IMG/VR virus record: IMGVR_UViG_3300018475_000095
DNA: 64,000 bases
Strand: one strand, 5' to 3'
From: a virus
Lineage: Duplodnaviria > Heunggongvirae > Uroviricota > Caudoviricetes
Shown: positions 1 through 64,000 of the stretch, piece after piece
Layout: the number at the start of each line of letters is the position of its first letter
How positions within the stretch are numbered: the stretch's first letter is position 1
The notes under the pieces: model-generated
Told to the model about the DNA's origin: nothing
The model's input: only the letters and a program-made list of their open reading frames with translations
The model's database searches: none
Made by a program: the position numbers and the translations under genes

Positions 1-522
1 TGTACTATCATATCCTGTTGCTCCCTCAATCGCGATAATATAAGTCCCATATGAATAATAAGTATGAGTGTTAGTGGTGTCAGTAATGGTTTTATCTCCC
101 TCGTAATCCCAATATTTAGTACCGTTAAAATTTACAGTAACTGTGTGTCCCTCAGTTTCTATATTAGGAGCAATATCTTCAGTTATTTCAACTATTACTT
201 CAACCATTCCGCTCTTAGTTTCATAAACTGGTCCAGCCATTATATCTCTTTTAGTTACAACTGTCGAGGTTCCTGCTTGGTCTAAATCAGGACATGAGCT
301 CACCCAACCGGTTGCAACTAATCTATCATGATTAGTTGGTAAGGCAGGCAAAGTAAAAATGTCTCCAGTATTAAGCCATTCTTCTTTTAAAACTGTCCCG
401 TCAATATCAACTGCGCGGCATAAATAAGTGCCTGTAGAAACTTTAGCTGTAGTAACAAAGTTTACCGATTCTAAACTAAAAAGTTTATTGCTAAGAGGGC
501 TTTTGTTAAGTATTCTTCCCAT
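1..522 (-). CDS. hypothetical protein, 5' part only (start ATG at 522..520, gene runs off window start)
   Basis: Open minus-strand frame from ATG 520-522 to position 1 with no stop. Its ATG abuts the stop of the upstream 592-aa gene. Absent from the ORF track because no stop lies in the window. Confidence 0.5.
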   Translation of the reverse strand, partial: MGRILNKSPLSNKLFSLESVNFVTTAKVSTGTYLCRAVDIDGTVLKEEWLNTGDIFTLPALPTNHDRLVATGWVSSCPDLDQAGTSTVVTKRDIMAGPVYETKSGMVEVIVEITEDIAPNIETEGHTVTVNFNGTKYWDYEGDKTITDTTNTHTYYSYGTYIIAIEGATGYDST

Positions 523-2301
523 CTATACCTCCCAGTTAGTACTTATTGCTTGATATAAAATGTTATAATCAATCACATCTGTGCCATTCGTCATTGCAAT
601 TGATTGTAATTTATTTTCATTATTTCTAGTGATTGTTATATCATCTAATTCTACTTCTGGAATTATTATTTCTTTATAAGTACCATCATCTGATAAATAA
701 CTATTACCACTACCAGAAGTTATTATTTTATCTACTTTTGCTTTATCTGAATTTATATAATTGTTTTCTTGAATCCAAGCATTATTTTGATATAAATAAG
801 TTATATCATTATCTCTAACATATACTTTTAGTCCATCATATTTATTTGTTAAAGCATTTCTTTCTAAAAGTGTTTGCACAATCAAATAATTTAAGTTTGA
901 TTCTATATCAGATAATTTATCTCCTAAATTATTAACTGACATCTCACCATTTAAATCAACATTTATCTTTAGATTTTCTGTAGAAGATCTAACAACACCT
1001 AATGTTTCTGTAGTTGCTACTCCTACCAATGCTTGACCTAAATCTGTCCAACTAAAATCATTTGGATAATTATTATTTAAAATCCAAGTATGATTGTCTT
1101 CTAAGTTAGTAACACGAGTACCATTCCATATTTCTCTTGGGTCATCTATACTAGTTATTTGGTCTAAAGCATATTGTGTTAATTCACTTAATGTAGATGC
1201 TGATGCATCATAATTACCTTCAGAATCTAATACTATATTATCAGTTGGTAGATCTGGAGTTGTTGTATCAAAATCATAAGGATTTAAATATCCTCCAACA
1301 CCTTCTATCGCATCTACCCTTTGAAATAATTCATTTATATTTTCAGTATTAACTTCATTATCCGCCTGCAATTCTCTCACATCTGAAGGTGTAATTACTC
1401 CAGTTGGATCACCTATTGCAACTGCTTGTAATTCATTTTCACCAGTATAAATAATGAATGAAATAATATCATTTACTACTGGAGTTCCTTCAATAGTTAA
1501 TCCAAATTCATTCGCAGTAGCTATTACATCTATATTTAATAATTTCCAAGTTGGGGAATTTGATATATCTAAAGTACCATCTGTAATTACTAATTCAGGG
1601 ACTGCTGTTATATGTAAAGTATCCGCTGTTTGTGAAGTTTGTAGTTTACCAGTATCCGCAGCGTCTACATATTGAAGTTGAATCTCAGATCCATTCTTAA
1701 TATGCATGTTAAAATCATGAATTTTTTCTATAAATTTGATAGTATCTATTTCAAAAGATATTATAGAAGAAGAATCTATTTCTTTATCTTCTACATGAAC
1801 ATCAAAAGGTCTTGCACCAGTACCAACTATAGTCTTACCATCTACATATACACCTTTTAAAGCAAGTTTTTTATTCTCTTCTTCGCCTACTAATTCAAGA
1901 GTATCATTATCTGGTAAAAACCCAGCTTGTATTTCTACGCCATGATTTTCCCTACCATAGTTATAAAACCTTAATTTACCTGTACCATTAATTTCTTCTA
2001 TATTTATTTGTTTTGCTTTTCTTTCAATCTCTGAATCTTTAGCAATTCTAGCAGCTTCTTCGAGGTTTATATTTGTTTGAAGTACATTATCTGCTTCTAT
2101 TCTACTAGTGATCTCTGCATCAATTTTAGTGTCTAAATAAGTATCTTTATCTTTTAAAGAAGTTAATTTCTCTGGTAATTTTCTAATAGCATCTATGCTA
2201 TGAGCACCGTAAGCATTTCTATTTGATAGTTGACTGTGGTCTATTACTGATTTATTAGCAATCTCTTTTATTTGGTTGTCTACTTTTTTAACTATTCCCA
2301 T
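523..2301 (-). CDS. large hypothetical protein, possible tail fibre / receptor-binding structural protein
   Basis: 592-aa ORF whose C-terminal half is rich in T/S/N/G/D, as in fibre proteins. No catalytic motif recognised. Confidence 0.5.
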   Translation of the reverse strand: MGIVKKVDNQIKEIANKSVIDHSQLSNRNAYGAHSIDAIRKLPEKLTSLKDKDTYLDTKIDAEITSRIEADNVLQTNINLEEAARIAKDSEIERKAKQINIEEINGTGKLRFYNYGRENHGVEIQAGFLPDNDTLELVGEEENKKLALKGVYVDGKTIVGTGARPFDVHVEDKEIDSSSIISFEIDTIKFIEKIHDFNMHIKNGSEIQLQYVDAADTGKLQTSQTADTLHITAVPELVITDGTLDISNSPTWKLLNIDVIATANEFGLTIEGTPVVNDIISFIIYTGENELQAVAIGDPTGVITPSDVRELQADNEVNTENINELFQRVDAIEGVGGYLNPYDFDTTTPDLPTDNIVLDSEGNYDASASTLSELTQYALDQITSIDDPREIWNGTRVTNLEDNHTWILNNNYPNDFSWTDLGQALVGVATTETLGVVRSSTENLKINVDLNGEMSVNNLGDKLSDIESNLNYLIVQTLLERNALTNKYDGLKVYVRDNDITYLYQNNAWIQENNYINSDKAKVDKIITSGSGNSYLSDDGTYKEIIIPEVELDDITITRNNENKLQSIAMTNGTDVIDYNILYQAISTNWEV

Positions 2302-2625
2302 TATTTCCTCGTTATAAAATAAAAAATATCTTACATCTACTTGTGATAGATAGTAAGATATTATAGCAAAAATTACCTATATAAAATAGGCTGAATTTAT
2401 TCAATTTTAATTTTCGCTATACAGTAACTATCTCTAGTTCAACAAGCTTTATTTTAATTATCAATAAATTTAGCAATAAAAAAGAAGCTTTTTAGGCCTC
2501 TTTATAAAGTTTTTTATTATTTATATTAAGTTGATAATAATATTCATCTAAGGTTATTTCTTTAGCCTCTAAGAGTATATCTAATCTTATTCTATTTGCT
2601 TTATATATTTGTTCTTCTATTGTCA

Positions 2626-3267
2626 TTATTGAACTTTTGTATATAATACCCAAACATCTATTAAATTATCTAATCTATCACATTTTGTTACAGTAGATAT
2701 ATCTAATTTATTTTCAGGTGTTACATATATCTCTGATTTACATAAATCTGAACCAGATGTTACACTAACCCTGCCATCATTGCCTGCTACTACATATCCA
2801 CCACATTCTATAATAGAATATGTATCAGATGTTATTTCATTTGTAACTTTTTGATTTGCATTTATGCTTACTATGAATGATTTTCTAATGCCAAATACTC
2901 TTCTAGTTGTATTTGATGAGTCAATTATATTATAACCCATATCTAATTCTTCACCATAAGGTTGTACTAACAAGTCCGCTAATGTCTTTCTTGAATCTTC
3001 TATTGTAACCCAAGAATAAATATCTCCTTGTTTCTTTCTTAAGTATTCACCATCTTCAATTGGCTCTGTTATAACATGGTCTGTTTTTATAACTGGTAAA
3101 TTTTCAAAAGTATGAATAGCATCACCTATTTTAAAGTCATAAGTAGTTCCATTAAAAGCAATAGCTGGCTCACCTTTTGCTAATACAACATCTTTCATAT
3201 TAGCAATATCATCTTGTCTGAATATTATTTTAGTTATTTTTTTATCCATTATATACTCCTTTAGCAT
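2626..3267 (-). CDS. hypothetical protein
   Basis: 213-aa ORF, co-oriented and tightly packed with its neighbours. Confidence 0.55.
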   Translation of the reverse strand: MLKEYIMDKKITKIIFRQDDIANMKDVVLAKGEPAIAFNGTTYDFKIGDAIHTFENLPVIKTDHVITEPIEDGEYLRKKQGDIYSWVTIEDSRKTLADLLVQPYGEELDMGYNIIDSSNTTRRVFGIRKSFIVSINANQKVTNEITSDTYSIIECGGYVVAGNDGRVSVTSGSDLCKSEIYVTPENKLDISTVTKCDRLDNLIDVWVLYTKVQ

Positions 3268-3757
3268 TTATTGGCAATAATTCTAATTCAAAAATTGAAT
3301 CTGCTCTACCACCACTTATCTCTAACCCATATTGACTTAAATCAACATATTCATTGCCGCCATCAGAAAAAGCTGTTCCACCATTTATATATAAATCAGG
3401 TGTGTTTTCATACACATAATATGTAGCATTATCATCTAATTTAGATAATCTATTAAACTCTTCTTGAGATAAAATGTATTGATCTATTTTTAACTTAGCT
3501 ACATTACCTTCTTTGTCAAGTATTAAGCCAGATTTTTCTAAAAGTTTAATTTCATCACCAAATGAATCACTATTTATCTGAACCCATTTACCTTCTGTAG
3601 AATTAGGTTCTCTAACTCTCACATAATAAAGATTGTTTGATTGAGATTCATCTAGGTCTTTTACAAAGTTTTCATCATTATCTAATTGACTAACTTTAGT
3701 AGGTATAAGACCTTTTGTATAAGCAGATAATTTAGCTCTAATTCTTATTGGTTCCAT
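3242..3757 (-). CDS. hypothetical protein
   Basis: 171-aa ORF whose end overlaps the downstream gene. Confidence 0.55.
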   Translation of the reverse strand: MEPIRIRAKLSAYTKGLIPTKVSQLDNDENFVKDLDESQSNNLYYVRVREPNSTEGKWVQINSDSFGDEIKLLEKSGLILDKEGNVAKLKIDQYILSQEEFNRLSKLDDNATYYVYENTPDLYINGGTAFSDGGNEYVDLSQYGLEISGGRADSIFELELLPINAKGVYNG

Positions 3758-3766
3758 CTTACCTCC

Positions 3767-4255
3767 TTATTTAACATTTAGCACACAATCTTCCATTTGA
3801 AGAACTGTTTGGTCAAAACCTAATTTTTCATCACTTATACTTAGAGAGCAATAATAAACTCCTCTAACTAATTTATTAGATAACTCTTGATCTATAGAAA
3901 AAATTACTTTACTAGATGTTGCTTTAATTACCTGTGTGTATATAATCTCTCTTCTAAAATTATATAAATTCATAGTAACTAATTTTCCATCTATAAATTC
4001 ATCTATTGGAGACCATTGAAGGCTTCCTTCAACTGTAATTTCACCTTCTATATTAAATTCTAAGTCAAAAGTATTGCCATAATACCACCAATAACCAACT
4101 AAATTACCTTCTATATCATAATCAGCATAATAAGGTCTTGTTGGTTTACATAGGTCTAAATTTGGACAACATTTTTCTGGAGGTGGGCAAGTAGGTCTAT
4201 TACTTGGTATATACATGTCTGGTATATTTTCGTAATTTGAAAACATATTTGGCAT
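3767..4255 (-). CDS. hypothetical protein with Cys/Pro-rich N-terminus
   Basis: 162-aa ORF with N-terminal CPPPEKCCPNLDLC. Confidence 0.55.
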   Translation of the reverse strand: MPNMFSNYENIPDMYIPSNRPTCPPPEKCCPNLDLCKPTRPYYADYDIEGNLVGYWWYYGNTFDLEFNIEGEITVEGSLQWSPIDEFIDGKLVTMNLYNFRREIIYTQVIKATSSKVIFSIDQELSNKLVRGVYYCSLSISDEKLGFDQTVLQMEDCVLNVK

Positions 4256-4268
4256 TACTTACTCTCCT

Positions 4269-4574
4269 TTATACTTCTTCAAAATTTTCTTCTTTATCTA
4301 TTAATATAGAATCTAATTCTTCTTCATCTCTTAATACTTCTACTGCTTTAAATTCTATATTTGCTCCATCATAATATTCTATATCTGCTTGAGCTTCTTT
4401 AACTAATCCATCATAGTATTTTCTAGCAGCTTCTTCAAAAGCAAAATATCTTCTACTTACATTACCATTTAAAGATAAAGTAACTTCATAGTATTTTCTA
4501 AATCTTCTTTCTATTTGAGATACAAAAGTATTTAATTCTTCCGATTCTCCAAAGTCTTCTCTTAAAAATTTCAT
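4269..4574 (-). CDS. hypothetical protein
   Basis: 101-aa ORF. Confidence 0.5.
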   Translation of the reverse strand: MKFLREDFGESEELNTFVSQIERRFRKYYEVTLSLNGNVSRRYFAFEEAARKYYDGLVKEAQADIEYYDGANIEFKAVEVLRDEEELDSILIDKEENFEEV

Positions 4575-4584
4575 TTATAATCTC

Positions 4585-5112
4585 CTAAAAGCTAGATAAA
4601 TTTTTATTAGAATTTACTTTACTAAATTTTTCTTTATAATTCTTGTTTGCTTGATTTATTATTTTAATAGCTTCTATAGCATCATATATGGTTTCATCTA
4701 ATATCATATTAGATTTTTTACCTTTATATCTCTTAAGAAATTTTAAAGTCTTCTTTTCTAATTTATCTATATGATCGATTGGTTCATCGTTTGCAATAAC
4801 TAATACTTTATCATCAACTTCACCATCATCAATTGTTTTAATAACTCCTATCGGCTGAACTGAAACAATATCTAAAATGCCTCTTTGCTTGTTAGATAAT
4901 AATATCATATCCAATGGGTCACCATCTCCAGCAAAAGTTTCTGGAAAACATCCATAATAAAATGGATATTTTCCTATTACTTTCCTTACGCAGATTACAT
5001 GATCATTATTAGGTTCAACTAATTCATATTTACTGTTTGTCCCTTTAGGGATTTCAATGATTCCTGCATATGCAGAATCTTCTTTTAATCTAATATCTTT
5101 TATATAATTCAT
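4585..5112 (-). CDS. ppa: inorganic pyrophosphatase (family I)
   Basis: EIPKGTNSKYE and DGDPLDMILL match the family I PPase signature motifs. Confidence 0.85.
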   Translation of the reverse strand: MNYIKDIRLKEDSAYAGIIEIPKGTNSKYELVEPNNDHVICVRKVIGKYPFYYGCFPETFAGDGDPLDMILLSNKQRGILDIVSVQPIGVIKTIDDGEVDDKVLVIANDEPIDHIDKLEKKTLKFLKRYKGKKSNMILDETIYDAIEAIKIINQANKNYKEKFSKVNSNKNLSSF

Positions 5113-5124
5113 TATAAAATCTCT

Positions 5125-7377
5125 CTATAATCTAATATCTGGATCATCATCTATATTATAAAAATCTTCATCCGAGATAATTGTTTCTTCACCTATATCT
5201 TCATTCTTTTCTTTAACTGAATGTGCTATAGCAACTGCTTGTTTTGGATCTTTACCTGCTTCTATTTCTGTTTCTACATTTTTCTTAAATGCTTCTTCTG
5301 AAGATGATTGAATAAGTTTTTCAACTATATTTCTATTTAAATCAAGAACATGTTCATCGTGCTCTTCATATTCACCATCACAATATGCACCATAGCATTC
5401 ACCAAAACTGCTTACATGTATTTTATCTTTACCTATTTCTTTAGCATATTCAACAGCAGCATCAAATGAATCAAATTCATCTTCTTGTTCGCCATCTTTG
5501 TCTACAGTAAATGTAACGATTCCTTTCTCTTCGGCTCTAGATAAAGCTGTAAAATACTCATCTTCTAATTGAGTATAGATGTCTGCTCTACCTTCTTGCA
5601 ATTTGTTACTAAATAATTTAAATAGATCTTTATGAACAATAAATTCCGAACCATGTATGTCTACATCAATGATATCTTCGAAATCAGTTTCTGTGCTTCC
5701 TTCTACTTCATAAGTGGCGTTTCTAGTTACATAAATATAATCTTCTGCAGTTTCTTTTAATTTATTAGTTAATTCTCTAGCTTCTTCCCTAGTTAAATTA
5801 TCACCTTTAATTTCACCATCTGAATCTACTATATAATATGAATTAATTAAATGAGTATCTTCTGTTAAATCTTTATGCTTAGGATATTTTAAATGAAAAG
5901 TAGAATTTTTACCGTGTTTTCCATATGCAGTTAAATGATCGTCAATTATAAATGAAATATTTTTTGATAATAGAAAATCTTTAAATTCATCTTCTGCTTC
6001 TGCTTTAATAGTTATTTGATAAGGAGATTGATCTATTTTTCTTTTTGCATCTTCAATAGATAGAGCTTCTAATAATTCAACATCTTCTTTTTTATGCCAT
6101 TTTCTATAAGCATCTGTTTTTAAATAAGCAGTTATAATTCCAAGATCTTCATGATCAAAATAAGCGCTGTCATCATATTTTTGGATAATTAAGTCTAACT
6201 TATTTGCTAATTTATCCATTTGAGTGTAAGGCAACTGTGCTCTAACTTCCACCCTTGTTTGAAAATTATTAATTGGAATAATATCTACATAAAGATAATC
6301 TCCAATTAAATCATTATAATCTTCTTCATCTAAACCTGAGAACCTCTCTCTTACAGCTTGTTTAATTTCTTGTTTTAAAGAAACTATATTTATATCTTCT
6401 GTTAAACTTTCATCGCATTTTCTGATTACTTTAACATTGCTATCAGCTATGAATTCTTCTTTATCAGAAGGTTCTAATCCAAGTAAAGTTAATAAGCTAG
6501 AATTTTGTTCATAACCAGCATACATCTTAGCAAATTCTTTAGCTATCTCTTCTGGCAAGTATTTTTTATTTATTCTGTCTAAGTAATCTTGGCATAGTAC
6601 TGGGCAAAAATCCATTTTAGCTTTTCTTGTTTCAGGAGCTTCTACTTCATAACAATATTTATAAGTATTAGCATAATCTTCATCTTTATGATCAAGCATA
6701 TGTATGAGATGTTCAGGATCTAAATTTAATTGATCTTTATAAGCATCAATAACTTCAGAGCTTAATTTGTAAGTTTTATTTATAATATCACCTACTTTAT
6801 ATTCAGTGTCGCTATAATGATATAAAGGAGCATTTATATCTTCATTTAATTCACTAATTACATTACCTTCATCGTCAAATAAATCATAATATTCTATGGC
6901 TTCTAAAAATTCTTGTGTAGAATAATCTGGGTCATAGATATGACATGCAGCAGCTACTGCTTTTACGTCTGATAGGTCTTTAGGCGAATAATCTCTTTCC
7001 CAACCTATTATATTATGAAGAACATATAAAGTATGTTCCATTGATGGCATAGTATCGATATCTTCTTCTAATTCATCTAAATTAGCTTTAGGTGGATAAA
7101 TAGTAACATTGTGAATAGCACTATAAGTATCAGAACCATCTTCTTCAGTGACTTCTTTTTCAATACTGAAATCTATATCACCTAAAGTATCTTCAATTAT
7201 TTTATCAGCATACAAATGATCATGTTTCCAATCTCCCCAACTGATAGATACTGCGAATGAATCTTTGCCTGTAGGCCAAATATCTGGATAAATTCTTGCA
7301 TCAGCTAACGCTTTACTAACTCTATCTATTATCTCTTCTGTGCTACTAGCTGCAACAGCTTCTTTTAATAATTTCAT
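5125..7377 (-). CDS. large highly acidic hypothetical protein
   Basis: 750-aa ORF, very D/E-rich, with no recognised catalytic motif. Confidence 0.65.
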   Translation of the reverse strand: MKLLKEAVAASSTEEIIDRVSKALADARIYPDIWPTGKDSFAVSISWGDWKHDHLYADKIIEDTLGDIDFSIEKEVTEEDGSDTYSAIHNVTIYPPKANLDELEEDIDTMPSMEHTLYVLHNIIGWERDYSPKDLSDVKAVAAACHIYDPDYSTQEFLEAIEYYDLFDDEGNVISELNEDINAPLYHYSDTEYKVGDIINKTYKLSSEVIDAYKDQLNLDPEHLIHMLDHKDEDYANTYKYCYEVEAPETRKAKMDFCPVLCQDYLDRINKKYLPEEIAKEFAKMYAGYEQNSSLLTLLGLEPSDKEEFIADSNVKVIRKCDESLTEDINIVSLKQEIKQAVRERFSGLDEEDYNDLIGDYLYVDIIPINNFQTRVEVRAQLPYTQMDKLANKLDLIIQKYDDSAYFDHEDLGIITAYLKTDAYRKWHKKEDVELLEALSIEDAKRKIDQSPYQITIKAEAEDEFKDFLLSKNISFIIDDHLTAYGKHGKNSTFHLKYPKHKDLTEDTHLINSYYIVDSDGEIKGDNLTREEARELTNKLKETAEDYIYVTRNATYEVEGSTETDFEDIIDVDIHGSEFIVHKDLFKLFSNKLQEGRADIYTQLEDEYFTALSRAEEKGIVTFTVDKDGEQEDEFDSFDAAVEYAKEIGKDKIHVSSFGECYGAYCDGEYEEHDEHVLDLNRNIVEKLIQSSSEEAFKKNVETEIEAGKDPKQAVAIAHSVKEKNEDIGEETIISDEDFYNIDDDPDIRL

Positions 7378-7379
7378 TC

Positions 7380-8249
7380 TTACTCCTTTAACCCATGCGC
7401 TTCATCTAAATCTAATTTATCTTCTTCGAAGAATTCTTCACTATCATAAATTTTTGCTAACTCATCTTTATATCTTGTTAAATGATTTTCAATGGTATCT
7501 TTTATATTGTTAGATATTATTACTTTATCATATCCTTCTTTATAGCCCTTATCATCTAGCATACTTATTTTCTTTCTTAATATAGATACTTTTTTATCTA
7601 ATTCAGCTGTTTCATTTAGAGATTCTTCTGCTACTTCTTCGATTGTATCTAAGATAACCTTAGTGTGACTTATACTATTATATTGTCTATCAATCGCTAT
7701 ACCTAAAAGTTTACCTCTTATATAACCATCTTCATATTCAATTTCAACAGTTTTATTTATAAAAGGACTTAAAGCCTTTATTAATTCAGTATTTTGTTCT
7801 TGATAATCTTCATCATAACCTCAGTAATCTGAGTGATAATTAAATTTTTCAGCTTCATTGACTGTTTTAATTAGTTTATAATAATGATCTACTTCACTAA
7901 GGGATGAAACATCTAATTCTTCTACTTCTTTATTGCCGTATGTACTATCGAATATTAAATAAGATATATCTTCTATTTCCTCGTTAGATTCTTTTAATGA
8001 TTCATCTATATCATTTTCTTTTATATTTTCAATATCTTGAGCTAAGTATTCTAACGGCTGTATTAGATCATTTCTAATATATGTAGCTAATTCTTTATAA
8101 GTAGTTGCTTTAGTATATGCGCCTCTTATAGTATTTCTTATCTCATAGATAAAACTATTCATGTCATCTAATACATTTAAATCAACATCATAGTTATCTT
8201 CTAACTCCCACCCGTCGTTAATATCTTCTAATAATTTTTTAAATTGCAT
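7380..8249 (-). CDS. hypothetical protein with one in-frame TGA (7821-7823), probably read as Trp
   Basis: Track ORFs 7821..8249 and 7380..7562 are in the same frame. The 258 nt between them are open (verified codon by codon), so a single TGA separates two open halves. Confidence 0.55.
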
Positions 8250-9115
8250 TATGCGTCTCCTTCAATATATGGAAGATTTATTATATCTTCTCTTAATAAT
8301 TTTAATTTCGTTATCTCAATTATCATCAGATGTTTTATATTTAACCAGTAAGATAATTCTGAATTAGGTTCAATTATTAATTTTAAGTCTTCATTTTCTC
8401 TAGCTTTAAACACTAAATATATTTGATCTTTTATTCTAGTTGATTTCAAAAAACCATATTTGAAATAAAGGTTACCTAATTGATTTATTTCTTCAAAATC
8501 TAGTTTAACGAGATAATACCTATTACTAATAAATTTAGCATTTAAAGTAACTTCTTTATTTTCACTTTCTTTAATTATTAAACCTATTTTAGCTTGTTCT
8601 CTATTTAGCACATTAAAATCAGTATTATTTTCAGTTAATTGTAATTCTTTATACTCATTTTTATATGAATAGCCAGGTAGATAATTTATAGTTCTATCTA
8701 GTATTATTTTTAACCATGTAGATTTATGTAAATAATTTAAATCTACTAATATTGGTTCTTTTATATATACTTCGTTGATATCTTCTGTAGACTCAAATAT
8801 TAGATGTACTTTTATTTTCTCTTGCTTGCTGTAATCTATGACTGATATATTATTCCATTTTAAATATTTTGGGAAACGTTTATCTATATCCAAAGTATTT
8901 TTATTAAGTATGCCTATCTTAACTTCTGTGATATCTTTCGAAGCAGTCATATAATTACATCTGAAATATAATTTTGTTAGATCTGGTAAAATCAATTCTT
9001 GTTCAATACCAAATATTTTTGAACTAGAAGTAAGTTTGCCATTTTCATATCTGCAGTTTATAAATTTTCATTGATCGTTTTCAAATTTTGTATCAAGTAA
9101 TAAATTATATGACAT
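8249..9115 (-). CDS. hypothetical protein with one in-frame TGA (9068-9070)
   Basis: AAGGAGA RBS followed by ATG at 9115..9113, then 15 codons, a TGA, and an open frame running into track ORF 8249..8995. Confidence 0.55.
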
Positions 9116-9169
9116 ACTATCTCCTTAAAATAAAAGAAGCTATATTTAAATCAATAGCTTCTTTACTAA

Positions 9170-9595
9170 TTATTCTTCTATATCTTTAACTTCTGAAGCT
9201 TCATCTTCTTCTGGAACTGCGTATATTGGTTCTTCTACATGTTTAAGTGTATTTTCTTTTCTTAAAATCTCTTTTCTTGATTTAGTTGCATCTTTTAGTT
9301 CATTAGCAAGTTTTAATTTTTTATTATGCAATTCTATTTGTTTGTCAACTTTCAAAAGTTTTGCATCTAGTTTTTTATCAGCAAGTTCAAAGTCTCTTTG
9401 ACGTTTAATTTCATCTCTATGTTTTCTTGCTTCAGATCTTTTATCAATATCTTCTCTTTTATCTTGAACTGCTTTTTTAATTTTATAACCAAGTGCTTTA
9501 CTTTCGCTTACAATAAATGGAATAACAAATAAAACTAAAATAAATATTCCAAATGCTGCTAATAAAGCTAACATAATCCATCCAAATATTTCCAT
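9170..9595 (-). CDS. membrane-anchored coiled-coil protein
   Basis: N-terminal TM helix followed by a K/E-rich helical region. Confidence 0.55.
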   Translation of the reverse strand: MEIFGWIMLALLAAFGIFILVLFVIPFIVSESKALGYKIKKAVQDKREDIDKRSEARKHRDEIKRQRDFELADKKLDAKLLKVDKQIELHNKKLKLANELKDATKSRKEILRKENTLKHVEEPIYAVPEEDEASEVKDIEE

Positions 9596-9617
9596 ATTCT
9601 TATCTTCCTTTTAAATA

Positions 9618-11342
9618 TTAATAATGCATACCTTCTTCAGGGTCTTCATCCATAACTTCGTGAGGTATTTCATTTAATATATCAGAAGCTTCTGCTTCTC
9701 CGTCTTCTATAGTCTGGGTATTAGGAGATATTGTGCTTAAAGAAGTTTCAAGCATGCCTACATGGTTCATTTCTTCATTAACTATATCTTTAAATACTTT
9801 TGCAATATCATGATAACCTTCTAATTCTGCTGCTACTATAGCATCATTATAATCTTGAATTGCGTCTCATTCTTCTTTAATTAGTTTAGTTAATTCAGCT
9901 GCTAATCCTGCTTCTGGACCTGGTTGAATTGAATCTGGTGTTATTTCACCCCCATCCTCGATAGTAGTTCCATCAGTATAATCTTCTTTTAATTCTTGTT
10001 CTAATTCTGCAGCTTCAATTCTGTCACCGAGAGAACCTTCTTCTCTTTCTTTAACCATTTTTTTAATAGTCTCTTCTCTCGCTCTTTCTTCTGCCGCTTT
10101 TTGTTCATCTTCAAAAGATTCTTCTAACTTGCCACCATTTCTCCAAGTTAAATAAACTGTATCATATGGGATTTTAAAAGCTTTAGATATAATTTCAAAT
10201 ATGCCTTCTCTTACTGCGCTATCGAAGCCTTCTCCATCTTCTGAAGCTATTCTATAAAAATCTTCTCCTGATTGCATTTCTGACCATATATCAGCGATAG
10301 TTTTTGTTGGGTGTATTTTATCTAATTGAAATTCTTCTGGGGATATTTCTGCGTAAACTTCTTTTATTTTTCTTTCAGGTCTAATATCAAATTGAGCATA
10401 GAAGTCTTCAAAAGATTCTTTAACTATCTCAGTATCTTCTAACAATCTGATACCTTTTCTAATATCTTCATTTTCAGTTGGTCTTACAGAAGTTATTTCA
10501 ATATCTTTATCGGGTTTCTCATCTAAGAATTTCTCTTTAGCTTCTTTTTCATTAGAAGCTTTAACTCTTACTGCACCATATCCACCATATTCAAATCCCT
10601 CTCTATTATAATGAATAGTAAATTCTTTTTCTAAATTATTAATATCTTCTTTAATAATTTCTTTTTCTTTAAACCCCAAATCTTTTAAAACTTGTTTAGC
10701 ATATGTTGGATTTGTTTTGCTTTGCTTAACTATTTTATCACCATCATATATTACGATAGTTCCATCATCTTTTATATCAAAAGACATTTCTTTGCCGGCT
10801 GCGCCAGAAGTGCTATATATTTCTTCTTCTAAGCTTTCAGTGTCTATATAAAGAGAAGGTATACCTAATGTTGATTTAACATAATACTTAAAGCCATACT
10901 TATCTACGATTGCTTTAGCATCATCAAGATCTTTTTCATCTTTTATAAATTCGTATGATTTATCTTTTCTACTAAGTTGTATCTGACCTTCAGGTTGTCT
11001 CTTTCCTATCCTATAGCCAATTGGATCTGCGTTAACTAGATATTTAGCTTTACGTAATTCATCATATAAATCATCTAATATATCTTCTTTAGTTTTCTCT
11101 TTCTTTTCATCTAAAATATCTTCAAACAAACTTTCATCTAAATGCATTTTCTTTGCACCACTAACCATTTTAGGATTTTTTGGTTTTTCATCATGTTTAG
11201 GTTCTGCTTGTATTTTAGTGAACTCTGCTTTCTTTTTTTCTGCTTTTTCTATATCTCTGATAGCAGCTGCATAAGTTTGATCAACTTCACCATGATCTTC
11301 TTTCTCTACTGGAGCAAGTCCTATATTTTCATTCAATATCAT
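9618..11342 (-). CDS. acidic hypothetical protein with in-frame TGA (9867-9869)
   Basis: Track ORF 9867..11342 continues after the TGA for 82 more sense codons to a TAA at 9618-9620 (verified). Confidence 0.5.
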
Positions 11343-11354
11343 TTTATATTCTCC

Positions 11355-11966
11355 TTATTTAATTACTTTATCCAATTGACCTGGTAAAGTATAGATATAA
11401 CCCTCATCTAACCATTCAACTTGAGTTTTATCTTGGGCATAGATACATATTGCTTTTATACCTACGTAAGAAGTACAAGTAAGTAATAAACCTGTTAAAA
11501 CACAGATTAAAGCACCAAATACTCTTGATTTAGTAGTTAATTTTCTATAAACTCTATTTACTTTTTCAGCTTGTCTTTCTTGTTTTTTAATTAGTTTTTC
11601 TACTTTTTTATCTATTGCTTTTGCTCTTTTTATCTTAGCAGTATTTAAAACTTCTGCTTTAATTAAATTTTTCTTTCTATATATTATAACACTAATTATA
11701 ACTTCAATAACATATACAATAGTTGCAAACAAACTTGCAAAAGTTACTTTAAACATTAAGTCACTTAATATTGATAAATAAGTAGCATGTATATTTGTAA
11801 AGAAATCTATTTTGGAAAGATAATAACCACCTATAAGCGAACCAACTGTTATGAATAAATTCACTAAACTTGCTTTCCATCCAAGTTTCTTACCAATTAG
11901 TATAGATGATACAAATACACTAACTAATACTAAATTAACTATTATTGGAAATATGATACCCATCAT
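11355..11966 (-). CDS. membrane protein
   Basis: Several predicted TM helices and a basic helical segment. Confidence 0.55.
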   Translation of the reverse strand: MMGIIFPIIVNLVLVSVFVSSILIGKKLGWKASLVNLFITVGSLIGGYYLSKIDFFTNIHATYLSILSDLMFKVTFASLFATIVYVIEVIISVIIYRKKNLIKAEVLNTAKIKRAKAIDKKVEKLIKKQERQAEKVNRVYRKLTTKSRVFGALICVLTGLLLTCTSYVGIKAICIYAQDKTQVEWLDEGYIYTLPGQLDKVIK

Positions 11967-11999
11967 TATTATATTCTCCTTATTTTATACATTAAATTT

Positions 12000-12027
12000 A
12001 GCAGGTTATTAGATTAAATAACCTGCT
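12000..12027. terminator. 10-bp hairpin between genes 12042..12434 and 11355..11966
   Basis: AGCAGGTTAT / ATAACCTGCT; the T-run is better on the plus side, so orientation is ambiguous. Confidence 0.35.
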
Positions 12028-12041
12028 CCTATTTTAATTTT

Positions 12042-12434
12042 TTAAACTAATTGCATTGAATTCATATTAATTTCTATAGCAACAGTACCTTCAGCTATTT
12101 CTTTCTTACCATCATCTACTGAAACAACTTTAATATAAAATTCATTTGGTATATTAGTTAATCTAACACCTCTAGCTATATCGTTTAATTCATTATTAGG
12201 CGATATTTCATCATTAAAGTTAATTGTAAATCTTTGAATAGTTAAAGGTTTTTGACTTATACCGCAATCGATACCTAATTCAAAAGTTATTCTTCTAACA
12301 TCTTTAGGATCTATAGTATCACCTTCTTGTTTAGTACCCTTAATTGCTATTAGATAGCAGTAATTAAAATTATCTGAATCTGTTTGTAACCATTCCCCTA
12401 AAGTTATTTTGCTGATTATATTTGATAGTGCCAT
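12042..12434 (-). CDS. hypothetical protein
   Basis: 130-aa ORF. Confidence 0.55.
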   Translation of the reverse strand: MALSNIISKITLGEWLQTDSDNFNYCYLIAIKGTKQEGDTIDPKDVRRITFELGIDCGISQKPLTIQRFTINFNDEISPNNELNDIARGVRLTNIPNEFYIKVVSVDDGKKEIAEGTVAIEINMNSMQLV

Positions 12435-12448
12435 TTATTCTTCTCTCC

Positions 12449-13261
12449 TTACAAAGTATCTAATAATTGATTTTTCTTTTGATTATATTCTTCTTCTGTT
12501 ATTAAATTGTTATCTTTCAATTCTTTTAACTTTCTTAACTTATCTTGAAGTCTAAATGAAGAAGTTATTTTTTGATTTTTATCTTTCTTTGCTTGTTCTT
12601 CTTCCATTTGTTCTTCTAATTCTTTTATAGCTTCTTCTGTTTCTAAGTAGTCTGGTTTTTTAATTACATAACTATAAAGCATATAGAATATTGTAAGAAC
12701 TATTAAAGCCCAAGCAATTGAAATCATAATCCAAAGCAGTGCTTGTGAACTTATAAACATTGTTAATAAACAAGTAATTGCTAATCCAATCCATAATATA
12801 CTAAATAATAATTCACACCACCAATTGAAATGTTTTTCTTTTATACTTCTAATTGTAACAAATATTTTCCATATACCTATAACTGAAAGAAAACAAGTTA
12901 AGAATATTCTTATGTCTGAAGTACCTATAAATATACCATGCATTATTTTATCTAATTGCAATACACTTAATAATATACCGCTTATAATTATTAAAGCACC
13001 CATACATAAGGTTAATATACCATCTGCACATAGATAATTTCGTTTAGCTTTATAATCAGTAAATACATTTATTTGTAATATACCTTGCCAAATAAGTAAA
13101 ATTAACATTAAACTTATTGTGTATATAAAAGTCATAGTCAATTTACTTTCAAATGTAACTGTTAATAAACTTGTTAGCATTATTAAAGTAATGAATGCAA
13201 GGCCAGTTAAAACACTGGCCACGATGCATTTTATTTTTGTTGAATTTGATAAAAATTTCAT
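12449..13261 (-). CDS. polytopic membrane protein with C-terminal SHOCT-like motif
   Basis: Multiple TM segments; C-terminal LKELKDNNLITEEEYNQKKNQLL resembles SHOCT. Confidence 0.55.
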   Translation of the reverse strand: MKFLSNSTKIKCIVASVLTGLAFITLIMLTSLLTVTFESKLTMTFIYTISLMLILLIWQGILQINVFTDYKAKRNYLCADGILTLCMGALIIISGILLSVLQLDKIMHGIFIGTSDIRIFLTCFLSVIGIWKIFVTIRSIKEKHFNWWCELLFSILWIGLAITCLLTMFISSQALLWIMISIAWALIVLTIFYMLYSYVIKKPDYLETEEAIKELEEQMEEEQAKKDKNQKITSSFRLQDKLRKLKELKDNNLITEEEYNQKKNQLLDTL

Positions 13262-13270
13262 TCAACCTCC

Positions 13271-14740
13271 TTATTCTCGGTTAAAATCTAAATCTATCAC
13301 TAAATGCCCATTTTCATATCCTGATCTTGATCTTACTTCTAGGGCAAGAGTAAATGGTTGATCGAATCTAGAACTGTCTATTAAAGCATTAATAGCTCTT
13401 TTTATTTCTTTTATAAACATTTCTGAATCTTCAGTTGTAAACTCTCCTTGAGTTATCCAAGTAAATTCGATAACATCATCACTTGTAACTTCACTATCCC
13501 ACATTTTAAATCTCATATTATCTGGGATATTAGATTCATTTATCTTTGTTTCTGCGAATGGAGGATATGGATCACCTCTAAAACGCGGACTATTTACTCT
13601 AATCATATTAGCAAACATTTTTAAATCTTCTTCAGAATAATCATTTTCATCTAATGTTTCAGGATCAAGTTCATCTTCAAATAATTTAGATTCTAAAAAT
13701 TTATTTAGATCTTCTACTTTATTTTCTTGCAACAATGCGACTATTTGTTTTTTATCCTCATTTGTTAACTTACAAGCTTCATACATATTAACTAAATCGG
13801 TTTCGCAAGTATCCATATCAATCTTATTTAATTCTTCTCTGATATTCATCTTTGATTCAACTCCCCTATTAATATATTCTCTTGGTTCGTAGTTGTACAG
13901 CCTACCACCAACATATGTAAATAATTTAGGTCCTTCATCTTTCGTTGTTATAATTAAATGCGAGTTATCAAAGGTTTTTTCATCTATAACTTCTTCTACT
14001 CTAATTATATCAGAATAGTTAAAATAACCAGCCCTTACTATATCATCAACAATGCCTGATAAATTATCTATTATATCTTCTTTTGATTCTTCTTTATTAT
14101 TTGAAGTTAATTCAATTCCTTTATATTCTATGCTTTCACTCATAGCTGTGCTAGATGTACTTGTTTCACTAGATCCCATATTTTTATTAAATGTTGCTAT
14201 CCCTTTTTCTACATTACCAGCGTTCAACTTAACAAATGCTCCTAATCCTTTTTGATGCTTTTTAGCAAATTCTTCTGCATCTTTTAAAGGATTTTTTGAT
14301 TCATTTTCTAATAATTTCATTTCTCTTATCACTCCACATGCTATCTTATCTCCAGCATCACCTGCTGGTTGACTTGTAAAATCATCTCTCTGTGAATGCA
14401 ATATAATTGCTTTTCCAATGATTTCATCGACTGTAAATCTATCTGTTTCTTGTTCTATATGAACTTTTCCGGTTGATGTATTTATAGAAGATAAATCACC
14501 TTTATGATTTGGATGTCTTTTTCTATCTGGATTGTAATGCTTACCTACATCTTTAAATTCATCTTGCTCATCTCCTGAGCAATTACCTTTAGCATGTATA
14601 TGAAATCCTAAGAAAGTTGATTTTGGTAATCCTTTTATATCAGCTGTAATTTTTACTTTATCGTCCAACTGGGTAAATTTAACTTCTCCACTTATATCTG
14701 GATGTTTACTATTACCATATATTCTAGCTATTGCATTCAT
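13271..14740 (-). CDS. sodC: Cu/Zn superoxide dismutase domain fused to a ~340-aa C-terminal extension
   Basis: GFHIHAKGNC, HYNP, HKGDL and DKIACGVI match the SodC metal-binding and signature motifs. Confidence 0.8.
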   Translation of the reverse strand: MNAIARIYGNSKHPDISGEVKFTQLDDKVKITADIKGLPKSTFLGFHIHAKGNCSGDEQDEFKDVGKHYNPDRKRHPNHKGDLSSINTSTGKVHIEQETDRFTVDEIIGKAIILHSQRDDFTSQPAGDAGDKIACGVIREMKLLENESKNPLKDAEEFAKKHQKGLGAFVKLNAGNVEKGIATFNKNMGSSETSTSSTAMSESIEYKGIELTSNNKEESKEDIIDNLSGIVDDIVRAGYFNYSDIIRVEEVIDEKTFDNSHLIITTKDEGPKLFTYVGGRLYNYEPREYINRGVESKMNIREELNKIDMDTCETDLVNMYEACKLTNEDKKQIVALLQENKVEDLNKFLESKLFEDELDPETLDENDYSEEDLKMFANMIRVNSPRFRGDPYPPFAETKINESNIPDNMRFKMWDSEVTSDDVIEFTWITQGEFTTEDSEMFIKEIKRAINALIDSSRFDQPFTLALEVRSRSGYENGHLVIDLDFNRE

Positions 14741-15043
14741 CTATCTTCTAGTATCTCCTCTTTACGATAAATTTAGCTAAAACTTTTGAAATTAAATTCT
14801 GTTTGGATTAAATTTTTTAATTTTAGCGCTGTAAACTCGTTTAGAGTTTACATAAACATTATTTTTCATAATTTTTGCTGCGCTATAGCTATCATAATCA
14901 ATCTATATCAAGCATATATTATATATATTAATATTATTTATAGAGACTTTAAGTCTCTATAATATATTTATATAAGCGCTTATATAGAAGCTTTGTAGCA
15001 AACTTTAATTATTTAAGTAAGGTTTACACTGGAGTTTACTTTT
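14741..15043. promoter_or_regulatory. long AT-rich non-coding region with perfect palindromes and five GTTTAC repeats
   Basis: TATAGAGACTT-T-AAGTCTCTATA, TATAAGCGCTTATA and GTAAACTCGTTTAGAGTTTAC, plus GTTTAC repeated five times within about 230 bp. Confidence 0.45.
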
Positions 15044-15214
15044 TTATACTTTTTTAGTTTTAAGTTTACCGCAGTTTACACATTGAAGAACATACTTATG
15101 ATATATTGGTAAATCATTTTTTGTATTATTTGTTTTTAACCAATGATTAAAATCATCATCATAAACTTGCACTACTTTTATAATCTTATATTTATGTTTA
15201 CAGAACCAACACAT
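15044..15214 (-). CDS. small C4 zinc-ribbon protein (56 aa)
   Basis: GAGGT upstream; ATG overlaps the upstream stop; paired CWFC and CVNC motifs. Below the ORF-track size cutoff. Confidence 0.3.
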   Translation of the reverse strand: MCWFCKHKYKIIKVVQVYDDDFNHWLKTNNTKNDLPIYHKYVLQCVNCGKLKTKKV

Positions 15215-15216
15215 AT

Positions 15217-15453
15217 CTACCTCTTTTTATAATTAAATTCATTTAGACCTACTGTCATTCCAACAATAGTTTTAATTTCATTCCATCTATTATCTTCTTT
15301 TAGGTGTGGATTTATAGTACTAGGTTGTCGCTTTAAATAATCAATAATACCAAGTACATTCCCTACATATAACATATCATCATATACATAAGGTTCAAAT
15401 TCTGGATAGTTCATGTTTCTTGCCAATACTCTAAAATATGGACTTTCTGTCAT
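15217..15453 (-). CDS. hypothetical protein; frame stays open upstream through a TAG (15514-15516) to an RBS-equipped ATG at 15564
   Basis: AGGAGGG then ATG at 15564..15562, 16 codons, a TAG, then in frame into this ORF (verified). Confidence 0.5.
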   Translation of the reverse strand: MTESPYFRVLARNMNYPEFEPYVYDDMLYVGNVLGIIDYLKRQPSTINPHLKEDNRWNEIKTIVGMTVGLNEFNYKKR

Positions 15454-15556
15454 AGTTAATTCAAAATCTGCAAGACCATTATTAAATGTAATTACATTTC
15501 CTAATGCAAGATACTAGTAAAATATTGATATATCACTCATTGCTAATAATTCTTCT

Positions 15557-15880
15557 TTATTCATTAGACCCTCCTAGCTGTTTCATCTTTAAAAATTCAT
15601 TTAAGCCTTTGTGTACTATATACTGATTTAACATAAATTTACCCTCTGATGTCAAACCACCCTCAATTATTCTTCCATCCTCAATATTATCTACTGCTAA
15701 GTCAATCAGATTATCACATTCTTTAGCAATTAATCCTATTTTCAATGGCTCATAACTTATAGATTGTTCTTGACTTAATTTAATCATATCTTCCTCAGAT
15801 ATCTCATAAGCGATAATACTTACATCAATCTTATCACCAACAGTGAACTGCTTAAAAGTTTTGTTAAAATATGTAATCAT
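15557..15880 (-). CDS. hypothetical protein
   Basis: 107-aa ORF. Confidence 0.55.
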   Translation of the reverse strand: MITYFNKTFKQFTVGDKIDVSIIAYEISEEDMIKLSQEQSISYEPLKIGLIAKECDNLIDLAVDNIEDGRIIEGGLTSEGKFMLNQYIVHKGLNEFLKMKQLGGSNE

Positions 15881-15892
15881 ACAATAAATCTC

Positions 15893-16354
15893 CTAGAATG
15901 CACTTTCTTTATTAATTTTAGACGCTTCTTTTTTCTGCATTTTTATATCTTCTAGAATCGCCTTATTAACTGTTAGTTCTAGAGTATTAGATAGTATGCA
16001 AACAAAGTTCCAATATCCTTTTGGATTCTTTCTCCATAACTCATCTTGATATCCCTTTCTTATGTAAAATATCCTCTCTACTTTATATTTAGATTTTACT
16101 TTTTCAATAATCTTTAATTCTCTAGGTTTTAATTCATTTACAGTAAATTTATTAATATTAGGCTGTTTGATTGAATCTTGATATGTTTTCTGTTGTGAGA
16201 CAAGCTGCTCTTGTTTATCTCTAACTTTACAAATTTTATTTTCATTTAATTTGGCTAATTGATATGGTTTTAATGCTTCTAAAACAGATTTTTTGCTAAC
16301 ATGTTTATTATTTTTGTAATACTTCTTATCATCGCGAATTTCATATATAGTCAT
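15893..16354 (-). CDS. basic hypothetical protein
   Basis: 153-aa K-rich ORF. Confidence 0.55.
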   Translation of the reverse strand: MTIYEIRDDKKYYKNNKHVSKKSVLEALKPYQLAKLNENKICKVRDKQEQLVSQQKTYQDSIKQPNINKFTVNELKPRELKIIEKVKSKYKVERIFYIRKGYQDELWRKNPKGYWNFVCILSNTLELTVNKAILEDIKMQKKEASKINKESAF

Positions 16355-16355
16355 A

Positions 16356-17384
16356 TTATCTCCAAATTTGATTTAATTCAGGGCATTGAACGATTTCAAG
16401 CATCTCATTTATATTATTTTTTAATTTATAATGATTACTTCTTGATTGAATGCTATTTTTAGCAAAAGTTTCATTAACTAAATCTATATACATTGTATGT
16501 GAACCTTCATCTCCTCTATAAAAAGATGACCATGTTTTCTCACTTAATTTCCCTTTCATCTCAAGTTGTTCGATAGCTAAGTTATCAAAAGATGTTACTT
16601 CAAAATGTTCAGTTAAATCTAATATATTTTCTTTTAACCATTTGATATTTTTAGAAACTTTGTCTCCTAAAAATAAATTGTAATCTACACCTCTACCAAA
16701 TTCTTTATACCCTAAAATAAGTATCTTTAAACCCTGGTCTTTCAATTGGTTATATTGCTCTGCTGTGGTTATACCTGCAATAGTATGAATAACAGATGTT
16801 GAATGTTCTTTACACCAATCAATCATATTTTGTGTGTAAGTAGATGGACTAACACCAATACCATGAATATAACTATCATCTAACCATTTCTCGATAATTT
16901 CTTTATTTCTCATCAAAGTAATTTCATTAACAGTTAAATTTGCAAGTATGTCTCTTTCTTTACAAAATTCTAATAATAAATCTAAATCTTCATGTAAAGG
17001 TTCATTACCATTAATTGCCAATTCAGTGCCAGGGTGCAAAGAGTATAAGAAACTATTTTTATCTTCAATAAATTTTTTAATGTTAGCTTCTTTACCATTT
17101 GGTGTACACTCCAAATAACAGAATTTACAACCCATGTTACATCTTTCAGATATAGACATATCACAATTAAGTGGAAAATCTGCTTTAAATTCTTCATCTG
17201 ATAAAACAGTAGTTATTTGTGTTCCATCTTTTCTATTTATCTCGCAGATACCATTTCCATTTTTAAATTGAATCCAATCTCCTTGTTGTTTTCTATATGC
17301 ATATTGCATAGCAAAATTACAAATTTCTTTGTCTTTAAGTTGTTCTTCAGTTAATCCTAATTCTTCTATTACATCTTTAAACAT
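16356..17384 (-). CDS. radical SAM enzyme of unknown function
   Basis: CNMGCKFC is a CxxxCxxC cluster; 342 aa. Confidence 0.75.
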   Translation of the reverse strand: MFKDVIEELGLTEEQLKDKEICNFAMQYAYRKQQGDWIQFKNGNGICEINRKDGTQITTVLSDEEFKADFPLNCDMSISERCNMGCKFCYLECTPNGKEANIKKFIEDKNSFLYSLHPGTELAINGNEPLHEDLDLLLEFCKERDILANLTVNEITLMRNKEIIEKWLDDSYIHGIGVSPSTYTQNMIDWCKEHSTSVIHTIAGITTAEQYNQLKDQGLKILILGYKEFGRGVDYNLFLGDKVSKNIKWLKENILDLTEHFEVTSFDNLAIEQLEMKGKLSEKTWSSFYRGDEGSHTMYIDLVNETFAKNSIQSRSNHYKLKNNINEMLEIVQCPELNQIWR

Positions 17385-17385
17385 A

Positions 17386-17595
17386 TTATTCTCCTTCTCT
17401 TATATAATACAGTTCCACACGCTCTTCATAATGCGCTTGAACACAATTATCTTCAATTATTATCTTTCTTTCTCCTGGGCAATTCCTATAAACCCATCTA
17501 ATCAAGTCTTCAAAACTAAAATCTTTCTCTGGTATAAACATTCTATCTTCTTTGCTTGTCTTGAATAGACTAATTACTTTGCATGTAACTACCAT
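17386..17595 (-). CDS. hypothetical protein
   Basis: 69-aa ORF. Confidence 0.45.
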   Translation of the reverse strand: MVVTCKVISLFKTSKEDRMFIPEKDFSFEDLIRWVYRNCPGERKIIIEDNCVQAHYEERVELYYIREGE

Positions 17596-17599
17596 AATA

Positions 17600-17650
17600 C
17601 CTCCTATTTAATCATCCATATTATATATTATACAAAATAAAAAGTAAACT
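17600..17650 (-). promoter_or_regulatory. class A promoter (AGTTTACT-N17-TATAAT) for gene 17386..17595
   Basis: One of 8 conserved copies; see findings. Confidence 0.5.
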
Positions 17651-17666
17651 AAATTTCATTAAAAAA

Positions 17667-17688
17667 GAAGAATTATTTAAAATTCTTC
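17667..17688 (-). terminator. intrinsic terminator hairpin after gene 17677..18231
   Basis: GAAGAATT / AATTCTTC stem followed by a U-run on the minus strand. Confidence 0.45.
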
Positions 17689-18231
17689 TTCATCAAATAT
17701 TATTTCAAAATTTTCTTTTTTATATTTTTCTTTGTCAATTATATCATCTCTTTCATCTATATAATTACCAAAATTTAGATCTCTCATTATACATATTTTA
17801 CTTGAAAAAACAACTTTTGCAAGATGATCTAAAATATATTCTTGCGCATTTTTTTCTAATAATGGTGCCATATGACAATTTATAACATCACAAAAACTTA
17901 TTATAGATCTATCATTACAATAACCTTTTTTACTATTCCAAGGCAAATCATATCTAGGTTTTTCAAAAATGCAATTTGGAAAAGTTTTGATAATTAGATC
18001 ATATAGCTTCCAATATTTAGATACTACCGAGTAACTATATAAATATGATAATATATCATAAGGCTCATCTAGTATCATATCATAATCAAAATTTTCCAAT
18101 GGAATATTTACTTCATATTCTGAAGCTAATAATTCAAACTGGGTATCTGTTTTATCCGTTTTGCAAATTGCTAAGCTATGAATAGATGAACTATTTGTTT
18201 CGAATGTATTATTTCTAATTTTTTGATTCAT
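17677..18231 (-). CDS. FETNSSS-family paralog 1
   Basis: N-terminal MNQKIRNNTFETNSSSIHSLAI is shared with three other ORFs in the window. Confidence 0.6.
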   Translation of the reverse strand: MNQKIRNNTFETNSSSIHSLAICKTDKTDTQFELLASEYEVNIPLENFDYDMILDEPYDILSYLYSYSVVSKYWKLYDLIIKTFPNCIFEKPRYDLPWNSKKGYCNDRSIISFCDVINCHMAPLLEKNAQEYILDHLAKVVFSSKICIMRDLNFGNYIDERDDIIDKEKYKKENFEIIFDEEEF

Positions 18232-18276
18232 TTTATTAATTTCTCCTTGTTATTTTTAATAATATTAATTCCTTAG

Positions 18277-18402
18277 TTAATATTTTACTAAAATAATCGC
18301 AACTAAAAAAAATAATAATGTCGCTATAAGAATTAGTAACCCTTCTATCATAATTAATTCCTTTTTAAAAATTTTATATCTTTTTATAAACCTTTCAATC
18401 AT
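18277..18402 (-). CDS. small hydrophobic peptide (41 aa)
   Basis: ATGA overlap with the upstream stop; single TM helix; below track cutoff. Confidence 0.3.
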   Translation of the reverse strand: MIERFIKRYKIFKKELIMIEGLLILIATLLFFLVAIILVKY

Positions 18403-18611
18403 TTATCCAATATTTCTTCTACTTTATGATATGTATGGATAGAACCGAGTATCCAACCAGCTGAAAAAGCAGAATTGTACGAAGTATCTTCTAATTTTAA
18501 TTCTTCTGATTTTATCTCAGTTTTAATGCTTTCTAAAATAGTTTTATCATCTCTTTTTGAAAGTTGTTTATCAAACATTATCTTCATTAGCAATTCTTGG
18601 TCTTTATTCAT
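18399..18611 (-). CDS. hypothetical protein
   Basis: 70-aa ORF. Confidence 0.45.
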   Translation of the reverse strand: MNKDQELLMKIMFDKQLSKRDDKTILESIKTEIKSEELKLEDTSYNSAFSAGWILGSIHTYHKVEEILDK

Positions 18612-19272
18612 TCACAGAACCCTCTTTTGTGGTATCAATATTTACATATATAGGCGTATTATAAAGATCCCAATAATTAGCATAATCTTTCCAAGCTTTA
18701 TTCAAAATATCTTCTTTATGTTTCTCTTTTAATTTAGATTCTTTTATTATTTCTTTGAAATGAGTATAAGCAATAAAATAGTTATTTTTTGCAAAATCAT
18801 CAAAACCTAATTTGTAAGCAGACATTAATAACTTTAAATTTTTTAATGTTTCTTTTCGTGCATTAATTTCTGTGTCAGTTACATTAAATGGGTCTAAGAC
18901 TTCTAACTTACCTATTTTAAATCTATCATCTTTACCGCTAATAAATTTATAATTTAAAAATTTATCTTTAATAACAAAATCTATTTCTTTATTTATTTCT
19001 TGAGCTTCTTTTGCAAGTCTTTTAAATTCATCTAATTGAGAAGTGACTGCATAACTACAATCTTGGAAAGACCAATCATTATTGCTTTTCACATAAATTT
19101 GCCCATCTTTTATATCTAAAGTATTAGGTGGTGTTAAACCTTCTTTAATTCCTCTTGCAATACTTTCTTTTAAAGAATTATTTGATTCTAATTGTTTATC
19201 CATACTGATAATTATATCAATTAATTCTTCTCTTGTACATTCTGCTAATTTCTTCATTTCCAAATCTGTCAT
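18604..19272 (-). CDS. hypothetical protein
   Basis: 222-aa ORF. Confidence 0.55.
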   Translation of the reverse strand: MTDLEMKKLAECTREELIDIIISMDKQLESNNSLKESIARGIKEGLTPPNTLDIKDGQIYVKSNNDWSFQDCSYAVTSQLDEFKRLAKEAQEINKEIDFVIKDKFLNYKFISGKDDRFKIGKLEVLDPFNVTDTEINARKETLKNLKLLMSAYKLGFDDFAKNNYFIAYTHFKEIIKESKLKEKHKEDILNKAWKDYANYWDLYNTPIYVNIDTTKEGSVNE

Positions 19273-20252
19273 TATTTTATCTCCTTACTATGATTAAATT
19301 GGTCAGCTTCATTTAACAATTTTAAATTATTAAATTTTATATCCCCAAATACTTGTCTCCACTTCCTTTCAGATTTTTCAGTTTTAATATTATACATATG
19401 CATATGATAATTTATGTAAAATACTATATCTAATGTAGTATCATATTTAGGATAATCTTCTCCTAATTGTTCTATCATATACCAAGACATATAATTACAT
19501 AATACTTTATAAGCACCAACATTGGCATGATTATAGTAATGTGCATTAGGGTCATTTTCTTTATATGTCTGCGTATCAAGTTTGCCTATATCATGTAATA
19601 ATCCTGCTTCATATAAAACATTATCTATATCATATAATTGATTAGCAACCGATTCTAAATGTTCATGTAATAATTGAGTATGATGTTTATTATGTTGGTC
19701 AAATCCAAATGCAGATTTCATCATATTATTAAAATTTTCTACAGACTCATTATGCCCTATAATATTATACAGTAATATGTTGTCCCATCCTTCTTCATAA
19801 AAAGGTACTTCAAAAGATTCTAAATATCTTCTAACCACTTCTAATGGAACTTGATGAGAATTTATATCTTCATTTCTTTTTTTAACTCTTTCTATACATA
19901 CTTCATAAGGCGTGTTTACTATGTAACAAATCTTTTTACAAGGTTCTTTTATATTTAAAAATATTTGTTTTCTAGATTTAATTGTAATATTAGTTGCATC
20001 TAGGATAACATTTAATCCTTGTTTCAAAGCTATATTTGCTTGATTATATAAGCGTCTAAAAATAAATTCATTGTTCTCATCTGGAAATTCTTTTCTTAAT
20101 TTATCACTAGATAATACAATCATGTTATATTTCAAACTCAATTCTTCTGCAATAGTTGATTTACCGGAACCTTGCAAACCACACATCACAACCAGTTTAG
20201 GTAACCTATCTTCTGCTATGTCTAATCCTATTATTTTTATATCTTTATTCAT
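19272..20252 (-). CDS. polynucleotide kinase (P-loop) fused to an HD-domain phosphohydrolase
   Basis: Walker A GLQGSGKST at the N-terminus; HD motif HEHLESV...LLHDIGK in the C-terminal half. Confidence 0.75.
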   Translation of the reverse strand: MNKDIKIIGLDIAEDRLPKLVVMCGLQGSGKSTIAEELSLKYNMIVLSSDKLRKEFPDENNEFIFRRLYNQANIALKQGLNVILDATNITIKSRKQIFLNIKEPCKKICYIVNTPYEVCIERVKKRNEDINSHQVPLEVVRRYLESFEVPFYEEGWDNILLYNIIGHNESVENFNNMMKSAFGFDQHNKHHTQLLHEHLESVANQLYDIDNVLYEAGLLHDIGKLDTQTYKENDPNAHYYNHANVGAYKVLCNYMSWYMIEQLGEDYPKYDTTLDIVFYINYHMHMYNIKTEKSERKWRQVFGDIKFNNLKLLNEADQFNHSKEIK

Positions 20253-20733
20253 GCTGATTGCCTCTCTTTAAGAAAGTTTCATTTTGTATAGTATAATTAT
20301 CTAATTCGGCTTCAAATTTAGCTATTTTCAATAATACTCTATTTATTTTCCTCCTTGCTTTATGGAGTTTTGTTAAAGAGGTATCTAACATAACTCTTAA
20401 TTTTTCAATTTCTTTACCTCTCTCAGCAATTTCTTGGCTTGATTTTGTATATTCTCTTTCCAAATTTATATATAATTTATATAACTCGTCAGATAATGTA
20501 AACTTACTAAATGAAGATTTCAATACTAGTTTTGCTTCTAGGTCGGTTACCTTGTCTTGCAATTTTTCGTTCTCATCTCTAAAATCTTGAGCAAGTTTCA
20601 ACCACATATTATCCAAACTAATATGAGTTTTATGGTCTTTATATAATTCATTATAACAGTTGTTACATAAGCCCATTTCCCAATGGATATCTCCTGTTAA
20701 AATTTCATTTCCGCATTTAACACATTTACTCAC
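20245..20733 (-). CDS. zinc-finger / coiled-coil protein
   Basis: CVKCGNE...CNNC at the N-terminus, followed by a coiled coil. Confidence 0.5.
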   Translation of the reverse strand: MSKCVKCGNEILTGDIHWEMGLCNNCYNELYKDHKTHISLDNMWLKLAQDFRDENEKLQDKVTDLEAKLVLKSSFSKFTLSDELYKLYINLEREYTKSSQEIAERGKEIEKLRVMLDTSLTKLHKARRKINRVLLKIAKFEAELDNYTIQNETFLKRGNQHE

Positions 20734-21196
20734 TTTTCATCATCTCCTTTTTGAGTTGTTCTACTTGGTTGTCGATTATTTCTTCAATATCGTCTAAAAA
20801 TAAGTTACAATAATTCTTTCGCCAGCTATTTAATATCAACGATTTTAAATTTTTAATTCGCTCTACTGCGAATGAGATTTTATCTTGGTTGCTTTCTACA
20901 AATTTTGCAAACTTTTGATGTAGCCAATTAAACTCTTTTTCTTTCTCTGCAAGATGTTGTTTGAGTTCGTAATTCTCATTGGTTTGCTCAATAAATTGTT
21001 TTTCATAGATAGCAATTCTTCTTTTAATTTGCTCATCTTTAGTATTAGTAAATTGCACGCTTTTAAATTTTTTAAAAAATTTGGCGGTGTCTCTTGCAAG
21101 GTCGTCAACCCGTATCCCATCGCACAAAGGCCAGTTGGCTCTATCCCTATAACCTTGATAAAAATCCTCTAACTGTTTTTCGAATTCTTTATCCAT
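20726..21196 (-). CDS. hypothetical coiled-coil protein
   Basis: 156-aa ORF. Confidence 0.5.
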   Translation of the reverse strand: MDKEFEKQLEDFYQGYRDRANWPLCDGIRVDDLARDTAKFFKKFKSVQFTNTKDEQIKRRIAIYEKQFIEQTNENYELKQHLAEKEKEFNWLHQKFAKFVESNQDKISFAVERIKNLKSLILNSWRKNYCNLFLDDIEEIIDNQVEQLKKEMMKSE

Positions 21197-21240
21197 TTTT
21201 ATAATCTCCTTATTAATTATTTATATTATACAATAATTAC

Positions 21241-23172
21241 TTATAAAAGTAAATTAATTTCATGAGCTTTTATCTGAATTTTTCTTTTTAACTCTTTTAA
21301 TTTTGATTTAGATAATACTATACTTATATGACACCCAAAATCTTCAAATGGATCTTTTATCTCATTCATTGGATCAGTAAATTCTAAAATACTATTTCCA
21401 GTATAAGGTTTCCATGAATATAATGTACATGCACTAGATCTAGAATAAAAATGTTTTCTCAGTACCTGAGGTATTTCTTCATTTGTTATATTAAAAAATT
21501 TTTCTAAATCGCTATGGCTTCTTAATATTAATTCTATTTCACAGTACTTTCTATCATTGTCATTAGCAAACCAAATATAATTTCTCGTACCATATAAACT
21601 ATAGTAAATATTACCATAGTCAGTTTCAGTATAACCATCATATCTAGCAAAAGATTGTTTATGCTCATTTTCAAAAGTTTTTAAACTATAAGTATTTAAA
21701 TCGTCATTATCTCTAAATGCTTCCCAAAACATTTTTCTATTATCTTGATTATTGTTAGAATAACTATTCTTATAGTTATCTTTAAACCCATCTCTATCAG
21801 GTGTTTCTATCATTATTTTAACTATGGATTTAATATTTTTAGAAATATTATTTTGGTGCCAGTCTTCTAATTTTTTACGCCCTTCATAGTTATCTTGCTC
21901 TTTTAAACAAGCTTCTATATGATCCTTTTGTTGTTTTCTGATATTCCACCAGATATATTTTTCAGCTGTTTCCTTATCTCCAATAAAACTTTTTAATATA
22001 GGTAATTCTGTTTTTAATGGGTATTGATCAATTAAATAATCAAATAATGAATTTGAATATGATTTACCTTCATAGATATAAGTATCTGCTTTGATATTAT
22101 TCGGAAGAATAGGCAACTGTAGCTCATTAGAAGATACTAAAGCTTTAGAATCATTGAGTGGTAATAATTTTACTTCAGACGAGAAGTATTTCCTATTAAA
22201 GTTTTCTTCTATTGAATTGCAGAAATATTTGTTGTAAATTAAAGTCATTATTAAAGTAGAATATATAACACCTTCATCATCAAATAGATCAACTATATTA
22301 TAGCCACTTTCTTTTGCGTTATCATTAAAAGGTAATAATACTTGATTCACATGCTCATTTGATTGCTTTATCTTATCTAATTTATAATAAGGTAACCAAT
22401 CATAGTCTATCTTATCTCTCATAGCTCTGCCAGGGTTTCTAGACTTAAAAGCACCTTCAGGACTATCATAAGTTACCCTATCTGATACTACCCATACGAC
22501 ACCATTATTCTTAAAACCAAAAGCAAAGAAAGAATCTAAGTTATTATCATAGTATTCATCTTCAATCTTTTCGTTTGTTCTATCTATCAAAGCCATACAT
22601 ATAAAATTATCTTCACTTGCATTTTTCATTTTATCTACAAATAATTTTAAATGTTGAAATCTATATAATCTAGGGAGTATTGTTACATTTTTATTTATTT
22701 TAATTTCACCTTCACTAAATTTCTCATGCTTAAAAGAATATTTATTATTAAACTTTTCAATAGCTTTAGTTATGATATTTTCTATCTTTTTAATAGATTC
22801 AATATCTTCTTCTGTATAATTTTTACCTAACACTGAAGCATGTTTAATGATTAAATCTATGAATTTATGGTACACTTCTCCGGCTTTACCTGAATTCAAT
22901 AAATATTCAACATGAACAAATTTTTTCTTTTCTTCATACCAATTACCATCAAGTAATTCTTCAATAGTATAGTAATGTTCTTTAATAAAAGATTTGTAAG
23001 CTTCTCTCATAGTTAATACACTTAATAGTCCAGTATTATCTATATCTAAATAATTTTTTGCTTTATGGCAAAGAGCATCACTTTCAACACCAAACCTAAT
23101 AGAATTATCTGTAGGATCTTTTCCAGTAGCCTTTAAATATGCTTCAAATATTTCATTTAATTCATTTATCAT
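21241..23172 (-). CDS. large hypothetical protein
   Basis: 643-aa ORF with no recognised motif. Confidence 0.6.
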   Translation of the reverse strand: MINELNEIFEAYLKATGKDPTDNSIRFGVESDALCHKAKNYLDIDNTGLLSVLTMREAYKSFIKEHYYTIEELLDGNWYEEKKKFVHVEYLLNSGKAGEVYHKFIDLIIKHASVLGKNYTEEDIESIKKIENIITKAIEKFNNKYSFKHEKFSEGEIKINKNVTILPRLYRFQHLKLFVDKMKNASEDNFICMALIDRTNEKIEDEYYDNNLDSFFAFGFKNNGVVWVVSDRVTYDSPEGAFKSRNPGRAMRDKIDYDWLPYYKLDKIKQSNEHVNQVLLPFNDNAKESGYNIVDLFDDEGVIYSTLIMTLIYNKYFCNSIEENFNRKYFSSEVKLLPLNDSKALVSSNELQLPILPNNIKADTYIYEGKSYSNSLFDYLIDQYPLKTELPILKSFIGDKETAEKYIWWNIRKQQKDHIEACLKEQDNYEGRKKLEDWHQNNISKNIKSIVKIMIETPDRDGFKDNYKNSYSNNNQDNRKMFWEAFRDNDDLNTYSLKTFENEHKQSFARYDGYTETDYGNIYYSLYGTRNYIWFANDNDRKYCEIELILRSHSDLEKFFNITNEEIPQVLRKHFYSRSSACTLYSWKPYTGNSILEFTDPMNEIKDPFEDFGCHISIVLSKSKLKELKRKIQIKAHEINLLL

Positions 23173-23177
23173 ATTTA

Positions 23178-23555
23178 CTACTCCTTTAATTTAATGTCCA
23201 ATTTTTCTTTTAACTTTTTAAGTAGATTATCCATATTTGTTTCAGTAATCGAATACTCTTCTAATTCATCTTTATTCTCAATTACGATATCATTTATGAT
23301 ATTATCTATCTCTTCTGTGAATATTGCAGGTCGTTTTATTTCCTTTAAAGCAAATATTTTATAATTCAATTTTAAATCATTTAATTTATTAAATATCTCT
23401 TCATCTGAATAAGAGAATTTATAACCGGTAATTAATTCTTTATCATAAACACTAGATCCAAATTTATTCTCTAGAATGATACCATATATAGCATCTTTAA
23501 CTTCTGCTACTGTGTTGATCTCATTTCCTTTTACTTTCCAAATTTTATTTAACAT
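23178..23555 (-). CDS. hypothetical protein
   Basis: 125-aa ORF. Confidence 0.5.
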   Translation of the reverse strand: MLNKIWKVKGNEINTVAEVKDAIYGIILENKFGSSVYDKELITGYKFSYSDEEIFNKLNDLKLNYKIFALKEIKRPAIFTEEIDNIINDIVIENKDELEEYSITETNMDNLLKKLKEKLDIKLKE

Positions 23556-23556
23556 A

Positions 23557-23985
23557 TTAACTCCTTTTATCTATAAAATATAATTTATCATATTGTGAAT
23601 ATTTGCTATAATCTTCTTTAATAGCTATAAAATATTTACCAGTAGGTCTTTTTGCGGTTTTCTTATATGTACCCCATATACTTTCTTCTATTTCACCTGT
23701 CTCATACTCTTCATATTCAATATTTATTTGAGCCCTTTCAGAAGTAGGTTCAGCATCTTCATAATGAAACACACCGCCAACATCCTTAGAATGCCAAGTA
23801 CTATTATAAAATCTCCTTTGTCTTATTGGTTCAACATCACATACTTTAATTTGGTATTGTTGAGTTTTCTTAACATCAACAAAATACTCTGTTCTGTTAA
23901 TAACTTCAGCTTTCCAAACTTTACCATTTTTATCAATTCTAGTAAATACATCTCCGACTTTAATATCTGGTGCATATTCAAACAT
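23557..23985 (-). CDS. hypothetical protein
   Basis: 142-aa ORF. Confidence 0.5.
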   Translation of the reverse strand: MFEYAPDIKVGDVFTRIDKNGKVWKAEVINRTEYFVDVKKTQQYQIKVCDVEPIRQRRFYNSTWHSKDVGGVFHYEDAEPTSERAQINIEYEEYETGEIEESIWGTYKKTAKRPTGKYFIAIKEDYSKYSQYDKLYFIDKRS

Positions 23986-23999
23986 ATTATATCTCCTAC

Positions 24000-24034
24000 T
24001 TAATTATATTTATATTATATAATATTATAATAAA
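24000..24034 (-). promoter_or_regulatory. sigma70-like promoter of cassette class A (TTTACT-N17-TATAAT) for gene 23557..23985
   Basis: Minus strand reads AGTTTACT then 17 nt then TATAAT, then AGGAGAT and ATG. Confidence 0.5.
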
Positions 24035-24063
24035 AAAGTAAACTAATTTTCATAGTTTACTTT
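24035..24063 (-). terminator. intrinsic terminator hairpin (AAAGTAAACTA / TAGTTTACTTT) plus U-tract, overlapping the -35 of the next promoter
   Basis: 11-bp stem with a 7-nt loop, followed on the minus strand by TTTTTTATTAT. Confidence 0.55.
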
Positions 24064-24070
24064 AAAATTT

Positions 24071-25240
24071 TTAATCTTCTTTTTCTAATTTATAACCTAA
24101 TAAATTCATTTTCTTATCTTTAGATAATTCTTTCCATTCTTGCTTTATAAAATATTCTATTGGGTCTATATCTAAATATTTAAATAGAAACCCTGATAAG
24201 TCTTTATGTTCAGTTAAAATATAATTAGCTAGTTCTTTTCGTTTTTCTTTTTCATTTTCATAGAGGAAAGTATTACTTTTAAATAACATATCATCAATAG
24301 CATCATATATTTTATTTTGCATTTCTTTATATTTAGTTTCTATTTCATTAAATAAATCAGTATATTCTGGGAATAGTCCTAAAAATTCTGATTGCTCATT
24401 CTTTTCTATAATTGAAAGAATTTTTGCTCTTGAATTAACTCCATTATTTTTTAAATAATGTGCAGCTACGTATGCAGGTGATTTAATCTTAATTCTTTTC
24501 CAATATTTATCTACTACAACAAATCCTTCTTCATCATAGCCCATATATTCTACTCTATTCAAGCATTCTTTTAAATTTTGAAAAGGAAATTGTTTTGGAG
24601 TTTTAATAAATTTACTCAACTCAAGAGAATTTGGATCTAACTCTTCAAATGCGAATTTGCATCTTACGCCAATCAAGTATAAAGCATCTTTTCTATATGG
24701 AACAACTACTCTAGATTCTGGAGTTACTAATTCAAATGTATAGCAGTATAATCTATTCAAGCATTCAAACATAGAAGAATTGTTTGGAAAAGTATAATTT
24801 GAGAGAGCTCTGTCAAATAAATCTCTAAAAGATATTCCAAAGTCTCCAACAGGAGCATTACTTGCATCTAATTCACTTGAAGTAGACACCCTCCATTTAT
24901 GTAAGTAATCATCATACCACACAAGCATCTTAGATCCATCTACTTTTTCTAATACTTTTGCACTATCCCAGTCTATCTTATCAGCAAAACTTTCTTGGAC
25001 ATTAAAAAATTTATAGAAAGATAAAGCTGCTGGCTCTAAAATATTTTTGTCTATAATAAGACCTCTACATTCTCTGCATATATCTTCATTAAAATCTGAG
25101 TTTATTTGATTATATTTTAATAATACATAATTTTCATCTTCGTTTATGAATAAATTATAAGGAGCAGCTTGTAGCAACTCTCTCCAATTTTCATGACTCT
25201 TCATAAATTGAATAGTTTTAAGCATTTTCTTCCTCCTCAT
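24071..25240 (-). CDS. RNA ligase, Rnl1-like nucleotidyltransferase family
   Basis: EKVDGS is the KxDG adenylation motif in an Rnl1-like context; 389 aa. Confidence 0.65.
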   Translation of the reverse strand: MRRKKMLKTIQFMKSHENWRELLQAAPYNLFINEDENYVLLKYNQINSDFNEDICRECRGLIIDKNILEPAALSFYKFFNVQESFADKIDWDSAKVLEKVDGSKMLVWYDDYLHKWRVSTSSELDASNAPVGDFGISFRDLFDRALSNYTFPNNSSMFECLNRLYCYTFELVTPESRVVVPYRKDALYLIGVRCKFAFEELDPNSLELSKFIKTPKQFPFQNLKECLNRVEYMGYDEEGFVVVDKYWKRIKIKSPAYVAAHYLKNNGVNSRAKILSIIEKNEQSEFLGLFPEYTDLFNEIETKYKEMQNKIYDAIDDMLFKSNTFLYENEKEKRKELANYILTEHKDLSGFLFKYLDIDPIEYFIKQEWKELSKDKKMNLLGYKLEKED

Positions 25241-25308
25241 ATAATTCTACTTTTTCAAGAAAATAATTTTTCTTGAAAGAACCATTCTTCTCTACTTTAT
25301 CTAAATAT

Positions 25309-25668
25309 TTATCCATTATAAACTCCTTTATCTATAACTTCTTGCTTGTGTTTAAGATTCATATATCTATCATACATAAATTTTACCCAATAATTAAATA
25401 TATTTTCATTATCTTTTTTGGTTATATAAGAACAAGGTTTAAGCAAACCTAGTTCGACATCAGGACCGTATCCAGTTCTAGATCTATAAAATTTATCCTT
25501 TTCACCTTCACTTATATAAACATCTTTTGTAGTTAATCTAACTTTTTTACTCTTGGAACTATTCTTAGATAACCAGATAACTCCTTTTTCCCAGTTATAA
25601 TGAAGCATAAAAGCAAAACCTGGTTGGGTATCTATTAATATTGATTCTTTAGTTAATTGCATCTTCAT
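25309..25668 (-). CDS. hypothetical protein
   Basis: 119-aa ORF. Confidence 0.5.
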   Translation of the reverse strand: MKMQLTKESILIDTQPGFAFMLHYNWEKGVIWLSKNSSKSKKVRLTTKDVYISEGEKDKFYRSRTGYGPDVELGLLKPCSYITKKDNENIFNYWVKFMYDRYMNLKHKQEVIDKGVYNG

Positions 25669-25966
25669 CTCCTTTTTTAATTAATCCTTTTTCATAACTC
25701 CAATCATATCTTGAAATTATATCTTTTGCTTCTATTAAATCTTTTTCATCTAGTTGAAAATCAATAGCCTGTGGATTAAAATGAGACTTAATTATAGCTT
25801 CTTCTAATGTTGGATATATGTCAATACTACATCCTTCAAAACCTTTATGTCCTATCATATTGTAACCATCATAATCTTCAATATCAGCAGATGTATATGT
25901 TATCACACATTTTTCATGTTTATCGTAATAATCCCATTCTTGACATACTACATATGTTCTATCCAT
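25649..25966 (-). CDS. hypothetical protein
   Basis: 105-aa ORF. Confidence 0.45.
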   Translation of the reverse strand: MDRTYVVCQEWDYYDKHEKCVITYTSADIEDYDGYNMIGHKGFEGCSIDIYPTLEEAIIKSHFNPQAIDFQLDEKDLIEAKDIISRYDWSYEKGLIKKGDEDAIN

Positions 25967-25970
25967 ATTA

Positions 25971-26278
25971 TTAAACCTCCTCGAGTTTACTTAAATCAAA
26001 TCTATATAAAGGGTAAGCACAGAACCCACTAAATCCATACTCACCTGTCGGATAAGCTATTTTATTCTCTTGTAAAAAATCCTCAACCCATGGGATATTG
26101 TTAGTATCTATATAAGCACATGCTTCATCACCTATACAATCACTAGCATCTATATTTACTGTTAATACTGCTATCATTTCCTTGTTATCTGATAAAAATA
26201 CCGCTAATGAACCATTATTAGCATAAGAATCTTTATGCAATGTATAATGTTTATTTTTATGTATGCTGCATCTAACAT
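25971..26278 (-). CDS. hypothetical protein; true start probably ATG 26278..26276 joined by a -1 shift in an A5 run
   Basis: AAAGGAG then 8 nt then ATG opens a frame that is -1 relative to track ORF 25971..26240, which starts on TTG with no RBS. The two frames overlap across ACATAAAAATAAAC. Confidence 0.45.
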
Positions 26279-26424
26279 AGTTTTTTCTCCTTTATTTATA
26301 TATACATTAATATTATATATCAATAAAAAGAAAAAGTAAACTAATTTTAACTAGTTTACTTTAAATTTTATTATTCATTACTTTCACAATCTTCTTGCAG
26401 TATATAATCTGGGTCAAATATTAT

Positions 26425-27018
26425 TTAATAAAATTTCTTTGTGAGTAATTCTACATTTTTAAGTTCGTAGCTTGGAATCATTAATAAATCATCTAATCCT
26501 TTACCTTCATCATACAGATGCTCTAAATCTCTTTTTTCTGGAATAATTACTTGTTTATCTTCACCGATATATTTCTTTATTGCATTCACAAATGCTTTGA
26601 TTAAAGGTACTTCATAAAATCTTTCATCCATAAGTTTTCTTCTAAGTTCATAATCACATCTTTTTGGATTTGTTTTTATGTGATGACAACCTTTACTATC
26701 ATAATAATCTTCTAAATATTTAGGCTCGTCATAGTTAGTATACTCTGATTCTTTTACTATTTCATCACATTGATCATCTACTTCTGATGCAATAAATCTT
26801 AACAAGGTTTGTGCTTTATCAAAAGTACTTCTTGCGGTAAATTGATATGAGCTTGTCCACCCCATTGTCCTTCTAGAAACTTTACTTGTTATCTCTAAAT
26901 CTTGTCCTGGAATTATTTCTCTTGCATTTTTAGTTTCTTTACTTTGTTTAATAATGGCTAAGCTATGATAACTTGAACTATTAGTCTCAAATGTTTCTAA
27001 TCTTATAGTTTGTTTCAT
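26425..27018 (-). CDS. FETNSSS-family paralog 2
   Basis: N-terminal MKQTIRLETFETNSSSYHSLAII. Confidence 0.6.
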   Translation of the reverse strand: MKQTIRLETFETNSSSYHSLAIIKQSKETKNAREIIPGQDLEITSKVSRRTMGWTSSYQFTARSTFDKAQTLLRFIASEVDDQCDEIVKESEYTNYDEPKYLEDYYDSKGCHHIKTNPKRCDYELRRKLMDERFYEVPLIKAFVNAIKKYIGEDKQVIIPEKRDLEHLYDEGKGLDDLLMIPSYELKNVELLTKKFY

Positions 27019-27567
27019 TTATTCATTCTCCATTTCTTTTATAATACTTGATATTATTTTAAGTTTTCTCTGTCTACTTAATTCAGAATCTAGTGTATCG
27101 TATACTGTTATTAATTTATCTGCTTTTAAATCATTCTTTGCTTTTTCTTTTAACTCATATTCTTCTTTTGCTTTCAAAAATTGAGCAAGTCCTGCATCAG
27201 TCATAGTATACAAATCTTCTAATTTCCGTATATTGGAATCCTCATCCAAATTACAGCCAGCATAAACTATCAATACAAAACTTAATAAAACAAATATTGT
27301 TTCTATAATTGCTGCTATAACATTAGCAAGTAAAGTGGTGTATGACTCTGCACTTAAACAAACGCCATTTAAAACTGATAAAGCTACAGAGATTATAAGA
27401 AATATAACACTCCATATTTGGGTGCACCTATGATTCTTTTCTTCCTCTATCAACATTCGAGTATATTCATAGTCAATATCCATATGCATAGAACTTTTAG
27501 AGGTATCTAAATGGTCTATTACATACTCTACTCTACCAAAAACATAATTTCTTGTAAATTTATGCAT
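27019..27567 (-). CDS. membrane protein
   Basis: Two TM helices. Confidence 0.5.
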   Translation of the reverse strand: MHKFTRNYVFGRVEYVIDHLDTSKSSMHMDIDYEYTRMLIEEEKNHRCTQIWSVIFLIISVALSVLNGVCLSAESYTTLLANVIAAIIETIFVLLSFVLIVYAGCNLDEDSNIRKLEDLYTMTDAGLAQFLKAKEEYELKEKAKNDLKADKLITVYDTLDSELSRQRKLKIISSIIKEMENE

Positions 27568-27596
27568 ATATAAATTCTCCTATATAATTATACAGT

Positions 27597-27935
27597 TTAA
27601 TCCAATAAACCCAATTGATTTAATTCATATAAACAAAAGAAACTATACTTTGAAACTAAATTTTTCTTTATAAGTTTTAAATATGTTTTCTTTGAATTAG
27701 ACTTATGGAGTTCATTACAAATATATTCAATATTCTCTTTAGAACTTGCATCTATGTATAAATCATGTAAATGCAAGTAATGAATATCTAATGTTACATA
27801 TTTCCCATCTCTTGGGTAAGTTTTCGTAAACTTATCACATTTAATAGATATAACACCATTACTAAAAATAAAGTCCCAACCTGTTAAAAAACGGTCACTT
27901 ATCCACTCCCAGTCTTTCTTTGAAATATATTCCAT
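27597..27935 (-). CDS. hypothetical protein
   Basis: 112-aa ORF. Confidence 0.5.
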   Translation of the reverse strand: MEYISKKDWEWISDRFLTGWDFIFSNGVISIKCDKFTKTYPRDGKYVTLDIHYLHLHDLYIDASSKENIEYICNELHKSNSKKTYLKLIKKNLVSKYSFFCLYELNQLGLLD

Positions 27936-27946
27936 AATAACCCCCT

Positions 27947-29272
27947 TTAATACATTGATATATCAGTCTTATCTTCTCTTATCCACTTGAATACAGGAAA
28001 CCTTAATCCAAAAGTACCTTGTTGATTGGCTGATATTTCAAAATATTGTATTTCAATTATTTTATTTAAAATTTTATCTGGGTTATCCCAATAATACTCT
28101 CTATCCTCATCAGTCAAACCCGAACCTACATCATTTTGATAAGTAAACCCATCAGGACCAATAAATTCAATCTTTAATGCTCCAAGTTTACCTTTATTTT
28201 TTCCTGTACCTTCTTCCATACCAACAACTTTAACATCGCAGGTTTGCATTTTCTTAACTTTAAGTAAGCCTTTGCTTCTTTTACATTCATAAGGGGCATC
28301 TGCAATATTAATCATGACACCCTCACCTCCAGCAGCTGTTATAATATCTAATTGTTCAGTAATAACCTGTTTATCATCACCATAATATAAGATAGGAACG
28401 TCAACTATATGAGGTAATTTCATAAAAGTAAATTGTTTTAATAATTGCTCTTTTCTTAAAGATGCAGGCGCATTACAATAACCATTTTGAAAATCTGTAA
28501 TTGGAATCATGTCAAAAACATTGAATATAAGATTAGTTTTTTCTTTATCTGCACTAGTAACTTTTACAGTTGCCCTATATAAATCTTTACTCTCTAAATT
28601 ATCTTTGTTATCTAACAGTAGTTCACCATCATATACATAACCCATAGGTAACTGTTTTGCTTCTTCTTCAAGTTCTATCAATTGCTCTATTAACTGACCT
28701 TGTCTGGAAAAGAATTTTGCACCTGAAAAACCATCGTTAATTAAAACACATCTGACACCATCTAACTTTGGAGTCAAAATAAATTGAATCCCTTCTGGAA
28801 CAAGTTTATCTGGATTGTCAAAATATTTTTGTGCTAACATCACGTCGAAGCAAGGTATAAAATTATCACCCCAAATTTTATTTATAGTTGTTGATTGAAT
28901 ACCCAATTTAATATCTTTAGAAACTATTTTTAATATAAGTTCAGAATAATCTTTATTAGACATAGCACATTTTAAGACTTCAATTAAAGTTGAATCTGAA
29001 CCAGTGTTATTCAACTTAACATAATTAAGTAAGTCAAATATATCATAAGTTTCTGGTATATCTTCTTTACTTATAAATGAAGATTTAATTCTATCTATTT
29101 TCTTTTTTGAGATACCTGTGACAATATAGGGGTTGAATATAAAATGAACTATTTGTTTTACATATTCATTTTCTTTATATTTATCTAACACAGCTTCTTT
29201 ATATAATCTAGAATTACTAGAGTTAATTTCATTTACAAATTCTTCAAATACTTTTAAAACCATTTTATTCAA
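27947..29272 (-). CDS. ATP-dependent DNA ligase
   Basis: TPKLDGVRC (motif I, KxDGxR), EGVMIN (motif IV) and LLKVKK (motif V). Confidence 0.85.
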   Translation of the reverse strand: MNKMVLKVFEEFVNEINSSNSRLYKEAVLDKYKENEYVKQIVHFIFNPYIVTGISKKKIDRIKSSFISKEDIPETYDIFDLLNYVKLNNTGSDSTLIEVLKCAMSNKDYSELILKIVSKDIKLGIQSTTINKIWGDNFIPCFDVMLAQKYFDNPDKLVPEGIQFILTPKLDGVRCVLINDGFSGAKFFSRQGQLIEQLIELEEEAKQLPMGYVYDGELLLDNKDNLESKDLYRATVKVTSADKEKTNLIFNVFDMIPITDFQNGYCNAPASLRKEQLLKQFTFMKLPHIVDVPILYYGDDKQVITEQLDIITAAGGEGVMINIADAPYECKRSKGLLKVKKMQTCDVKVVGMEEGTGKNKGKLGALKIEFIGPDGFTYQNDVGSGLTDEDREYYWDNPDKILNKIIEIQYFEISANQQGTFGLRFPVFKWIREDKTDISMY

Positions 29273-29999
29273 TCTCCTTTAACATATCTTGAACTTTATC
29301 TTTACCATATTTTTCTTCTAATTTACTTATTGCTTCTTCTTTAATATGAGTAATAAGTAGTTTTGCCTGTTCTTCTGTTTTTGCAGTTCTATCAGATGTT
29401 AAAGTGTCCCAATTCTCATCTCTAATGCACCAATTACATTGGAATTTATTAAAAGGATAATTAGATGTATCTACCCAATTATCAACATAAGGAGTAGCTT
29501 TTTCATTCTTATCTGAACAAGTGAGAGTCATACTTAATTGTCTTACTCTAACTTTTTTATACTCATATTTAGGTAGAGATGGTCTATAATTTTTACAAAT
29601 AGGACAATCAACAGATTCTATTCTATTACCTAAAGTGACTGCAACTTTTCCATTTTCACAATAAGGACAAGTTAGATAAGTATACCCATTTGAATATATC
29701 TTATAAACAGTATCACCAACTTTAATATCAGTGTGGAGTAATTTCTCTAACCATTTATTATGTTGTTCTTGGGCTGCTTTACTTATTTCATTATCAAAAT
29801 CTTCAAGTTTCTTTTCATACTCTTCTTTAAGTCCATTCGCAACCATCATCATAGTTTTAACTTCATCTTTATTTACATCATATTTCTTAGCATTATTTAC
29901 AATCTCATTCTTTAACATTGTTTGTAATTTTGCTGAATACTCATTAAATAAATCTTCTATCTCTGATGGTTCTCTATAATAATCTTCATAATCATACAT
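29265..29999 (-). CDS. zinc-ribbon containing hypothetical protein
   Basis: CPYCENGK...CPICKN and CNWC. Confidence 0.5.
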   Translation of the reverse strand: MYDYEDYYREPSEIEDLFNEYSAKLQTMLKNEIVNNAKKYDVNKDEVKTMMMVANGLKEEYEKKLEDFDNEISKAAQEQHNKWLEKLLHTDIKVGDTVYKIYSNGYTYLTCPYCENGKVAVTLGNRIESVDCPICKNYRPSLPKYEYKKVRVRQLSMTLTCSDKNEKATPYVDNWVDTSNYPFNKFQCNWCIRDENWDTLTSDRTAKTEEQAKLLITHIKEEAISKLEEKYGKDKVQDMLKEIE

Positions 30000-30000
30000 G

Positions 30001-30678
30001 TTACTTAATCTCCTCTACATAACACCAGCTTTGTGGGGCTTTATTTATTTGTTTATAAATACAATTTGCACCATCAAAGTCGATCCCACAAGCCCAACAA
30101 CCTTCACTTGTGTCATAATAGTTATATTTACAATCACTATTTTTATTGCAAGGATAATCATCACAATCTAAGTCTTTTTTAAATTCATTTAACGCTTTTG
30201 GTTGTTTATAAATTTTCAAATCATCTATACACCATGCGTATAAAGTTTTACCTTTACCATAATTATCTAGTTGCTCTTCAGTTAAACAAGATGCCTCTAA
30301 TTGACTTGGCATTATATCATACATTCTTTTTGGTAGCCAATCATTATAATCTCTATCAATAGTTTCAATATCATGCAATGTAAATTCTGCAACTACTTTA
30401 CCATTTAATTTTGTACCGCAACTCAAATTACCATTTACTTGCTTTCCAGTACCTTTATATAACATGAATCTTTCATCTTTAATATGATAAAAAGCATACT
30501 TAGTAGATTGAGTACAATAAATATAAACTTTACAAGGCAGATTGCATTTTGGGATTGATTTTCTGATTTCAAGAATTTTCTTACCGGTAAATATTTTCTC
30601 AACCCATTCAGGTTTAATACTAATTAAAATAGATCTCATTTTCTCTCCTCCTATCCAAAATAAACCCAAAATTTCCAA
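30001..30678 (-). CDS. ASCH/PUA-like domain protein with Cys-rich C-terminus
   Basis: SIKPEWVEKIFTGKKILEIRK resembles the ASCH N-terminal strand. Confidence 0.5.
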   Translation of the reverse strand: MEILGLFWIGGEKMRSILISIKPEWVEKIFTGKKILEIRKSIPKCNLPCKVYIYCTQSTKYAFYHIKDERFMLYKGTGKQVNGNLSCGTKLNGKVVAEFTLHDIETIDRDYNDWLPKRMYDIMPSQLEASCLTEEQLDNYGKGKTLYAWCIDDLKIYKQPKALNEFKKDLDCDDYPCNKNSDCKYNYYDTSEGCWACGIDFDGANCIYKQINKAPQSWCYVEEIK

Positions 30679-31115
30679 ACTTGAATATTTAGTTTTTGTT
30701 CTTTTAATTCTTTTATTTTGTTATTGTTATCTATAAACACTTCTATTTGTGCTTTAACAAGCTCATTGCTATTAATTTCTGGGTATACTACCAATAGCGT
30801 TTGTATGTCTTCACCTTGTAAACTATCAAATATGTTTAATTCGTGCTCAAGATATTTCTCTACTGTAGCTGTGATAGTTGTTTCGATATTTGTATTCTCC
30901 TCAGTGTACATTTGTATTTTATCATCAATAATACTACTTTCTGATATAGTTATCCCACCTACTATAAGTGTTACAAAAGCACCAAGCGATAAAAGAATGC
31001 CTAAAATAATACCTATATAACTATATGGATTTTCATCTCCATAATCTGTTAGTTTATATACTAACAAACCTGATATAAGTATACCTACAGAAATTAAAAA
31101 TAAAACTATTAACAT
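30651..31115 (-). CDS. membrane protein
   Basis: Two TM helices. Confidence 0.5.
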   Translation of the reverse strand: MLIVLFLISVGILISGLLVYKLTDYGDENPYSYIGIILGILLSLGAFVTLIVGGITISESSIIDDKIQMYTEENTNIETTITATVEKYLEHELNIFDSLQGEDIQTLLVVYPEINSNELVKAQIEVFIDNNNKIKELKEQKLNIQVWKFWVYFG

Positions 31116-31129
31116 AATATCATATCTCC

Positions 31130-32299
31130 TTAATTATTTATTTCAATTATATATCTAATAGTACATTGATTACTATTATATACAATATATTCATCGTTTC
31201 TTAAATCAGCACCACCTCTAGCAAATACTGAATTACATTTTTGTGATTTAACTTGATCTTCAGTAATCCTGCCCATCCAAGATTTATAACTTTCATTATC
31301 TAAAATTCGCCATTCTTGACCTGTAGCAAATTCAAATATAGTTAGATAAGCTTTATTACTTGAGCCAGATGCCCAATAACTACCTCTTAATGATGTATAA
31401 CCAATGCTTTTTCTTGCTTTATTAGCTGCATATATACCATTACCAAACATCGAACCTGTTAAGACAACACCCTTAGGTCTAATTTTTAACCCTGTTTGCA
31501 TAATGCTTAGATAATTCTCATTTCTACTTCCATGATATAAAAGTCTTGTTTTAAGATTATCTGGATTAAATACTTTCTCAGTTTCATGATTTGTAACTCT
31601 AAATATTTTTTGATTATTAACTCTAAAATCAGTATTGGCAGCTATAAATTCTCTTTCTTCTTGCGTTGCTAATCTACAATCAAACCCAAGTGTTTCTAAT
31701 GTTATATCTTCAATTTTATTAGATTGGGTATTCAAATTAACTTGTGATTTAAGTGTGTTGAGTTTATTTTGTTCTTCTTGTAATAATTCTATAAATTCTT
31801 GTTTAGTGTAATTAGGTTTTAAGAAAAAAGCTCTTGTATCATACATTTTTCTTGGTATAGTTGTATACACCTTTTGAAGATAGTTATTTATAATATTATA
31901 AGGTAATTTTGTTAAATCCAAGTCATTCAACTCGTCTAATATTTCTTGGACTTTATTTATTTGAATATCTGAAATTGAGTCCAGTGATACTTCATAATTT
32001 GATTTGATAGACTGTTTTGCACAACTCATAAGAAATGAAATTAAATCTTTAACATCTTTATCATCTATCTTTAAAGAAGCTTTTTTAATGTCTTGAGATA
32101 AAGATTCACTTATATCAACATACCCTTTCTTTATTTTTTCATTGTATTTTTTATCCCATTGAGACATAGAGTAAGAAGTTTTTACACTTGTAGCTCCAAC
32201 TCTTCCATATTCAACTTCGAAAGTACCGTCACCGAGATCTGTCATATTGTAAAACTTATTATTATTGTTAGGTGTAACACATATTAACTTTTTATTCAT
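31130..32299 (-). CDS. PARP-like ADP-ribosyltransferase (N-terminal WGR domain plus PARP catalytic domain)
   Basis: LLYHGSRNEN...GSMFGNGIYAANKARKS matches the PARP H-G-S/Y-[FY]/E signature region. N-terminal FEVEYGRVG resembles the WGR motif. Confidence 0.8.
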   Translation of the reverse strand: MNKKLICVTPNNNNKFYNMTDLGDGTFEVEYGRVGATSVKTSYSMSQWDKKYNEKIKKGYVDISESLSQDIKKASLKIDDKDVKDLISFLMSCAKQSIKSNYEVSLDSISDIQINKVQEILDELNDLDLTKLPYNIINNYLQKVYTTIPRKMYDTRAFFLKPNYTKQEFIELLQEEQNKLNTLKSQVNLNTQSNKIEDITLETLGFDCRLATQEEREFIAANTDFRVNNQKIFRVTNHETEKVFNPDNLKTRLLYHGSRNENYLSIMQTGLKIRPKGVVLTGSMFGNGIYAANKARKSIGYTSLRGSYWASGSSNKAYLTIFEFATGQEWRILDNESYKSWMGRITEDQVKSQKCNSVFARGGADLRNDEYIVYNSNQCTIRYIIEINN

Positions 32300-32454
32300 T
32301 ATACAATCTCCCTGTAATATAAAATATTATTTTCAAATGTGATATTTGCTAAACCTTTGTTTATCTTATCTTTATATAAAATATACAGAAAAGTAGAACA
32401 TATATTAAGTTCTAATTCATTATTTATATTATAAGATTCTTTTACTACTACCAT
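32299..32454 (-). CDS. small ORF (51 aa) translationally coupled to the PARP-like gene
   Basis: AAAGGAG plus 5 nt then ATG at 32454..32452; its TAA overlaps the PARP ATG (TAATG). Confidence 0.4.
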   Translation of the reverse strand: MVVVKESYNINNELELNICSTFLYILYKDKINKGLANITFENNILYYREIV

Positions 32455-32539
32455 AGCTACTCCTTTTAATTATAAATATTATATAAGATTATGATTAAAA
32501 AGTAAACTAATTTTAACAGAAAAATAAAAAAGTTGATAA

Positions 32540-33412
32540 TTAATTATCAACTTCTAAACTTATATATTTTAATATTGGTTTAAAATCATCTAGTGAATGA
32601 GTTTTAAGAATAAGTTTGATTGGTATATTTCTGCCATAAGTTAAATGCTTAAAACATTCTAATACTGATGCAAATGTTATCATAGCTGATTGATTTATAT
32701 CAACATCCTCTTCATCTTCTATTTCAATACATTTTATAAATTCATTATTATAATTATCTATCTCTTCCATAAATTCATTATAAACATCATCATTTACAAA
32801 TCTATTAATGTAATATAGACTAAATGTTTTAATATCATCAATCCAAAAATGCTTACCACTAGATATATAATCTATATTATCTAAATCAATAATACCTTTT
32901 TTAAATAATTTTTTAAACTCTTGGTATTCATCACCATCTACAATAACAGTGTACCTAGGGTCAAGGATAAATTCTCTCAAAGATATATTATTCTTTTCAA
33001 TATAATCAAATACATCTTCGCCTGTGTCATTTATACCAGCATATCCATAAGATTTTTCTGGTTTCTTTTTCCAAGGGTATTCTTCTTCACAATATAATTT
33101 TATTTTCTCCCTAGAACATCCTGTAAGCTCATAAACAAGATCTTCAACTTCTTTTAACCTTTCTTTTTCTTTTTTGAAACCTACATAATGTGCTACATAA
33201 TATCTTAGTTTATCTTTTGGACTAGATAAAACTTCAAAAGGTGTTCTTCCAAAAGAATGAGTATCACAACATCCAAATAGTTCAAAATCATTGCCATAAT
33301 AGTGCAATGATTTATCACTAACTGAGTAAGGTTTAACTTTCTTAGATATAACTAAACTATGCATTGAACTGCTATTTGTTTCAAAGGTTGAATTTCTAAT
33401 AAGTTGTTTCAT
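32540..33412 (-). CDS. FETNSSS-family paralog 3
   Basis: N-terminal MKQLIRNSTFETNSSSMHSLVI. Confidence 0.6.
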   Translation of the reverse strand: MKQLIRNSTFETNSSSMHSLVISKKVKPYSVSDKSLHYYGNDFELFGCCDTHSFGRTPFEVLSSPKDKLRYYVAHYVGFKKEKERLKEVEDLVYELTGCSREKIKLYCEEEYPWKKKPEKSYGYAGINDTGEDVFDYIEKNNISLREFILDPRYTVIVDGDEYQEFKKLFKKGIIDLDNIDYISSGKHFWIDDIKTFSLYYINRFVNDDVYNEFMEEIDNYNNEFIKCIEIEDEEDVDINQSAMITFASVLECFKHLTYGRNIPIKLILKTHSLDDFKPILKYISLEVDN

Positions 33413-33414
33413 AT

Positions 33415-33624
33415 TTAATAATCTCCTAAATTATCTAGTAATAAACGTTCTGCTCGTTTCATTAATCCAAGAATTGCATATACTTCATCCATACTATCTA
33501 TACTTTCAATTTTGTTTATAGCTTCATATAGTAGATCTGTTATTTTATTATGGTTATCCAAAGTTAAACTATGAGTAGAACTTGAGTTTGTTTCAAAAGT
33601 CTTATTTCTAATAAACTGTTTCAT
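33415..33624 (-). CDS. FETNSSS-family paralog 4 (short, 69 aa)
   Basis: N-terminal MKQFIRNKTFETNSSSTHSLTL; lies in tandem with paralog 3. Confidence 0.5.
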   Translation of the reverse strand: MKQFIRNKTFETNSSSTHSLTLDNHNKITDLLYEAINKIESIDSMDEVYAILGLMKRAERLLLDNLGDY

Positions 33625-33625
33625 A

Positions 33626-34264
33626 TTATAATATATCCTTTAAATCTTCATATTTTATTTTAACAATAATTCTATTCCCGCATCTATCTTTCAATTCAAA
33701 TTTAGGTCTTGCAACAAGTCCTTCAATCAAGTGCCCATTCTTTGCTATAGCACTTCTTCTTTCTGTTTTAACATAGTTGATCCCTCTACTTAATGGACCT
33801 TCAAATAAAATAGGTACAATATCTAATTTAAAGTAATTCGCTATATCTTCTACAGATTCTCTTGGTTGATAATTATCTCCTATTTGAACATCAAATAAAA
33901 TAAAATCTACATCATTTCTATAAGCTCCACCTGATTGAATTTTAGGTCCATATCCTTCACCATATAAGGTTACTTCCATTTCACCAAATTTTTGTTCAAA
34001 TAGTTCTTCATTAGCATTACCACCGAATAATTCATTTAGTCTATTTACTAAAAATGCAGGCATTGATGCATTATCTGTTCTTCCACCAAACGTTACTTTA
34101 TGACCATCCCAATGAACTCTAACATTAGTACCATCCACTTTTTCAGTAAATTGCCAAGTTAAATCTTTTAAAAATTCTATAGTTGGGTTTCTATATTTAT
34201 CTATAGTCTTTTTAGTTTCTTCATCTCTTGCATAAATTGCTTCAATTTTATTATATTTTCTCAT
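33626..34264 (-). CDS. minimal nucleotidyltransferase-type ligase (Rnl2-like)
   Basis: EKVDGTNVRV (KxDG), EGLVARP (motif IV-like) and KIKYEDL (motif V-like). Confidence 0.6.
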   Translation of the reverse strand: MRKYNKIEAIYARDEETKKTIDKYRNPTIEFLKDLTWQFTEKVDGTNVRVHWDGHKVTFGGRTDNASMPAFLVNRLNELFGGNANEELFEQKFGEMEVTLYGEGYGPKIQSGGAYRNDVDFILFDVQIGDNYQPRESVEDIANYFKLDIVPILFEGPLSRGINYVKTERRSAIAKNGHLIEGLVARPKFELKDRCGNRIIVKIKYEDLKDIL

Positions 34265-34808
34265 TGTTTTTATACCATCCTTCTAAGAATAAATCATACA
34301 TTTTACGCATTTCAGTTTCCAGGTGCTCTTCATAAGTAGATAATGAAAATAAAATATCTGTTTTTAAGAAATCCTGACTAGTATCTGGTTTTTGAGCACC
34401 TTGTCTATAAACTAAGATTTTCCCTGGAGCTAATCCCTCTTCTTCTAAGCTATCGATATCAACTGAACCATCTTCTATTAGAGCAGTTGGGAAAGCATAT
34501 CTATTTATAATTGTTAAAGCATTATTTTTAACTTTATTATAAGCTACTTGTAGGTTATATACTAGAGATACAAATCCATATCTGCCATATAAATCTTTAT
34601 CCTTTACCCCTTTATTTTTAAGTAAATTTATATAAGGTAATATTATATTATATACCTCTCTTTCTTGCCAATAATAATCTCTAGGCATCTCTTCTATTTC
34701 ACCAATATGATTCAAACTTAAATATTGTTCACCGTAAGCAAACCTTTTATAGAATTCCTTACAAACTTTTTCATGTTTTTTATTCAAATAAATGCTATTA
34801 TAGATCAT
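34251..34808 (-). CDS. hypothetical protein
   Basis: 185-aa ORF whose end overlaps the ligase start. Confidence 0.5.
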   Translation of the reverse strand: MIYNSIYLNKKHEKVCKEFYKRFAYGEQYLSLNHIGEIEEMPRDYYWQEREVYNIILPYINLLKNKGVKDKDLYGRYGFVSLVYNLQVAYNKVKNNALTIINRYAFPTALIEDGSVDIDSLEEEGLAPGKILVYRQGAQKPDTSQDFLKTDILFSLSTYEEHLETEMRKMYDLFLEGWYKNNEKI

Positions 34809-34821
34809 TTGTTCTCTCCTT

Positions 34822-35232
34822 TTATTTTAAAGCATCCATAGCTTCATTTGCTAATTTATCTGCCCTGTTATTAAATTCATTATCTGAGTGTCCTTTTACT
34901 TTTATGAATCTAATATCTTTAAATTTATTTATATATGTATACAGTTCTTCCCATAAATCTAAATTAGCTTTTTTATTCCAATTTAAATTAATTGTACTAA
35001 CTACATATTGGCTATCTGAATATACTTCAATAGGAATATCATATACTTTTAATGCTTTTAACCCTTCTATCACAGATAAAATTTCCATTTTATTATTAGT
35101 TGTATTTCGAAAAGCATTTTTTAGTTCTTTATATTGATCTTGGTACTGAAGCACTATCCCATAACCACCTATGTTTTCTGCAAATTGATTTCCTCTACAA
35201 GCACCATCAGCATATATCTTAATTTTCTCCAT
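34822..35232 (-). CDS. rnhA: ribonuclease HI
   Basis: YADGACRGN, MEILSVIEGL, SDSQYV and KGHSDNEFNNRADKLA match RNase H catalytic blocks. Confidence 0.85.
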   Translation of the reverse strand: MEKIKIYADGACRGNQFAENIGGYGIVLQYQDQYKELKNAFRNTTNNKMEILSVIEGLKALKVYDIPIEVYSDSQYVVSTINLNWNKKANLDLWEELYTYINKFKDIRFIKVKGHSDNEFNNRADKLANEAMDALK

Positions 35233-36490
35233 TTAAGTATCTCCTTGTAATTTCAGATAAAGTTTCTATTGTGTTTAGTTGGGAATTCTCCATAACTTTG
35301 CCTAATAAGAAATTAAGAACCTTACCTATCTTCTCACCACTTATATCAAATGTAGATTGAAGAAAGTGCCCATCTATTGCCAAGTCTTGTAATCTATATG
35401 GTTGACTTGTAATTTCTGACAAATCTATTCCTTCTATTTTTGTGTAAATACCCAAATACTTGCATACGTATGCATGTTCAAATTTATTGAATAGTTGCTT
35501 GATTGTTAGGACAATATCTTGTTGCTGAACATCTTCCATAAACTTTGACATCTTATAATAGCTAATAACCTCTTTGATTTGTTGGTTACTATATTTATAT
35601 AACCTCATCCAAATTTCTGCATCTATCATTGACTTATACTTATTCAATATTGAATACAACTTTAACATAGGTGGGTTGTCATTATCTATATCTATGATGA
35701 CCTGGTTACTACCCCATTTACTTACTTTGTTTTGAGGTATCTCAAATATCTCTGCTAGTGTTTCTATTGTTGAATTTAAAGTTTCAGAATTACCTTTTGA
35801 ATATTCTAATATCTTCTTAACTTCTTCAGTAATTCTTTCTTTTGATACATTCTTTAAGAGACTACCAGTACCCGCTATAACATTGCTTGTTGCATTCTCT
35901 AACTCAAAATTATACTTACAAGCAAATCTAATGCCCCTTAAAATTCTCAAAGCATCTTCTTTTATTCTAACCTGTGGGTCTCCTACTGCTTTAACTATTT
36001 TATTTTTAATATCTTCAACACCATTATGTGGGTCTACTATACCTACTAATGGGTTATAAGCAATAGCATTCATAGTAAAATCTCTTCTATCTAAATCATC
36101 TATAATAGATTCACCAAAAGTTACATTATTTGGTCTTCTACCATCAGTGTAATCGCTATCATATCTAAATGTGGTTATTTCATAAATACCTGCAAGATGT
36201 TCATATTTATTTAATTTATATTTTTCTATAACTTCAATAGTCATAGTGCCATATTTTTCTCCTGTTGGAATAACTTTAAAATAAATATCCATATCACTCT
36301 TGTGAAAACTATTATCTTCAAATAGTTTCTTTGTTTCAGCAGGTAAAGCACTTGTTGCTATATCCCAATCTTTTGGTTCAATACCTAATATAGAATCTCT
36401 AATAGCGCCACCAACTGCATATGCTGCATAACCATTTTCATTTAACATGTTTATTAGTAATTCAACATATTTTGGTAATTTTATCTCCAT
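35219..36490 (-). CDS. cca: tRNA nucleotidyltransferase (CCA-adding enzyme / poly(A) polymerase family)
   Basis: YAVGGAIRD...DWDIAT is the class II head-domain motif. Confidence 0.8.
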   Translation of the reverse strand: MEIKLPKYVELLINMLNENGYAAYAVGGAIRDSILGIEPKDWDIATSALPAETKKLFEDNSFHKSDMDIYFKVIPTGEKYGTMTIEVIEKYKLNKYEHLAGIYEITTFRYDSDYTDGRRPNNVTFGESIIDDLDRRDFTMNAIAYNPLVGIVDPHNGVEDIKNKIVKAVGDPQVRIKEDALRILRGIRFACKYNFELENATSNVIAGTGSLLKNVSKERITEEVKKILEYSKGNSETLNSTIETLAEIFEIPQNKVSKWGSNQVIIDIDNDNPPMLKLYSILNKYKSMIDAEIWMRLYKYSNQQIKEVISYYKMSKFMEDVQQQDIVLTIKQLFNKFEHAYVCKYLGIYTKIEGIDLSEITSQPYRLQDLAIDGHFLQSTFDISGEKIGKVLNFLLGKVMENSQLNTIETLSEITRRYLNGEN

Positions 36491-36491
36491 A

Positions 36492-36923
36492 TTAATCGTC
36501 CTCTCTTACAATTAATCTAACAATTTCACAATTAAATAATTGGTCAATATCGATATGATGTTGAGCATCTTCTTCTGTTTTAAATTTTAATACAGTAGGA
36601 TCTGCAATATTAGTGTAATTTGTACCTAAACCATACTCATTTATAAATTCACCTGTATCTCTATTTTTAATAACATACATATACATGTCTGTAAACCAGA
36701 ATTTAATTCTATTTGGAATTACAATTAATACATTGCATTTATCACAACATCTATCTCCAGAAGTAGTAATTAATGGTCTTATGTCATTTCCATAATTATC
36801 ATATTCAACATTGCAAAAACAGCATCTTCCTTTCTTTTTCATATTACTCTCCTTTTCTATATCCTGCATTCCATAATGCAATAGCAATTCTAAGTGAATC
36901 ATTATCTTCTGGATCATATTCAT
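36492..36923 (-). CDS. Cys-rich hypothetical protein
   Basis: CCFCN and CCDKCN. Confidence 0.5.
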   Translation of the reverse strand: MNMIQKIMIHLELLLHYGMQDIEKESNMKKKGRCCFCNVEYDNYGNDIRPLITTSGDRCCDKCNVLIVIPNRIKFWFTDMYMYVIKNRDTGEFINEYGLGTNYTNIADPTVLKFKTEEDAQHHIDIDQLFNCEIVRLIVREDD

Positions 36924-37404
36924 TTTCTTCTACAAGATTTGCAATTTCAAGTATCTCTTCTTCGCATGCCATAAAGTAATCTTTATCGATAATAACTAAC
37001 TTATCTTTATATCTTTTATCATAGGTTGGAAACCACATCTCCCTACGCTCTTGCAAGTTTTTTCTTAAATCTTCTTTCTTTGGCCAATATTCACTGTAAG
37101 GTATATAAGTTTCTACCCGCTTTTGAAATTCAATTTCAAATTGTTCTTTTGATACATCTTTACCATTTATTTTATAGATAAACTTATTTTTAGATTCAAA
37201 ATAAATTATATTATATTTTTTATCATAATAAAATGATTTTTCATCATATTTAAAATATAATTTATCATCAAATTCTGTTATAAAAGTAAAATAAGGTATA
37301 TGATAGCCTTCTGTTAATTTAACATCTTTATTATCTTTTACTCGATAGATATTACCCTCTATCAATTTTAAATATATATTTTCATCTTTATATTCATAAT
37401 TCAT
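36844..37404 (-). CDS. hypothetical protein
   Basis: 186-aa ORF. Confidence 0.5.
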   Translation of the reverse strand: MNYEYKDENIYLKLIEGNIYRVKDNKDVKLTEGYHIPYFTFITEFDDKLYFKYDEKSFYYDKKYNIIYFESKNKFIYKINGKDVSKEQFEIEFQKRVETYIPYSEYWPKKEDLRKNLQERREMWFPTYDKRYKDKLVIIDKDYFMACEEEILEIANLVEENEYDPEDNDSLRIAIALWNAGYRKGE

Positions 37405-37407
37405 ATA

Positions 37408-37602
37408 TTATTCTCCTTTATCTGGTGTTCTATCATCAAAATCAAGTTTGGTTAATAAATCAATCAATTTATTTAAATGTTCTTCATTTAATTTATCAAA
37501 GTTAAGAGTTTCTACTTTCTCACTAATGAAATTCCAAAACTCTACCTCTACCCCATATTCACCAAAACCTGTTTGGTATACTTTATAATTATCATGAAAC
37601 AT
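37408..37602 (-). CDS. hypothetical protein
   Basis: 64-aa ORF. Confidence 0.4.
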   Translation of the reverse strand: MFHDNYKVYQTGFGEYGVEVEFWNFISEKVETLNFDKLNEEHLNKLIDLLTKLDFDDRTPDKGE

Positions 37603-37673
37603 ATTTATTTTCCTCCTTTAATTATAAATATTATATATTATTGAAAAAGAAAAGTAAACTATTTTTCATTAGT

Positions 37674-37865
37674 TTACTCAAAATCTTTTATTTCATATTC
37701 ATCTTTAGATAATATTATTACATTAGGATCTAAACTCATCTCACCTTTTTGTAATTTATTTGCACATTCTTTACAACAAATTCTACCATCTGGAGTTGCA
37801 AATATCTGATGTTTACAATCTCCTCCACAGAAATAGCACTCTTGCCCATAAAACTTCTGCTCCAT
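37674..37865 (-). CDS. small zinc-ribbon protein
   Basis: CYFCGGDC...CCKEC. Confidence 0.45.
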   Translation of the reverse strand: MEQKFYGQECYFCGGDCKHQIFATPDGRICCKECANKLQKGEMSLDPNVIILSKDEYEIKDFE

Positions 37866-38410
37866 TATTTTTCGGTACCTCTATTTTGAAATTTTTTATT
37901 ATAACCACATGGATTAAATTCTGTGCACACGCCTCCTCTATATGCACAAAGTGGAACAAGTAAATCTTTGAACTCTGGATTGACCTCAATTACTTGTCTG
38001 CAGATTTCTTTTACTACATCTCTTGTTTCAGGTGAGGCTTGGTTACATAATCTTTTATGAGCCAAGAATAATAGTTCTTGTGCATTGATGGACATAATAT
38101 GAGATACAATCGCACCTTGTGGTTTTTCTGCTCTTGGTGTTGCATCATTTGTTCTATCATCTCTTTGTGTTTGCACATAATGATTAACCCCAATATGATG
38201 TCTTACAAGATGAACTGATACATAATAAGGTATCTCCATTTTAATACCAAACCATAATTCTCTTATAGGTGAATGTTCTGCCATAAGTAATTTTACTTTC
38301 CAAGCATCCGTTGCATCTTTTGTAGATGTTTTACCTACCGTGTTGAGCGTACATTTTCGAACATATCTCCAATCTTCTTTGGTTGGATGTTTTAAAATTT
38401 CTACTTTCAT
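37865..38410 (-). CDS. divergent ThyX-like (flavin-dependent thymidylate synthase-like) protein
   Basis: EHSPIRELWFGIKMEIPYYVSVHLVRHHIGVNHYVQTQR parallels the ThyX RHR...S...R block, but reads RHH and is only 181 aa. Confidence 0.5.
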   Translation of the reverse strand: MKVEILKHPTKEDWRYVRKCTLNTVGKTSTKDATDAWKVKLLMAEHSPIRELWFGIKMEIPYYVSVHLVRHHIGVNHYVQTQRDDRTNDATPRAEKPQGAIVSHIMSINAQELLFLAHKRLCNQASPETRDVVKEICRQVIEVNPEFKDLLVPLCAYRGGVCTEFNPCGYNKKFQNRGTEK

Positions 38411-39498
38411 TATAGTATGATCTCCTCCAATGGTTCTTTGTATTTTAATACAGTATCAGTTATAACTTTACTGTTTACATCGGTGACAAATTTATTCAAT
38501 TCATCATAATTAGGTGTTTTTTGCAATGTAGAATGTCTCTCTGCTAATTGTAATCTTTTATTTAATCCATTTAAAGTATTTGTAAATTCTGCTGTTAAAT
38601 GACCATCTTTTATAAACTTACCATTTCTGATATCCAATAGAAAATCCCTATCATCTTCTCTATAAGAATTTAATACACCTTTCTCTAGTATCTCACAACA
38701 AGTTATGATTAGTCTAAATAAGTGCATGCAATGTTTATTCAATTTTTCCATAGTTGGTTTAGTATTTCTTTGATTTATTTTATTATAACTTTTTTCTATA
38801 GTTAATATATCATTTAAAGAACTTCTTACTAGGTCTATTGGTGCTTGTTTTATATTACAGTCAATATAAAGTTTATCTAAATCTGCAGTAACATTTATAC
38901 AGCCGTCTGCAAATAATTTGTTTGATTCAGATAGTTTCATCATAGCAACATCCATTGTTTGCTTTATATGTTTTACTTTTTCTTCTTCAGTATATTCAGT
39001 ACTTGCTAAAGCATTTTCAATTTTTCTTAATTGCGCTACTGCGTAACCATTAAATGTTTGATAACATTTTTTACTTAATAATAAAGGTAAACTATCAAGT
39101 AAGTCATGCCCAATTTCATTAAATATAAGATAATGTTTGAAACCTAACATTTCAATCACATTTGGGTTATTTGCCATAGCAAGTTTGATAAATTGATTAA
39201 ACTCATAAATAGTTGTGTCTGTGCTCGAATCTTCTCTTTGTTTAAAAGTTTTTAACCCAATCAATTCATCTTTAGTGGGTAGCATAACTCCTCTTATATC
39301 AATATCACTACCTTCTACATTAGTACCATATCCATGAGAACCTGATATAACTAAGAAGCATAATCTATCTTTATATTCTTCTAGCCATCTATACTCAGGT
39401 TTACTTATTATTTCTTTTATATTCAACATACATTTATCCTTTCTAATTTTATCAGCAACTAATTTGGCTAGAGTTCTTACTTCATCTATATTAGACAT
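38410..39498 (-). CDS. pol-beta superfamily minimal nucleotidyltransferase
   Basis: GSHGYGTNVEGSDIDI is the GS...DxD NTase motif. Confidence 0.65.
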   Translation of the reverse strand: MSNIDEVRTLAKLVADKIRKDKCMLNIKEIISKPEYRWLEEYKDRLCFLVISGSHGYGTNVEGSDIDIRGVMLPTKDELIGLKTFKQREDSSTDTTIYEFNQFIKLAMANNPNVIEMLGFKHYLIFNEIGHDLLDSLPLLLSKKCYQTFNGYAVAQLRKIENALASTEYTEEEKVKHIKQTMDVAMMKLSESNKLFADGCINVTADLDKLYIDCNIKQAPIDLVRSSLNDILTIEKSYNKINQRNTKPTMEKLNKHCMHLFRLIITCCEILEKGVLNSYREDDRDFLLDIRNGKFIKDGHLTAEFTNTLNGLNKRLQLAERHSTLQKTPNYDELNKFVTDVNSKVITDTVLKYKEPLEEIIL

Positions 39499-39500
39499 TA

Positions 39501-39929
39501 CTAATCCCCCATCTCTGAAAATGGAACTAAATCAATATTGCTAACTTTTTTACCATATTCAAGTTCAAGTTCTGCCATTATTGAATTTTCAGTAACAATT
39601 TCATCTTTTTCAATATGTCTAGCAAAAACATTACCAGAGCCATCCTTATAGCTAACATACATTACATACTGACCAAATTCTATTGGTCTATTTCTTTCTC
39701 GCTCTATCCACTCAAGTCTTTCTTTTTCTTTTCTTTCTGCTATTAAAGCCTCTTCTTTTTGTTTTAAAATTTTAAACTCTTCTTCGGTAGTTATTGTAAC
39801 AGTTTCACCATTCTCTAAATTTAATTTACAGTAATAAGGATTGCCCCAAGCATAATGAGCATCAATCACATTTACTCCATTTATAGAATCTAATAATGTC
39901 ATAAAATACCTCCTAAATTTATTATACAA
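39501..39929 (-). CDS. hypothetical protein
   Basis: 142-aa ORF. Confidence 0.5.
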   Translation of the reverse strand: MYNKFRRYFMTLLDSINGVNVIDAHYAWGNPYYCKLNLENGETVTITTEEEFKILKQKEEALIAERKEKERLEWIERERNRPIEFGQYVMYVSYKDGSGNVFARHIEKDEIVTENSIMAELELEYGKKVSNIDLVPFSEMGD

Positions 39930-39990
39930 TATTATTATATAATAAAAAGAATGAAAAGTAAACTAAATTTCATTCTTTTTGTATAAATTA

Positions 39991-40119
39991 TTAATTATCT
40001 TTATGATCTTTTATAACATCAGCTAATATGTCAAGTCCACACAAACAAGTAGCTAATATACTAAACCAAAGTGGGCAAGAAGTTACCCATACTGATACTA
40101 TGAATAATGCACTAAGCAT
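39991..40119 (-). CDS. small membrane peptide (42 aa)
   Basis: GGAGG plus 5 nt then ATG, overlapping the end of the SPFH gene; hydrophobic. Confidence 0.35.
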   Translation of the reverse strand: MLSALFIVSVWVTSCPLWFSILATCLCGLDILADVIKDHKDN

Positions 40120-41158
40120 TTGAACCTCCAATATAACCTAACAATTCTTTAAGGAATTCATCCCCTACTAATGTTTCAGGTAACTTACCATCCCATTTGT
40201 CTATCGCCATTTGAGTTAAAATTGCTTCTTTAACTTCTGCTGTTAAAGTATTCCAAGTTGCATTCATTATTTCAAGAGCTTCTGCCTCTGCTTGTGCAAG
40301 TACTAACTCTGATTCAGCTTCTTTCTTTGCTTTTTCTAATAATGCTTCAGCTTCTTTTTTAGCAACCTCTAGTTGTTGTTCTGCTTGAATAATTGCTTTT
40401 TCTTTTTCATACTCTGCTTTGATTTTTTCTTGTTCTGCAATCATCTTATCTTCTACGGTTTTTTCAAAAGCATCACTAAAACTAATATCTGTTAATACAA
40501 CACTTGTGATATTAACATAATAGTCGTTTGTAATTGCGGCTCTAATCGATTCTTCTACATCTGGTGATACAGTTGCTCTTGTTTCAATTATTTTCATTGC
40601 GGATTTTTGAGATAACACACTTTTCATTTTCTCATTAGCAACTGTTTCAATTCTTGATTGTAGCATTTCAAGACCACCATAATTAGTTGCTATTTTCATT
40701 GCATTTTCTTGTTGAATTTGAAATTGAATTACTAACTCAATATCCATCGTTTGTCCATCACTAGAATATGCCTGTGTTTGAATAGTCGACTGTTGAACTT
40801 TTGTATCATAAATTTCGTACTTATGACTTAACCAAAAATCAAAATGCATTCCTGGAGTTCTAACTTCTTTAGCTTCACCCCAAATCTTTACTACAGCTAC
40901 TTGTCCTGCTTCAATCTGATGATAGCTACCTGGTACTATGATGAGCACAAAGAAACTTACAAGTGCAAGTATGCTTGATGCAATCAATTGAATTAGTTTT
41001 GGTTTCTTAATATATGTAACTGTCTTTTTTCCTCTAATATATTCAGCAACTTGAGTATCAACTTCTTTTTGTCCTTTCAAATTCTTAGCAGAAAAACAAG
41101 CCCAAGTTATTCCTACTGCTAATAAAATTAATGGTAAAATAATGAATATAATTTTCAT
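40112..41158 (-). CDS. SPFH/band-7 (stomatin/prohibitin-like) membrane protein
   Basis: N-terminal TM helix, YHQIEAGQVAVVKIWGE SPFH core, and an Ala/Glu-rich coiled coil. Confidence 0.8.
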   Translation of the reverse strand: MKIIFIILPLILLAVGITWACFSAKNLKGQKEVDTQVAEYIRGKKTVTYIKKPKLIQLIASSILALVSFFVLIIVPGSYHQIEAGQVAVVKIWGEAKEVRTPGMHFDFWLSHKYEIYDTKVQQSTIQTQAYSSDGQTMDIELVIQFQIQQENAMKIATNYGGLEMLQSRIETVANEKMKSVLSQKSAMKIIETRATVSPDVEESIRAAITNDYYVNITSVVLTDISFSDAFEKTVEDKMIAEQEKIKAEYEKEKAIIQAEQQLEVAKKEAEALLEKAKKEAESELVLAQAEAEALEIMNATWNTLTAEVKEAILTQMAIDKWDGKLPETLVGDEFLKELLGYIGGSNA

Positions 41159-41172
41159 TTTCTCTTATCTCC

Positions 41173-41475
41173 TTAAATTAAATTAGAATCTTCATATTTA
41201 ATATTTAAAAAACTTTCTTTATAATCATCTACAGATTGCAAAGAATCAATTTCTACATATCTCTTGACTGCCTCCTCTTCATTTATTTTATCCAAGAAAA
41301 TCACATTAGTATCTAAATCTATCTGTAATACTTCTCTTTTTAATAATCCAGAAGGCAAATATTTAATTTCATAAATTAATACCTCATCTAATGTTTCTAT
41401 TCTATCTTCTACTCTAGCTTGCAATTTAAATTTCACGCTACCTCTAAGAAGTCTTTCTAAATCTTTTAATTTCAT
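41173..41475 (-). CDS. hypothetical protein
   Basis: 100-aa ORF. Confidence 0.5.
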   Translation of the reverse strand: MKLKDLERLLRGSVKFKLQARVEDRIETLDEVLIYEIKYLPSGLLKREVLQIDLDTNVIFLDKINEEEAVKRYVEIDSLQSVDDYKESFLNIKYEDSNLI

Positions 41476-41636
41476 TTACTCACCTCTATTTTAGATACAG
41501 TAATAATTTGGCAATATGGATAATCTTGTTTAAATTTAATACAAGCTTCTTTCTTACTGTTGGATTCATATTTTTTATTAAAACTTAGTAAACCTGTATT
41601 AATATCTATAAAAGATATTATGTATTGTTTTTTCAT
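41472..41636 (-). CDS. small ORF (54 aa)
   Basis: ATGA overlaps at both ends with the flanking genes. Confidence 0.35.
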   Translation of the reverse strand: MKKQYIISFIDINTGLLSFNKKYESNSKKEACIKFKQDYPYCQIITVSKIEVSK

Positions 41637-42046
41637 ATTCTTTCCTTTTCTATTTCTTTAAATTTATTAAATAAATGTGCTTTATATTTATACTTTAAAT
41701 CAATGACGCGCTGCTCTAAAACTTGAATAACTTCTTTCTTAGTTGTATCAGGTGTAACTACGATTCCTAATGCCCCTACTCTTGATTCATGATCACTAAT
41801 TCTTGTTGTTACATATCTATCACCATAAAAGAACATTATGTAATAACTATTAGTGGATATAGATTTATCTACTTTAAATGAAATCTCTGGATATTTAATT
41901 TTTATATTATTTTGCAATATAGTTTGTATTGAAGTTTCGGTTAAAGTAAATAGCTTATCTTTATTTCTTTTTTTATTAGCTCTAGCTTCTTTTAATTTTC
42001 TTTGATATTCTTTTAAATAAGCATCTAGCACTCTAGGTTTTTTCAT
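41633..42046 (-). CDS. basic hypothetical protein
   Basis: 137-aa ORF. Confidence 0.5.
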   Translation of the reverse strand: MKKPRVLDAYLKEYQRKLKEARANKKRNKDKLFTLTETSIQTILQNNIKIKYPEISFKVDKSISTNSYYIMFFYGDRYVTTRISDHESRVGALGIVVTPDTTKKEVIQVLEQRVIDLKYKYKAHLFNKFKEIEKERI

Positions 42047-42424
42047 TTAGTCCTCCTTTGTCCAATAATTACCAATTGATTTTCTAGAACAATCCCATGT
42101 ATCTACTAATTCAAAATTATCGACGCATGTCAAATGATTAGCGACTGAAATAATAGCTTTTCTCTCCATCTGATACTCTATAAATTCAAATACAGTATAT
42201 TTTGTATTAAATGATGTTCTAGGTTGCTTATGCTTTACCCAACCTTTTTGTTCTAAGTATTTTTCATACACTTGTTTTTCATTCGGCATTCTTTTCATCT
42301 TCATTCCAAGTTTGCAGAGATCATCATAGGTTTCTTCCCAGGTTTGATCTAGAGAATAAGCTATCGCACGAATAACACAGTCACCAGCTTTTATGCCTTT
42401 TGGATTCATATTATATTTTATCAC
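42047..42424 (-). CDS. hypothetical protein
   Basis: 125-aa ORF. Confidence 0.5.
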   Translation of the reverse strand: MIKYNMNPKGIKAGDCVIRAIAYSLDQTWEETYDDLCKLGMKMKRMPNEKQVYEKYLEQKGWVKHKQPRTSFNTKYTVFEFIEYQMERKAIISVANHLTCVDNFELVDTWDCSRKSIGNYWTKED

Positions 42425-42498
42425 GTTAACCTCCTATATTATAATTATATACTATCATTAACAAAAAGCAAACCGATTTTGAATATATTTATATAAAA

Positions 42499-42831
42499 TT
42501 ATTCATTTGAAACAATCTCAATATGTTTCTCATTGTTAAACCAGTTAGTATTATATTTGCTTATAATAGAGATCTTAAATACAGAAATTGATCTCACAAA
42601 ATCTTGTAAATCTTTTTTATTACCGCAATATAAAGGGTCATTACCTGTTATTATAACTTGACAGATATCATTATTATTTATTTGTGATATTAATGTATTT
42701 TTAATATCTAAATACTTAAAATTCTTATTATCTTTTGGCGGTGACTTTCTGCATTGCTTGCAATTATTACTACATCCTGCTACATATACATAAGCTATAT
42801 CTTGTTTAAATTCTACTTTTTCTATAAACAT
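42499..42831 (-). CDS. second small NrdG-like radical-SAM activase-like protein
   Basis: GCSNNCKQC cluster and ITGNDPLY. Confidence 0.5.
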   Translation of the reverse strand: MFIEKVEFKQDIAYVYVAGCSNNCKQCRKSPPKDNKNFKYLDIKNTLISQINNNDICQVIITGNDPLYCGNKKDLQDFVRSISVFKISIISKYNTNWFNNEKHIEIVSNE

Positions 42832-42907
42832 ATTAACACCTCTTTATATCATATATTATATAATAAAAAGATAGAGAAGTAAACTGATTTCTCTATCTTT
42901 TAATACA

Positions 42908-43360
42908 TTAATTTAATCTTATTATTCTTTGATTGCTGGAACCTCTAAATGGTAATGTAATATCTCTTTTATCTTGTTCAAATTTCCCATCCACTAAAAC
43001 GTCTATGTAATTTAATACACCAAAGTTTTTCATGTCTTCATACAAATAACCAGTATATAACCAAATAGTTTTACTAGGAAATTTTTCTTTTATCTCTTTT
43101 GTTAGAGCTACAATTTCATCTCTGTTTCCTGGATAAAATGGATCCCCACCACTAAATGTAATCCCATCTATGTAATCTCTATCTAATAATTCAAATAATT
43201 TTTGTTTGGTTTGTTCTGTAAATAGTTTACCTCGTGTCTCGTCCCAACATTCTGGATTGTGACAGCCTTTGCAGTAGTGTGAACAGCCTGTAACAAATAA
43301 AACAACTCTGACACCTTCACCATCTGCAATAGAGCAATCTAAAATTTGTTGATATCTCAT
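42908..43360 (-). CDS. nrdG: anaerobic ribonucleotide reductase activating protein
   Basis: GCSHYCKGC radical-SAM cluster and FSGGDPF. Confidence 0.85.
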   Translation of the reverse strand: MRYQQILDCSIADGEGVRVVLFVTGCSHYCKGCHNPECWDETRGKLFTEQTKQKLFELLDRDYIDGITFSGGDPFYPGNRDEIVALTKEIKEKFPSKTIWLYTGYLYEDMKNFGVLNYIDVLVDGKFEQDKRDITLPFRGSSNQRIIRLN

Positions 43361-43361
43361 A

Positions 43362-43619
43362 TTATCTCACCTTAATTTTTTTCTTATTTAATATTTGTGA
43401 ATTGCTATAAACTAAATAATTTGTTAAAGGTTCGCCTTGCCAGCCAGAAAAGCCTTGATATATAATTCCATCTTTTCCAAATATTTCAAATATAGCATCA
43501 TAAGCTTCATCAGTATATTTATTTTGTACATTAAACAATATTTCACTAATAATATCATTATCACTATTGTTATATGCAAATAAAGATTCTACACAATTAT
43601 TTAAAACATTTTCATAACC
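43362..43619 (-). pseudogene. start-less in-frame continuation downstream of the ART-like gene, possibly a decayed C-terminal domain
   Basis: Eighty-five-codon open frame in phase with the upstream gene across its TAA, with no ATG. It ends 2 nt before the nrdG ATG. Confidence 0.3.
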
Positions 43620-43934
43620 TTAATCTTCATACCAACCATAGTTAGATAAATAATCTTTTCCAATAGGATCTACATATTTTCTAATATAATTTTTAACTTG
43701 ATTTTTAGCTATAGTTATACTGTCATCTCAAAATGGTTTTCTAATTAATAAATCTGCTTCTATAACATAATCACCATAACTTTTAGCTTGATTAATTTCG
43801 TCTGTAAAGTAAAAGCCAAATCCATGCCCTAATGCATGAGCTCCAATGAATTGCTGCTCAAATCTGTCGAATTCTGCATTAGATCCATGATATGCGTGGT
43901 ATAAATTATTAATCTCTTCCTTTAAAAATTTCAT
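43620..43934 (-). CDS. small H-Y-E-class ADP-ribosyltransferase-like protein with in-frame TGA (43728-43730)
   Basis: AYHGSNAEF and GHGFGFYFTDE resemble the PARP HGS and GKGIYFAD motifs. After the TGA, 35 more sense codons run to a TAA (verified). Confidence 0.45.
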
Positions 43935-44016
43935 TACGTCTCCTAAATAAATATCTTATACTTATTCCACCTATACCGTTTCCTAAAACTATAATTAATA
44001 ATCTTAATAATACCTC

Positions 44017-44493
44017 TCAAGAATATATAAAAGTAAAATTAAAGTAAAACATGTCTGCAATACAGTGTTCTAATCCTATAACTACAAAGATAATAACTCC
44101 AAAGAAAAGAGATAAAATACCTCTTATATCTTTGAACTTATTGTATCCTTCTACCGCTATATAAATTAATATGTTACATAAAATTCCGAGTATAAATAAA
44201 CTTATATAGGAATCACTTAATTTGATTTCACATATTGCATTTGCATACTCTATTAGATTAATTAACCGTGTAGCTCTACACATTAAAGCTAGTAATAATG
44301 TTCCTATAAAATTACCAAGTAAAGTTATAACTACTTCTAAATAATTTTTCTTTTCTATAACATAACAAATCTTACCTGTGAATAAATTTAATTTAAAAGT
44401 AAGTATAACAAATAATCCTACAGTAAATAAGAAAGCACCCACTATTTTATCAGGAGATGATAGATAGGCTAAACAGCCTATCCCTATAAACAT
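44017..44493 (-). CDS. polytopic membrane protein
   Basis: Four or five TM helices. Confidence 0.5.
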   Translation of the reverse strand: MFIGIGCLAYLSSPDKIVGAFLFTVGLFVILTFKLNLFTGKICYVIEKKNYLEVVITLLGNFIGTLLLALMCRATRLINLIEYANAICEIKLSDSYISLFILGILCNILIYIAVEGYNKFKDIRGILSLFFGVIIFVVIGLEHCIADMFYFNFTFIYS

Positions 44494-44530
44494 TCCTGCT
44501 AAGATTGATTTAATAAATCAATTTAATATT

Positions 44531-47500
44531 TTATTCAATAGGAACTCCTGTGTGTTTGACTCTATCTTCTACTTCCGCTATCTTACCTTCATTAAAATTA
44601 TGATAATCTGTAGAAACATATCCTGTAACTCTTCTTAATCTTTCAATATTATCTGAACCACATTCTGGACATTTATCATTCATTTCTTCTTGATGTCCGC
44701 AGTCCATACAAACATCATTTGGTACGTTTATAGCAAAGTAAGGTATATCTTTATCCATAGCATAATTAACTAATTTTTCAATAGCTTCTATATTATGAAT
44801 TGAAGATGAATCTAATTCTACATAAGTAATACACCCAGCTGAAGAATAACCTGTTAATTGACTTTCAATATCTATTTTATCAAAAGCATTTATGTTATGG
44901 TATACTGGAACATGCATTGAATTAGTAAAATATTTTCTATCAGATATATTTGGAATAATACCATATTTTTCTTTAAATTTAGTCATAGCAGTTTTACATA
45001 AAGATTCTGCAGGAGTATAATAAACACCAAAATTTAATTTATATTGTTCTTTAAAATAAGCACATTTATCTTTAAATAATTGTTCTATCTTTTTAGCAAG
45101 TTCCATACCTTCTTTTGTAGTATGGTCTTTTCCAATTAATATTTGTAAACATTCAGCAAGACCTAATTGACCTATAACTAATGTTCCATGTTTTAAAGCA
45201 CTCCTAATTCCTTCTTCTGGAATATAACCAGCCATTGTGTTATTTTCATACATAAATGGGGCTGATTTAGGTGATTGGCTACAGATATGCTCAAATCTTT
45301 CTATCAAAGAGTCTTTTGCTTCATTTATTTTACATTCAAGTAATCTCATAAATACATCTATATCTGATTCTTCTGAAGCTCTTGTACATTCTTTAGATTT
45401 CATTGCTATTGTTGGTAATATAATAGTAGTAGGTGCAATATTTCCTCTACCATCTTTTTGTTGTTTTAAACCATTAATATCCCAACCATTTGCAGTTCTA
45501 CAGTTATGCATTATAATATCTGAACCTATAAATGAACCAGTTTCAGTACCTATATCGTAGCTATCAACTGCTTCCCAATGCCAACATATATCAGTTATTT
45601 CTAACTCTAAATTATCAGCTCTATAAAGTTTATCACCTATTTTTAATTGATCTGCTCTTGTAAATTTATCTCCTGTCCATAGAGGGTGATCTTCAGTACA
45701 AGACAAACAATATTCTTTATCGTATTCTTTGTAATAGATATGCATCATATACGGAGTATTTAATTTATCATTTTTAAAGATATGTTTGATCTTTACCCAT
45801 TTATTATCTCTATCTAATACTTTAATATCAAATTCAGATAAATCAATCAATTCTTGTTTTTTACTCAAATCAACTTTAAATACAGGTCTATCATATACTC
45901 TATGCCTAGATTTTTGAGTAATTAACTTATAATATTTCTTATCTGTTCCTCTAGGATTTATATTTGCATTCTTTTGAATATAAAGGTTTTCAGCTTCTTT
46001 ATAATCTTCAGTTATTTCTAATACTTTAAATTCATAATTAGCTGTATCAATATCCCCAAAATTTATTCCTGCATCAATCCCACCTGTTTTGCCTATAGCA
46101 CATTTATGCTCAGCGCATCTTCTAGAAATAGAACTTGAACTTCCAATATATGTGACATCTTCTGGTAAATAAGTTATTGAATAAACACCTGGTAGATTAG
46201 GTAATCCAGATTTTTCTTGATAATGTCTACCTAAAGGCTCTTCATTTAATTTTTCTCTGTTATACCAAATCTGTGTTTTCTTATAATTTTGTAAATCATC
46301 TGTTTTACAATAATCAAATAAGTCTCTGATAGATAAGTCAATAGGTTCTTCATTTCCTATTTTAACTGTTAGATGTTCATGACCACTCAAAGCACCCATT
46401 GTACTAAAATATGTTTTTGGATCATTTACATCGTAACCTGCATTACCACTCCAATCAACTGAGGCATAATTTGGATACAATCTCTTTGAAGTTGATTTTA
46501 ATGCTAACTTAAATAAGTCATAATTTGGATCGCCCGGTTTTCTGTTAACACCTTTCATGCACTGGAATATACCACAAGGGAATATACTTGTTCTATGATA
46601 TTTTCCTAAACCTTCAATAGATACATTTAACAATTCTTCTGTTATCATTCTACCTTCTGGTAAAGTGCAAGTTCCATAATTTATAGAGCTAAATGGTAGT
46701 TGTTGTCCACTTCTTGATTGTAATGAATTTAAATTGTGATATAATGCTTCAACTGCTTGATGTGTTTCTTTTTCAGTTTGTCTCATAGCATATTCATAAG
46801 CATCTTGATTTAGTTTATATTTTTCGTCAATTATAGAAGTTTCTTTTGTAATTCCTTCTAAATACTTTTCATTACCGAACCAATATAATCCTTCTTTATA
46901 ATGTTTATAAAAACTCTTTCTTACATAAGGGACCATTGACCAATCAAAGTGAGTATATGATACACCACCAAATTGACATAAACTTTGTAATTGCATTATA
47001 ACAGCTGACAATTGCATCGCTGTATTTACTGTTCCAGCAGGTCTTATATCTGTCTGTTTAACTTTAAATCCTTTTGCTAATAAATCATCTAAAGGAATTG
47101 ATAAACAATTATGCATACCACTTGCATAAGCATCTAAATCATGTATATAAATTTCATTATTAATATGATTATTTCTAGTAGTTTCTGATACTAAATTATT
47201 AAGTGCATATTCTTTTAATATAGTTCCAAATGCTTCTTTCTCTCTTCCACTGAAAGTATTTTCATCTAGGTTTGCATTTGAATTTTCTACATTCTTTGCT
47301 TCTAGTTTAGCTTTAACTTTATTCATTAGTTCAGTATAACTATTTCTAGCTAGTTTATGTAATTGTCTATATTCTATGTATGCTTTTGCTTGTTCATATT
47401 TATTAGCTTCCATCAAAGTTAGTTCTACAATATCTTGAATTTGTTCTACAGTATAATTTTTTCTTTTATCTAATTGTTGTGTTACTTTATTTGTTAATTC

Positions 47501-47626
47501 TGTTATCACACCATCATTAACATACTCACCTTTAGGACAACAATCTTCAAAACAACCTAATATTGCTTTCCATATTTTATACTCATCAAATTTTTGCTTT
47601 GATCCATCTCGTTTTATAATTTGCAT
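44531..47626 (-). CDS. nrdD: anaerobic ribonucleoside-triphosphate reductase, interrupted by an intein-like insertion
   Basis: Class III RNR; C-terminal CMDCGHQ...CPECGS zinc ribbon plus glycyl-radical RVTGYVS. At 1031 aa it is far longer than typical NrdD. Confidence 0.9.
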   Translation of the reverse strand: MQIIKRDGSKQKFDEYKIWKAILGCFEDCCPKGEYVNDGVITELTNKVTQQLDKRKNYTVEQIQDIVELTLMEANKYEQAKAYIEYRQLHKLARNSYTELMNKVKAKLEAKNVENSNANLDENTFSGREKEAFGTILKEYALNNLVSETTRNNHINNEIYIHDLDAYASGMHNCLSIPLDDLLAKGFKVKQTDIRPAGTVNTAMQLSAVIMQLQSLCQFGGVSYTHFDWSMVPYVRKSFYKHYKEGLYWFGNEKYLEGITKETSIIDEKYKLNQDAYEYAMRQTEKETHQAVEALYHNLNSLQSRSGQQLPFSSINYGTCTLPEGRMITEELLNVSIEGLGKYHRTSIFPCGIFQCMKGVNRKPGDPNYDLFKLALKSTSKRLYPNYASVDWSGNAGYDVNDPKTYFSTMGALSGHEHLTVKIGNEEPIDLSIRDLFDYCKTDDLQNYKKTQIWYNREKLNEEPLGRHYQEKSGLPNLPGVYSITYLPEDVTYIGSSSSISRRCAEHKCAIGKTGGIDAGINFGDIDTANYEFKVLEITEDYKEAENLYIQKNANINPRGTDKKYYKLITQKSRHRVYDRPVFKVDLSKKQELIDLSEFDIKVLDRDNKWVKIKHIFKNDKLNTPYMMHIYYKEYDKEYCLSCTEDHPLWTGDKFTRADQLKIGDKLYRADNLELEITDICWHWEAVDSYDIGTETGSFIGSDIIMHNCRTANGWDINGLKQQKDGRGNIAPTTIILPTIAMKSKECTRASEESDIDVFMRLLECKINEAKDSLIERFEHICSQSPKSAPFMYENNTMAGYIPEEGIRSALKHGTLVIGQLGLAECLQILIGKDHTTKEGMELAKKIEQLFKDKCAYFKEQYKLNFGVYYTPAESLCKTAMTKFKEKYGIIPNISDRKYFTNSMHVPVYHNINAFDKIDIESQLTGYSSAGCITYVELDSSSIHNIEAIEKLVNYAMDKDIPYFAINVPNDVCMDCGHQEEMNDKCPECGSDNIERLRRVTGYVSTDYHNFNEGKIAEVEDRVKHTGVPIE
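45506..46396 (-). mobile_element. intein-like (Hint) element within nrdD carrying a GIY-YIG endonuclease domain
   Basis: Block-A-like ALSGHEHLTVKIG...IRDL, GIY-YIG core GVYSITYL...YIGSS...R...EH, block-B-like TEDHPLWT, and block F/G SYDIGTETGSFIGSDIIMHN followed by Cys. Confidence 0.55.
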
Positions 47627-47720
47627 TGATATCCTCCTTATGATTTATACAGTGAATAAAATAGTTCTTATAAACGTTTTAAATGTTCATAAGAACTACT
47701 ATATCTCCTTTTCTTTGAAT

Positions 47721-48212
47721 TTATATCTTATAATTCTCGTATAATATACCAGAACTATAATATCTTTTTATCTTTTTTATAATATCTTCTGGTAAAATAT
47801 CTTTTGTATTAAAATACTTACCAGCTTTTCTATCTCCTCTAATACCTATTCATATAATAGGATATTTAGTCAGCCAATTTTCTAACGTATCTAGTTGAGA
47901 ATAAGTAGGTAATTTCGTAGGTAATTCTATGTAAGGATCTGAATCTGTTAATACTCCATCATTTACTCTTATGCAATTAAAATCGTCTATAAGAATAAGT
48001 TTGTCTAGTTCGAATGGTGAAGTCTCTATTAAATTATTATCATAAAGAAAATCATCTACTCACATGTGAGATCCTTCCTCTATATTTAAATATTCACCAT
48101 CCTTCAGTATATAAGCAGCCCCACCAAAATAACCAAAGCTTATTTGATTATCAAATAAATTTAAAATTTCTTGATATAAAGCTATGTTTGAATTTTCTCT
48201 TAAAAATCTCAT
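47721..48212 (-). pseudogene. degenerate or frameshifted gene with an additional in-frame TGA at 47850-47852
   Basis: ATG 48212 gives 53 codons then TGA. Downstream coding potential moves between frames, and the final 105-codon open frame contains one TGA. Confidence 0.35.
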
Positions 48213-48415
48213 TATTTTCCTCTATACAATAGGCCAGAAGCTTGATCCCCTCTAGCAATTATCCTACCATAAAAATCCCTTGTAACATTAGATGCTTTAT
48301 CATATCTACCAAGTATCCTACGATAAAAATCTCTTATGACTTTATTTCCTTTATCATCAGTTTGAATATAACCTATAATTTTACCATAAAAATCTCTTAT
48401 TATTTCTTCTTGCAT
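48212..48415 (-). CDS. small tandem-repeat protein
   Basis: Three roughly 20-aa repeats: IRDFYGKIIGY, IRDFYRRILGRY and TRDFYGRIIARG. Confidence 0.5.
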   Translation of the reverse strand: MQEEIIRDFYGKIIGYIQTDDKGNKVIRDFYRRILGRYDKASNVTRDFYGRIIARGDQASGLLYRGK

Positions 48416-48789
48416 TAGTTTTCTTTCTCCATATAATTTATAATATTATACAGTTTTTGAAATTTCTCTTCTTCCGAATATTCTTCTTGTTTATCAAATG
48501 CTTGAGTTATAGCATACCTTGGCATATTCAAAAAACTCTGAATTCTCTTTATTATCTTTGATTCGGAGAACTCTGTTTGAAAGAATGATATATCACAAAC
48601 TTTGCAAGGTATATTCCCATCATCTATATAAGGGCCAGCTTCAAGTATTTTAGAAAAGCCTAATTCTGTTCTTATCCATAAATATACTTTAACACCTTTA
48701 TCACTGAACGCCTCTATAAAACAATTACCCAAATTTTCTATATTTAGTGTATCTGAATATGTTTGTACATAATAATATTTAAATTCCAT
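48415..48789 (-). CDS. hypothetical protein
   Basis: 124-aa ORF. Confidence 0.5.
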   Translation of the reverse strand: MEFKYYYVQTYSDTLNIENLGNCFIEAFSDKGVKVYLWIRTELGFSKILEAGPYIDDGNIPCKVCDISFFQTEFSESKIIKRIQSFLNMPRYAITQAFDKQEEYSEEEKFQKLYNIINYMEKEN

Positions 48790-48895
48790 CTTAAATTATC
48801 CTTAATAGTTTACTATTAATGTAAACTTAGTAGTATATTTATTTTATTAATCCTTTTAGAATAAAAAGAATATAGTAAACTCCTATGTAAACTTT

Positions 48896-49483
48896 TTACT
48901 GTAAAGTTTCAAAAGTATTTACACTCAGTTCATGACAAACTCGTATCTCATAATCAGTTTCTGTTAATCTCTTTTTATACTCTCTCGATTGTAATTGACC
49001 TTGAATTAAAATCTTGTCCCCAACATTTAATTTATTTAATGCCTTAGCACACTTCCCTCATGCAACACAAGGTAAATATACATTTAATACTTGCCCATTA
49101 TTTTCTATATTGTTTGCTAATATAAAATCTAAAACATCTTTTCCAGATGATGTTTTTCTTAAATTATTCTTTTTACATATTCTACCATCTATGTATGCGA
49201 GATTATTAGGACTTTCTTCTGCTTCATCAAAATAAGTAAATACAAATAATTCTACTTTATTTCTATCTTCTTCTTGTCTATTAAAAGTTCTAATATTACC
49301 TAGAATAGATATTTCTTGATTTTCTTTATATGGGTTTGAAAACTTTTTAAATTTTAAATTTATAATATCTTCTTTTCCATTTTCTCTTCTAGTTATTAGA
49401 TTAGCTTTATAAAATTCTATATCTTGTATATAATGAGAATATTCTATATTTTTTATTATTCCATTTAATTGTATCTTGTTCAT
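48896..49483 (-). CDS. ssb: single-stranded DNA-binding protein with in-frame TGA at 49058-49060
   Basis: The N-terminal OB half is track ORF 49058..49483. After the TGA the frame continues GKCAKALNKLNVGDKILIQGQLQSREYKKR...TDYEIRV to TAA 48896. The TGA sits at the conserved CV(T/A)W Trp position of SSB. Confidence 0.75.
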
Positions 49484-50514
49484 TATTTAAATACTCTTTT
49501 AACTGAGCTTGAATCTATCGAAATTGTATTTGTGTAGTCTGATGAAGCACTTGTATTTTTCCAAATCAATGTTCCAGCATCATGACCAAAATCAATTCTA
49601 TAAGTGCCAGTTGCTGAATCATAATCATATAATCTACATGTAAATATATAGGATATAAGTTGATTTCCCTCATTGTAACTATGTATTAAAACAGAACTTG
49701 AACTAAAGGTGCTAGTATTTATATTATCAAAAGATAATTTATGCGTGGAAGTAAAAGATTCACCATTAGAAGTATAAGTACTTCTAATCATCAATTCAAT
49801 ATTAAGACTCTCATACTGACCTAATTTTATGTATAAATTATCAGAAAAAGTTGCTGGGGTATAATTACCATCTCTAGAATCTAATGTGTATAATAATGTT
49901 GTATAAGGTATGTTTGTTGTGTCATAATCATAGTTAGTTAAAGGTGCATTATTTATATTCAATATATTTTTATTTAGAGTTAAGCTTTTGTTTTCTCCAT
50001 CATTATTCCTTATTGCATTTACAACATTAGTTGCCAATTCTGGCACATAATTTACATAGTCCTCATTGTATTTATACATTAATGCAACTGGTTTAGAATA
50101 ATCTAAATTCGCAAAATCGCCTTCTATATCTTCTTCTTGTTTAAGTAAATTTAAATTAAGTATAGATTCCCAACCATTTATTGGGTTATCATATTCGTAT
50201 AAGGCATTTATTGACTCATTATCTGAAACAGAACTTAAAGTTAATCTACCATAATATGTAAGGGTAGTCTGTGGGTGAGTAAATTTAAAATGAAATATCA
50301 ACTTATTAGTTTCTGTTTTAAAATAAATTGGAGGATTTGAATCATCTACTAAAATAGTATGACCATAATATCCATTCCAACTTATATTGAAATATACTTG
50401 ACCTGCGTTGTTATATTTAAATTTAATAAAATCTGTTCTAGTAGAAGATACAACTGTTTCTCCAATCCAATCCCCTATAAAAGAATCTATTATAGAATTA
50501 AAACTAGCCCACAT
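49483..50514 (-). CDS. S/T/N/Y-rich hypothetical protein; probable true start at ATG 50729 through a -1 shift in an A4 run
   Basis: The frame stays open 68 codons upstream of the annotated ATG with no in-frame start. An AAGGAGA-ATG at 50729 lies in the +1-offset frame and ends after 19 codons. Confidence 0.55.
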   Translation of the reverse strand: MWASFNSIIDSFIGDWIGETVVSSTRTDFIKFKYNNAGQVYFNISWNGYYGHTILVDDSNPPIYFKTETNKLIFHFKFTHPQTTLTYYGRLTLSSVSDNESINALYEYDNPINGWESILNLNLLKQEEDIEGDFANLDYSKPVALMYKYNEDYVNYVPELATNVVNAIRNNDGENKSLTLNKNILNINNAPLTNYDYDTTNIPYTTLLYTLDSRDGNYTPATFSDNLYIKLGQYESLNIELMIRSTYTSNGESFTSTHKLSFDNINTSTFSSSSVLIHSYNEGNQLISYIFTCRLYDYDSATGTYRIDFGHDAGTLIWKNTSASSDYTNTISIDSSSVKRVFK

Positions 50515-50803
50515 ATCAAAATTATCTTGATGTATAGGTTTATCTAGAGATACTATAAAATTTTTATTATAAATACTTGTAGCATTTTTAAGAGGGGTGT
50601 TTTTATTGTTGGTAGTTGAATATAATAAATTCGTGTCAGTCTCGAAAAATAATTGACCTGGGACTATTTCTAAGTCACTTGCTTTTCTTTTATCTGAAGT
50701 ACTCTTGCTAATCTTATTCTATTATTCATTTAAAGTCTCCTTGATTTATCATCTAATAAATTTAGCAGTTAAATAAAAAATTGAAGTATTTAAAACTTCA
50801 ATT

Positions 50804-51337
50804 TTATTTGTTTATTTCTATCAATTCATCAAGTGTTTTAGGTTCAAAATCTATTACATCTGCGCCAACATTAAATCTATTTGGAATAACTTTATACCCA
50901 TTATCTGCATTATGCACATGTCCATATAAATGATAACTACCTCTATACATTCCATCCCAATCTTCTATAGGATAGTGGAACATTATAATTCTTCTATTTT
51001 TGTCATCATAGATATCTTTATACATTTGTATAGATTCAAACAGTTTTTCTTTACATTGATTATTATAGCTTTTTAACCATTTACTATCATGATTGCCTAT
51101 TATTAAATGTTTCTTACCATTTAAGTTTTTAATTAAAGTAAATAACTGCTGATAACCACCATTTGGACATTTGTAAGATAAATCACCTAATATATAAATC
51201 TCATCTTCAGGTTTTACTTTTTTATTGCAATTATGTATTAGAACCGCATGCATTCTTTCTAAATCTATAAAAGGTCTATTACAAATTCTAATTACATTTT
51301 CATGGAAGAAATGTGTATCACTAATAAAATACTGCAT
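50804..51337 (-). CDS. calcineurin-like metallophosphoesterase
   Basis: SDTHF, GDLSYK and GNHD motifs. Confidence 0.7.
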   Translation of the reverse strand: MQYFISDTHFFHENVIRICNRPFIDLERMHAVLIHNCNKKVKPEDEIYILGDLSYKCPNGGYQQLFTLIKNLNGKKHLIIGNHDSKWLKSYNNQCKEKLFESIQMYKDIYDDKNRRIIMFHYPIEDWDGMYRGSYHLYGHVHNADNGYKVIPNRFNVGADVIDFEPKTLDELIEINK

Positions 51338-52056
51338 TATTCTTCTTTTAACCCTTCAGCTACTTTATCAGCAATTTGTCCATGAGTTTCATTATCTACT
51401 TGATTTACTTCTACTTGAACTTCACCTTTTTGTACTTTAGTCATAAAATCAATTGCATCTGCAGTTTGTTTTAACTCTGGGTCCTCTTCAATTTCTTTTT
51501 GTAATTCTTTTCTTTTCAAATCTAAAGATTCTAAATACATCTCAACAATTTGCTGTCTTTCTTCATCAGTAGCATTATCAAAATCTTCTCCAACTTCAAG
51601 ACCAATATCAGCAAGTGTGATGCCTTCTAAATGATCTAATTCATGTTGGAATACATAAGCAGCCATACCAACCATTCTTCTTGACTCTGGTTTACCTAAT
51701 GCAGTTTGGTACATAACTTCAATTTGATTGTATCTTGGCACTAAATATTCTTTACCTGGTAAACTTAAACATCCCTCTCTATTAATACTCATACCTTTTG
51801 TTTGAGTTATAATTGGGTTGATAAATGCTCTAATATCCCCATTAAAATTGATTACAAATATTCTTTCTTTTTTACCAATTTGTGGAGCAGCTAATCCTAC
51901 ACCATTTTTACTTTCTCTTAAAGTTTGTTTTAATTCAACAACTGTTTCTCTAACTGCTTCATTGTTCTTTCTAACATCTACCTCATCACATCTGTTAGAA
52001 AGCTTTTCTAAATCTGTTACGATTTCTTTAATATAATTTTTATCATTACTAATCAT
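51337..52056 (-). CDS. def: peptide deformylase with C-terminal acidic extension
   Basis: GLAAPQIG, EGCLSLPG and QHELDHLEG motifs. Confidence 0.8.
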   Translation of the reverse strand: MISNDKNYIKEIVTDLEKLSNRCDEVDVRKNNEAVRETVVELKQTLRESKNGVGLAAPQIGKKERIFVINFNGDIRAFINPIITQTKGMSINREGCLSLPGKEYLVPRYNQIEVMYQTALGKPESRRMVGMAAYVFQHELDHLEGITLADIGLEVGEDFDNATDEERQQIVEMYLESLDLKRKELQKEIEEDPELKQTADAIDFMTKVQKGEVQVEVNQVDNETHGQIADKVAEGLKEE

Positions 52057-52087
52057 CTTTTCTTATCTCCTTAATATATTATACAGT

Positions 52088-52630
52088 TTATAAGTATTTA
52101 GTTGACACTAGTTCTACTAATATATCATACAAACTTGTTCCTCTAAAATCATTCTCTCTTGATAAGATATATCCAAAATCATATTCAAATAATTCTATAT
52201 AACCATCAGCAGCTTCTATGTCTATCTCTTCTTCTTTACCTTTTGGAATAAATACTAACGGATACATAAAAGGTTCAATGGTTTCATTTACTAACTCTTT
52301 ATTATAATAACCATCTAAACCTATTTCAATATAGTTATCAATAGCGCCAAAAGTTTCTATGAAATCTTTTTGACTTTCATAATAACCTTTCTTATAAGCA
52401 TCTATTATTAAATCTCTATGTATTATATCATATGAATTACCTATCATATACTTATCTATTCTAGCATCATATAATATTCTATATAAATCTGGGTTATTTA
52501 TCAAAATATCTTTTATATTGTATTCACTTAAATTTAGTTTGCTGCTACTTAAAGATTCTTCTAATCTCTCTTTAACTTTTATTTGATTAGAATTAAATAC
52601 TATTTTTTCTTTAATCAACCAATCGACCAT
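52088..52630 (-). CDS. hypothetical protein
   Basis: 180-aa ORF. Confidence 0.5.
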   Translation of the reverse strand: MVDWLIKEKIVFNSNQIKVKERLEESLSSSKLNLSEYNIKDILINNPDLYRILYDARIDKYMIGNSYDIIHRDLIIDAYKKGYYESQKDFIETFGAIDNYIEIGLDGYYNKELVNETIEPFMYPLVFIPKGKEEEIDIEAADGYIELFEYDFGYILSRENDFRGTSLYDILVELVSTKYL

Positions 52631-53355
52631 CCTGCATTTAAATACTTGTCTAAGTATTCTTTAGGTACTCGAGTATTTTTGGTGCCATCATTAATACCAA
52701 TAGTCCCTCTTAATTTATCTGCTCGTTTTTTCTTTGTTTCTTCTGACTGGGTAATACACCCCTTCAAACCTTTATTCCAAGGTATCTGACCTTTATGTGA
52801 GTCACTCATACGCTTTCTCTGTAATTCAGTTGCTTTATGCCCTAAATGATTAGTGTTACCTTTACTCCGTTCTCTACATTTCTCACAATACTCTGCTGAC
52901 ATTTTCTTGCCTTTATTCCAAGGTACTTGATTTAAATGTGCTAGTCTTTGTTTCTCACGAGTTTCATCTGATACATCATAAGTTTCTCTACTAGCCAAGC
53001 GTTTAGCTATCCATTCCTTTGATTGGGTCTTGCCAGAGTTTGTATCCCCACCATCTCCACCCGATGCCATATTGTAACAAAACTCTTTGCCAAATGAGTC
53101 TCTATAAAACTTTATTCAATAAATCTCTTTCTTATTTAACTCTTCTATAGTAGAGGCAGTGTCAATTGTCTCGACACCGAAATTACACTTACCATATTTA
53201 TTAATTGCCTCATAAAGTAATGATAGATTTCTATGTTCTTGAGCATATATTTCAGATGCTTTTAAGTGTTGGTTATATCTGGTCTCAACACTTTTAGTTG
53301 TCTTCCCAATGTATACTTTCCCATTTGAGTTGTTGGTTATTTTATAGATATACAT
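52615..53355 (-). CDS. GIY-YIG homing endonuclease with NUMOD3 DNA-binding repeats, one in-frame TGA (53116-53118)
   Basis: N-terminal IYKITNNSNGKVYIGKT...R...H catalytic domain (track ORF 53116..53355). After the TGA, 15 sense codons lead in frame into track ORF 52615..53070, which carries PWNKGxK NUMOD3 repeats (verified). Confidence 0.7.
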
Positions 53356-53645
53356 TAATGCTTGTCCCCAATATAATTTATTATTAAACTATAGACATCT
53401 GCATCAAAATCAGCTATTAGGTTTAACATATATGGTTCTGATATAGATTCATATACTAATGAGCTACCTTGTTCTGTCACTACTTGATTATCTTCTAATG
53501 GCTCTAGATCATCTGCATTTTCTAATTTTGAGAATATTTTACCGAACTCATTAGAGTTCATTATTAGCGCTACATATGAATTATCTTCTCCTTGCTGCAA
53601 CTTATTATTTATTCCCAAAGATTGTAAATATTCCTTTATATCCAT
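53355..53645 (-). CDS. hypothetical protein
   Basis: 96-aa ORF. Confidence 0.5.
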   Translation of the reverse strand: MDIKEYLQSLGINNKLQQGEDNSYVALIMNSNEFGKIFSKLENADDLEPLEDNQVVTEQGSSLVYESISEPYMLNLIADFDADVYSLIINYIGDKH

Positions 53646-53666
53646 TTTCTACCTCTCTTTTGTAAT

Positions 53667-54053
53667 TTAGCAGGATTTGATAGAATATTTATCGATTATA
53701 TCCAATAAAGCATTTTTGTAGTTTGAACAGCTTTCTGCTCCCTTTCTTCTCTTTTCTTTCAATTCTTCATCAGATAATGAAGCTCGATATGTTTTAGAAT
53801 CTAGCTTACTTCTCTCTAAGTACTCTTTATATCTTGCCTCTGAACTGCATCTGTAGACATGACATTTAGATATATTAAAAGCTTTTGCTATATCTTCATT
53901 AGTGATTTCAAGTTCTTTTTTGTTACTACATAAATATATAATTTGCTCCCTGTCTTCTTTTGATAGTTTACTTCTTCTGTCAAATTGCGTACCTTTTATT
54001 TTCAAGCTATTGAGTTCTTTTTGTTTTCTAACCATTATTATTACTTCCTTCAT
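53667..54053 (-). CDS. helix-turn-helix DNA-binding protein
   Basis: ITNEDIAKAFNISKCHVYR HTH-like segment. Confidence 0.5.
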   Translation of the reverse strand: MKEVIIMVRKQKELNSLKIKGTQFDRRSKLSKEDREQIIYLCSNKKELEITNEDIAKAFNISKCHVYRCSSEARYKEYLERSKLDSKTYRASLSDEELKEKRRKGAESCSNYKNALLDIIDKYSIKSC

Positions 54054-54378
54054 TCATTTTTTCTAATATTTCTTTTCCTTCATTTAAGATGTCATCTTTT
54101 GACTTAATTTCACCTATCTTCTTTAAATGTTTCTGATGTTGTTTAATATATTTATCTTTCTTCTCTTTTTTATTAGGAGTATTAAGTAAAAATATTATAT
54201 AACTTAATGTCATATAGTTTGTTTTAATTGGTTCAACTAATTTTTTCATATTATCAATCTGCTCCGGGCTGACAATATTTGTTTTTGCGTATTCTTCAAA
54301 GTCTTTTAAATTTTGAATCATCTCATTATATTGATCGCAAACTTGTTCATAATATTCTTTTATATGTTTTACACTCAT
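54028..54378 (-). CDS. hypothetical protein
   Basis: 116-aa ORF. Confidence 0.5.
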   Translation of the reverse strand: MSVKHIKEYYEQVCDQYNEMIQNLKDFEEYAKTNIVSPEQIDNMKKLVEPIKTNYMTLSYIIFLLNTPNKKEKKDKYIKQHQKHLKKIGEIKSKDDILNEGKEILEKMNEGSNNNG

Positions 54379-54380
54379 TT

Positions 54381-54947
54381 TTATTTCTCCTTATTTTCTT
54401 CAATCCAACATCTATAACATAATGCTTGATATTTATCATTAGAGCCTAATTCAATTTGTTCTCCATCTCTTATAATATTACCTTTCTTATCCACTCTTGC
54501 GTTTACTTGTGCTGGTTCTCCACATCTTTTACAACTCATTTCTAGTTCTTCTATAGAATCCGCTATTTCTAATAATCTCTTACTGCCCTCAAAAAGATGC
54601 GATGTAAAATCAGTTTTGAGCCCATAACAATATATTTTAACGTTATTTTTAATAGATAATAATTTTAAGTTGTTTATCTGTTCTTCTGTGCAAAATTGAG
54701 CTTCATCTATAATTACAGTATGTAATCTCTTTGCTTTAAATAAACCAGCTAAATTATCTTTAACATCAAATACAATAGCTTTTTCTTCTAATCCTATTCT
54801 ACTCTTTATTATATCAGATCCATCGCGTTCATCAATAGCTGGTTTCATTAGTACAACATTATACCCTGAAGTTTTTAATTCAAAATATCTCATAAGAGCT
54901 GAAGCTGTTTTCGAACTACCCATCGTTCCATATATAAACTTTAACAT
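54381..54947 (-). CDS. tdk: thymidine kinase
   Basis: YGTMGSSKT P-loop, VIIDEAQF and C-terminal CKRCG zinc ribbon. Confidence 0.85.
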   Translation of the reverse strand: MLKFIYGTMGSSKTASALMRYFELKTSGYNVVLMKPAIDERDGSDIIKSRIGLEEKAIVFDVKDNLAGLFKAKRLHTVIIDEAQFCTEEQINNLKLLSIKNNVKIYCYGLKTDFTSHLFEGSKRLLEIADSIEELEMSCKRCGEPAQVNARVDKKGNIIRDGEQIELGSNDKYQALCYRCWIEENKEK

Positions 54948-54959
54948 TTTAATCTCCTC

Positions 54960-54977
54960 ATTATAATATACAGTAAA
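54960..54977 (-). promoter_or_regulatory. class B promoter (extended -10 ACTGTATAT/ACTGTATAAT) for tdk
   Basis: One of 8 copies of ACTGTATAAT on the minus strand. Confidence 0.5.
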
Positions 54978-55010
54978 AAAAAGTCTATAATTATATGTTA
55001 TAGACTTTTT
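54978..55010 (-). terminator. intrinsic terminator (13-bp perfect stem) before tdk
   Basis: AAAAAGTCTATAA / TTATAGACTTTTT followed by a U-tract on the minus strand. Confidence 0.6.
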
Positions 55011-55052
55011 ATTTATAATTATTTTTTTTTTGTTTTCTTAACTTCAGCCGTC

Positions 55053-55586
55053 TTAAATCCTGTCTTTTCTTGATGATTCTAATAGAAGTTTTGGTTTAGG
55101 TTTAGGTTGTTCAGTAGGTTGATTAGGTTGATTCGGTGAAATAACATCCGCTAAGTTCTTTTGCTCTGCTTCAATAAGATAACCTAATTTTTTAGCTTGG
55201 TTTGTTTTACTTACAATTTTTTGATTATATTCATTAGTTTTTCTATCAATATCAACTTTCTTTTCTTCATTAAGAACATTTGTTTGTGTCTCTTTATTTG
55301 CTTTTAAAGCAGCAATTTGTGCTTGTAGACTATTGATTTGAGCATTTGTAGTATCAATTAAATTTGCTTTCTTTTGGTCATAAGTCTTAATAATATTTTC
55401 AATTTCAACTTTTTGTTGTTTCTTTAAAACTTCTATCTCACCTTCAATTTTCTTTTTCTTTTCAACCTTTCCAACTACTGAATTACCAAATATTGATAAT
55501 AGCCATTCTTTCTTAAAAATTGCTAATAAGATTAGTGCTACTACCAACAAACTTAAGATCACTGTAACAACTACCATATTATTCAT
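55053..55586 (-). CDS. membrane-anchored coiled-coil protein
   Basis: N-terminal TM helix and a Q/K-rich coiled coil. Confidence 0.5.
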   Translation of the reverse strand: MNNMVVVTVILSLLVVALILLAIFKKEWLLSIFGNSVVGKVEKKKKIEGEIEVLKKQQKVEIENIIKTYDQKKANLIDTTNAQINSLQAQIAALKANKETQTNVLNEEKKVDIDRKTNEYNQKIVSKTNQAKKLGYLIEAEQKNLADVISPNQPNQPTEQPKPKPKLLLESSRKDRI

Positions 55587-55842
55587 CTCCTTTTATTTGT
55601 AATTGATTAAAAATATATCTATGCTCTAAATCAGGTATTGCAAGAGGTATAATATTTACCCCATGCTCCATAAATAATTGTTTTAAAGCTAATATACACT
55701 CATGTATCTCGGATGGACTAAATCCTTCAACACAGCATTGAATAACATTTACTATATTATTATTTTTATCTATTTTAGTATTAATTACTTCTCTTATAGA
55801 TAACTCTTTTCCATCTTCAAAAAATTTTATTTCCATAGTCAC
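55579..55842 (-). CDS. hypothetical protein
   Basis: 87-aa ORF. Confidence 0.45.
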   Translation of the reverse strand: MTMEIKFFEDGKELSIREVINTKIDKNNNIVNVIQCCVEGFSPSEIHECILALKQLFMEHGVNIIPLAIPDLEHRYIFNQLQIKGDE

Positions 55843-56316
55843 CTACATCATTAAAGTACCAGTAGTATAGTAATGTTTTATTCTTTTTATAATATACGGG
55901 ATATCATCTAAAGACATATTTATAAAAAATTTAGGCTGATTTTGTATTTGTATACTTATCTCATCTCTATAATCTTTTATTCTAATTAAAGCCATTTCAA
56001 GAGATTTGTACTGCTCTTTAGTAGGTTTTTTGTTAGCCAATGTGACATACCCTACAAAACTATATCTTATGTAGCCTAAATCACTTAATAAGACCTCTGC
56101 ATCAGATGGACATGCAACATAATCTTCAGTCACTAAAAATTTATGTGCTTCATAATGGTCTTGCATCTCTAAGAATTTTCCATCTGGAAGTATATAAGAA
56201 CATTTTTGAAAATCATCTGTCAAAGGTAATCTTAAAGACAATACCTCTTCAATGACCTCATCATTCAGTATCCTTTGCAAAATATTTCTCCTTAATTTAA
56301 AATAATAACACGACAC
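55843..56316 (-). CDS. hypothetical protein
   Basis: 157-aa ORF. Confidence 0.5.
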   Translation of the reverse strand: MSCYYFKLRRNILQRILNDEVIEEVLSLRLPLTDDFQKCSYILPDGKFLEMQDHYEAHKFLVTEDYVACPSDAEVLLSDLGYIRYSFVGYVTLANKKPTKEQYKSLEMALIRIKDYRDEISIQIQNQPKFFINMSLDDIPYIIKRIKHYYTTGTLMM

Positions 56317-56545
56317 ATTCCTTTTCCGTTAAGGGCAACGAGCATTACCTAGACTTACTAGGGCTATAAGCAATTAGAAATCTCGTTCTAATTCAAAGAT
56401 ATAACCTGTATATCACAGACATTTCTTATAAGCTCTTTCGACTTATCGTGGATAAATCCAACTTAACATCTTTTTAAAAGATTGAAATGTAGTATTTAGA
56501 AAACTGTTTATGTATTAATGTTGCAGTTTACGTGTCGTTAAACAA

Positions 56546-56725
56546 TTAGTTCTTTTTAGAACTTTTATCCTTGTAACATGATTTATTAGTATTTACATCT
56601 AATTTACTTAAATCAAAATTTCTTTTGTTTAATTTGCAAGAATATAATTGAGAATTTTTATTTATATTTTGTACTTGAAAATACATACAATCTTTACAAC
56701 TTATAATCTTAATATTCTTGTTCAT
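56546..56725 (-). CDS. small Cys-containing ORF (about 59 aa)
   Basis: AGAGGT plus 7 nt then ATG; CKDC...C...C. Coordinates approximate. Confidence 0.3.
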   Translation of the reverse strand: MNKNIKIISCKDCMYFQVQNINKNSQLYSCKLNKRNFDLSKLDVNTNKSCYKDKSSKKN

Positions 56726-56736
56726 TAGATTTACCT

Positions 56737-57192
56737 CTATTTTGCTGAATTAATTATAGTATAAATTTCATTCACAGTATACCCTTCTTTTTTAAGAAGT
56801 AAAATCATAACTGCTTTTTCAATATCGTCTTCATCATCTTTAGAACGAGTAGTAACAAACTTTCTGTCATCATAAGTTAGCATTATAGTTTTATCTTTGC
56901 TTTTTATAACTTTTTTAATATTACGAAAATCTAGAATATCTTTATCTTCTTCAATCTCATTAAGATTATCTTCTCTAACAATAAAAGCACCTAGTTGATT
57001 TTCAATTAAAACATAACCATCTTTTCTATAATCAACATATTCAAATTCTGTTTTATTTTCTTCAATCTTAGATATATTGAGCATACCTTCAATAAGCTTT
57101 GTTGATATTTTATCATTGTCTTGATACTGGATATAATCAATAACTAAATCACTTCTATTTAAAAATTTCTTGTTTTTAATAGTAAATTTCAT
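56737..57192 (-). CDS. hypothetical protein
   Basis: 151-aa ORF. Confidence 0.5.
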   Translation of the reverse strand: MKFTIKNKKFLNRSDLVIDYIQYQDNDKISTKLIEGMLNISKIEENKTEFEYVDYRKDGYVLIENQLGAFIVREDNLNEIEEDKDILDFRNIKKVIKSKDKTIMLTYDDRKFVTTRSKDDEDDIEKAVMILLLKKEGYTVNEIYTIINSAK

Positions 57193-57199
57193 CTTTTCT

Positions 57200-57330
57200 T
57201 CTCCTTTAATAATATTAAGTTAAATAGCTCTGGTAACTTAGTAGGTGCACCATTACCAAAGCTAAGTTACTTAAAATGAGTAAGTTTGGTTAAAACAGCT
57301 CAACCAGCGTGAAGGTACTTACTCATTGAG
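57200..57330 (-). ncRNA. structured element immediately 3' of the suppressor tRNA
   Basis: Two perfect stems: ATGAGTAAGT/ACTTACTCAT (57276-85 with 57317-26) and GTAACTTAG/CTAAGTTAC (57233-41 with 57262-70), the latter enclosing the GGTGCACC palindrome. Confidence 0.35.
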
Positions 57331-57331
57331 C

Positions 57332-57425
57332 CAGGGGTTGCAGGAATCGAACCCGCGCTATAGGTTTTGGAGACCTATTGTTACGGTTTTGAAGACCGCT
57401 TGACTTCCAATTATCGTACACCCCT
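57332..57425 (-). tRNA. tRNA-Trp-like opal suppressor, anticodon UCA, with a second CCA-anticodon-like hairpin in the variable region
   Basis: Hand-folded from AGGGGTG (A1:U72, G73). D-loop AATTGGAA. Anticodon arm GCGGT-CTTCAAA-ACCGT. A 26-nt variable arm contains ATAGGT-CTCCAAA-ACCTAT. T-arm GCGGG-TTCGATT-CCTGC. No encoded CCA. Confidence 0.6.
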
Positions 57426-57745
57426 ACATGGATAAGTTGTTTCTTGGCTGTCTTTCCGCAAGTGTCAAGATTCTTTTTGTTAAGATTACTCTAATTTATC
57501 ATTGGCTCACTTATCAAGAACCAAACGTTTGCTAGTGGAACGCTACACCCTATCACTCCGTTGGTATAGGACAACATGGTTTTAAAGCGACTTTTCCTTG
57601 TCGAAATTATTTACAAGACCTGAAAAAGATATTCTCCCAACGAATAGTTTTTTAAAATTGCTGTAAAGGTCTTATTTTTTACAAGACACAGTATAAAACG
57701 AATTTCAAGTTCCTTATGTAGAATTGCTGTATGTGTCTTATTATA

Positions 57746-59251
57746 TTATACAGTTTTTAATGTAATTTCTGCATATCTATCTTTAGTTATTTCTTTTAGC
57801 AATGCTATATATGGATCTATTTCATTTGATAAAACCATATTTACGACTGCTGGACTAAATCCTGATACTAAAGCTACCCCTAAATCATTTTGAATTACTG
57901 GGATTGTCTTTGTTCTTGAATTAACATTCCAGAAAGACATTTTAGGTAATTTATAACCTGCATTCTCATATCTTTGTCTTATAGCATCAAATAATTTAGC
58001 ATCTGGAGCAGTATGATCCCATCTATTAGTTCTTGTTGCGTTTGTTGTAGCACATTCATCAAATTCCATATCTGATATAATTAAAATATTTGGTATCTCT
58101 TCTTGAGACATATTATTTTTAACTGCTGTTTTTAATATTAAATCAAATACAGCTTCAATATTAGTATTAGCAACCTCTGCTTCTGCATAAGCTACATTTA
58201 ATTTATCTTTTAAATTATCATATTTTTCAAAAGAAACTAATCTTGGTTGATTCGAAAAAGTGATAAATTTATCTTTAAACTCACCTTTACATCTTTCTGC
58301 AAAATAAATAGATAATGCAGTTGCAACATCTAATGCAGATGTGCTAGTCTTTCCTACATTACAAGTCATCGAACCTGAACCATCTCTAACTACTATAGTT
58401 GAACTATCTCCTTGAACATAATCAGGTAAAGATTTCCATAATTCTTCTAATGTGATATCTTTATTTCTACAATTTCTATACTTGCAAACTATATCATGAG
58501 GGAATAGAGTTGAAGCATTTATTTTTGTCTCACCTTTTTCAAGTTTAGATAAATAATCTCTTCTTCTATCTTCATCATGTCTTAAAAATGCCCCCATATA
58601 TTTTATGTTAGCTTGAGATGGTACATTTTCATATTTTATCTCTTCCCATTTATTTGAAGAACATTTTCTTTCTAACACATCTAAATGGTTTCTTAAATCA
58701 GAAAGCATTTTTCTATAATCTTTTTCTGACATTCCTAAATAAGATTTAATTCTCCTTGCTTTTCGTTTTGTTTCGCTTGAAGATGTATTTATTGATGGCA
58801 TCCATTTAGCTAATAATGATATAGGCTCTTTATTAACAAGATTTTTAGCATCTTTTCTCAATTGGGTTTTTACGTATTCAAGCATTTGTTTTTCTAGTTT
58901 AGTACCAAAGAAAACAAATAAATCATCGTATCTACCAAATTCAACAATCCAATCAAATACTCTTTCATCTAATTCATCTATAATTTCAGTTACACATGTT
59001 CTAAATAGTCTTCTTTCTCCTAAACCTTCTCTTGCATCTCTAGCATAGAATAGGTATTTAAGAGCGAGTTCTTTGTTTTCAAACCATGCTTTTTTAAATT
59101 CTATCTCAATTTCTTCTTCACTTGAATCCCTAAATGAAGATATTTTAAAGTTAAAGTCTAATAATGCTTTACCAGTAGCAGCATACCCTTTTGCACCATT
59201 TTCTGTGGTTGAGGTATTTAATTCATTTTTTAATCCTTGTAAAAATGTCAT
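57746..59251 (-). CDS. vWA-domain protein with Ro60/TROVE-like architecture (helical N-domain plus MIDAS)
   Basis: VVRDGSGSM is a MIDAS motif, preceded by a roughly 280-aa helical region. Size and domain order resemble Ro60/Rsr. Confidence 0.6.
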   Translation of the reverse strand: MTFLQGLKNELNTSTTENGAKGYAATGKALLDFNFKISSFRDSSEEEIEIEFKKAWFENKELALKYLFYARDAREGLGERRLFRTCVTEIIDELDERVFDWIVEFGRYDDLFVFFGTKLEKQMLEYVKTQLRKDAKNLVNKEPISLLAKWMPSINTSSSETKRKARRIKSYLGMSEKDYRKMLSDLRNHLDVLERKCSSNKWEEIKYENVPSQANIKYMGAFLRHDEDRRRDYLSKLEKGETKINASTLFPHDIVCKYRNCRNKDITLEELWKSLPDYVQGDSSTIVVRDGSGSMTCNVGKTSTSALDVATALSIYFAERCKGEFKDKFITFSNQPRLVSFEKYDNLKDKLNVAYAEAEVANTNIEAVFDLILKTAVKNNMSQEEIPNILIISDMEFDECATTNATRTNRWDHTAPDAKLFDAIRQRYENAGYKLPKMSFWNVNSRTKTIPVIQNDLGVALVSGFSPAVVNMVLSNEIDPYIALLKEITKDRYAEITLKTV

Positions 59252-59421
59252 AACAAGATTCTCCTTTTTAATTTATTTGCTGTTAAAATCTTTTATTTGT
59301 TTTTATTCACATGAGATTATACCATAAAATTTCAGGCACATCTTATGCTCTCCTATAATAATATACAGTAATTCACCTGAAATTTAACATCTAAATATAT
59401 TTATTTTTAATATTATTTATT

Positions 59422-60162
59422 CTATTCTTTTATTTTTAACACATTTATTCTTTTTGAATAAGCGGTCATTGCATCTAATGCTATAATTCCAGCATCTTCA
59501 AATGGTTCAAAGCACTCATATTCACTGCCATATTTCTTGTGTAGATTAAAATGCCCATACCCTGAATGCCAATGACCACATACTATAGTTTTATCTTTTT
59601 CTCTTACCCTATCATTCCATGCTTTCATACCATTGACCCATCGAGCACATTCCCAGTGATAATCATTACTATTTCTCCAATCTGGATTATAATTCAAAAT
59701 AGCATTGCTTGTCTCATAAGGTTCAGTTGCTGTTGTAAATGAAGGTATCCAACCGTGTACTATAATATATTTATCAACTTCAAAATAATTTACACAATTC
59801 TTTTTTATGAATTTAAGTACTTTCTTTAAATATCTTTCGTCTTGTAACTGCATACATGTAGATATAGTTCCATTTGAATAGTGATATGAAGAAGCAGCAC
59901 CACCTGTAAAATTTAACTCCTTAACACATTCTTCTAACAAATCTTCATGATTACCTCTTACATATACAAATCTTTTCTTATTGTTTAACCATTGAACAAA
60001 TTTAAATAATTCTACAGCCTCATTACCTCTATCAAATAAATCACCCGCCACTACTAGTATATGGTCTGGATTTTTTAAATCAAATTTTTTCTTCTTTAAT
60101 TCTTTCTTAAGTATGGAATAAAAACCATGGACATCACTAACTACAAAATATGTTTTACTCAC
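59422..60162 (-). CDS. calcineurin-like metallophosphoesterase
   Basis: SDVHG, GDLFDRG and GNHE motifs. Confidence 0.7.
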   Translation of the reverse strand: MSKTYFVVSDVHGFYSILKKELKKKKFDLKNPDHILVVAGDLFDRGNEAVELFKFVQWLNNKKRFVYVRGNHEDLLEECVKELNFTGGAASSYHYSNGTISTCMQLQDERYLKKVLKFIKKNCVNYFEVDKYIIVHGWIPSFTTATEPYETSNAILNYNPDWRNSNDYHWECARWVNGMKAWNDRVREKDKTIVCGHWHSGYGHFNLHKKYGSEYECFEPFEDAGIIALDAMTAYSKRINVLKIKE

Positions 60163-60523
60163 CTTGATTCCTCACTTCTATAACTTGAATATATTCTAAT
60201 AGACTACTGTACACCCTATTATCGTTATCACTGCAATTAAGAAACCTTGATTCAATACACTCAACTAATTCTTGATATGCTTTCTTATAATTTAATTTAT
60301 CTTCTACTATCACATCAATATCTTCACTTAATAGTAACCCTATTACTATATAATCACAAGGATAACCTGTTGTATGAGAAATACATTCTATGTGAGCTTC
60401 TTCTTTATTTTCATAAATATATTGATAGGTGTAAGTATCATCTCCTTTCTTATGATACTTTATTTTGCTATTAGGTTTAATATGTAACATATTCATAACT
60501 TCAATTAAATAATGACTATTCAT
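60155..60523 (-). CDS. hypothetical protein
   Basis: 122-aa ORF. Confidence 0.5.
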   Translation of the reverse strand: MNSHYLIEVMNMLHIKPNSKIKYHKKGDDTYTYQYIYENKEEAHIECISHTTGYPCDYIVIGLLLSEDIDVIVEDKLNYKKAYQELVECIESRFLNCSDNDNRVYSSLLEYIQVIEVRNQGE

Positions 60524-60703
60524 AATCTCTCCTATGTTTTTGTTTTCTACTATATTTCTTTTTATTTTTATAAACTTTACTTGGGTTAGAAGAAATGATA
60601 TTTATAAAATTTTCATCTCTTATTTTGATAAAAGTTGATTTAATGGTTTTATCAGGAAATACCATAGTAAATTTTTTCTTCATATTATATTATACAGTAA
60701 AAA

Positions 60704-60780
60704 ATGGCGATCCGTAGCGGACTTCAACCGCTGACCTTCTGCGTGACAGGCAGACGTTCTAACCAACTGAACTAACGGAC
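60704..60780 (-). tRNA. tRNA-Asp (GUC)
   Basis: Cloverleaf by hand: acceptor GGTCCGT/ACGGATC, anticodon loop CTGTCAC, CCA encoded. Confidence 0.7.
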
Positions 60781-60989
60781 CATATACCCTAACTTTATAT
60801 ACCTTCAAATAAATGCGTTAGGAACATTGATATTATCTTTTAGCTGTCAAGACAAGTATTAAGAAGCTCCTTTATCTCCCAAGGAAAGGACAAGAGTTTT
60901 ATCTGTACTCTGAAATCAGACAGCCAAAACATCTGCTTTTAAAGTTAGGATTCATAACATTAGTTTTAAGTGCACATTCCTAACAGGCT

Positions 60990-61078
60990 TGGCGGGGAGT
61001 GAGGGATTCGAACCCCCGTGCCCTTACAGACAAATGGTTTTCAAGACCATCCCAGTACGACCGCTTTGGTAACTCTCC
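60990..61078 (-). tRNA. tRNA-Ser (UGA), type II
   Basis: Anticodon loop CTTGAAA, long variable arm, T-loop TTCGAAT, CCA encoded. Confidence 0.65.
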
Positions 61079-61081
61079 ACG

Positions 61082-61157
61082 TGGTAGCTCTAAGGAGATT
61101 CGAACTCCTGTTTGCACATTGAAAGCGTGCTGTCCTAGCCAATTAGACGATAGAGCC
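61082..61157 (-). tRNA. tRNA-Glu (UUC)
   Basis: Acceptor GGCTCTA/TAGAGCT with G1:U72, loop CTTTCAA, T-loop TTCGAAT, CCA. Confidence 0.7.
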
Positions 61158-61163
61158 ATATTT

Positions 61164-61254
61164 TGGCGGTAAGTATTAGATTCGAACTAATAGTAGAAAT
61201 TGCTTCCTACGGCAGTTTAGCAAACTGCTGGTTTAACCATTCACCCAACTTACC
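61164..61254 (-). tRNA. tRNA-Ser (GCU), type II
   Basis: Acceptor GGTAAGT/ACTTACC, loop TTGCTAA, long variable arm, CCA. Confidence 0.7.
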
Positions 61255-61257
61255 ACA

Positions 61258-61333
61258 TGGTGCCTGGACTTAGAATCGAACTAAGATGGGTGGATTTTCA
61301 GTCCACTGCCTTGACCAACTAGGCTATCCAGGC
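61258..61333 (-). tRNA. tRNA-Phe (GAA)
   Basis: Acceptor GCCTGGA/TCCAGGC, loop CTGAAAA, T-loop TTCGATT, CCA. Confidence 0.75.
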
Positions 61334-61336
61334 ATA

Positions 61337-61412
61337 TGGTAGGAGAGATAGGACTTGAACCTATAATCTTCTGTGTATCAGACAGAAACCTTAACCATTT
61401 GGCCACTCTCCT
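61337..61412 (-). tRNA. tRNA-Ile (GAU)
   Basis: Acceptor AGGAGAG/CTCTCCT, loop CTGATAC, CCA. Confidence 0.7.
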
Positions 61413-61416
61413 ATAT

Positions 61417-61490
61417 TGGAGCGACATGTCGGATTTGAACCGACGACAACTGCTTGGAAGGCAGGAATGTTACCACTACACCAATGTCGC
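61417..61490 (-). tRNA. tRNA-Gly (UCC)
   Basis: Acceptor GCGACAT/ATGTCGC, loop CTTCCAA, T-loop TTCAAAT, CCA. Confidence 0.7.
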
Positions 61491-61493
61491 ATT

Positions 61494-61567
61494 TGGCAGG
61501 CCCTGAAAGACTCGAACTTCCAACAATGGTTTTGGAGACCATAGTTTTACCTTTAAACTAAGGGCCT
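61494..61567 (-). tRNA. tRNA-Trp (CCA)
   Basis: Acceptor AGGCCCT/AGGGCCT (A1:U72, G73), D-stem GTTT/AAAC, anticodon arm ATGGT-CTCCAAA-ACCAT, CCA. Confidence 0.75.
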
Positions 61568-61684
61568 AAAATTTGTAACCACCTATTGAGTTACCACTAC
61601 GCCGCCGATGGTTACATTCTTATATCGTACTTGATTCTCACCTTAATGACTAACTCTCGCGTAATAAGGAATAGATATAAGAAA

Positions 61685-61758
61685 TGGCAGGCTCTGATAG
61701 AATCGAACTACCACCTACAGAGTCAAAGTCTGTTGTTCTACCTTTAAACTAAAAGCCT
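61685..61758 (-). tRNA. tRNA-Gln (UUG)
   Basis: Loop CTTTGAC, T-loop TTCGATT, CCA. Confidence 0.65.
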
Positions 61759-61761
61759 ATA

Positions 61762-61837
61762 TGGTGTTCCCACCTGGATTCGAACCAAGATTTAAGGTTT
61801 AGAAGACCCTTGTACTAATCCCTTATACTATGAGAAC
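61762..61837 (-). tRNA. tRNA-Arg (UCU)
   Basis: Loop CTTCTAA, T-arm CTTGG-TTCGAAT-CCAGG, CCA. Confidence 0.7.
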
Positions 61838-61840
61838 AAA

Positions 61841-61916
61841 TGGTTGCGGGGACTGGGCTCGAACCAGTGACCTTCGGATAATGAGTCCGACGAGATTCCA
61901 TCTTCTCCACCCCGCT
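61841..61916 (-). tRNA. tRNA-Met (CAU) with unpaired 1:72 (A.A), possibly initiator-type
   Basis: Loop CTCATTA, T-loop TTCGAGC, acceptor AGCGGGG/CCCCGCA, CCA. Confidence 0.6.
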
Positions 61917-62179
61917 ATATAAATGTCTATGTGGAGTCACCTCACTAACAATATAAGACTGATACGACTTGCTATTTTGGATTACAAGCTTTACCTGCAA
62001 CTTAACATATGATACATTCGCAATCGATTAAGCTCTTTATTCGAGACATATCTCTGGTACTTAATGAAACCACCTATCTTTTGACTATAAGTTGATAAGT
62101 ACTTATTTATACCATAGGATTTACACCTATACTTTCCCGTATCCATATCGGGCTGGTCTAATATTTAACCTAGATATAA

Positions 62180-62264
62180 TGGTGGGATGTTATGGACTCG
62201 AACCACCGAACTCCGAAGAGATGAGATTTACAGTCTCAGGTCATTGCCGCTAGACAAACATCCC
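62180..62264 (-). tRNA. tRNA-Tyr (GUA), type II
   Basis: Acceptor GGGATGT/ACATCCC, loop CTGTAAA, long variable arm, CCA. Confidence 0.65.
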
Positions 62265-62267
62265 ATG

Positions 62268-62795
62268 TGGTGGACCCTCAGGGACTCGAACCCCGGACCA
62301 ACCGGTTCATCATCGATTGAGCTTATTTTAAGGAAGAAAGAATCTTATCAGCTAAGTAATCTTGCGCCATATGTATTCCGAGCTCTTGTTTATTTTTTGG
62401 TTCAACTAATCTCAACGTAAATGTTCTTGTTTTAATTTCCTCTTTAGGCAAAAGATAACATTTTCCAGCGATCGCTGTACAGAAGAAATCAATTTCTGAA
62501 TCATCATAAAATTTTACTCTTTTGTTATTACCGGAAGTTAATTGAACATACAAGTATTCATCATTATTTTTTAACTTTCCGCTTTTACATTGGATACGAT
62601 ATAATTTATTTTTATAATCAATAATAAAATCATATCTAAGTGAACCAAAAGGAATTGATATTCCGCAACCTAAACTTTGTAAATAATGCATTGAAGCAAG
62701 CTCAGCGCAATTTCCTTTAACAGCACTCTCTTCCATATAATACCTCTTAATCTTCTTGATGAGCCGGTAGCTCTAACCAACTGAGCTAAGGGTCC
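62268..62795 (-). tRNA. tRNA (CAU anticodon, Met/Ile2-type) interrupted between nt 36 and 37 by a 451-bp insertion (62308-62758)
   Basis: 5' half is GGACCCT-TA-GCTC-AGTTGGTTA-GAGC-T-ACCGG-CTCAT (62795..62759). 3' half is AA-CCGGT...CGGGG-TTCGAGT-CCCTG-AGGGTCC-A-CCA (62307..62268). The halves pair as the acceptor and anticodon stems. Confidence 0.6.
62323..62736 (-). CDS. Hjc-like PD-(D/E)xK nuclease encoded inside a tRNA anticodon-loop insertion
   Basis: GNCAELASMHYLQSLGCGI...YDFIIDYKNKLYRIQCK parallels the archaeal Hjc GxxAE...G...D...E(V)K pattern, with Q in place of E. AAGAGG RBS. Confidence 0.55.
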   Translation of the reverse strand: MEESAVKGNCAELASMHYLQSLGCGISIPFGSLRYDFIIDYKNKLYRIQCKSGKLKNNDEYLYVQLTSGNNKRVKFYDDSEIDFFCTAIAGKCYLLPKEEIKTRTFTLRLVEPKNKQELGIHMAQDYLADKILSSLK

Positions 62796-63067
62796 ACGGT
62801 CTTGGACGTTACATTTTTATTTTATAGACCATCATCCAAGGCAGGTCTAATTGTGTTTGGGCAGTTCATCTAACTCCATTTAACTACAGCTGCTGTTTCC
62901 GCACCATTTCCCTTCGAGATTTTTACTGATTATATAATCACGATTTTAGGAGCAACATCTTGAAGTAATGTGTCCCTTGGCTTCGTAGCACCCATACACA
63001 AATTTCTAATTTAATATCAATATATTTTATGTACACTTAAATATATTCTCTAAGGTATTAGCACCTA

Positions 63068-63143
63068 TGGAGCTTCCAGTCCGAGTCGAACGGACAACCT
63101 ACTGATTACAAGTCAGTTGCGCTGCCAATTGCGCCATGGAAGC
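63068..63143 (-). tRNA. tRNA-Thr (UGU)
   Basis: Acceptor GCTTCCA/TGGAAGC, D GCGC/GCGC, loop CTTGTAA, CCA. Confidence 0.75.
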
Positions 63144-63145
63144 AT

Positions 63146-63221
63146 TGGTCCGAATGGAGGGACTCGAACCCCCGACCTCATGGTCCCAAACCACGCAGTC
63201 TACCAACTGACCTACATTCGG
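63146..63221 (-). tRNA. tRNA-Pro (UGG)
   Basis: C1:G72, loop TTTGGGA with G37, T-loop TTCGAGT, CCA. Confidence 0.7.
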
Positions 63222-63480
63222 ATAAAGTATATTTTATATAATATGATAGGTTGGTTTATTCAAATTATATAAACTCGATTTATCAATTATTATTATCAGT
63301 TTTATAGTGTAACATCAAATATACAAACTTCCCACTTTTGTGCACCTTTTTGTCTCGTCAAAATTCTAAAAACGTATGTACCCTACCGCTTTCTACATAA
63401 GGAACGGAGATTTTACTTTGAAACTCACAAAGTCATGTCGAACCCATCTGCATTTTTATCTAACCGTCGTTAGAGGGTTA

Positions 63481-63555
63481 TGGTTGCGAATACAGGACTC
63501 GAACCTATAACTTACTGCGTATGAAGCAGCCACTCTACCATTGAGTTAATTCGCA
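63481..63555 (-). tRNA. tRNA-Met/Ile2 (CAU)
   Basis: Acceptor TGCGAAT/ATTCGCA, loop TTCATAC, T-loop TTCGAGT, CCA. Confidence 0.65.
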
Positions 63556-63759
63556 TTGTGCGTTTAACCTTAACGCAAAAGGACACATTTGGGTTTTTAG
63601 TTATTCCCACGACAGACCCATTATTTGCTTGTTTAACTATCCTGGCTTAATAAGAAACTATTAACCACTGTGAACTACTCTATCTAATTAACTCACATAT
63701 TAATTAGAGTAAATACCTTTCTAATAGAACTTGGTATTATCGGATTTATTTCTTATTAA

Positions 63760-63833
63760 TGGCTCCCCGGGTCCGATTCGAACGGACGGCCTATCGGTTA
63801 ACAGCCGAGTGCTCCACCGCTGAGCTATTGAGG
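63760..63833 (-). tRNA. tRNA-Asn (GUU)-like gene with a non-complementary 3' acceptor strand (possible pseudo or chimeric tRNA)
   Basis: Positions 1-65 are canonical: GCCTCAA-TA-GCTC...loop CTGTTAA...GTCCG-TTCGAAT-CGGAC. Positions 66-72 read CCGGGGA, which cannot pair with GCCTCAA. Confidence 0.4.
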
Positions 63834-64000
63834 CTTAACACTAAGTATTATATGCTTTGTTTTTCAATGTGTCAACACTTTTATGCAAATTTTATAAAAA
63901 AGATTTATTGTTTTTATAAATATTAAACAATGAAAAAATGTTTAAATAATTAAAAGTAAAAATACTGCATTCTATACCCCGGGTATCTTGGTGCGCGCCC

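Follow-up and report, generated by a model that had tools for sequence, protein, structure and literature searches.

The gene at 52615..53355 on the minus strand of the phage record IMGVR_UViG_3300018475_000095, of which a stretch of 64,000 nucleotides (the window) was analysed, probably encodes a GIY-YIG homing endonuclease of the I-TevI/Seg-like kind, intact and free-standing, in a phage for which TGA is a rare Trp codon. A conserved Trp position of this nuclease is encoded by TGA, further in-frame TGAs are found in unrelated genes and the phage carries a tRNA with anticodon UCA, and it is therefore likely that this is a phage lightly recoded from TGA stop to TGA Trp, in which the nuclease TGA represents ordinary phage stop-codon recoding. 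Nuclease output probably depends on suppressor supply, and nothing points to a control that is specific to the nuclease. The features concerned are:

52615..53355, minus strand: gene of the free-standing homing endonuclease (GIY-YIG/NUMOD3), with 246 sense codons when codon 80, TGA, is read as Trp
53056..53355, minus strand: catalytic GIY-YIG domain, from residue 1 to about residue 100, containing the TGA (Pfam, alignment, AlphaFold, Foldseek)
53116..53118, minus strand: codon 80, a TGA in frame at a column where Trp is conserved (KEIY-TGA-IKFY)
52762..52923, minus strand: DNA-binding region with two NUMOD3 repeats (Pfam NUMOD3, phmmer)
52903-52923, minus strand: NUMOD3 repeat PWNKGKK
52762-52785, minus strand: NUMOD3 repeat IPWNKGLK
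52615-52617, minus strand: TGA at the end of the nuclease gene, with four sense codons (LKKK) and then TAG behind it
52600-52602, minus strand: back-up TAG behind the terminal TGA
57332..57425, minus strand: tRNA with anticodon UCA, the presumed TGA decoder (ARAGORN, Rfam, fold)

From 53355 to 52615 the gene forms one frame, in which codon 80 is the sole internal TGA. Its ATG overlaps the TAA of the upstream open reading frame (TAATG at 53355) and its 3' end overlaps the ATG of the downstream one (52630); were the terminal TGA read through, the protein would gain WLKKK. The gene is free-standing, as it abuts both neighbours and no intron family was found around it (Rfam searches, no group I intron or other intron family at E≤1 between 51.5 and 54.5 kb). 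Under the standard code the frame is split into 79 and 151 amino acids, as in the public gene calls. After TGA-80, 167 codons remain open in a genome of 28% GC, a run with a composition-based chance of about 5e-8, and for reference the stop-free runs of the non-coding strand have a mean of 13.6 codons and a maximum of 150. Six other loci (L001-L004, L024, L025), which represent five assembly records, from four samples, of the same phage, carry the TGA unchanged, and an assembly error is thereby excluded.

With W put in at codon 80, Pfam GIY-YIG matches residues 1-86 (30.3 bits, cut-off 22.6), thus spanning the TGA, and the PHROG 314 'homing endonuclease' match extends over residues 2-235 as one continuous stretch. 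The AlphaFold model shows one compact fold with pLDDT 93-98 over residues 1-100, and in Foldseek 97-98 columns align with the complete catalytic domain of I-TevI (1LN0/1MK0), at target-normalised TM values of 0.73-0.76. Among 29 homologues the codon-80 column holds W in 22, Y in three, F in two and A in two. The conserved family residues Y4, Y15, G17, R26, H30, E77, Y94 and N95 are all kept in the alignment, and the invariant Y94-N95, together with G93, G99 and G100, lie downstream of TGA-80, which sits 15 codons ahead of the invariant Tyr-Asn pair; a 79-aa product would consequently be an incomplete catalytic domain. The initial annotation, made from the nucleotide sequence, had described a single frame interrupted solely by the TGA at 53116-53118, products of 79 versus about 245 aa and the motifs PWNKGKK and IPWNKGLK in frame with GIY-YIG. 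The frame was borne out on the minus strand, the sizes come to 79 and 246 aa, and Pfam NUMOD3 recovers the repeats as two stretches. It had further proposed that the TGA separates the catalytic from the DNA-binding domain and that the short product is a catalytic domain devoid of DNA targeting, which has to be revised because the TGA falls inside the GIY-YIG domain by Pfam, pLDDT and Foldseek alike, with Y94-N95 beyond it.

The same data bear on the public code-11 gene calls, taken literally, according to which the locus would encode two proteins, namely an N-terminal peptide of 79 aa and, starting at Met96, a NUMOD3 DNA-binding protein of 151 aa. Public pipelines call exactly these two frames, and the ATG at codon 96 (53070) has a purine-rich AAAGAG 13 nt upstream; however, next to the Shine-Dalgarno elements of the neighbouring genes (GGGGA, GAGG) this one is weak and poorly spaced, the 15 in-frame codons from the TGA to Met96 hold the invariant G93, Y94 and N95, and neither the fold model nor the Pfam and PHROG matches break at the gap, so that two separate proteins are extremely improbable.

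Beyond the catalytic domain, the DNA-binding region is recognised by Pfam NUMOD3 in two stretches (30.3 bits, cut-off 20.4), and between the two repeats lies an I-TevI-like segment, YCEKCRERSKGN..., while phmmer matches the I-TevI DNA-binding domain 1I3J at residues 152-195 (E=0.002). The resemblance to I-TevI of the T4 td intron (PDB 1LN0, 1MK0, 1I3J) extends to the catalytic fold, matched along all 92-97 residues of the domain, to the motif residues (GIY, YIG, Arg, Glu and Asn), to the two-part layout of an N-terminal nuclease and an extended DNA-binding region, and to part of the sequence of the latter domain. On the other hand, I-TevI is intron-encoded whereas the phage gene is free-standing, the phage protein contains two NUMOD3 repeats, of the zinc-finger Cys pattern it shows only one half (YCEKC), identity between the two is just 24-26%, and one Trp codon of the phage nuclease is TGA. 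In being a stand-alone GIY-YIG gene wedged into a large phage genome with overlapping start and stop codons, the gene is like SegA-G of T4-like phages, from which it differs in its dependence on UGA decoding and in that, for the phage nuclease, a target site or nuclease-less relative was searched for and not found. Seg-type endonucleases are presumed to act in marker exclusion and in homing between co-infecting relatives, and by analogy with the T4 Seg enzymes the phage nuclease presumably cuts nuclease-less alleles in co-infecting relatives. A megablast search of phage records for nuclease-less close relatives, which would inform on mobility and target site, gave no match; in IMG/VR no relative of the downstream gene was found, the relatives of the DUF2828 gene are all at ≤47% identity, and the nuclease gene is present in every near-identical copy found, no other relatives having been found.

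In-frame TGAs are not confined to the nuclease. A codon census of 18,213 codons counted 180 TGG and 7-8 internal TGAs, the latter in 6 genes, so that TGG makes up about 95% of Trp codons and TGA about 5% in this genome of 28% GC. Besides the nuclease, five or more genes of the window carry internal TGAs, and in three of these the TGA is inside a Pfam domain:

49058..49060, minus strand: in-frame TGA, context CVA-TGA-GK, in an SSB-like gene (48896-49483), spanned by Pfam SSB (residues 97-184)
44017..44019, minus strand: in-frame TGA of a gene for a formate/nitrite transporter, which covers 43909-44493 or extends further upstream
48060-48062 and 47850-47852, minus strand: two in-frame TGAs in a 163-codon open reading frame (47721-48212), identical in other assemblies
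9867..9869, minus strand: in-frame TGA, context KEE-TGA-DAIQDY, in a gene at 9618-11342, spanned by Pfam Ferritin and Rubrerythrin
7821..7823, minus strand: in-frame TGA mid-way in a 289-codon open reading frame (7380-8249), flanked by 142 and 146 codons

The TGA of the SSB-like gene aligns with W in the best PDB match, 5ODP, and with F in two others. Pfam Form_Nir_trans extends across the transporter TGA (positions 17-233 of a profile of 240), the TGA at 44017..44019 is followed by the conserved GNxxGG helix, and the first transporter TGA aligns with Y in one PDB match; the PDB alignments of a second transporter TGA and of the ferritin-like TGA fall in variable regions and are uninformative on the amino acid. 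The TGA at 9867..9869 links an acidic protein of 491 codons with a C-terminal domain that is ferritin/rubrerythrin-like. An in-frame TGA at 43728-43730, within an ART-PolyVal gene (43362-43934) that also has a window-specific TAA, was left out of the census since the other assemblies read TCA at this position. The TGA-bearing genes seen are of accessory or replication type, and none of the large genes within 10 kb to the left of the window has an internal TGA. No head, tail or lysis module was recognisable in the 84 kb examined of the approximately 154 kb genome; a phrog_562 'tail' gene and an LRR_5 gene may be structural.

With regard to termination, the genes end under code 4 in TAA (68), TAG (15) and never in TGA. 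At most four of about 87 genes possibly end in TGA, each with a TAA or TAG back-up 1-5 codons further on, an arrangement with p of about 0.01 for the four genes, in one of which the TGA is part of an ATGA stop-start overlap. No gene thus requires TGA as its terminator. TGA may nevertheless still be partly a stop, in which case expression of the nuclease would be leaky and room would be left for regulation.

Another view is that the nuclease is a decaying pseudogene, i.e. that a TGG→TGA nonsense mutation inactivated a homing endonuclease for which read-through is irrelevant. A single G→A transition would suffice, and homing endonuclease genes commonly degenerate, often after their fixation; moreover, both nonsense codons of the ART-PolyVal gene are absent from the other assemblies. 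Such decay is nonetheless very unlikely for the nuclease, given that it has a single lesion with the conserved family residues intact, including Y94 and N95 beyond the TGA, that the frame stays open over the 167 codons that follow, and that the lesion falls exactly on a Trp column, as it does in the SSB-like gene, in a phage which possesses a Trp-type tRNA(UCA).

The gene for this tRNA is located 4 kb upstream of the nuclease on the same strand. It matches the Rfam tRNA model over its full length with 38 bits (gathering score 29), folds as a 7/5 cloverleaf with a D stem of 3-4 bp, and shares 67-84% identity with the tRNA-Trp(CCA) encoded alongside it, here as well as in related contigs. Its acceptor stem has A1-U72, G2-C71, G3-C70, G4-C69, G5-C68 and G73, a pattern which corresponds to the B. 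subtilis-type Trp identity set (PMC9976931). In the 26-nt variable region a hairpin is formed (AUAGGU-CUCCAAA-ACCUAU), whose loop, CUCCAAA, copies the Trp anticodon loop. This type of extra arm recurs in dozens of phage tRNA(UCA) genes, covariation is seen among 13 copies of the extra-arm tRNA(UCA), and phage contigs carrying the same tRNA type gain much open reading frame length under code 4. Among species-representative genomes the pattern occurred once, on a contig of a 'Bacilli bacterium' MAG, an observation too weak for naming a host.

It might be argued that UGA is read as an amino acid other than Trp, either as selenocysteine or as serine through a SerRS that recognises the long extra arm and G73. 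ARAGORN labels the gene tRNA-SeC, and a long variable arm and G73 are features common to tRNA-Ser and tRNA-Sec (PMC5389517), which could in principle attract SerRS. However, the 7/5 architecture with its 3-4 bp D stem is not the 8/5 architecture with a 6 bp D stem, the general tRNA family is the best match within the Rfam clan, in alignments the TGAs face Trp or another aromatic residue and not Cys or Ser, and the acceptor stem bears the Trp identity set, with A1-U72 unlike the tRNA-Ser pattern. No RNA structure was detected 3' of TGA-80, be it SECIS-like or stimulating read-through (z=+0.31). Decoding as a residue other than Trp is accordingly regarded as highly improbable, and selenocysteine recoding in particular was rejected, since a tRNA-Sec architecture, a SECIS hairpin and a Cys-aligned UGA were all missing.

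The preference for TGG (about 95% of Trp codons at 28% GC), together with the fact that the phage brings its own tRNA(UCA), suggests that the host uses the standard code. For TrpRS the anticodon is a main identity element. A tentative proposal is that tRNA(UCA) belongs to a class of tRNA-Trp-derived opal decoders with a duplicated anticodon arm, needed by all TGA-bearing genes, and that the second arm, by mimicking the anticodon, allows the TrpRS of a standard-code host to charge the tRNA. The first copy of the arm would carry UCA and read UGA, the second, in the position of the variable arm, would keep the Trp loop N-U-C-C-A-A-N, and the takeover of a stop codon by such phages would rest on a built-in identity decoy. 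If the CCA-loop arm is indeed a handle for TrpRS, this would explain how UGA is reassigned in hosts with an anticodon-reading synthetase and would offer a natural design for orthogonal opal suppressors. No description of a CCA-loop extra arm in opal suppressor tRNAs was found in the literature searched, which by itself does not prove novelty. The tRNA with its extra arm is a more unusual item than the nuclease TGA.

Under ordinary recoding of TGA to Trp, the host TrpRS would charge tRNA(UCA) with Trp, the charged tRNA would compete with release factor 2 at UGA, and the yield of the 246-aa enzyme would equal the efficiency of read-through, while termination would give a 79-aa fragment lacking helix 3 and the essential Asn95, which would be inert. 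The TGA would most likely represent a tolerated TGG→TGA change, driven by AT mutation pressure with the suppressor tRNA already present, and the dependence on this tRNA would be a genome-wide property, no device having evolved for the nuclease. The initial annotation had instead suggested a conditionally produced full-length nuclease as a self-limiting control of a selfish element. The first part is retained to the extent that decoding of UGA-80 is needed for the complete protein and that a tRNA(UCA) is present, although this dependence is not specific to the nuclease; the second part finds no support in the distribution of TGAs, which also occur in at least five other genes.

An adaptive form of this idea holds that selection keeps the TGA and that the nuclease is made once suppressor tRNA accumulates, limiting early or excess cutting. 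Besides the requirement for UGA decoding, it can be pointed out that TGA-80 is fixed across assemblies and that a homing-endonuclease family of TGA-recoded Agate phages is reported to prefer TGA for Trp, for which in-frame stops were proposed to delay production (Borges et al.; 10.1101/2021.08.26.457843); regulation by an in-frame TGA in a nuclease is thus an idea already published for Agate phages (10.1101/2021.08.26.457843). In the present phage, by contrast, TGA accounts for one of five nuclease Trp codons, a share not significantly above background (7 TGA, 176 TGG; Fisher p=0.20), TGAs are also found in non-selfish genes, and the intein in NrdD, the second selfish GIY-YIG element in the window, is without TGA. 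The fixation tells little on selection, the assemblies being 99.94-99.98% identical. The tRNA gene and the nuclease belong to one gene block on the same strand, the tRNA gene being the upstream one and no terminator being predicted between them, so that no temporal separation of the two is apparent from the sequence; within 52-58 kb no terminators were predicted and promoter-like sites were no commoner than in shuffled sequence, a scan that speaks neither for nor against a shared transcription unit. Adaptive gating is therefore considered unlikely, and ordinary recoding remains the preferred reading.

A close published parallel is provided by the Agate phages, described from cattle, pig and giant-tortoise samples with a mean genome of 154±27 kb (10.1101/2021.08.26.457843). 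They share with the present phage the recoding of TGA to Trp, a suppressor tRNA, a homing endonuclease with an in-frame TGA and a similar size (about 154 kb), a likeness that goes by the published description, with the terminase situated outside the window. The Agate nuclease gene resides in an intron ('group I intron' endonuclease) and prefers TGA, whereas the present gene is free-standing and has TGA at one of five Trp codons, thereby adding a free-standing homing endonuclease to the published intron-borne case in TGA-recoded phages. Mycoplasma, Spiroplasma and their phages (code 4) likewise read TGA as Trp by a tRNA-Trp(UCA), and in these bacteria TGA is the dominant Trp codon; the present phage differs in that TGG constitutes about 95% of its Trp codons and in that it carries its own tRNA(UCA).

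Standard-code gene calling fragments the nuclease as well as five or more further genes of the phage, and the public 79-aa and 151-aa calls should accordingly be merged and the genome annotated with TGA as Trp. With TGA at about 5% of Trp codons, the phage appears to be at a light stage of recoding, which fits the published order in which the suppressor tRNA precedes the in-frame stops.

The GIY-YIG/NUMOD3 nuclease is best explained as a homing endonuclease of a phage in which TGA is recoded to Trp, and the interruption that had been noted in it is real, although its anatomy was misdescribed in the initial annotation. In the window, which has 28% GC and nearly all of its genes on the minus strand, a single frame from 53355 to 52615 (minus) contains 246 sense codons, the sole interruption being the TGA at 53116-53118 (codon 80); recomputing the frame and the motif positions gave the same coordinates, motifs and product sizes as first proposed. 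With Trp at codon 80, Pfam recognizes GIY-YIG at residues 1-86 (30.3 bits against a cut-off of 22.6) as well as NUMOD3 in two stretches (30.3 bits against 20.4), while residues 2-235 form one continuous match to PHROG 314 'homing endonuclease'. The NUMOD3 motifs are located as follows:

52903-52923, minus strand, PWNKGKK
52762-52785, minus strand, IPWNKGLK

The ATG of the nuclease shares bases with the TAA of the upstream ORF (TAATG), the downstream ORF starts (ATG 52630) inside its 3' end, and no group I intron was found around it, so it is a free-standing, Seg-like endonuclease gene. Neither flanking ORF has a family match, and the search for relatives returned near-identical copies only. 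Two genes upstream, a 128-aa protein (53667-54053, minus) shows weak helix-turn-helix matches (HTH_23 and HTH_7, E about 1e-3).

The 167 codons that are open 3' of the TGA have a composition-based probability of about 5e-8, and stop-free runs on the non-coding strand of the window have a mean of 13.6 codons and a maximum of 150. The phage has been assembled repeatedly, as contigs of 154.3-154.4 kb (ENA ERZ27248457, ERZ27248446 and ERZ27248351; JGI 3300018878, 3300024268 and 3300018494), and six loci from other assemblies that overlap the nuclease gene (L001-L004, L024 and L025; drawn from five assembly records and four samples) share 99.94-99.98% identity with the window and 100% over the nuclease gene, its TGA included. 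Public annotation under the standard code divides this gene into 79-aa and 151-aa genes. Single-base differences between the window and other assemblies follow an unusual spectrum, in which transversions, C/G above all, form the majority. An ART-PolyVal-family gene (43362-43934, minus), uninterrupted (190 aa) in three of the other assemblies, has two nonsense codons in the window:

43728-43730, minus strand, TGA (TCA in other assemblies)
43620-43622, minus strand, TAA (GAA in other assemblies)

It had been suggested that the TGA separates the GIY-YIG and NUMOD3 domains, but the Pfam boundaries, an alignment, a structural model and Foldseek all place codon 80 inside the catalytic domain. In an alignment with 29 homologues (25-42% identity) its column holds Trp in 22 sequences, Tyr in 3, Phe in 2 and Ala in 2, within the motif E-I-Y-[W]-I and three residues past the nearly invariant Glu77, whereas the invariant Tyr94-Asn95 and G93, G99 and G100 are all downstream. 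The AlphaFold model made from this alignment reaches a pLDDT of 93-98 at residues 1-100 and far lower values beyond, and Foldseek aligns 97-98 of its columns to the complete catalytic domain of I-TevI (1LN0, 1MK0; target-normalised TM 0.73-0.76). Because the TGA lies inside the catalytic fold, a 79-aa termination product would be deprived of the last helix and of the conserved Asn; by analogy with I-TevI it would be inert, rather than the catalytic domain without DNA targeting that had been envisaged.

TGA recoding is not special to the nuclease gene, as internal TGAs are also present in the following genes:

48896-49483, minus strand, SSB-like gene, in which Pfam SSB (residues 97-184) spans the TGA at codon 142
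TGA 44017-44019, minus strand, formate/nitrite-transporter gene, with profile positions 17-233 of 240 covered across the TGA
9618-11342, minus strand, gene with a ferritin/rubrerythrin-like C-terminal domain, joined across TGA 9867-9869
47721-48212, minus strand, ORF with function unassigned, two internal TGAs
7380-8249, minus strand, ORF with function unassigned, one internal TGA

Codon 142 of the SSB-like gene is opposite W in the best PDB match and opposite F in two others, and the conserved GNxxGG helix of the transporter is 3' of its TGA. A census of the window's minus-strand genes with 60 codons or more (18,213 codons) gave 180 TGG and 7-8 internal TGAs, which puts the TGA share of Trp codons at about 4-5%. 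With TGA read as Trp (code 4), these genes end in TAA (68) or TAG (15) and in no other codon, and the 10-kb flanks on each side of the window add almost no TGAs (84 kb of about 154 kb covered overall). The nuclease, with one TGA among five Trp codons, is not enriched relative to this background (Fisher p=0.20), and the NrdD intein, the other GIY-YIG element of the window, has no TGA.

No census gene requires TGA as its terminator. In four genes, including the nuclease, a TGA nonetheless precedes TAA or TAG by 1-5 codons (composition-based p about 0.01), and these TGAs could be true terminators:

18399-18401, TGA with back-up stop
41633-41635, TGA with back-up stop, in an ATGA stop-start overlap (41633-41636)
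41472-41474, TGA with back-up stop
52615-52617, TGA with back-up stop, nuclease

Thus, TGA may still terminate part of the time, and the arrangement suggests that it is partly read through while back-up stops are maintained.

The presumed decoder is encoded 4 kb upstream of the nuclease in the direction of transcription:

57332-57425, minus strand, tRNA with anticodon UCA

This gene lies apart from the main tRNA array (60.7-63.6 kb), where a normal tRNA-Trp(CCA) is encoded. At the edge of that array, a partial tRNA-like Rfam match (63771-63827, minus; 41.6 bits, model positions 8-63), which is not an ARAGORN call, perhaps represents an unusual or shortened tRNA. ARAGORN labels the tRNA(UCA) as SeC; it matches the general tRNA model of Rfam over its full length (38 bits, gathering score 29), and its fold is a 7/5 cloverleaf in which the D stem has 3-4 bp. 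Its acceptor stem (A1-U72, G2-C71, G3-C70, G4-C69, G5-C68) and discriminator G73 are the same as the tRNA-Trp determinants of Escherichia coli and Bacillus subtilis listed in PMC9976931, and no SECIS-like structure was detected 3' of the nuclease TGA (z=+0.31). On these grounds, fold, Rfam score, acceptor set and absent SECIS, insertion of selenocysteine at UGA was rejected. The long arm of the tRNA could also point to serine, which is unlikely because the columns aligned to the TGAs are Trp or aromatic.

That arm, a variable region of 26 nt, forms the hairpin AUAGGU-CUCCAAA-ACCUAU, whose 7-nt loop is the anticodon loop of tRNA-Trp; the whole tRNA resembles a tRNA-Trp whose anticodon arm has been duplicated in tandem, the first copy being mutated to UCA. 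A pattern requiring both arms was found in 12 other IMG/VR phage contigs; the gene lies at most 130 nt from a tRNA-Trp(CCA) gene in 9 of the 12 and 256 nt from one in a tenth, and the two co-resident tRNAs share 67-84% identity (pairwise, 10 contigs and the window). Across the 13 copies, compensatory changes occur in all five helices, with 97.7% of cells paired and 11 pairs changed on both sides, values reached by none of 500 shuffles, while sliding the partners by 1-3 columns reduced pairing to 35-49%. A relaxed pattern, in which only the UCA arm and T loop were fixed, retrieved phage loci of two kinds, 90 whose variable region is long and 24 in which it has the normal short form, and at least 39 of 67 distinct long regions form a hairpin with a CCA-containing loop, most commonly CUCCAAA (13), GUCCAAA (12) or UUCCAAC (3), on widely different stems. 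Among phage contigs with this tRNA type, several have much longer ORFs under code 4; L013, L015, L020 and L021 also encode tmRNA, and L018 and L019 also carry a CUA-anticodon tRNA, expected to decode TAG. The extra arm might mimic the Trp anticodon for TrpRS. No description of a CCA-loop extra arm in a tRNA(UCA) was found in the searchable literature, and of all the findings this tRNA most deserves further study.

In the mechanism proposed, host TrpRS would charge the tRNA(UCA), which would then compete with RF2 at UGA, and output of full-length nuclease would be proportional to read-through, the 79-aa by-product being harmless. Phages of code-4 hosts (Mycoplasma and Spiroplasma usage) are expected at 28% GC to favour TGA over TGG; since TGG is preferred here and the phage brings its own decoder, we infer that the host uses the standard code. 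The pattern matches the recoding route published by Borges et al. (bioRxiv 10.1101/2021.08.26.457843), in which stop-codon depletion is followed by gain of a suppressor tRNA and then by accumulation of in-frame stops. The same study describes 'Agate' phages (mean genome 154±27 kb; cattle, pig and giant-tortoise samples) and a homing-endonuclease family that, unlike the nuclease studied here, prefers TGA for Trp, and suggests that such stops delay production. The notion of a conditionally produced, self-limiting nuclease is therefore a known hypothesis: dependence on UGA decoding stands, but not specificity to this gene, given the TGAs in non-selfish genes. Nothing in the window sets the nuclease apart: its TGA share is unenriched, the intein is TGA-free, and the tRNA(UCA) gene belongs to the same block of genes, on the upstream side, and no terminator was predicted between the two.

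The NrdD gene (anaerobic ribonucleotide reductase, 1031 aa; 44531-47626, minus) carries an in-frame, intein-like insertion of 297 aa (about 45503-46393) at the conserved 'MG|CR' site, with Ala first, a TxxH-like block (CTEDH) and HN at its end, followed by Cys. Within the insertion lies a GIY-YIG domain (GVYSITY...VTYIG; 25.2 bits in Pfam against a cut-off of 22.6), whereas the usual intein nucleases are LAGLIDADG or HNH. The locus L023 extends past the left end of the window and encodes a reverse transcriptase (Pfam RVT_1) at L023 12149-12806, about 9.3-10 kb outside the window. Its gene comes after several large genes in a row (385-544 aa), one of which has a faint LRR_5 match, and may belong to a diversity-generating retroelement beside tail-fibre-like genes.

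Follow-up and report, generated by a model that had tools for sequence, protein, structure and literature searches.

A conserved family of tRNAs with two anticodon-type arms and its probable role in reading UGA as tryptophan

A tRNA gene with two anticodon-type hairpins, the first with a UCA anticodon and the second with a CCA loop, is encoded at 57332-57425 on the minus strand of a 64,000-nucleotide stretch of a Caudoviricetes genome (IMG/VR record IMGVR_UViG_3300018475_000095; hereafter the window). More than 100 relatives were found by pattern scans; many phages of the gut and rumen share the two-armed design, as do bacteria with reassigned UGA. The tRNA is probably a functional opal suppressor of Trp identity, in which arm 1 decodes and arm 2 is non-decoding and most likely serves as a handle for tryptophanyl-tRNA synthetase (TrpRS).

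Stop-codon reassignment in phages and bacteria is already known, and how a new suppressor stays well charged by an unadapted host synthetase is the mechanistic question. A second Trp anticodon arm on most of the tRNA-Trp(UCA) genes found would be an unreported structural solution to charging, and the molecule would represent a new class of tRNA secondary structure with five helices and two anticodon-type arms. It would also be a natural template for engineered suppressor tRNAs whose identity is independent of the decoding anticodon. According to the original prediction, such an architecture was undescribed for phage suppressor tRNAs; this is consistent with our literature searches (full text and the key phage-recoding papers), in which no description of the two-armed design was found.

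Sequence and parts of the two-armed tRNA

The gene is 94 nt long and reads AGGGGUG UA CGAU AAUUGGAA GUCA A GCGGU CUUCAAA ACCGU AACA AUAGGU CUCCAAA ACCUAU AGC GCGGG UUCGAUU CCUGC AACCCCU G. Its parts are as follows.

57332-57425, minus strand: whole two-armed tRNA, no encoded CCA (RF00005, ARAGORN and family model R1)
57419-57425, minus strand: 5' strand of the acceptor stem, AGGGGUG, pairing with 57333-57339 (AACCCCU), with a G7:A66 mismatch (Infernal alignment)
57401-57416, minus strand: D arm CGAU-AAUUGGAA-GUCA, with a C10:A25 mismatch and with G18G19 present
57383-57399, minus strand: arm 1, the predicted decoding anticodon arm GCGGU-CUUCAAA-ACCGU, anticodon UCA at 57390-57392
57379-57382, minus strand: 5' linker AACA between arm 1 and arm 2
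57360-57378, minus strand: arm 2, the extra hairpin AUAGGU-CUCCAAA-ACCUAU, a Trp anticodon-arm mimic, CCA at 57368-57370
57357-57359, minus strand: 3' linker AGC (UAGC if the arm-2 stem is taken as 5 bp), equivalent to the canonical variable loop
57340-57356, minus strand: T arm GCGGG-UUCGAUU-CCUGC (Infernal and model R1 alignments)
57332, minus strand: discriminator G73 (Infernal alignment)

The features first noticed can all be read directly from the sequence: the A1:U72 pair, G73 and the AGGGG...CCCCU acceptor; the canonical CUUCAAA loop with U33, UCA and A37; 26 nt from the anticodon arm to the T arm, in which lies a 6-bp hairpin with a 7-nt CUCCAAA loop; and the C10:A25 mismatch and the absent CCA (the 3' flank is GCU). 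The fold is accepted by RF00005, the covariance model proposed as a check, at 38.0 bits over its full length (gathering score 29; Infernal), with model positions 1-71 aligned and the extra 23 nt placed as an insertion. ARAGORN also calls a tRNA, at 57330-57426, labelled 'tRNA-SeC (tca)'. Both hairpins form in the minimum-free-energy fold (z = -2.3), and two further assemblies of this 154-kb phage have the identical sequence.

The window copy also has the G7:A66 mismatch and A15/C48 (A15/U48 in the family), on both of which, as on the strand, the original prediction was silent. It is a divergent member of its family by its G7:A66, C10:A25, A15/C48 and lack of an encoded CCA, and does not have the typical body (acceptor and D stems fully paired, A15/U48, encoded CCA). 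CCA is encoded by the other window tRNAs in 15 of 15 cases. The tRNA array lies 3.3 kb away from the gene. The CCA-less transcript might be completed by an enzyme of the phage itself:

35219-36505, minus strand: phage CCA-adding enzyme (PHROG tRNA nucleotidyltransferase, E = 8e-54)

A promoter-like site at 57488-57517 is weak and no better than shuffled sequence. A Y-RNA/Ro60 relationship, considered on account of the adjacent DUF2828/DUF7788 gene, was dropped: there was no Rfam match, and the upstream 320 nt fold no better than shuffled sequence. Relatives of the DUF2828/DUF7788 protein adjoin ordinary tRNAs.

As regards identity, G73 and A1:U72 of the bacterial tRNA-Trp set (acceptor pairs and G73, as listed in PMC9976931) are present, and so are all of G2:C71, G3:C70, G4:C69 and G5:C68. 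The predicted decoding arm has U34-C35-A36, not C34-C35-A36, and CCA occurs solely in the loop of the extra arm. The phage also has an ordinary tRNA-Trp, which serves as comparator:

61494-61567, minus strand: ordinary tRNA-Trp(CCA) of the same phage (model R1 puts its anticodon arm on arm 2)

The likeness to this gene claimed at the outset is real but partial, and comprises AGG...CCUG and, within the second hairpin, a core of 13 identical nucleotides, GGUCUCCAAAACC.

The ARAGORN label 'SeC' is wrong. A selenocysteine tRNA would indeed share the UCA anticodon, G73 and a long extra arm; however, the fold is 7/5 and not 8/5, and the D stem has 3-4 bp with an 8-nt loop instead of 6 bp with a 4-nt loop. 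Moreover, true Sec-like tRNAs recovered by the viral scan (below) group apart and lack the CCA loop, the general tRNA model outscores the Sec model, and an in-frame TGA of the phage lies at a Trp position. We attach practically no probability to this reading.

Spread of the family and conservation of arm 2

In the viral scan, a UCA arm, a long gap and a T loop were demanded and the variable region was left unconstrained. The extra loop was N-U-C-C-A-(A-A/N-N) in 40 of the 41 distinct Trp-like UCA tRNAs with a long variable region, and a CCA-type extra loop occurred in none of the 21 tRNA-Sec-like genes of the same scan. A control scan for a CCA anticodon with a long arm gave no CCA in the extra-arm loop among the sequences inspected. 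UCA arms of the same kind followed by a short variable loop occurred at only 19 loci, of which about 4-8 are Trp-like by eye, and in the scans the two-armed form is commoner than the single-armed one. Arm 1, where present (77 distinct relatives), has the anticodon UCA in 72 and CUA in 3; the variants with CUA in arm 1 and a CCA loop in arm 2 were found by scans that demanded that loop.

Covariance model R1 was built from 31 members, with the window sequence excluded. When searched with R1, the window gave the tRNA at 57332-57425 as its best match (79.7 bits, E about 2.5e-23, model positions 1-94), and the second-best match reached 53.3 bits. As family criterion, arm 2 had to have a stem of 5 bp or more, capped by the 7-nt loop N-U-C-C-A-A-A, and to be separated from the T stem by a linker of 3-5 nt; the window copy has CUCCAAA on a 6-bp stem, with AGC or UAGC as linker.

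The U-C-C-A of the arm-2 loop is invariant in 44 of 44 family members, and U33, A37 and A38 are conserved in addition to CCA. The arm-2 stem is 93% paired, as against 45% and 37% with a shifted partner (44 members), and shows 4-6 pair types per position. In alignment A2, 97.9% of cells are paired, a value reached by 0 of 500 shuffles, and helix 4, the arm-2 stem, covaries, with three of its four pairs changed on both sides. The loop stays constant over lineages with differing D arms and acceptor stems, and the stem beneath it has fully turned over. The arm-2 hairpin is far beyond chance, a conserved and covarying helix in a large family. The 3' linker is 4 nt long in 36 of the 44 members, mostly as NGGU, and the 15/48 combination is A15/U48 in 28 and G15/C48 in 2.

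The alignments support arm 2 as the homologue of the ancestral Trp anticodon arm. Model R1 aligns the anticodon arm of the ordinary tRNA-Trp(CCA) to arm 2 and deletes arm 1, and the 3' linker corresponds to the canonical variable loop. As a statement of homology, the duplicated anticodon arm of the original prediction stands; as a recent and local event in this phage, it does not, since the family is old, widespread and conserved, and its members are closer to one another than to the adjacent tRNA-Trp(CCA). Repeated local duplication of each phage's own tRNA-Trp was rejected on the same ground. Ordinary tRNA-Trp(CCA) genes are present in many genomes with two-armed tRNAs, this window included, and are often adjacent.

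Among cultured phages, megablast of the locus against INPHARED gave no match; the nearest relatives, Thomasclavelia phages TR-TP1 and TR-TP2, are distant, neither matched the tRNA query, and the first 50 kb of TR-TP2 have no annotated tRNA. The same type of tRNA is chromosomal in code-4 Eggerthellaceae MAGs, where it adjoins housekeeping genes that contain TGA. Genes of the Eggerthellaceae type (L144 and L175) are two-armed and belong to the same sequence family, and the clade is reported to read UGA as Trp, without RF2 (PMC13462651). Many of the relatives' loci show a 2- to 5.7-fold gain in long ORFs under code 4. ARAGORN labels two-armed genes as tRNA-SeC, Pyl or undetermined, which may be part of the reason why suppressors were detected in only 35% of code-4 phages (Borges et al., preprint 10.1101/2021.08.26.457843).

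In-frame TGA codons and the proposed function

The phage reads TGA as Trp, and does so sparingly: about 11 in-frame TGA codons were counted against 177 TGG. The genes concerned are listed below.

48896-49483, minus strand: SSB-like gene, in-frame TGA at 49058-49060 (Pfam SSB domain spans the TGA)
52600-53355, minus strand: GIY-YIG and NUMOD3 homing-endonuclease gene, in-frame TGA at 53116-53118 (GIY-YIG lies upstream of and across the TGA, NUMOD3 downstream)
43909-44493, minus strand: formate/nitrite-transporter-like gene, in-frame TGA at 44017-44019 (Pfam Form_Nir_trans spans the TGA)
9618-11342, minus strand: 574-aa gene, in-frame TGA at 9867-9869, rubrerythrin-like C-terminus beyond it (no start codon past the TGA)
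7380-8249, minus strand: 289-aa gene, in-frame TGA at 7821-7823, a candidate only (frame stays open for over 50 codons, with no start codon among them)

In alignments with solved SSBs (PDB codes: 5odp and 6bhw), the SSB TGA falls at the conserved Trp. The homing-endonuclease gene, which public code-11 gene calls break at TGA 53116-53118, has a further TGA at 52615-52617, four codons before its TAG. In the transporter-like gene a PDB alignment runs on across the TGA, and in the 574-aa gene a weak Rubrerythrin match spans it (E = 0.0012); read-through in the 289-aa gene is without homology support. Long-ORF content gains just 10% under code 4 in the window; roughly 83 kb of the 154-kb genome were examined, and the other 70 kb or so probably include most structural genes. 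That long ORFs barely change might suggest that TGA is not recoded in the window at all; this was ruled out by the continuous frames without start codons and by the domains that span TGA. Overall, the acceptor determinants, the in-frame TGAs inside Pfam domains and the SSB TGA at a conserved Trp support the original prediction of a Trp-derived opal suppressor.

The most likely mode of action is as follows. The tRNA, once expressed and charged by TrpRS, would let the phage translate its few in-frame TGA codons as Trp. Arm 1, with UCA and directly after the D stem, would enter the decoding site of the ribosome. Arm 2, joined to the T arm via a normal 4-nt variable loop and retaining its U-CCA-A(A) loop, would present the cognate CCA loop to its usual reader, above all TrpRS, such that Trp charging may stay efficient and specific and the decoding anticodon may be free to change (to UCA, rarely to CUA). 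Both arms hang from one junction below the 26/44 level, so that the D stem could have either of them stacked beneath it, possibly arm 2 on the synthetase and arm 1 on the ribosome.

That arm 1 decodes is suggested by the variants with CUA in arm 1 and CCA in arm 2, by the code-4 ORF gain near relatives, and by the chromosomal occurrence of this tRNA type in Eggerthellaceae that read UGA as Trp. That arm 2 does not decode is suggested by its position 32, which is G in 23 of 44 members (52%) as against 2 of 1153 ordinary tRNAs from the same loci (0.2%). The same frequency speaks against a tRNA with two decoding heads, which would read UGA with arm 1 and UGG with arm 2, both by Watson-Crick pairing, so that one tRNA would serve both Trp codons. 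Although arm 2 is a complete Trp anticodon loop (7 nt, U33, CCA, A37) in canonical register to the variable loop and T arm, the pair that closes the loop is frequently U-G or mismatched, many genomes already carry tRNA-Trp(CCA), and U34 already reads G by wobble. In addition, if arm 2 occupied the A site, arm 1 would presumably protrude at position 26, where helix 69 of 23S rRNA contacts the A-site tRNA. Such double decoding seems very improbable.

Arm 2 could also be a neutral relic of an old tandem duplication, or the window copy a decaying pseudogene, with the TGAs read otherwise. The two stem mismatches, the missing CCA and A15/C48 fit this reading and weigh against full function of the window copy; the 3.3-kb distance from the tRNA array and the sparse use of TGA fit it as well. 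Against it, the loop is invariant over a fully turned-over stem, even where D arms and acceptor stems differ between lineages, two-armed genes are more numerous than single-armed ones, and the window copy, identical in independent assemblies, scores 79.7 bits with R1. It is also the sole UCA tRNA in the approximately 83 kb examined of the 154-kb phage genome. A decayed tRNA, or TGAs read by something else, is disfavoured because the SSB gene depends on TGA reading, and we regard relic and pseudogene alike as improbable.

The assignment of arm 2 to TrpRS is less straightforward. In the E. coli TrpRS-tRNATrp crystal structure, C34 is read mainly by size, and discrimination between C34 and U34 is unneeded (PMC12135181). 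In E. coli extract, Trp was inserted by 13 tRNA-UCA species from phages (Seki et al., PMC12636597), which is a precedent for the predicted charging. Since ordinary single-armed tRNA-UCA is charged with Trp, however, a CCA handle is not obviously needed. The geometry of arm 2, with a stem of 5-7 bp and a 5' linker of 0-7 nt across the family, is loose for precise docking on TrpRS and counts against this role. No TrpRS gene (searched by HIGH/KMSKS motifs in all fetched loci, with short flanks) and no other partner was found near two-armed tRNAs.

Arm 2 may instead be kept for a partner other than TrpRS: the UGG specifier of a T-box (trpS/trp genes in Gram-positive hosts), a modification enzyme of the MiaA type, or a host anticodon nuclease, against which it would act as decoy or shield. 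It might also help the tRNA to outcompete RF2 on the ribosome. The conserved U33, A37 and A38 fit a U-turn pairing loop or MiaA at least as well as a synthetase, the indifference of the E. coli enzyme to C34 or U34 points the same way, and an Rnl1-like ligase, the CCA-adding enzyme and a phosphoesterase of the phage (tRNA-repair type) hint at a conflict over tRNA. However, no candidate partner was found, the loci show no link to a nuclease or a T-box, and G32 in half of the members is odd for an anticodon-like pairing loop. T-box recognition requires canonical anticodon-to-elbow geometry, and UCA could already wobble-pair with UGG, both of which count against the T-box version. On balance a partner of this kind appears rather unlikely, and a TrpRS handle on a functional suppressor is still the reading that we favour.

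If so, the architecture would separate charging identity, held on a spare non-decoding arm, from codon reading. It is conceivable, as a tentative proposal, that a mobile module of this kind made it possible for bacteria such as the code-4 Eggerthellaceae to reassign UGA to Trp.

Comparison with known systems

The UGA suppressors of code-4 gut phages (Borges et al., preprint 10.1101/2021.08.26.457843; Seki et al., PMC12636597) likewise combine UCA and Trp identity with low-GC phages, a large tRNA set, rare TGA stops and in-frame TGA, and the suppressor-acquisition model for near-standard-code phages in that literature fits the window phage. A second anticodon-like arm, the defining conserved feature here, is unmentioned in both papers. 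Recoding in the window phage also goes beyond late genes only and touches early/middle genes (SSB, homing endonuclease).

The tRNA-Trp(UCA) of code-4 bacteria likewise reads UGA as Trp beside tRNA-Trp(CCA). Mycoplasmatales use tRNA-Trp(UCA), and that of Mycoplasma is an ordinary cloverleaf without a fifth arm and with a short variable loop. In the Eggerthellaceae paper (PMC13462651) tRNA structure is not discussed.

Class II tRNAs (Ser, Leu, bacterial Tyr and Sec) likewise have an extra helix between the anticodon arm and the T arm, and EF-Tu and the ribosome tolerate these long arms, which act as synthetase identity elements (PMC7609411). These arms, however, are joined via 1-2 nt and have short, non-conserved loops, whereas the two-armed tRNA has linkers of about 5 nt and about 4 nt, a fixed 7-nt loop of the anticodon type and then a canonical variable loop. 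The tRNA at 57332-57425 itself, whose linkers measure 4-5 nt and 3-4 nt and whose 7-nt loop is conserved, does not fall in class II, and on account of such tethering a class II-type reading of the extra arm was rejected.

Allo-tRNAs and selC*-tRNA-Cys (Mukai et al.; reviewed in PMC7609411) are likewise non-canonical, genome-mined tRNAs with long arms and stop or odd anticodons, and are often mislabelled as Sec. Their acceptor/T geometry is 8/4 or 9/3 and their identity is Ser or Cys, whereas the two-armed tRNA has 7/5 geometry and Trp determinants. The Hirsh G24A suppressor and a tRNA-Trp(CCA) with a 4-bp anticodon stem (PMC13092985) are likewise altered Trp tRNAs that read UGA as Trp; in both of them the CCA anticodon is kept and the body is altered, whereas the two-armed tRNA has a cognate UCA, with CCA on the spare arm only.

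The mechanism proposed for arm 2 is that of the anticodon-arm mimics bound by synthetases outside tRNA, namely the thrS operator, the tRNA-like element of HIV-1 with LysRS (PMC5113203) and the yeast HisRS mRNA mimic (PMC6542539), in which a hairpin with a cognate loop is recognised by the anticodon-binding domain. Mimics of this sort are found in mRNAs or viral genomes, where their function is regulation or packaging, whereas arm 2 lies inside a tRNA and, by analogy, would serve the aminoacylation of that same molecule.

The two-armed tRNA and its family

The tRNA gene at 57332-57425 (-) matches the general tRNA model RF00005 over its full length (38.0 bits against a gathering score of 29; Infernal), with 23 nt between its anticodon and T arms handled as an insertion by this model. 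The sequence is:

5' half, 5' to 3': AGGGGUG UA CGAU-AAUUGGAA-GUCA A GCGGU-CUUCAAA-ACCGU
3' half, continuing: AACA AUAGGU-CUCCAAA-ACCUAU AGC GCGGG-UUCGAUU-CCUGC AACCCCU G

The features listed in the original prediction of a Trp-derived opal suppressor are all present: A1:U72 and G73, the UCA anticodon loop CUUCAAA (arm 1), a second hairpin with a CUCCAAA loop (arm 2), a C10:A25 mismatch and no encoded CCA. Both hairpins are formed in the minimum-free-energy fold, and the covariance-model fold proposed as a check is accepted, with ARAGORN also calling a tRNA. A further mismatch, G7:A66, had not been listed. Two further assemblies of this 154-kb phage contain the identical sequence.

A first scan of IMG/VR, with a pattern of UCA loop, CCA loop and T loop, gave 21 loci, of which 19 hold the same kind of tRNA. 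Since this pattern forces both loops, the scan was repeated with no constraint beyond the UCA arm, the T loop and a spacing of 24-42 free bases, and the 65 distinct matches were sorted into classes. Twenty-one of them carry an 8-bp acceptor, as genuine tRNA-Sec does, and none of these 21 has CCA in the variable-arm loop. Another 41 are 7/5 tRNAs with G73, mostly with A1:U72, and 40 of these 41 contain a hairpin loop N-U-C-C-A-A/U-N inside the free region. The ARAGORN label for 57330-57426 is 'tRNA-SeC (tca)'; the chance that this gene is a tRNA-Sec is close to negligible. A control scan for this arm carrying CCA as anticodon, followed by a long gap, recovered Trp-like and class II-like tRNAs, and none of the inspected sequences has CCA in its extra-arm loop. 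Only 19 loci combine this UCA arm with a variable loop of normal, short length, roughly 4-8 of them Trp-like by eye. Therefore, from the counts of the unconstrained-gap scan against those of the short-variable-loop scan, phage tRNA-Trp(UCA) with this arm sequence is mostly two-armed.

The arm-2 stem and loop are conserved in different ways. Among 44 distinct members, pairing at the five loop-proximal positions of the stem is 93% and falls to 45% and 37% when the partners are shifted, with 4-6 pair types per position and many double changes; in the loop U33, C34, C35 and A36 are invariant, A37 occurs in 41/44 and A38 in 39/44. In the family alignment A2 (MAFFT, 31 members, window sequence not included), 97.9% of cells are paired in a five-helix structure, a value reached by 0/500 shuffles, while slid controls gave 40-50%. 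Within the extra helix four pairs were scored, and three of them show both-sided change. A covariance model built from A2 finds the window tRNA at full length with 79.7 bits (E about 2.5e-23), twice its RF00005 score. The extra arm is a helix under selection with a loop under selection.

Other tRNAs were seen among the loci fetched in the pattern scans. Jumbo-phage contigs of 140-450 kb (L087-L117, e.g. L087, L088, L089, L091) have CCA-anticodon tRNAs with Trp-like A1:U72/G73 ends and a long variable arm whose loop is other than CCA; some of these tRNAs have class II-type D arms. Another Trp-like class (L138, L140, L143, L234, L235, L240, L241, L243 and others) shares the GUGUAAUGGUAGCAC D arm, followed by an insert, a UCCAAA loop and the T arm; the insert, a conserved GUCCGAGAC-(covarying hairpin)-GGAGUAGGCA, looks like a structured element, possibly K-turn-like, replacing arm 1. 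In a small UCA group (L034, L054, L082) the ends are G1:C72 and U73, and the loop of the long arm contains (A/U)CCA. Among related two-armed-tRNA phage contigs, L010, L012, L013, L018 and L019 each have, in addition, a tmRNA gene that specifies a tag peptide of its own, and L016 and L017 an ordinary-length amber suppressor (CUA).

UGA decoding in phages and bacteria

On a first view the standard code was assigned to the window, as long ORFs are little changed under code 4 (UGA read as Trp), but this was overturned by frames and domains that cross TGAs. The reading frame continues past all seven TGAs that 'end' ORFs of at least 80 codons, in five of the seven for at least 35 codons, and no start codon lies near the TGA in the downstream frame of four of these five long continuations, those that were read. 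Pfam domains continue across three of these TGAs, and weakly across a fourth:

49058-49060, SSB domain
53116-53118, GIY-YIG, then NUMOD3
44017-44019, formate/nitrite transporter domain
9867-9869, rubrerythrin-like C-terminus (weak match)

The SSB TGA aligns with a conserved Trp of solved SSB structures ('vvaWGr', 'cvtWrr'), and the GIY-YIG/NUMOD3 endonuclease gene is split at its TGA in public code-11 gene calls. TGA use is sparse (about 11 in-frame TGA codons vs 177 TGG), and no other UCA tRNA occurs in the roughly 83 kb of phage genome read. The phage appears to need a UGA decoder. In many relatives, code-4 long-ORF content near the two-armed tRNA is 2- to 5.7-fold higher, and TGA recoding is clear there. 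The window tRNA is very probably a working opal suppressor that inserts Trp, within a conserved family of two-armed tRNAs.

When one genome was scanned for each prokaryotic species, most matches were genuine tRNA-Sec genes, with a handful of two-armed tRNAs besides. In L144 (a Phoenicibacter sp. MAG) and L175 (Coriobacteriia MAG JAUNQF01, contig JAUNQF010000023.1), the two-armed tRNA lies among ordinary chromosomal genes with in-frame TGA. From their translated ORFs by eye, we take these neighbours to be glutamate symporter-, formimidoyltransferase-cyclodeaminase-, glycosyltransferase-, UDP-galactopyranose mutase- and phosphate acetyltransferase-like. Both tRNAs are labelled tRNA-SeC by ARAGORN, and automated pipelines may thus count such Eggerthellaceae genomes as tRNA-Sec-positive, or as without tRNA-Trp(UCA). 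[quoted passage not shown] A two-armed tRNA-UCA is thus chromosomal in a cell without RF2, where it may be the resident UGA decoder; this supports, indirectly, full function of the architecture in translation.

Genomic setting of the window tRNA

A tRNA-repair-like set of genes accompanies the phage's array of 16-17 tRNA genes:

24074-25246 (-), Rnl1-type RNA ligase (phrog_562)
35219-36505 (-), CCA-adding enzyme (phrog_2244)
59422-60162 (-), calcineurin-like phosphoesterase

The two-armed tRNA lies 3.3 kb from the array, and CCA is encoded by all 15 other window tRNAs. It is a divergent family member, with a different D arm, two stem mismatches, A15/C48 and no encoded CCA, and the question arises whether it is a neutral relic or pseudogene, which we consider improbable. 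Since the phage has a CCA-adding enzyme gene and its SSB depends on TGA decoding, the tRNA is argued from sequence to be in use.

Directly upstream lies a DUF2828/DUF7788 protein of 501 aa with a DGSGS motif (57746-59251, -). In other viral contigs (L213, L214), relatives of 47% identity likewise have tRNA genes after them (Met, Glu, Leu/Gln), and the family may be functionally linked to tRNAs. Between this gene and the two-armed tRNA are two tandem elements of ~65 nt (about 57620-57745, -), each starting AAUAAGAC..UACAGCAAUU and ending in a long-range stem; the closing stems of the two copies differ by compensatory changes (AAGACAC/GUGUCUU vs AAGACCU/AGGUCUU), and the fold energy of the region is no better than that of shuffled sequence. 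A partial tRNA at 63771-63827 (-; Rfam match, model positions 8-63), missed by ARAGORN in the window, is probably, from its position, the complete tRNA-Asn(GUU) at 8903-8977 of locus L350.

The NrdD (anaerobic ribonucleotide reductase) gene at 44531-47644 (-) is a single ORF of 1037 aa. Only about 71% of it aligns to relatives, as two pieces, and the gene of Thomasclavelia phage TR-TP2 is split around an HNH endonuclease, which suggests an intein or other in-frame insertion in the window NrdD. About 9 kb past the left end of the window, a reverse-transcriptase (RVT_1) gene (L086, 12149-12806) lies downstream of a series of large genes that lack Pfam domains, one of them with a faint LRR_5 match; the region is a possible diversity-generating retroelement close to tail-fibre genes.

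Origin and role of the two arms

The phage's ordinary tRNA-Trp(CCA) (61497-61567) scores 53.3 bits on the family model, which puts its anticodon arm on arm 2, with arm 1 deleted. The linker from arm 2 to the T stem is 4 nt in 36 of the 44 members, usually NGGU, and its last base forms a Levitt-type pair with D-loop position 15 (A15/U48 in 28, G15/C48 in 2). For the half of the window tRNA that comprises arm 2 and the T arm, the best blastn matches are ordinary phage tRNA-Trp genes. From the model alignment, the canonical-type linker with its 15/48 pairing and these matches, arm 2 with its 3' linker is homologous to the ancestral Trp anticodon arm plus variable loop. The anticodon-arm duplication proposed originally thus holds in the homology of arm 2, but not as an event born in this phage: since family members are more like each other than like the adjoining tRNA-Trp(CCA), the duplication is old, the gene has since spread and its origin lies elsewhere. 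Arm 1 is placed directly after position 26, like a normal anticodon arm, and the gap between the arms is 0-7 nt. With arm 2 placed as the ancestral anticodon arm, the two therefore share a common junction.

In metagenome scans with a free arm-1 loop, 72 of 77 distinct two-armed sequences have CUUCAAA in arm 1, two have single odd loops (L237 and L318: CUUCUAA, UCU, and AUUCGGC, UCG) and three contain CUA (L330, L341, which equals L229, and L230), although these scans, which required a TCCAAA loop in arm 2, are uninformative on arm-2 constancy in the CUA variants. L229 (93 nt) is labelled 'tRNA-Pyl (cta)' and adjoins a tRNA-Trp(CCA). The conserved unit in arm 2 is a complete Trp anticodon loop, and the obvious candidates for reading it are TrpRS, a UGG codon or specifier, and enzymes that modify anticodon loops. 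A two-headed decoder, in which both arms read codons, is highly improbable, as position 32 of arm 2 is G in 23/44 members against 2/1153 for the distinct ordinary tRNAs that were predicted across these loci, and the closing pair of arm 2 is frequently U-G or mismatched. Arm 2 thus seems free of the constraints on decoding-centre loops; arm 1 is predicted to decode, and arm 2 not.

TrpRS is favoured as the reader of arm 2 since Trp identity depends to a large degree on the anticodon (PMC9976931), host synthetases evolved on CCA, and CUA variants would otherwise be prone to losing Trp identity, given that an amber suppressor from tRNA-Trp is charged with Gln in E. coli (PMC9976931). The forked junction makes a stacking switch topologically possible, in which the D stem would have arm 2 beneath it when the tRNA is bound to the enzyme, and arm 1 when it is in the ribosome. 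For TrpRS the case is weak, since in the E. coli TrpRS-tRNA structure C34 is sensed mainly by size, so that U34 need not be told apart (PMC12135181), single-armed phage tRNA-UCA species are already charged with Trp in E. coli extract (PMC12636597), and arm-2 stem and linker lengths vary. A TrpRS handle is offered as a tentative reading; that arm 2 is conserved for a partner other than TrpRS is rather unlikely.

Opal suppressor tRNAs in recoded phages are already known, and the original view that this architecture is undescribed for them stands: a second anticodon-type arm is not mentioned in the phage-recoding papers, the review of non-canonical tRNAs (PMC7609411), PMC13462651 or full-text literature searches, whose scope leaves out most subscription journals, so that the absence is not proof. 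The sparse TGA use of this phage fits the model of Borges et al. (10.1101/2021.08.26.457843), where a suppressor is gained by low-GC phages whose TGA stops are rare, and in-frame TGAs then accumulate. The two-armed tRNAs differ from tRNAs with a class II variable arm, as here both arms hang at one junction.

Follow-up and report, generated by a model that had tools for sequence, protein, structure and literature searches.

A Ro60-like fold and a recurrent hairpin RNA motif suggest a possible Ro60/Y-RNA-type system around a phage DUF2828/DUF7788 gene

A DUF2828/DUF7788 gene carried by a member of the Caudoviricetes encodes a 501-aa protein with a predicted Ro60 fold, and three copies of a hairpin RNA motif are found directly at this gene, on its own strand, within the 64,000-nt stretch of DNA that we analyzed (the window). 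The ring-plus-vWA shape and the three hairpin copies, a combination that recurs in phages of Gram-positive bacteria, indicate that this is probably a diverged, virus-borne Ro60/Y-RNA particle. We give about an even chance to the full explanation, in which a diverged Ro60-like phage protein has a class of Y-like RNAs to itself and regulates its own synthesis through an operator. Slightly less secure is its extension to a second, phage-borne Ro60/Y-RNA-type RNP system formed by DUF2828/DUF7788 proteins and AAGAYNC/ACAGCAA hairpins. Such a system would combine a recognition code of its own with modular cargo and an inbuilt translational operator, and large Firmicutes phages would employ it in the course of infection to monitor or protect structured RNAs, tRNAs among them. 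Ro60/Y-RNA particles show conservation from bacteria to humans, what they do is understood only in part, and one phage Ro60 has reportedly been characterized, in 2025.

The gene is located at 57746..59251 (this and all other features given here lie on the minus strand), and the conserved upstream neighbor of the DUF2828 gene in this phage clade is a gene for a calcineurin-like metallophosphoesterase (59422..60162). The encoded protein consists of an N-terminal alpha-helical ring domain corresponding to DUF2828 (Pfam E 1.7e-36; 126.4 bits, cut-off 29) and, at the C terminus, a vWA domain that has a full MIDAS and corresponds to DUF7788 (E 7e-44; 150.1 bits, cut-off 27.1), and is a full-length member of the family. 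It matches the profile of PHROG 850, annotated as "RNA-binding protein," over residues 1-494 (E 2.2e-132), and shares 32-39% identity with the family members of cluster L mycobacteriophages and P100-like Listeria phages. DUF2828/DUF7788 proteins are encoded by about 700 sequenced phages and represented in thousands of metagenomic protein clusters; an alignment of 142 homologues shows no variation in the MIDAS residues (DxSxS...T...D: D290, S292 and S294 of VVRDGSGSM, T363 and D394). The basic residues R71, R74, R80, R107, K149, R180 and R187 are invariant as well. NCBIfam holds no family for the protein, PADLOC returned nothing meaningful, and a literature search for DUF2828 found no functional paper.

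The AlphaFold (AF2) model of the protein (pLDDT 89.7; a prediction from the single sequence, with pLDDT 38.6, was unusable) shows helices up to about residue 275 and then an alpha/beta vWA fold, in agreement with the original prediction of a helical N-domain of about 280 aa followed by a MIDAS motif. A Foldseek search with this model gave Ro60 throughout as the best 12 matches, at full length and with E from 2e-7 to 6e-5, and isolated vWA domains only at the ranks below. The Ro60/Rsr architecture that had also been proposed is thereby upheld for the modeled fold but not for the sequence: identity to Ro60 is 11-16%, a Pfam profile search gave no TROVE (PF05731) match at E <= 1, and the vWA_Ro60 profile (PF25045) stayed below its cut-off (13.7 bits vs 27.7; E 0.062). 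Among PDB sequences, phmmer found no significant Ro60 match, and the best value of the DUF2828-family profile on the Ro60 of phage phiLo, in the MIDAS stretch, was a nonsignificant E 0.57. As far as the model goes, the likeness to TROVE/Ro60 is one of fold only, to which sequence methods are blind. It should be noted that the label "Ro-like" already exists for this family in phage annotation; added here are the Ro60 fold from the structure model and the hairpin RNA motif. Given that vWA domains usually bind protein, the MIDAS domain might instead serve protein-protein contacts, as in midasin, Rpn10 and TFIIH p44, on a helical scaffold that binds no RNA and resembles Ro60 in architecture alone. 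The low identity and the silent TROVE HMM agree with this, but the structural match extends over ring and vWA together (381-393 residues aligned) and is given by Ro60 proteins only, the neighborhood of RNA genes is persistent, and YrlA-like RNAs adjoin several family members (see below), which makes the proposal very improbable.

The hairpin motif is described by R1, a covariance model generated from 15 units of close relatives, and has as its consensus a closing helix AAGAYNC/GNRUCUU in which ACAGCAA follows the 5' strand and GU the 3' strand. Two units, U1 and U2, form tandem stem-loops of about 68 nt with interiors of 41-44 nt and occupy the first ~140 nt of the leader, the non-coding stretch that follows the gene. 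U1 (57676..57745; R1 74.6 bits) is kept in all relatives (labeled L plus a number in the following); in its closing helix, which is extendable to 10 bp, 57733-57739 pairs with 57683-57689 (AAGACAC/GUGUCUU), and the strands are again followed by ACAGCAA (5' strand) and GU (3' strand). U2 (57608..57675; AAGACC/GGUCUU, UACAGCAA) was recovered solely with the filters off, in an R1 scan of 56500-61000 (55.7 bits), and contains an inner hairpin UAUUC-GUUGGGA-GAAUA that is retained with altered stems in L008 and L027. The two are a tandem duplication with a copy length of 66-68 nt, and to it belongs the repeat reported in the leader by the original prediction: TTTACAAGAC (minus strand: GTCTTGTAAA) has exactly two occurrences in the window (57610-57619 and 57678-57687), both inside the duplication. 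The third copy, U0 (59248..59298; R1 34.4 bits, E 7e-6), is shorter and located in the 5' UTR of the gene, with the layout AAAAGAUUUU-AACAGCAA...AAAGGAGAAUCUUGUU-AUG: the Shine-Dalgarno sequence is at the junction of the loop and the 3' strand, and the start codon follows 3 nt past the motif. A counterpart in the same position over Shine-Dalgarno sequence and AUG is found in L007, L031, L032 and L043 (five phages including the window), and this placement makes U0 a candidate translational operator. An R1 scan of the entire window with default filters, at E <= 1, returned only U1 and U0 plus a weak antisense match on U1, the opposite strand scoring far lower (19 vs 75 bits). Thermodynamic support for the single units is modest, with MFE z of -2.3 (U1), -1.8 (U2) and -0.6 (U0).

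The leader had been described as a non-coding stretch with several stems (57426-57745). It is non-coding and includes the two hairpin units, but its 319 nt (57427-57745) as a whole fold no better than shuffles (MFE z +0.13), on the basis of which a single long structured leader was dropped; the non-chance signal of the leader is the two 68-nt units, as evidenced by their own z values and above all by conservation and covariation across phages. A mini-hairpin CGAC-AAGGAAAA-GUCG at 57584..57603 is weak (z -0.8), and in L008 and L027 it reads AAGAC-AAGGAAUA-GUCUU-UAAAA, resembling a degenerate third unit without ACAGCAA. The remaining ~150 non-coding nt (Block B, 57427..57575; MFE z +0.64) lie outside the conserved module and are near-invariant in the closest clade only (the window, L007, L008, L009 and L027/28); Block B is missing from L029, and L031/L032 have a 35-aa ORF in its place. 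Four compensatory pairs were counted in five sequences of Block B; it has no Rfam match, a 16-mer from it gave 17 matches in IMG/VR, every one an unrelated chance match, and a pattern of 27 specified bases gave none in the JGI metagenomes. The sole small ORF of the leader, 29 codons within Block B, was rejected as a gene on account of 1-nt indels and the lack of a start codon in relatives.

Two overlapping perfect -10 hexamers with a preceding TG (TATAATATAAT, 57740..57750; a consensus reading) lie over the stop codon and could place a transcription start right at the 5' strand of U1 or slightly ahead of it. CTGTATAAT is kept ahead of the first unit in L007-L009, L027, L029, L031 and L032, and in Listeria phage LP-048 and Bacillus phage PBC2 the first unit has a full sigma-A promoter in front of it. 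About 17 nt upstream of U0 there is an extended -10-like promoter element (TGGTATAAT, 59316..59324; a consensus match only). Elements of the -10-only kind are overlooked by a simple promoter/terminator scan and were read by eye; the scan itself detected no terminators, and its promoter-like sites were outnumbered by those of shuffled sequence. After U2, no canonical terminator was found.

Beyond the leader, tRNA and Rfam searches place a tRNA with anticodon UCA (57330..57426), an opal suppressor classified as SeC by ARAGORN, whose variable region has an extra arm copying the tRNA-Trp anticodon stem-loop (loop CUCCAAA). It is followed by an 11-bp stem with an inner hairpin and then UUUU (57274..57327; z -3.3), which could form a terminator-like end of the leader/tRNA transcript, and by a second stable hairpin (57219..57264; z -3.1) in the 5' UTR of the next gene (56737-57192); both recur in L007 alone. 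The suppressor tRNA and the double-hairpin element had been correctly anticipated, whereas the tRNA array had been placed on the wrong side: the tRNA search locates the 15 genes of the array (60705..63555) upstream of the gene, leaving the UCA tRNA alone downstream. As the region of a partner RNA, the leader had been suggested; this narrows to its first ~140 nt, to the exclusion of the other ~180 nt and of the hairpins after the tRNA. For the Y-RNA-like partner itself there are now two covarying candidate units, with a YrlA-like mimic in homologous units, but no Rfam Y RNA or YrlA: at gathering score the whole window yields tRNAs only (no Y RNA, YrlA or riboswitch), and so does 57100-57800 at E <= 10. 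TGA recoding within the window was also rejected, with a coding density of 84% under the standard code and TGA read-through bringing no consistent gain; recoding, if any, would lie outside the 64 kb.

R1 units adjoin DUF2828 genes of Staphylococcus, Listeria, Bacillus and Enterococcus phages at a protein identity of 36-39%, namely in Staphylococcus phage 6ec, Listeria phage LP-048, Bacillus phages Nate and PBC2, and Enterococcus phages EA1 and VRE9_1, and further in a Twort-like phage and gut metagenome phages. Phage 6ec has three units within the 219-nt gap after the gene, and these are the sole R1 matches at E < 0.01 in its whole genome (93.8 kb). No R1 match was found beside the DUF2828 genes of Gram-negative phages or mycobacteriophages, indicating that the pairing is not family-wide. 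In 33 units, all ten modeled helix pairs including the seven core pairs show double changes, with pair counts somewhat inflated by the fitting of the alignment (A7) to the model; the covariation score is 0.455, compared with 0.162 for shuffled alignments (0/500 reach it) and at most 0.152 for slid ones. The units are inverted repeats (AAGAC...GTCTT) in tandem arrangement, as would also be seen in DNA-level elements such as protein-binding inverted repeats or recombination and replication sites. For such elements, however, one would not expect inner helix positions that covary instead of being conserved, nor a strand-asymmetric motif with ACAGCAA on one side only, confined to the strand of the gene at 43/44 loci among the matches listed and scoring 19 vs 75 bits in reverse; already disfavored, this reading seems hardly credible.

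A motif-first search of IMG/VR, irrespective of the protein, yielded at least 120 loci, and full complementarity at the free or half-specified helix positions was seen in at least 105 among the 120 matches listed (about 7% are estimated by chance). DUF2828 is by far the commonest neighbor family, with 33 loci within 3.5 kb among the matches listed and 33 of 34 genes in that distance on the strand of the motif; none of 17 unrelated control loci carries a DUF2828 gene. Among the matches listed with at least 3 kb on both sides, 13 of 33 loci have a DUF2828 gene within 3 kb and most of the others lie among tRNA genes, so that the hairpin may belong to tRNA regions generally. The units could accordingly be elements of tRNA-region transcripts (processing or stabilizing modules, or independent small RNAs) without direct contact to DUF2828, co-occurring with it through the shared tRNA neighborhood of large Firmicutes phages. 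Such a role fits the 1-15 tRNA genes within 3 kb at 15/17 well-flanked motif loci lacking a nearby DUF2828 gene among the matches listed, the frequent position of units between tRNA array and gene (L040, L047), and the units that enclose a tRNA or tRNA-like domain. Yet the 15-tRNA array of the window contains no unit and all three copies hug the gene; 6ec, where the gene sits between terminase genes without a tRNA array, has three units after it and none elsewhere in 94 kb; U0 lies within the ribosome-binding site of the gene itself in five phages; and motif and gene agree in strand at 43/44 loci among the matches listed. We regard the tRNA-region explanation as rather unlikely.

A purely cis-acting role on the DUF2828 mRNA, with U0 limiting initiation, U1/U2 as 3'-end stabilizers or processing stops, and neither a stand-alone small RNA nor an RNP, would suit the start of U1 at the stop codon, the position of U0 over Shine-Dalgarno sequence and AUG, and the lack of a canonical terminator after U2. 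Against this, the units of Listeria, Bacillus and Enterococcus phages are 5' of the gene, at distances of up to several kb, and some have a consensus sigma-A promoter to themselves; moreover, a mere stabilizer needs neither a sequence-specific single-stranded ACAGCAA nor tRNA-like cargo, and we consider the cis-only role distinctly unlikely.

Enterococcus phage EA1 has a permuted tRNA-like domain inside an R1-type helix; the domain scores as Rfam YrlA under the gathering score (45.9 bits, E 5e-9). One unit of L032 encloses a whole tRNA. Mycobacteriophages Appletree2/LeBron have a YrlA-like sequence (39.8 bits) after the gene for the DUF2828 protein; the YrlA-like RNAs that adjoin mycobacteriophage, Enterococcus and Sinorhizobium members are all sub-threshold. 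The cargo of the second-system reading would be of three kinds, namely plain hairpins, tRNA mimics of the YrlA type and entire tRNAs. The R1 motif was not found in Rfam 15 or in the literature searched, and it appears to be undescribed.

Taking up again the preferred explanation of a Ro60-like particle, the gene product would be related to Ro60/Rsr but strongly diverged and specific to phages, with a vWA/MIDAS domain that closes its helical-repeat ring. We infer that it recognizes an RNA module in which the 5' strand of a 7-10-bp helix AAGAYNC/GNRUCUU runs directly into single-stranded ACAGCAA and the 3' strand into GU. U1 and U2 are probably freed as small RNAs of ~65-70 nt, either from the stop-codon promoter or by processing of the mRNA 3' end, and would act as Y-RNA-like partners. 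U0 extends over the ribosome-binding site and the start codon, and protein left free in excess may bind there and thereby stop its own translation. In Ro60, the Y RNA is bound on the outer surface of the ring and the ends of misfolded RNAs in the central hole; by analogy with Ro60 and Y RNA, the phage particle might have structured or damaged RNAs as its substrates, with tRNA the likeliest among them. This analogy to RNA surveillance is drawn from the tRNA-like cargo domains, the constant proximity of tRNA genes and the neighboring RNA-end-processing enzymes. DUF2828 genes adjoin tRNA arrays in Felix O1-like phages and in phages of Campylobacter, Bacillus, Listeria and Enterococcus. If true, phages would contain a far larger, sequence-invisible branch of Ro60, including biocontrol P100-like Listeria and Staphylococcus phages, with a simple and mutable RNA recognition module that allows predictions of the RNAs bound, the key nucleotides and the self-repression of translation. 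In a P100-like Listeria phage, part of the abundant but unannotated RNAs close to the tRNA genes would gain an identity, and the units would be a candidate structured-RNA family for curation.

Comparison with Ro60/Rsr and its Y RNAs (bacterial rsr-yrlA/yrlB, Deinococcus Rsr-Yrn1; PMC4201824) reveals the same helical-repeat ring with C-terminal vWA/MIDAS and candidate partner RNAs a few hundred nt away, on the same strand and often in tandem. Y RNAs are expected within ~4 kb of the Ro60 gene on the same strand; here U1/U2 extend from the stop codon and U0 is in the 5' UTR. As in Y RNAs, the ends of the RNA pair into a conserved helix, which covaries in 33 units; RNA repair neighbors as at Rsr loci are seen in Listeria phage LP-048, with an RtcB gene downstream of the DUF2828 gene, and related units of other phages carry a tRNA-like domain like that of YrlA. 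The phage protein differs from Ro60/Rsr in having no TROVE sequence similarity and in the motif copy within the ribosome-binding site of its own gene. The helix is also unlike the known Ro-binding helix: for Ro binding, known Y RNAs carry GNCGAAN0-1G / GGUCCGA close to their 5' end (PMC4201824), a sequence absent from the units, where the unrelated AAGAYNC/GNRUCUU with ACAGCAA, in the form AAGAYNC-N-NACAGCAA, is found instead. Unlike YrlA, the units of the window are ~68 nt long, and U1 and U2 lack the tRNA-like domain (T arm, closed acceptor stem, D arm), in a style closer to YrlB. The Ro60 of Thermus phage phiLo binds phage Y-like RNAs and the host PNPase, the Y-like RNAs Yrl1/Yrl2 being phage-encoded (PMC12135203; PDB 9kop, 9l5y); it is a recognizable TROVE protein with a biochemical link to partner RNA and PNPase, in contrast to the DUF2828 protein of the window (15% identity), the candidate partner RNAs of which are predicted from sequence. 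The homologue of a P100-like Listeria phage has been tied to Rsr by HHpred, with abundant unannotated RNAs nearby (PMC12282133). In Listeria phage CKA15, for which that paper has public RNA-seq and ONT-cappable-seq data, two units precede the DUF2828 gene, at the equivalent of L033 2648-2806. Within the family, the protein corresponds to the "Ro-like RNA binding protein" of cluster L mycobacteriophages (LeBron gp53) and the "RNA-binding protein" of P100-like Listeria phages. T4 gp32, RegA and ribosomal proteins are RNA-binding proteins with translational operators or autoregulation, and as in operators of the gp32/RegA type, the copy of the presumed RNA target at this gene, U0, overlaps its own Shine-Dalgarno sequence and start codon, a likeness suggested by position only.

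Upstream of the 501-aa ORF (57746-59251, -) lie a calcineurin-like metallophosphoesterase gene (59422-60162, -), two small ORFs (-) and an array of 15 tRNA genes (60705-63555, -); downstream follow a non-coding stretch of 319 nt (57427-57745), a tRNA with the anticodon UCA (57330-57426, -) and, before the next gene, a pair of stably folding hairpins (z -3.3 and -3.1). The window is AT-rich (~27% GC) phage DNA and is transcribed almost entirely from the minus strand. The coordinates and features of the original prediction agree with this layout, except that it placed the tRNA array downstream of the gene, whereas the array is upstream on the same strand. At the far end of the array, Rfam identifies a partial tRNA (63771-63827, -; 41.6 bits, model positions 8-63) that is not called by ARAGORN; the tRNA there may be truncated or unusual. 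At a related locus (L029), an IS605 OrfB/TnpB (Cas12f-like) gene (45-1172) is found just upstream of the metallophosphoesterase-DUF2828 pair.

Pfam assigns the N-terminal part of the protein to DUF2828 (E 1.7e-36) and the C-terminal vWA-like part to DUF7788 (E 7e-44), and PHROG 850, "RNA-binding protein," covers it end to end. DUF2828 homologues were found in 711 phage records, including Felix O1-like, P100-like Listeria, Staphylococcus 6ec and Twort-like, Campylobacter and Vibrio phages and cluster L mycobacteriophages, where they are annotated "Ro-like RNA binding protein"; all 8000 of the 8000 metagenomic clusters scored had E <= 1e-10. The Pfam search gave no match to TROVE and only 13.7 bits to vWA_Ro60, and phmmer and profile searches from the DUF2828 family against PDB sequences did not reach Ro60. 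The protein cannot be shown to belong to TROVE at the sequence level. The predicted Ro60 architecture of ring and vWA domain was instead recovered by comparison of folds. An AlphaFold model based on a 142-sequence alignment (pLDDT 89.7, pTM 0.87) retrieved Ro60 chains from phage phiLo, Xenopus and human as the top twelve Foldseek hits in the PDB (E 2e-7 to 6e-5, full-length alignments), followed by isolated vWA domains only, and the MIDAS residues are invariant in the alignment; together these argue that the modeled Ro60 fold is very probably real.

The 319-nt stretch had been described as one long structured leader, yet over its full length it folds no more stably than shuffled controls. The stems and the repeat noted within it do exist, as a pair of hairpin units, U1 (57676-57745, -) and U2 (57608-57675, -), which form a 66-68-nt tandem duplication; a mini-hairpin comes next, and then Block B. 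Two such units lie directly 3' of the stop codon in every relative retrieved (protein identity to the window's copy 61-86%). Block B is confined to the nearest clade: L029 lacks it, and L031 and L032 have a small ORF in its place. Block B itself (57427-57575, -; ~150 nt, non-coding) hardly varies between phages with 14-25% divergence in the protein, the differences comprising 1-nt indels and four compensatory pairs; it shows no excess folding stability (z +0.64), and no Rfam family matches it. The replacing ORF, of 35 codons, separates the hairpin units from the suppressor tRNA (L032 ~4735-4840; L031 2531-2638). The L032 copy contains an in-frame TGA at a position occupied by a sense codon in L031, a hint that TGA may be recoded in phages of this group; no pervasive recoding was seen within the window.

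The units share the form 5'-AAGAYNC-N-NACAGCAA...(22-100 nt)...GNRUCUU-GU-3', and their middle helix changes in a compensatory manner from unit to unit (CAC/GUG, CC/GG, UAC/GUA, UGC/GCA, UUC/GAA, CUC/GAG). A covariance model, R1, was trained on 15 units. Across 33 units, double-sided changes occur in 10/10 modeled helix pairs, including the seven core pairs, and the covariation score reaches 0.455, compared with 0.162 for shuffles (0/500 attain 0.455) and at most 0.152 for slid registers. Because the alignment had been fitted to the model, these figures are biased towards structure; even so, the compensatory changes can be read directly from the raw sequences, and we consider it highly likely that the hairpin is a genuine structured RNA.

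Beyond the units it was trained on, R1 matches three tandem units within the 219-nt gap 3' of the DUF2828 gene of Staphylococcus phage 6ec, the only matches with E < 0.01 in its complete 93.8-kb genome, two units upstream of the gene in Listeria LP-048, and units between tRNA array and gene in Bacillus Nate and PBC2. Further matches occur in Enterococcus EA1 and VRE9_1, a Twort-like phage and more gut phage contigs; none was found beside the DUF2828 genes of the Felix O1-like, Vibrio, Sinorhizobium, Campylobacter and mycobacteriophage loci. A motif-first search of IMG/VR, blind to the protein (AAGAYNC NN ACAGCAA N22-52 RTCTTGT), returned at least 120 loci. Among the matches listed, the free or half-specified helix positions are all complementary in 105/120 (~7% estimated by chance), and 44/120 encode a DUF2828 homologue, on the strand of the motif in 43 of the 44 and in many within 25-900 nt. 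When all neighboring ORFs of the matches listed were clustered, DUF2828 far outnumbered every other family (33 loci). It was absent from 17 unrelated control loci (186 kb). The rival view, that the hairpin belongs to tRNA regions rather than to DUF2828, draws its main support from those listed loci that have 3 kb or more of flanking sequence on each side: DUF2828 lies within 3 kb in 13 of these 33, and most of the others sit among tRNA genes. The association with DUF2828 is strong, but not absolute. The second commonest neighbor among the matches listed is the PDDEXK_5 family, a PD-(D/E)XK endonuclease also encoded within the window's tRNA array (62323-62736, -; E 1.6e-19).

A third, shorter copy, U0, is found in the gene's 5' UTR (59248-59298, -; R1 34.4 bits), with the sequence AAAAGAUUUU-AACAGCAAAUAAAUUAAAAAGG-AGAAUCUUGUU-AUG: The Shine-Dalgarno lies where the loop meets the 3' strand, and the start codon comes three bases past the motif. 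The arrangement recurs at phage loci L007, L031, L032 and L043, and its position suggests a translational operator. A perfect TATAAT, kept in the clade, spans the stop codon 6-8 nt ahead of the U1 helix, and Listeria LP-048 and Bacillus PBC2 have a full TTGACA-N17-TATAAT/TATCAT promoter ahead of the first unit. In the P100-like phage CKA15, strong sigma-A-type promoters are reported to drive abundant RNAs from unannotated regions near tRNA genes (PMC12282133). LP-048 also carries a ROOL RNA match amid tRNA genes ~1 kb upstream of its DUF2828 gene (L033 1460-2011; 90 bits, E 3e-17), just missing the gathering score of 99.1; a ROOL RNA may underlie some of the highly abundant "small ORF" transcripts described in CKA15 (PMC12282133).

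The UCA (opal-suppressor) tRNA, mislabeled SeC by ARAGORN, has an extra arm of ~20 nt in its variable region, as do tRNAs at L008 6856-6948, L029 3671-3763, L031 2647-2737, L032 4854-4945 and L045 4627-4721. The arm's 7-nt loop (CUCCAAA or GUCCAAA) is that of the tRNA-Trp anticodon, and its stem covaries between phages (AUAGGU/ACCUAU, ACAGU/ACUGU, UCGGU/ACCGA, GCAAU/AUUGC, ACGGU/ACCGU). The suppressor shares an identical acceptor stem with the array tRNA-Trp(CCA) in L031 and closely resembles that tRNA in L008 and L032. From these sequences it looks like a Trp-derived tRNA with a "decoy" Trp anticodon arm, perhaps retaining TrpRS recognition after the C34-to-U change; no description of such a tRNA was found in the literature searched. 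In L007, the closest relative (86% protein identity), a 20-nt deletion in the suppressor tRNA (~6830-6900) takes out the anticodon loop together with half of the extra arm; no tRNA is called there, and the copy is apparently dead.

The analysis itself shows a Ro60 fold, a conserved covarying hairpin, its clustering at the gene and YrlA-type cargo in homologous units. We propose that the DUF2828 protein would bind the helix and ACAGCAA module, that U1 and U2 would be released as ~68-nt RNAs to form a particle, and that surplus protein would repress its own synthesis through U0. The particle would work on structured or damaged RNA, probably tRNA, a suggestion based on the roles of Ro60 and Y RNAs in bacteria (PMC4201824) and Thermus phage phiLo (PMC12135203) and on a neighborhood of tRNA arrays, metallophosphoesterase and, in a Listeria phage, RtcB. 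For the whole chain, from binding and small-RNA release to autoregulation and an RNA-surveillance particle, we see the chances as evenly balanced.

Databases already list the protein family and use the label "Ro-like" for it, and one earlier paper suggested from HHpred that the CKA15 DUF2828 homologue is Rsr-like and speculated that the abundant RNAs of this Listeria phage might be Y RNAs (PMC12282133). Neither Rfam 15 nor the literature searched contains the hairpin motif as defined here, an account of where it occurs or of how it is fused to YrlA-type domains, or the copy in the 5' UTR. Sub-threshold YrlA-like sequences occur 125 nt downstream of the mycobacteriophage DUF2828 protein Appletree2 gp52 (L036 4038-4146; 39.8 bits), which is identical to LeBron gp53, reportedly toxic on overexpression in M. 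smegmatis (PMC13148394), and 1.3 kb upstream of the DUF2828 gene of Sinorhizobium phiM12 (L051 116-180; 35.2 bits, partial, tRNA-like core only). The window's own units are short and, unlike YrlA, have no tRNA-like part. One unit in L032 has an ordinary tRNA inside it. In Enterococcus EA1, an R1-type helix surrounds a permuted series of T arm, loop-closed acceptor stem and D arm, and a second YrlA-like sequence adjoins the unit. The Rfam YrlA model scores the unit at 45.9 bits (E 5e-9), below its gathering score of 69: The permuted tRNA-like arrangement is the YrlA design, but the YrlA outer stem does not fit, and the R1 helix stands in its place.
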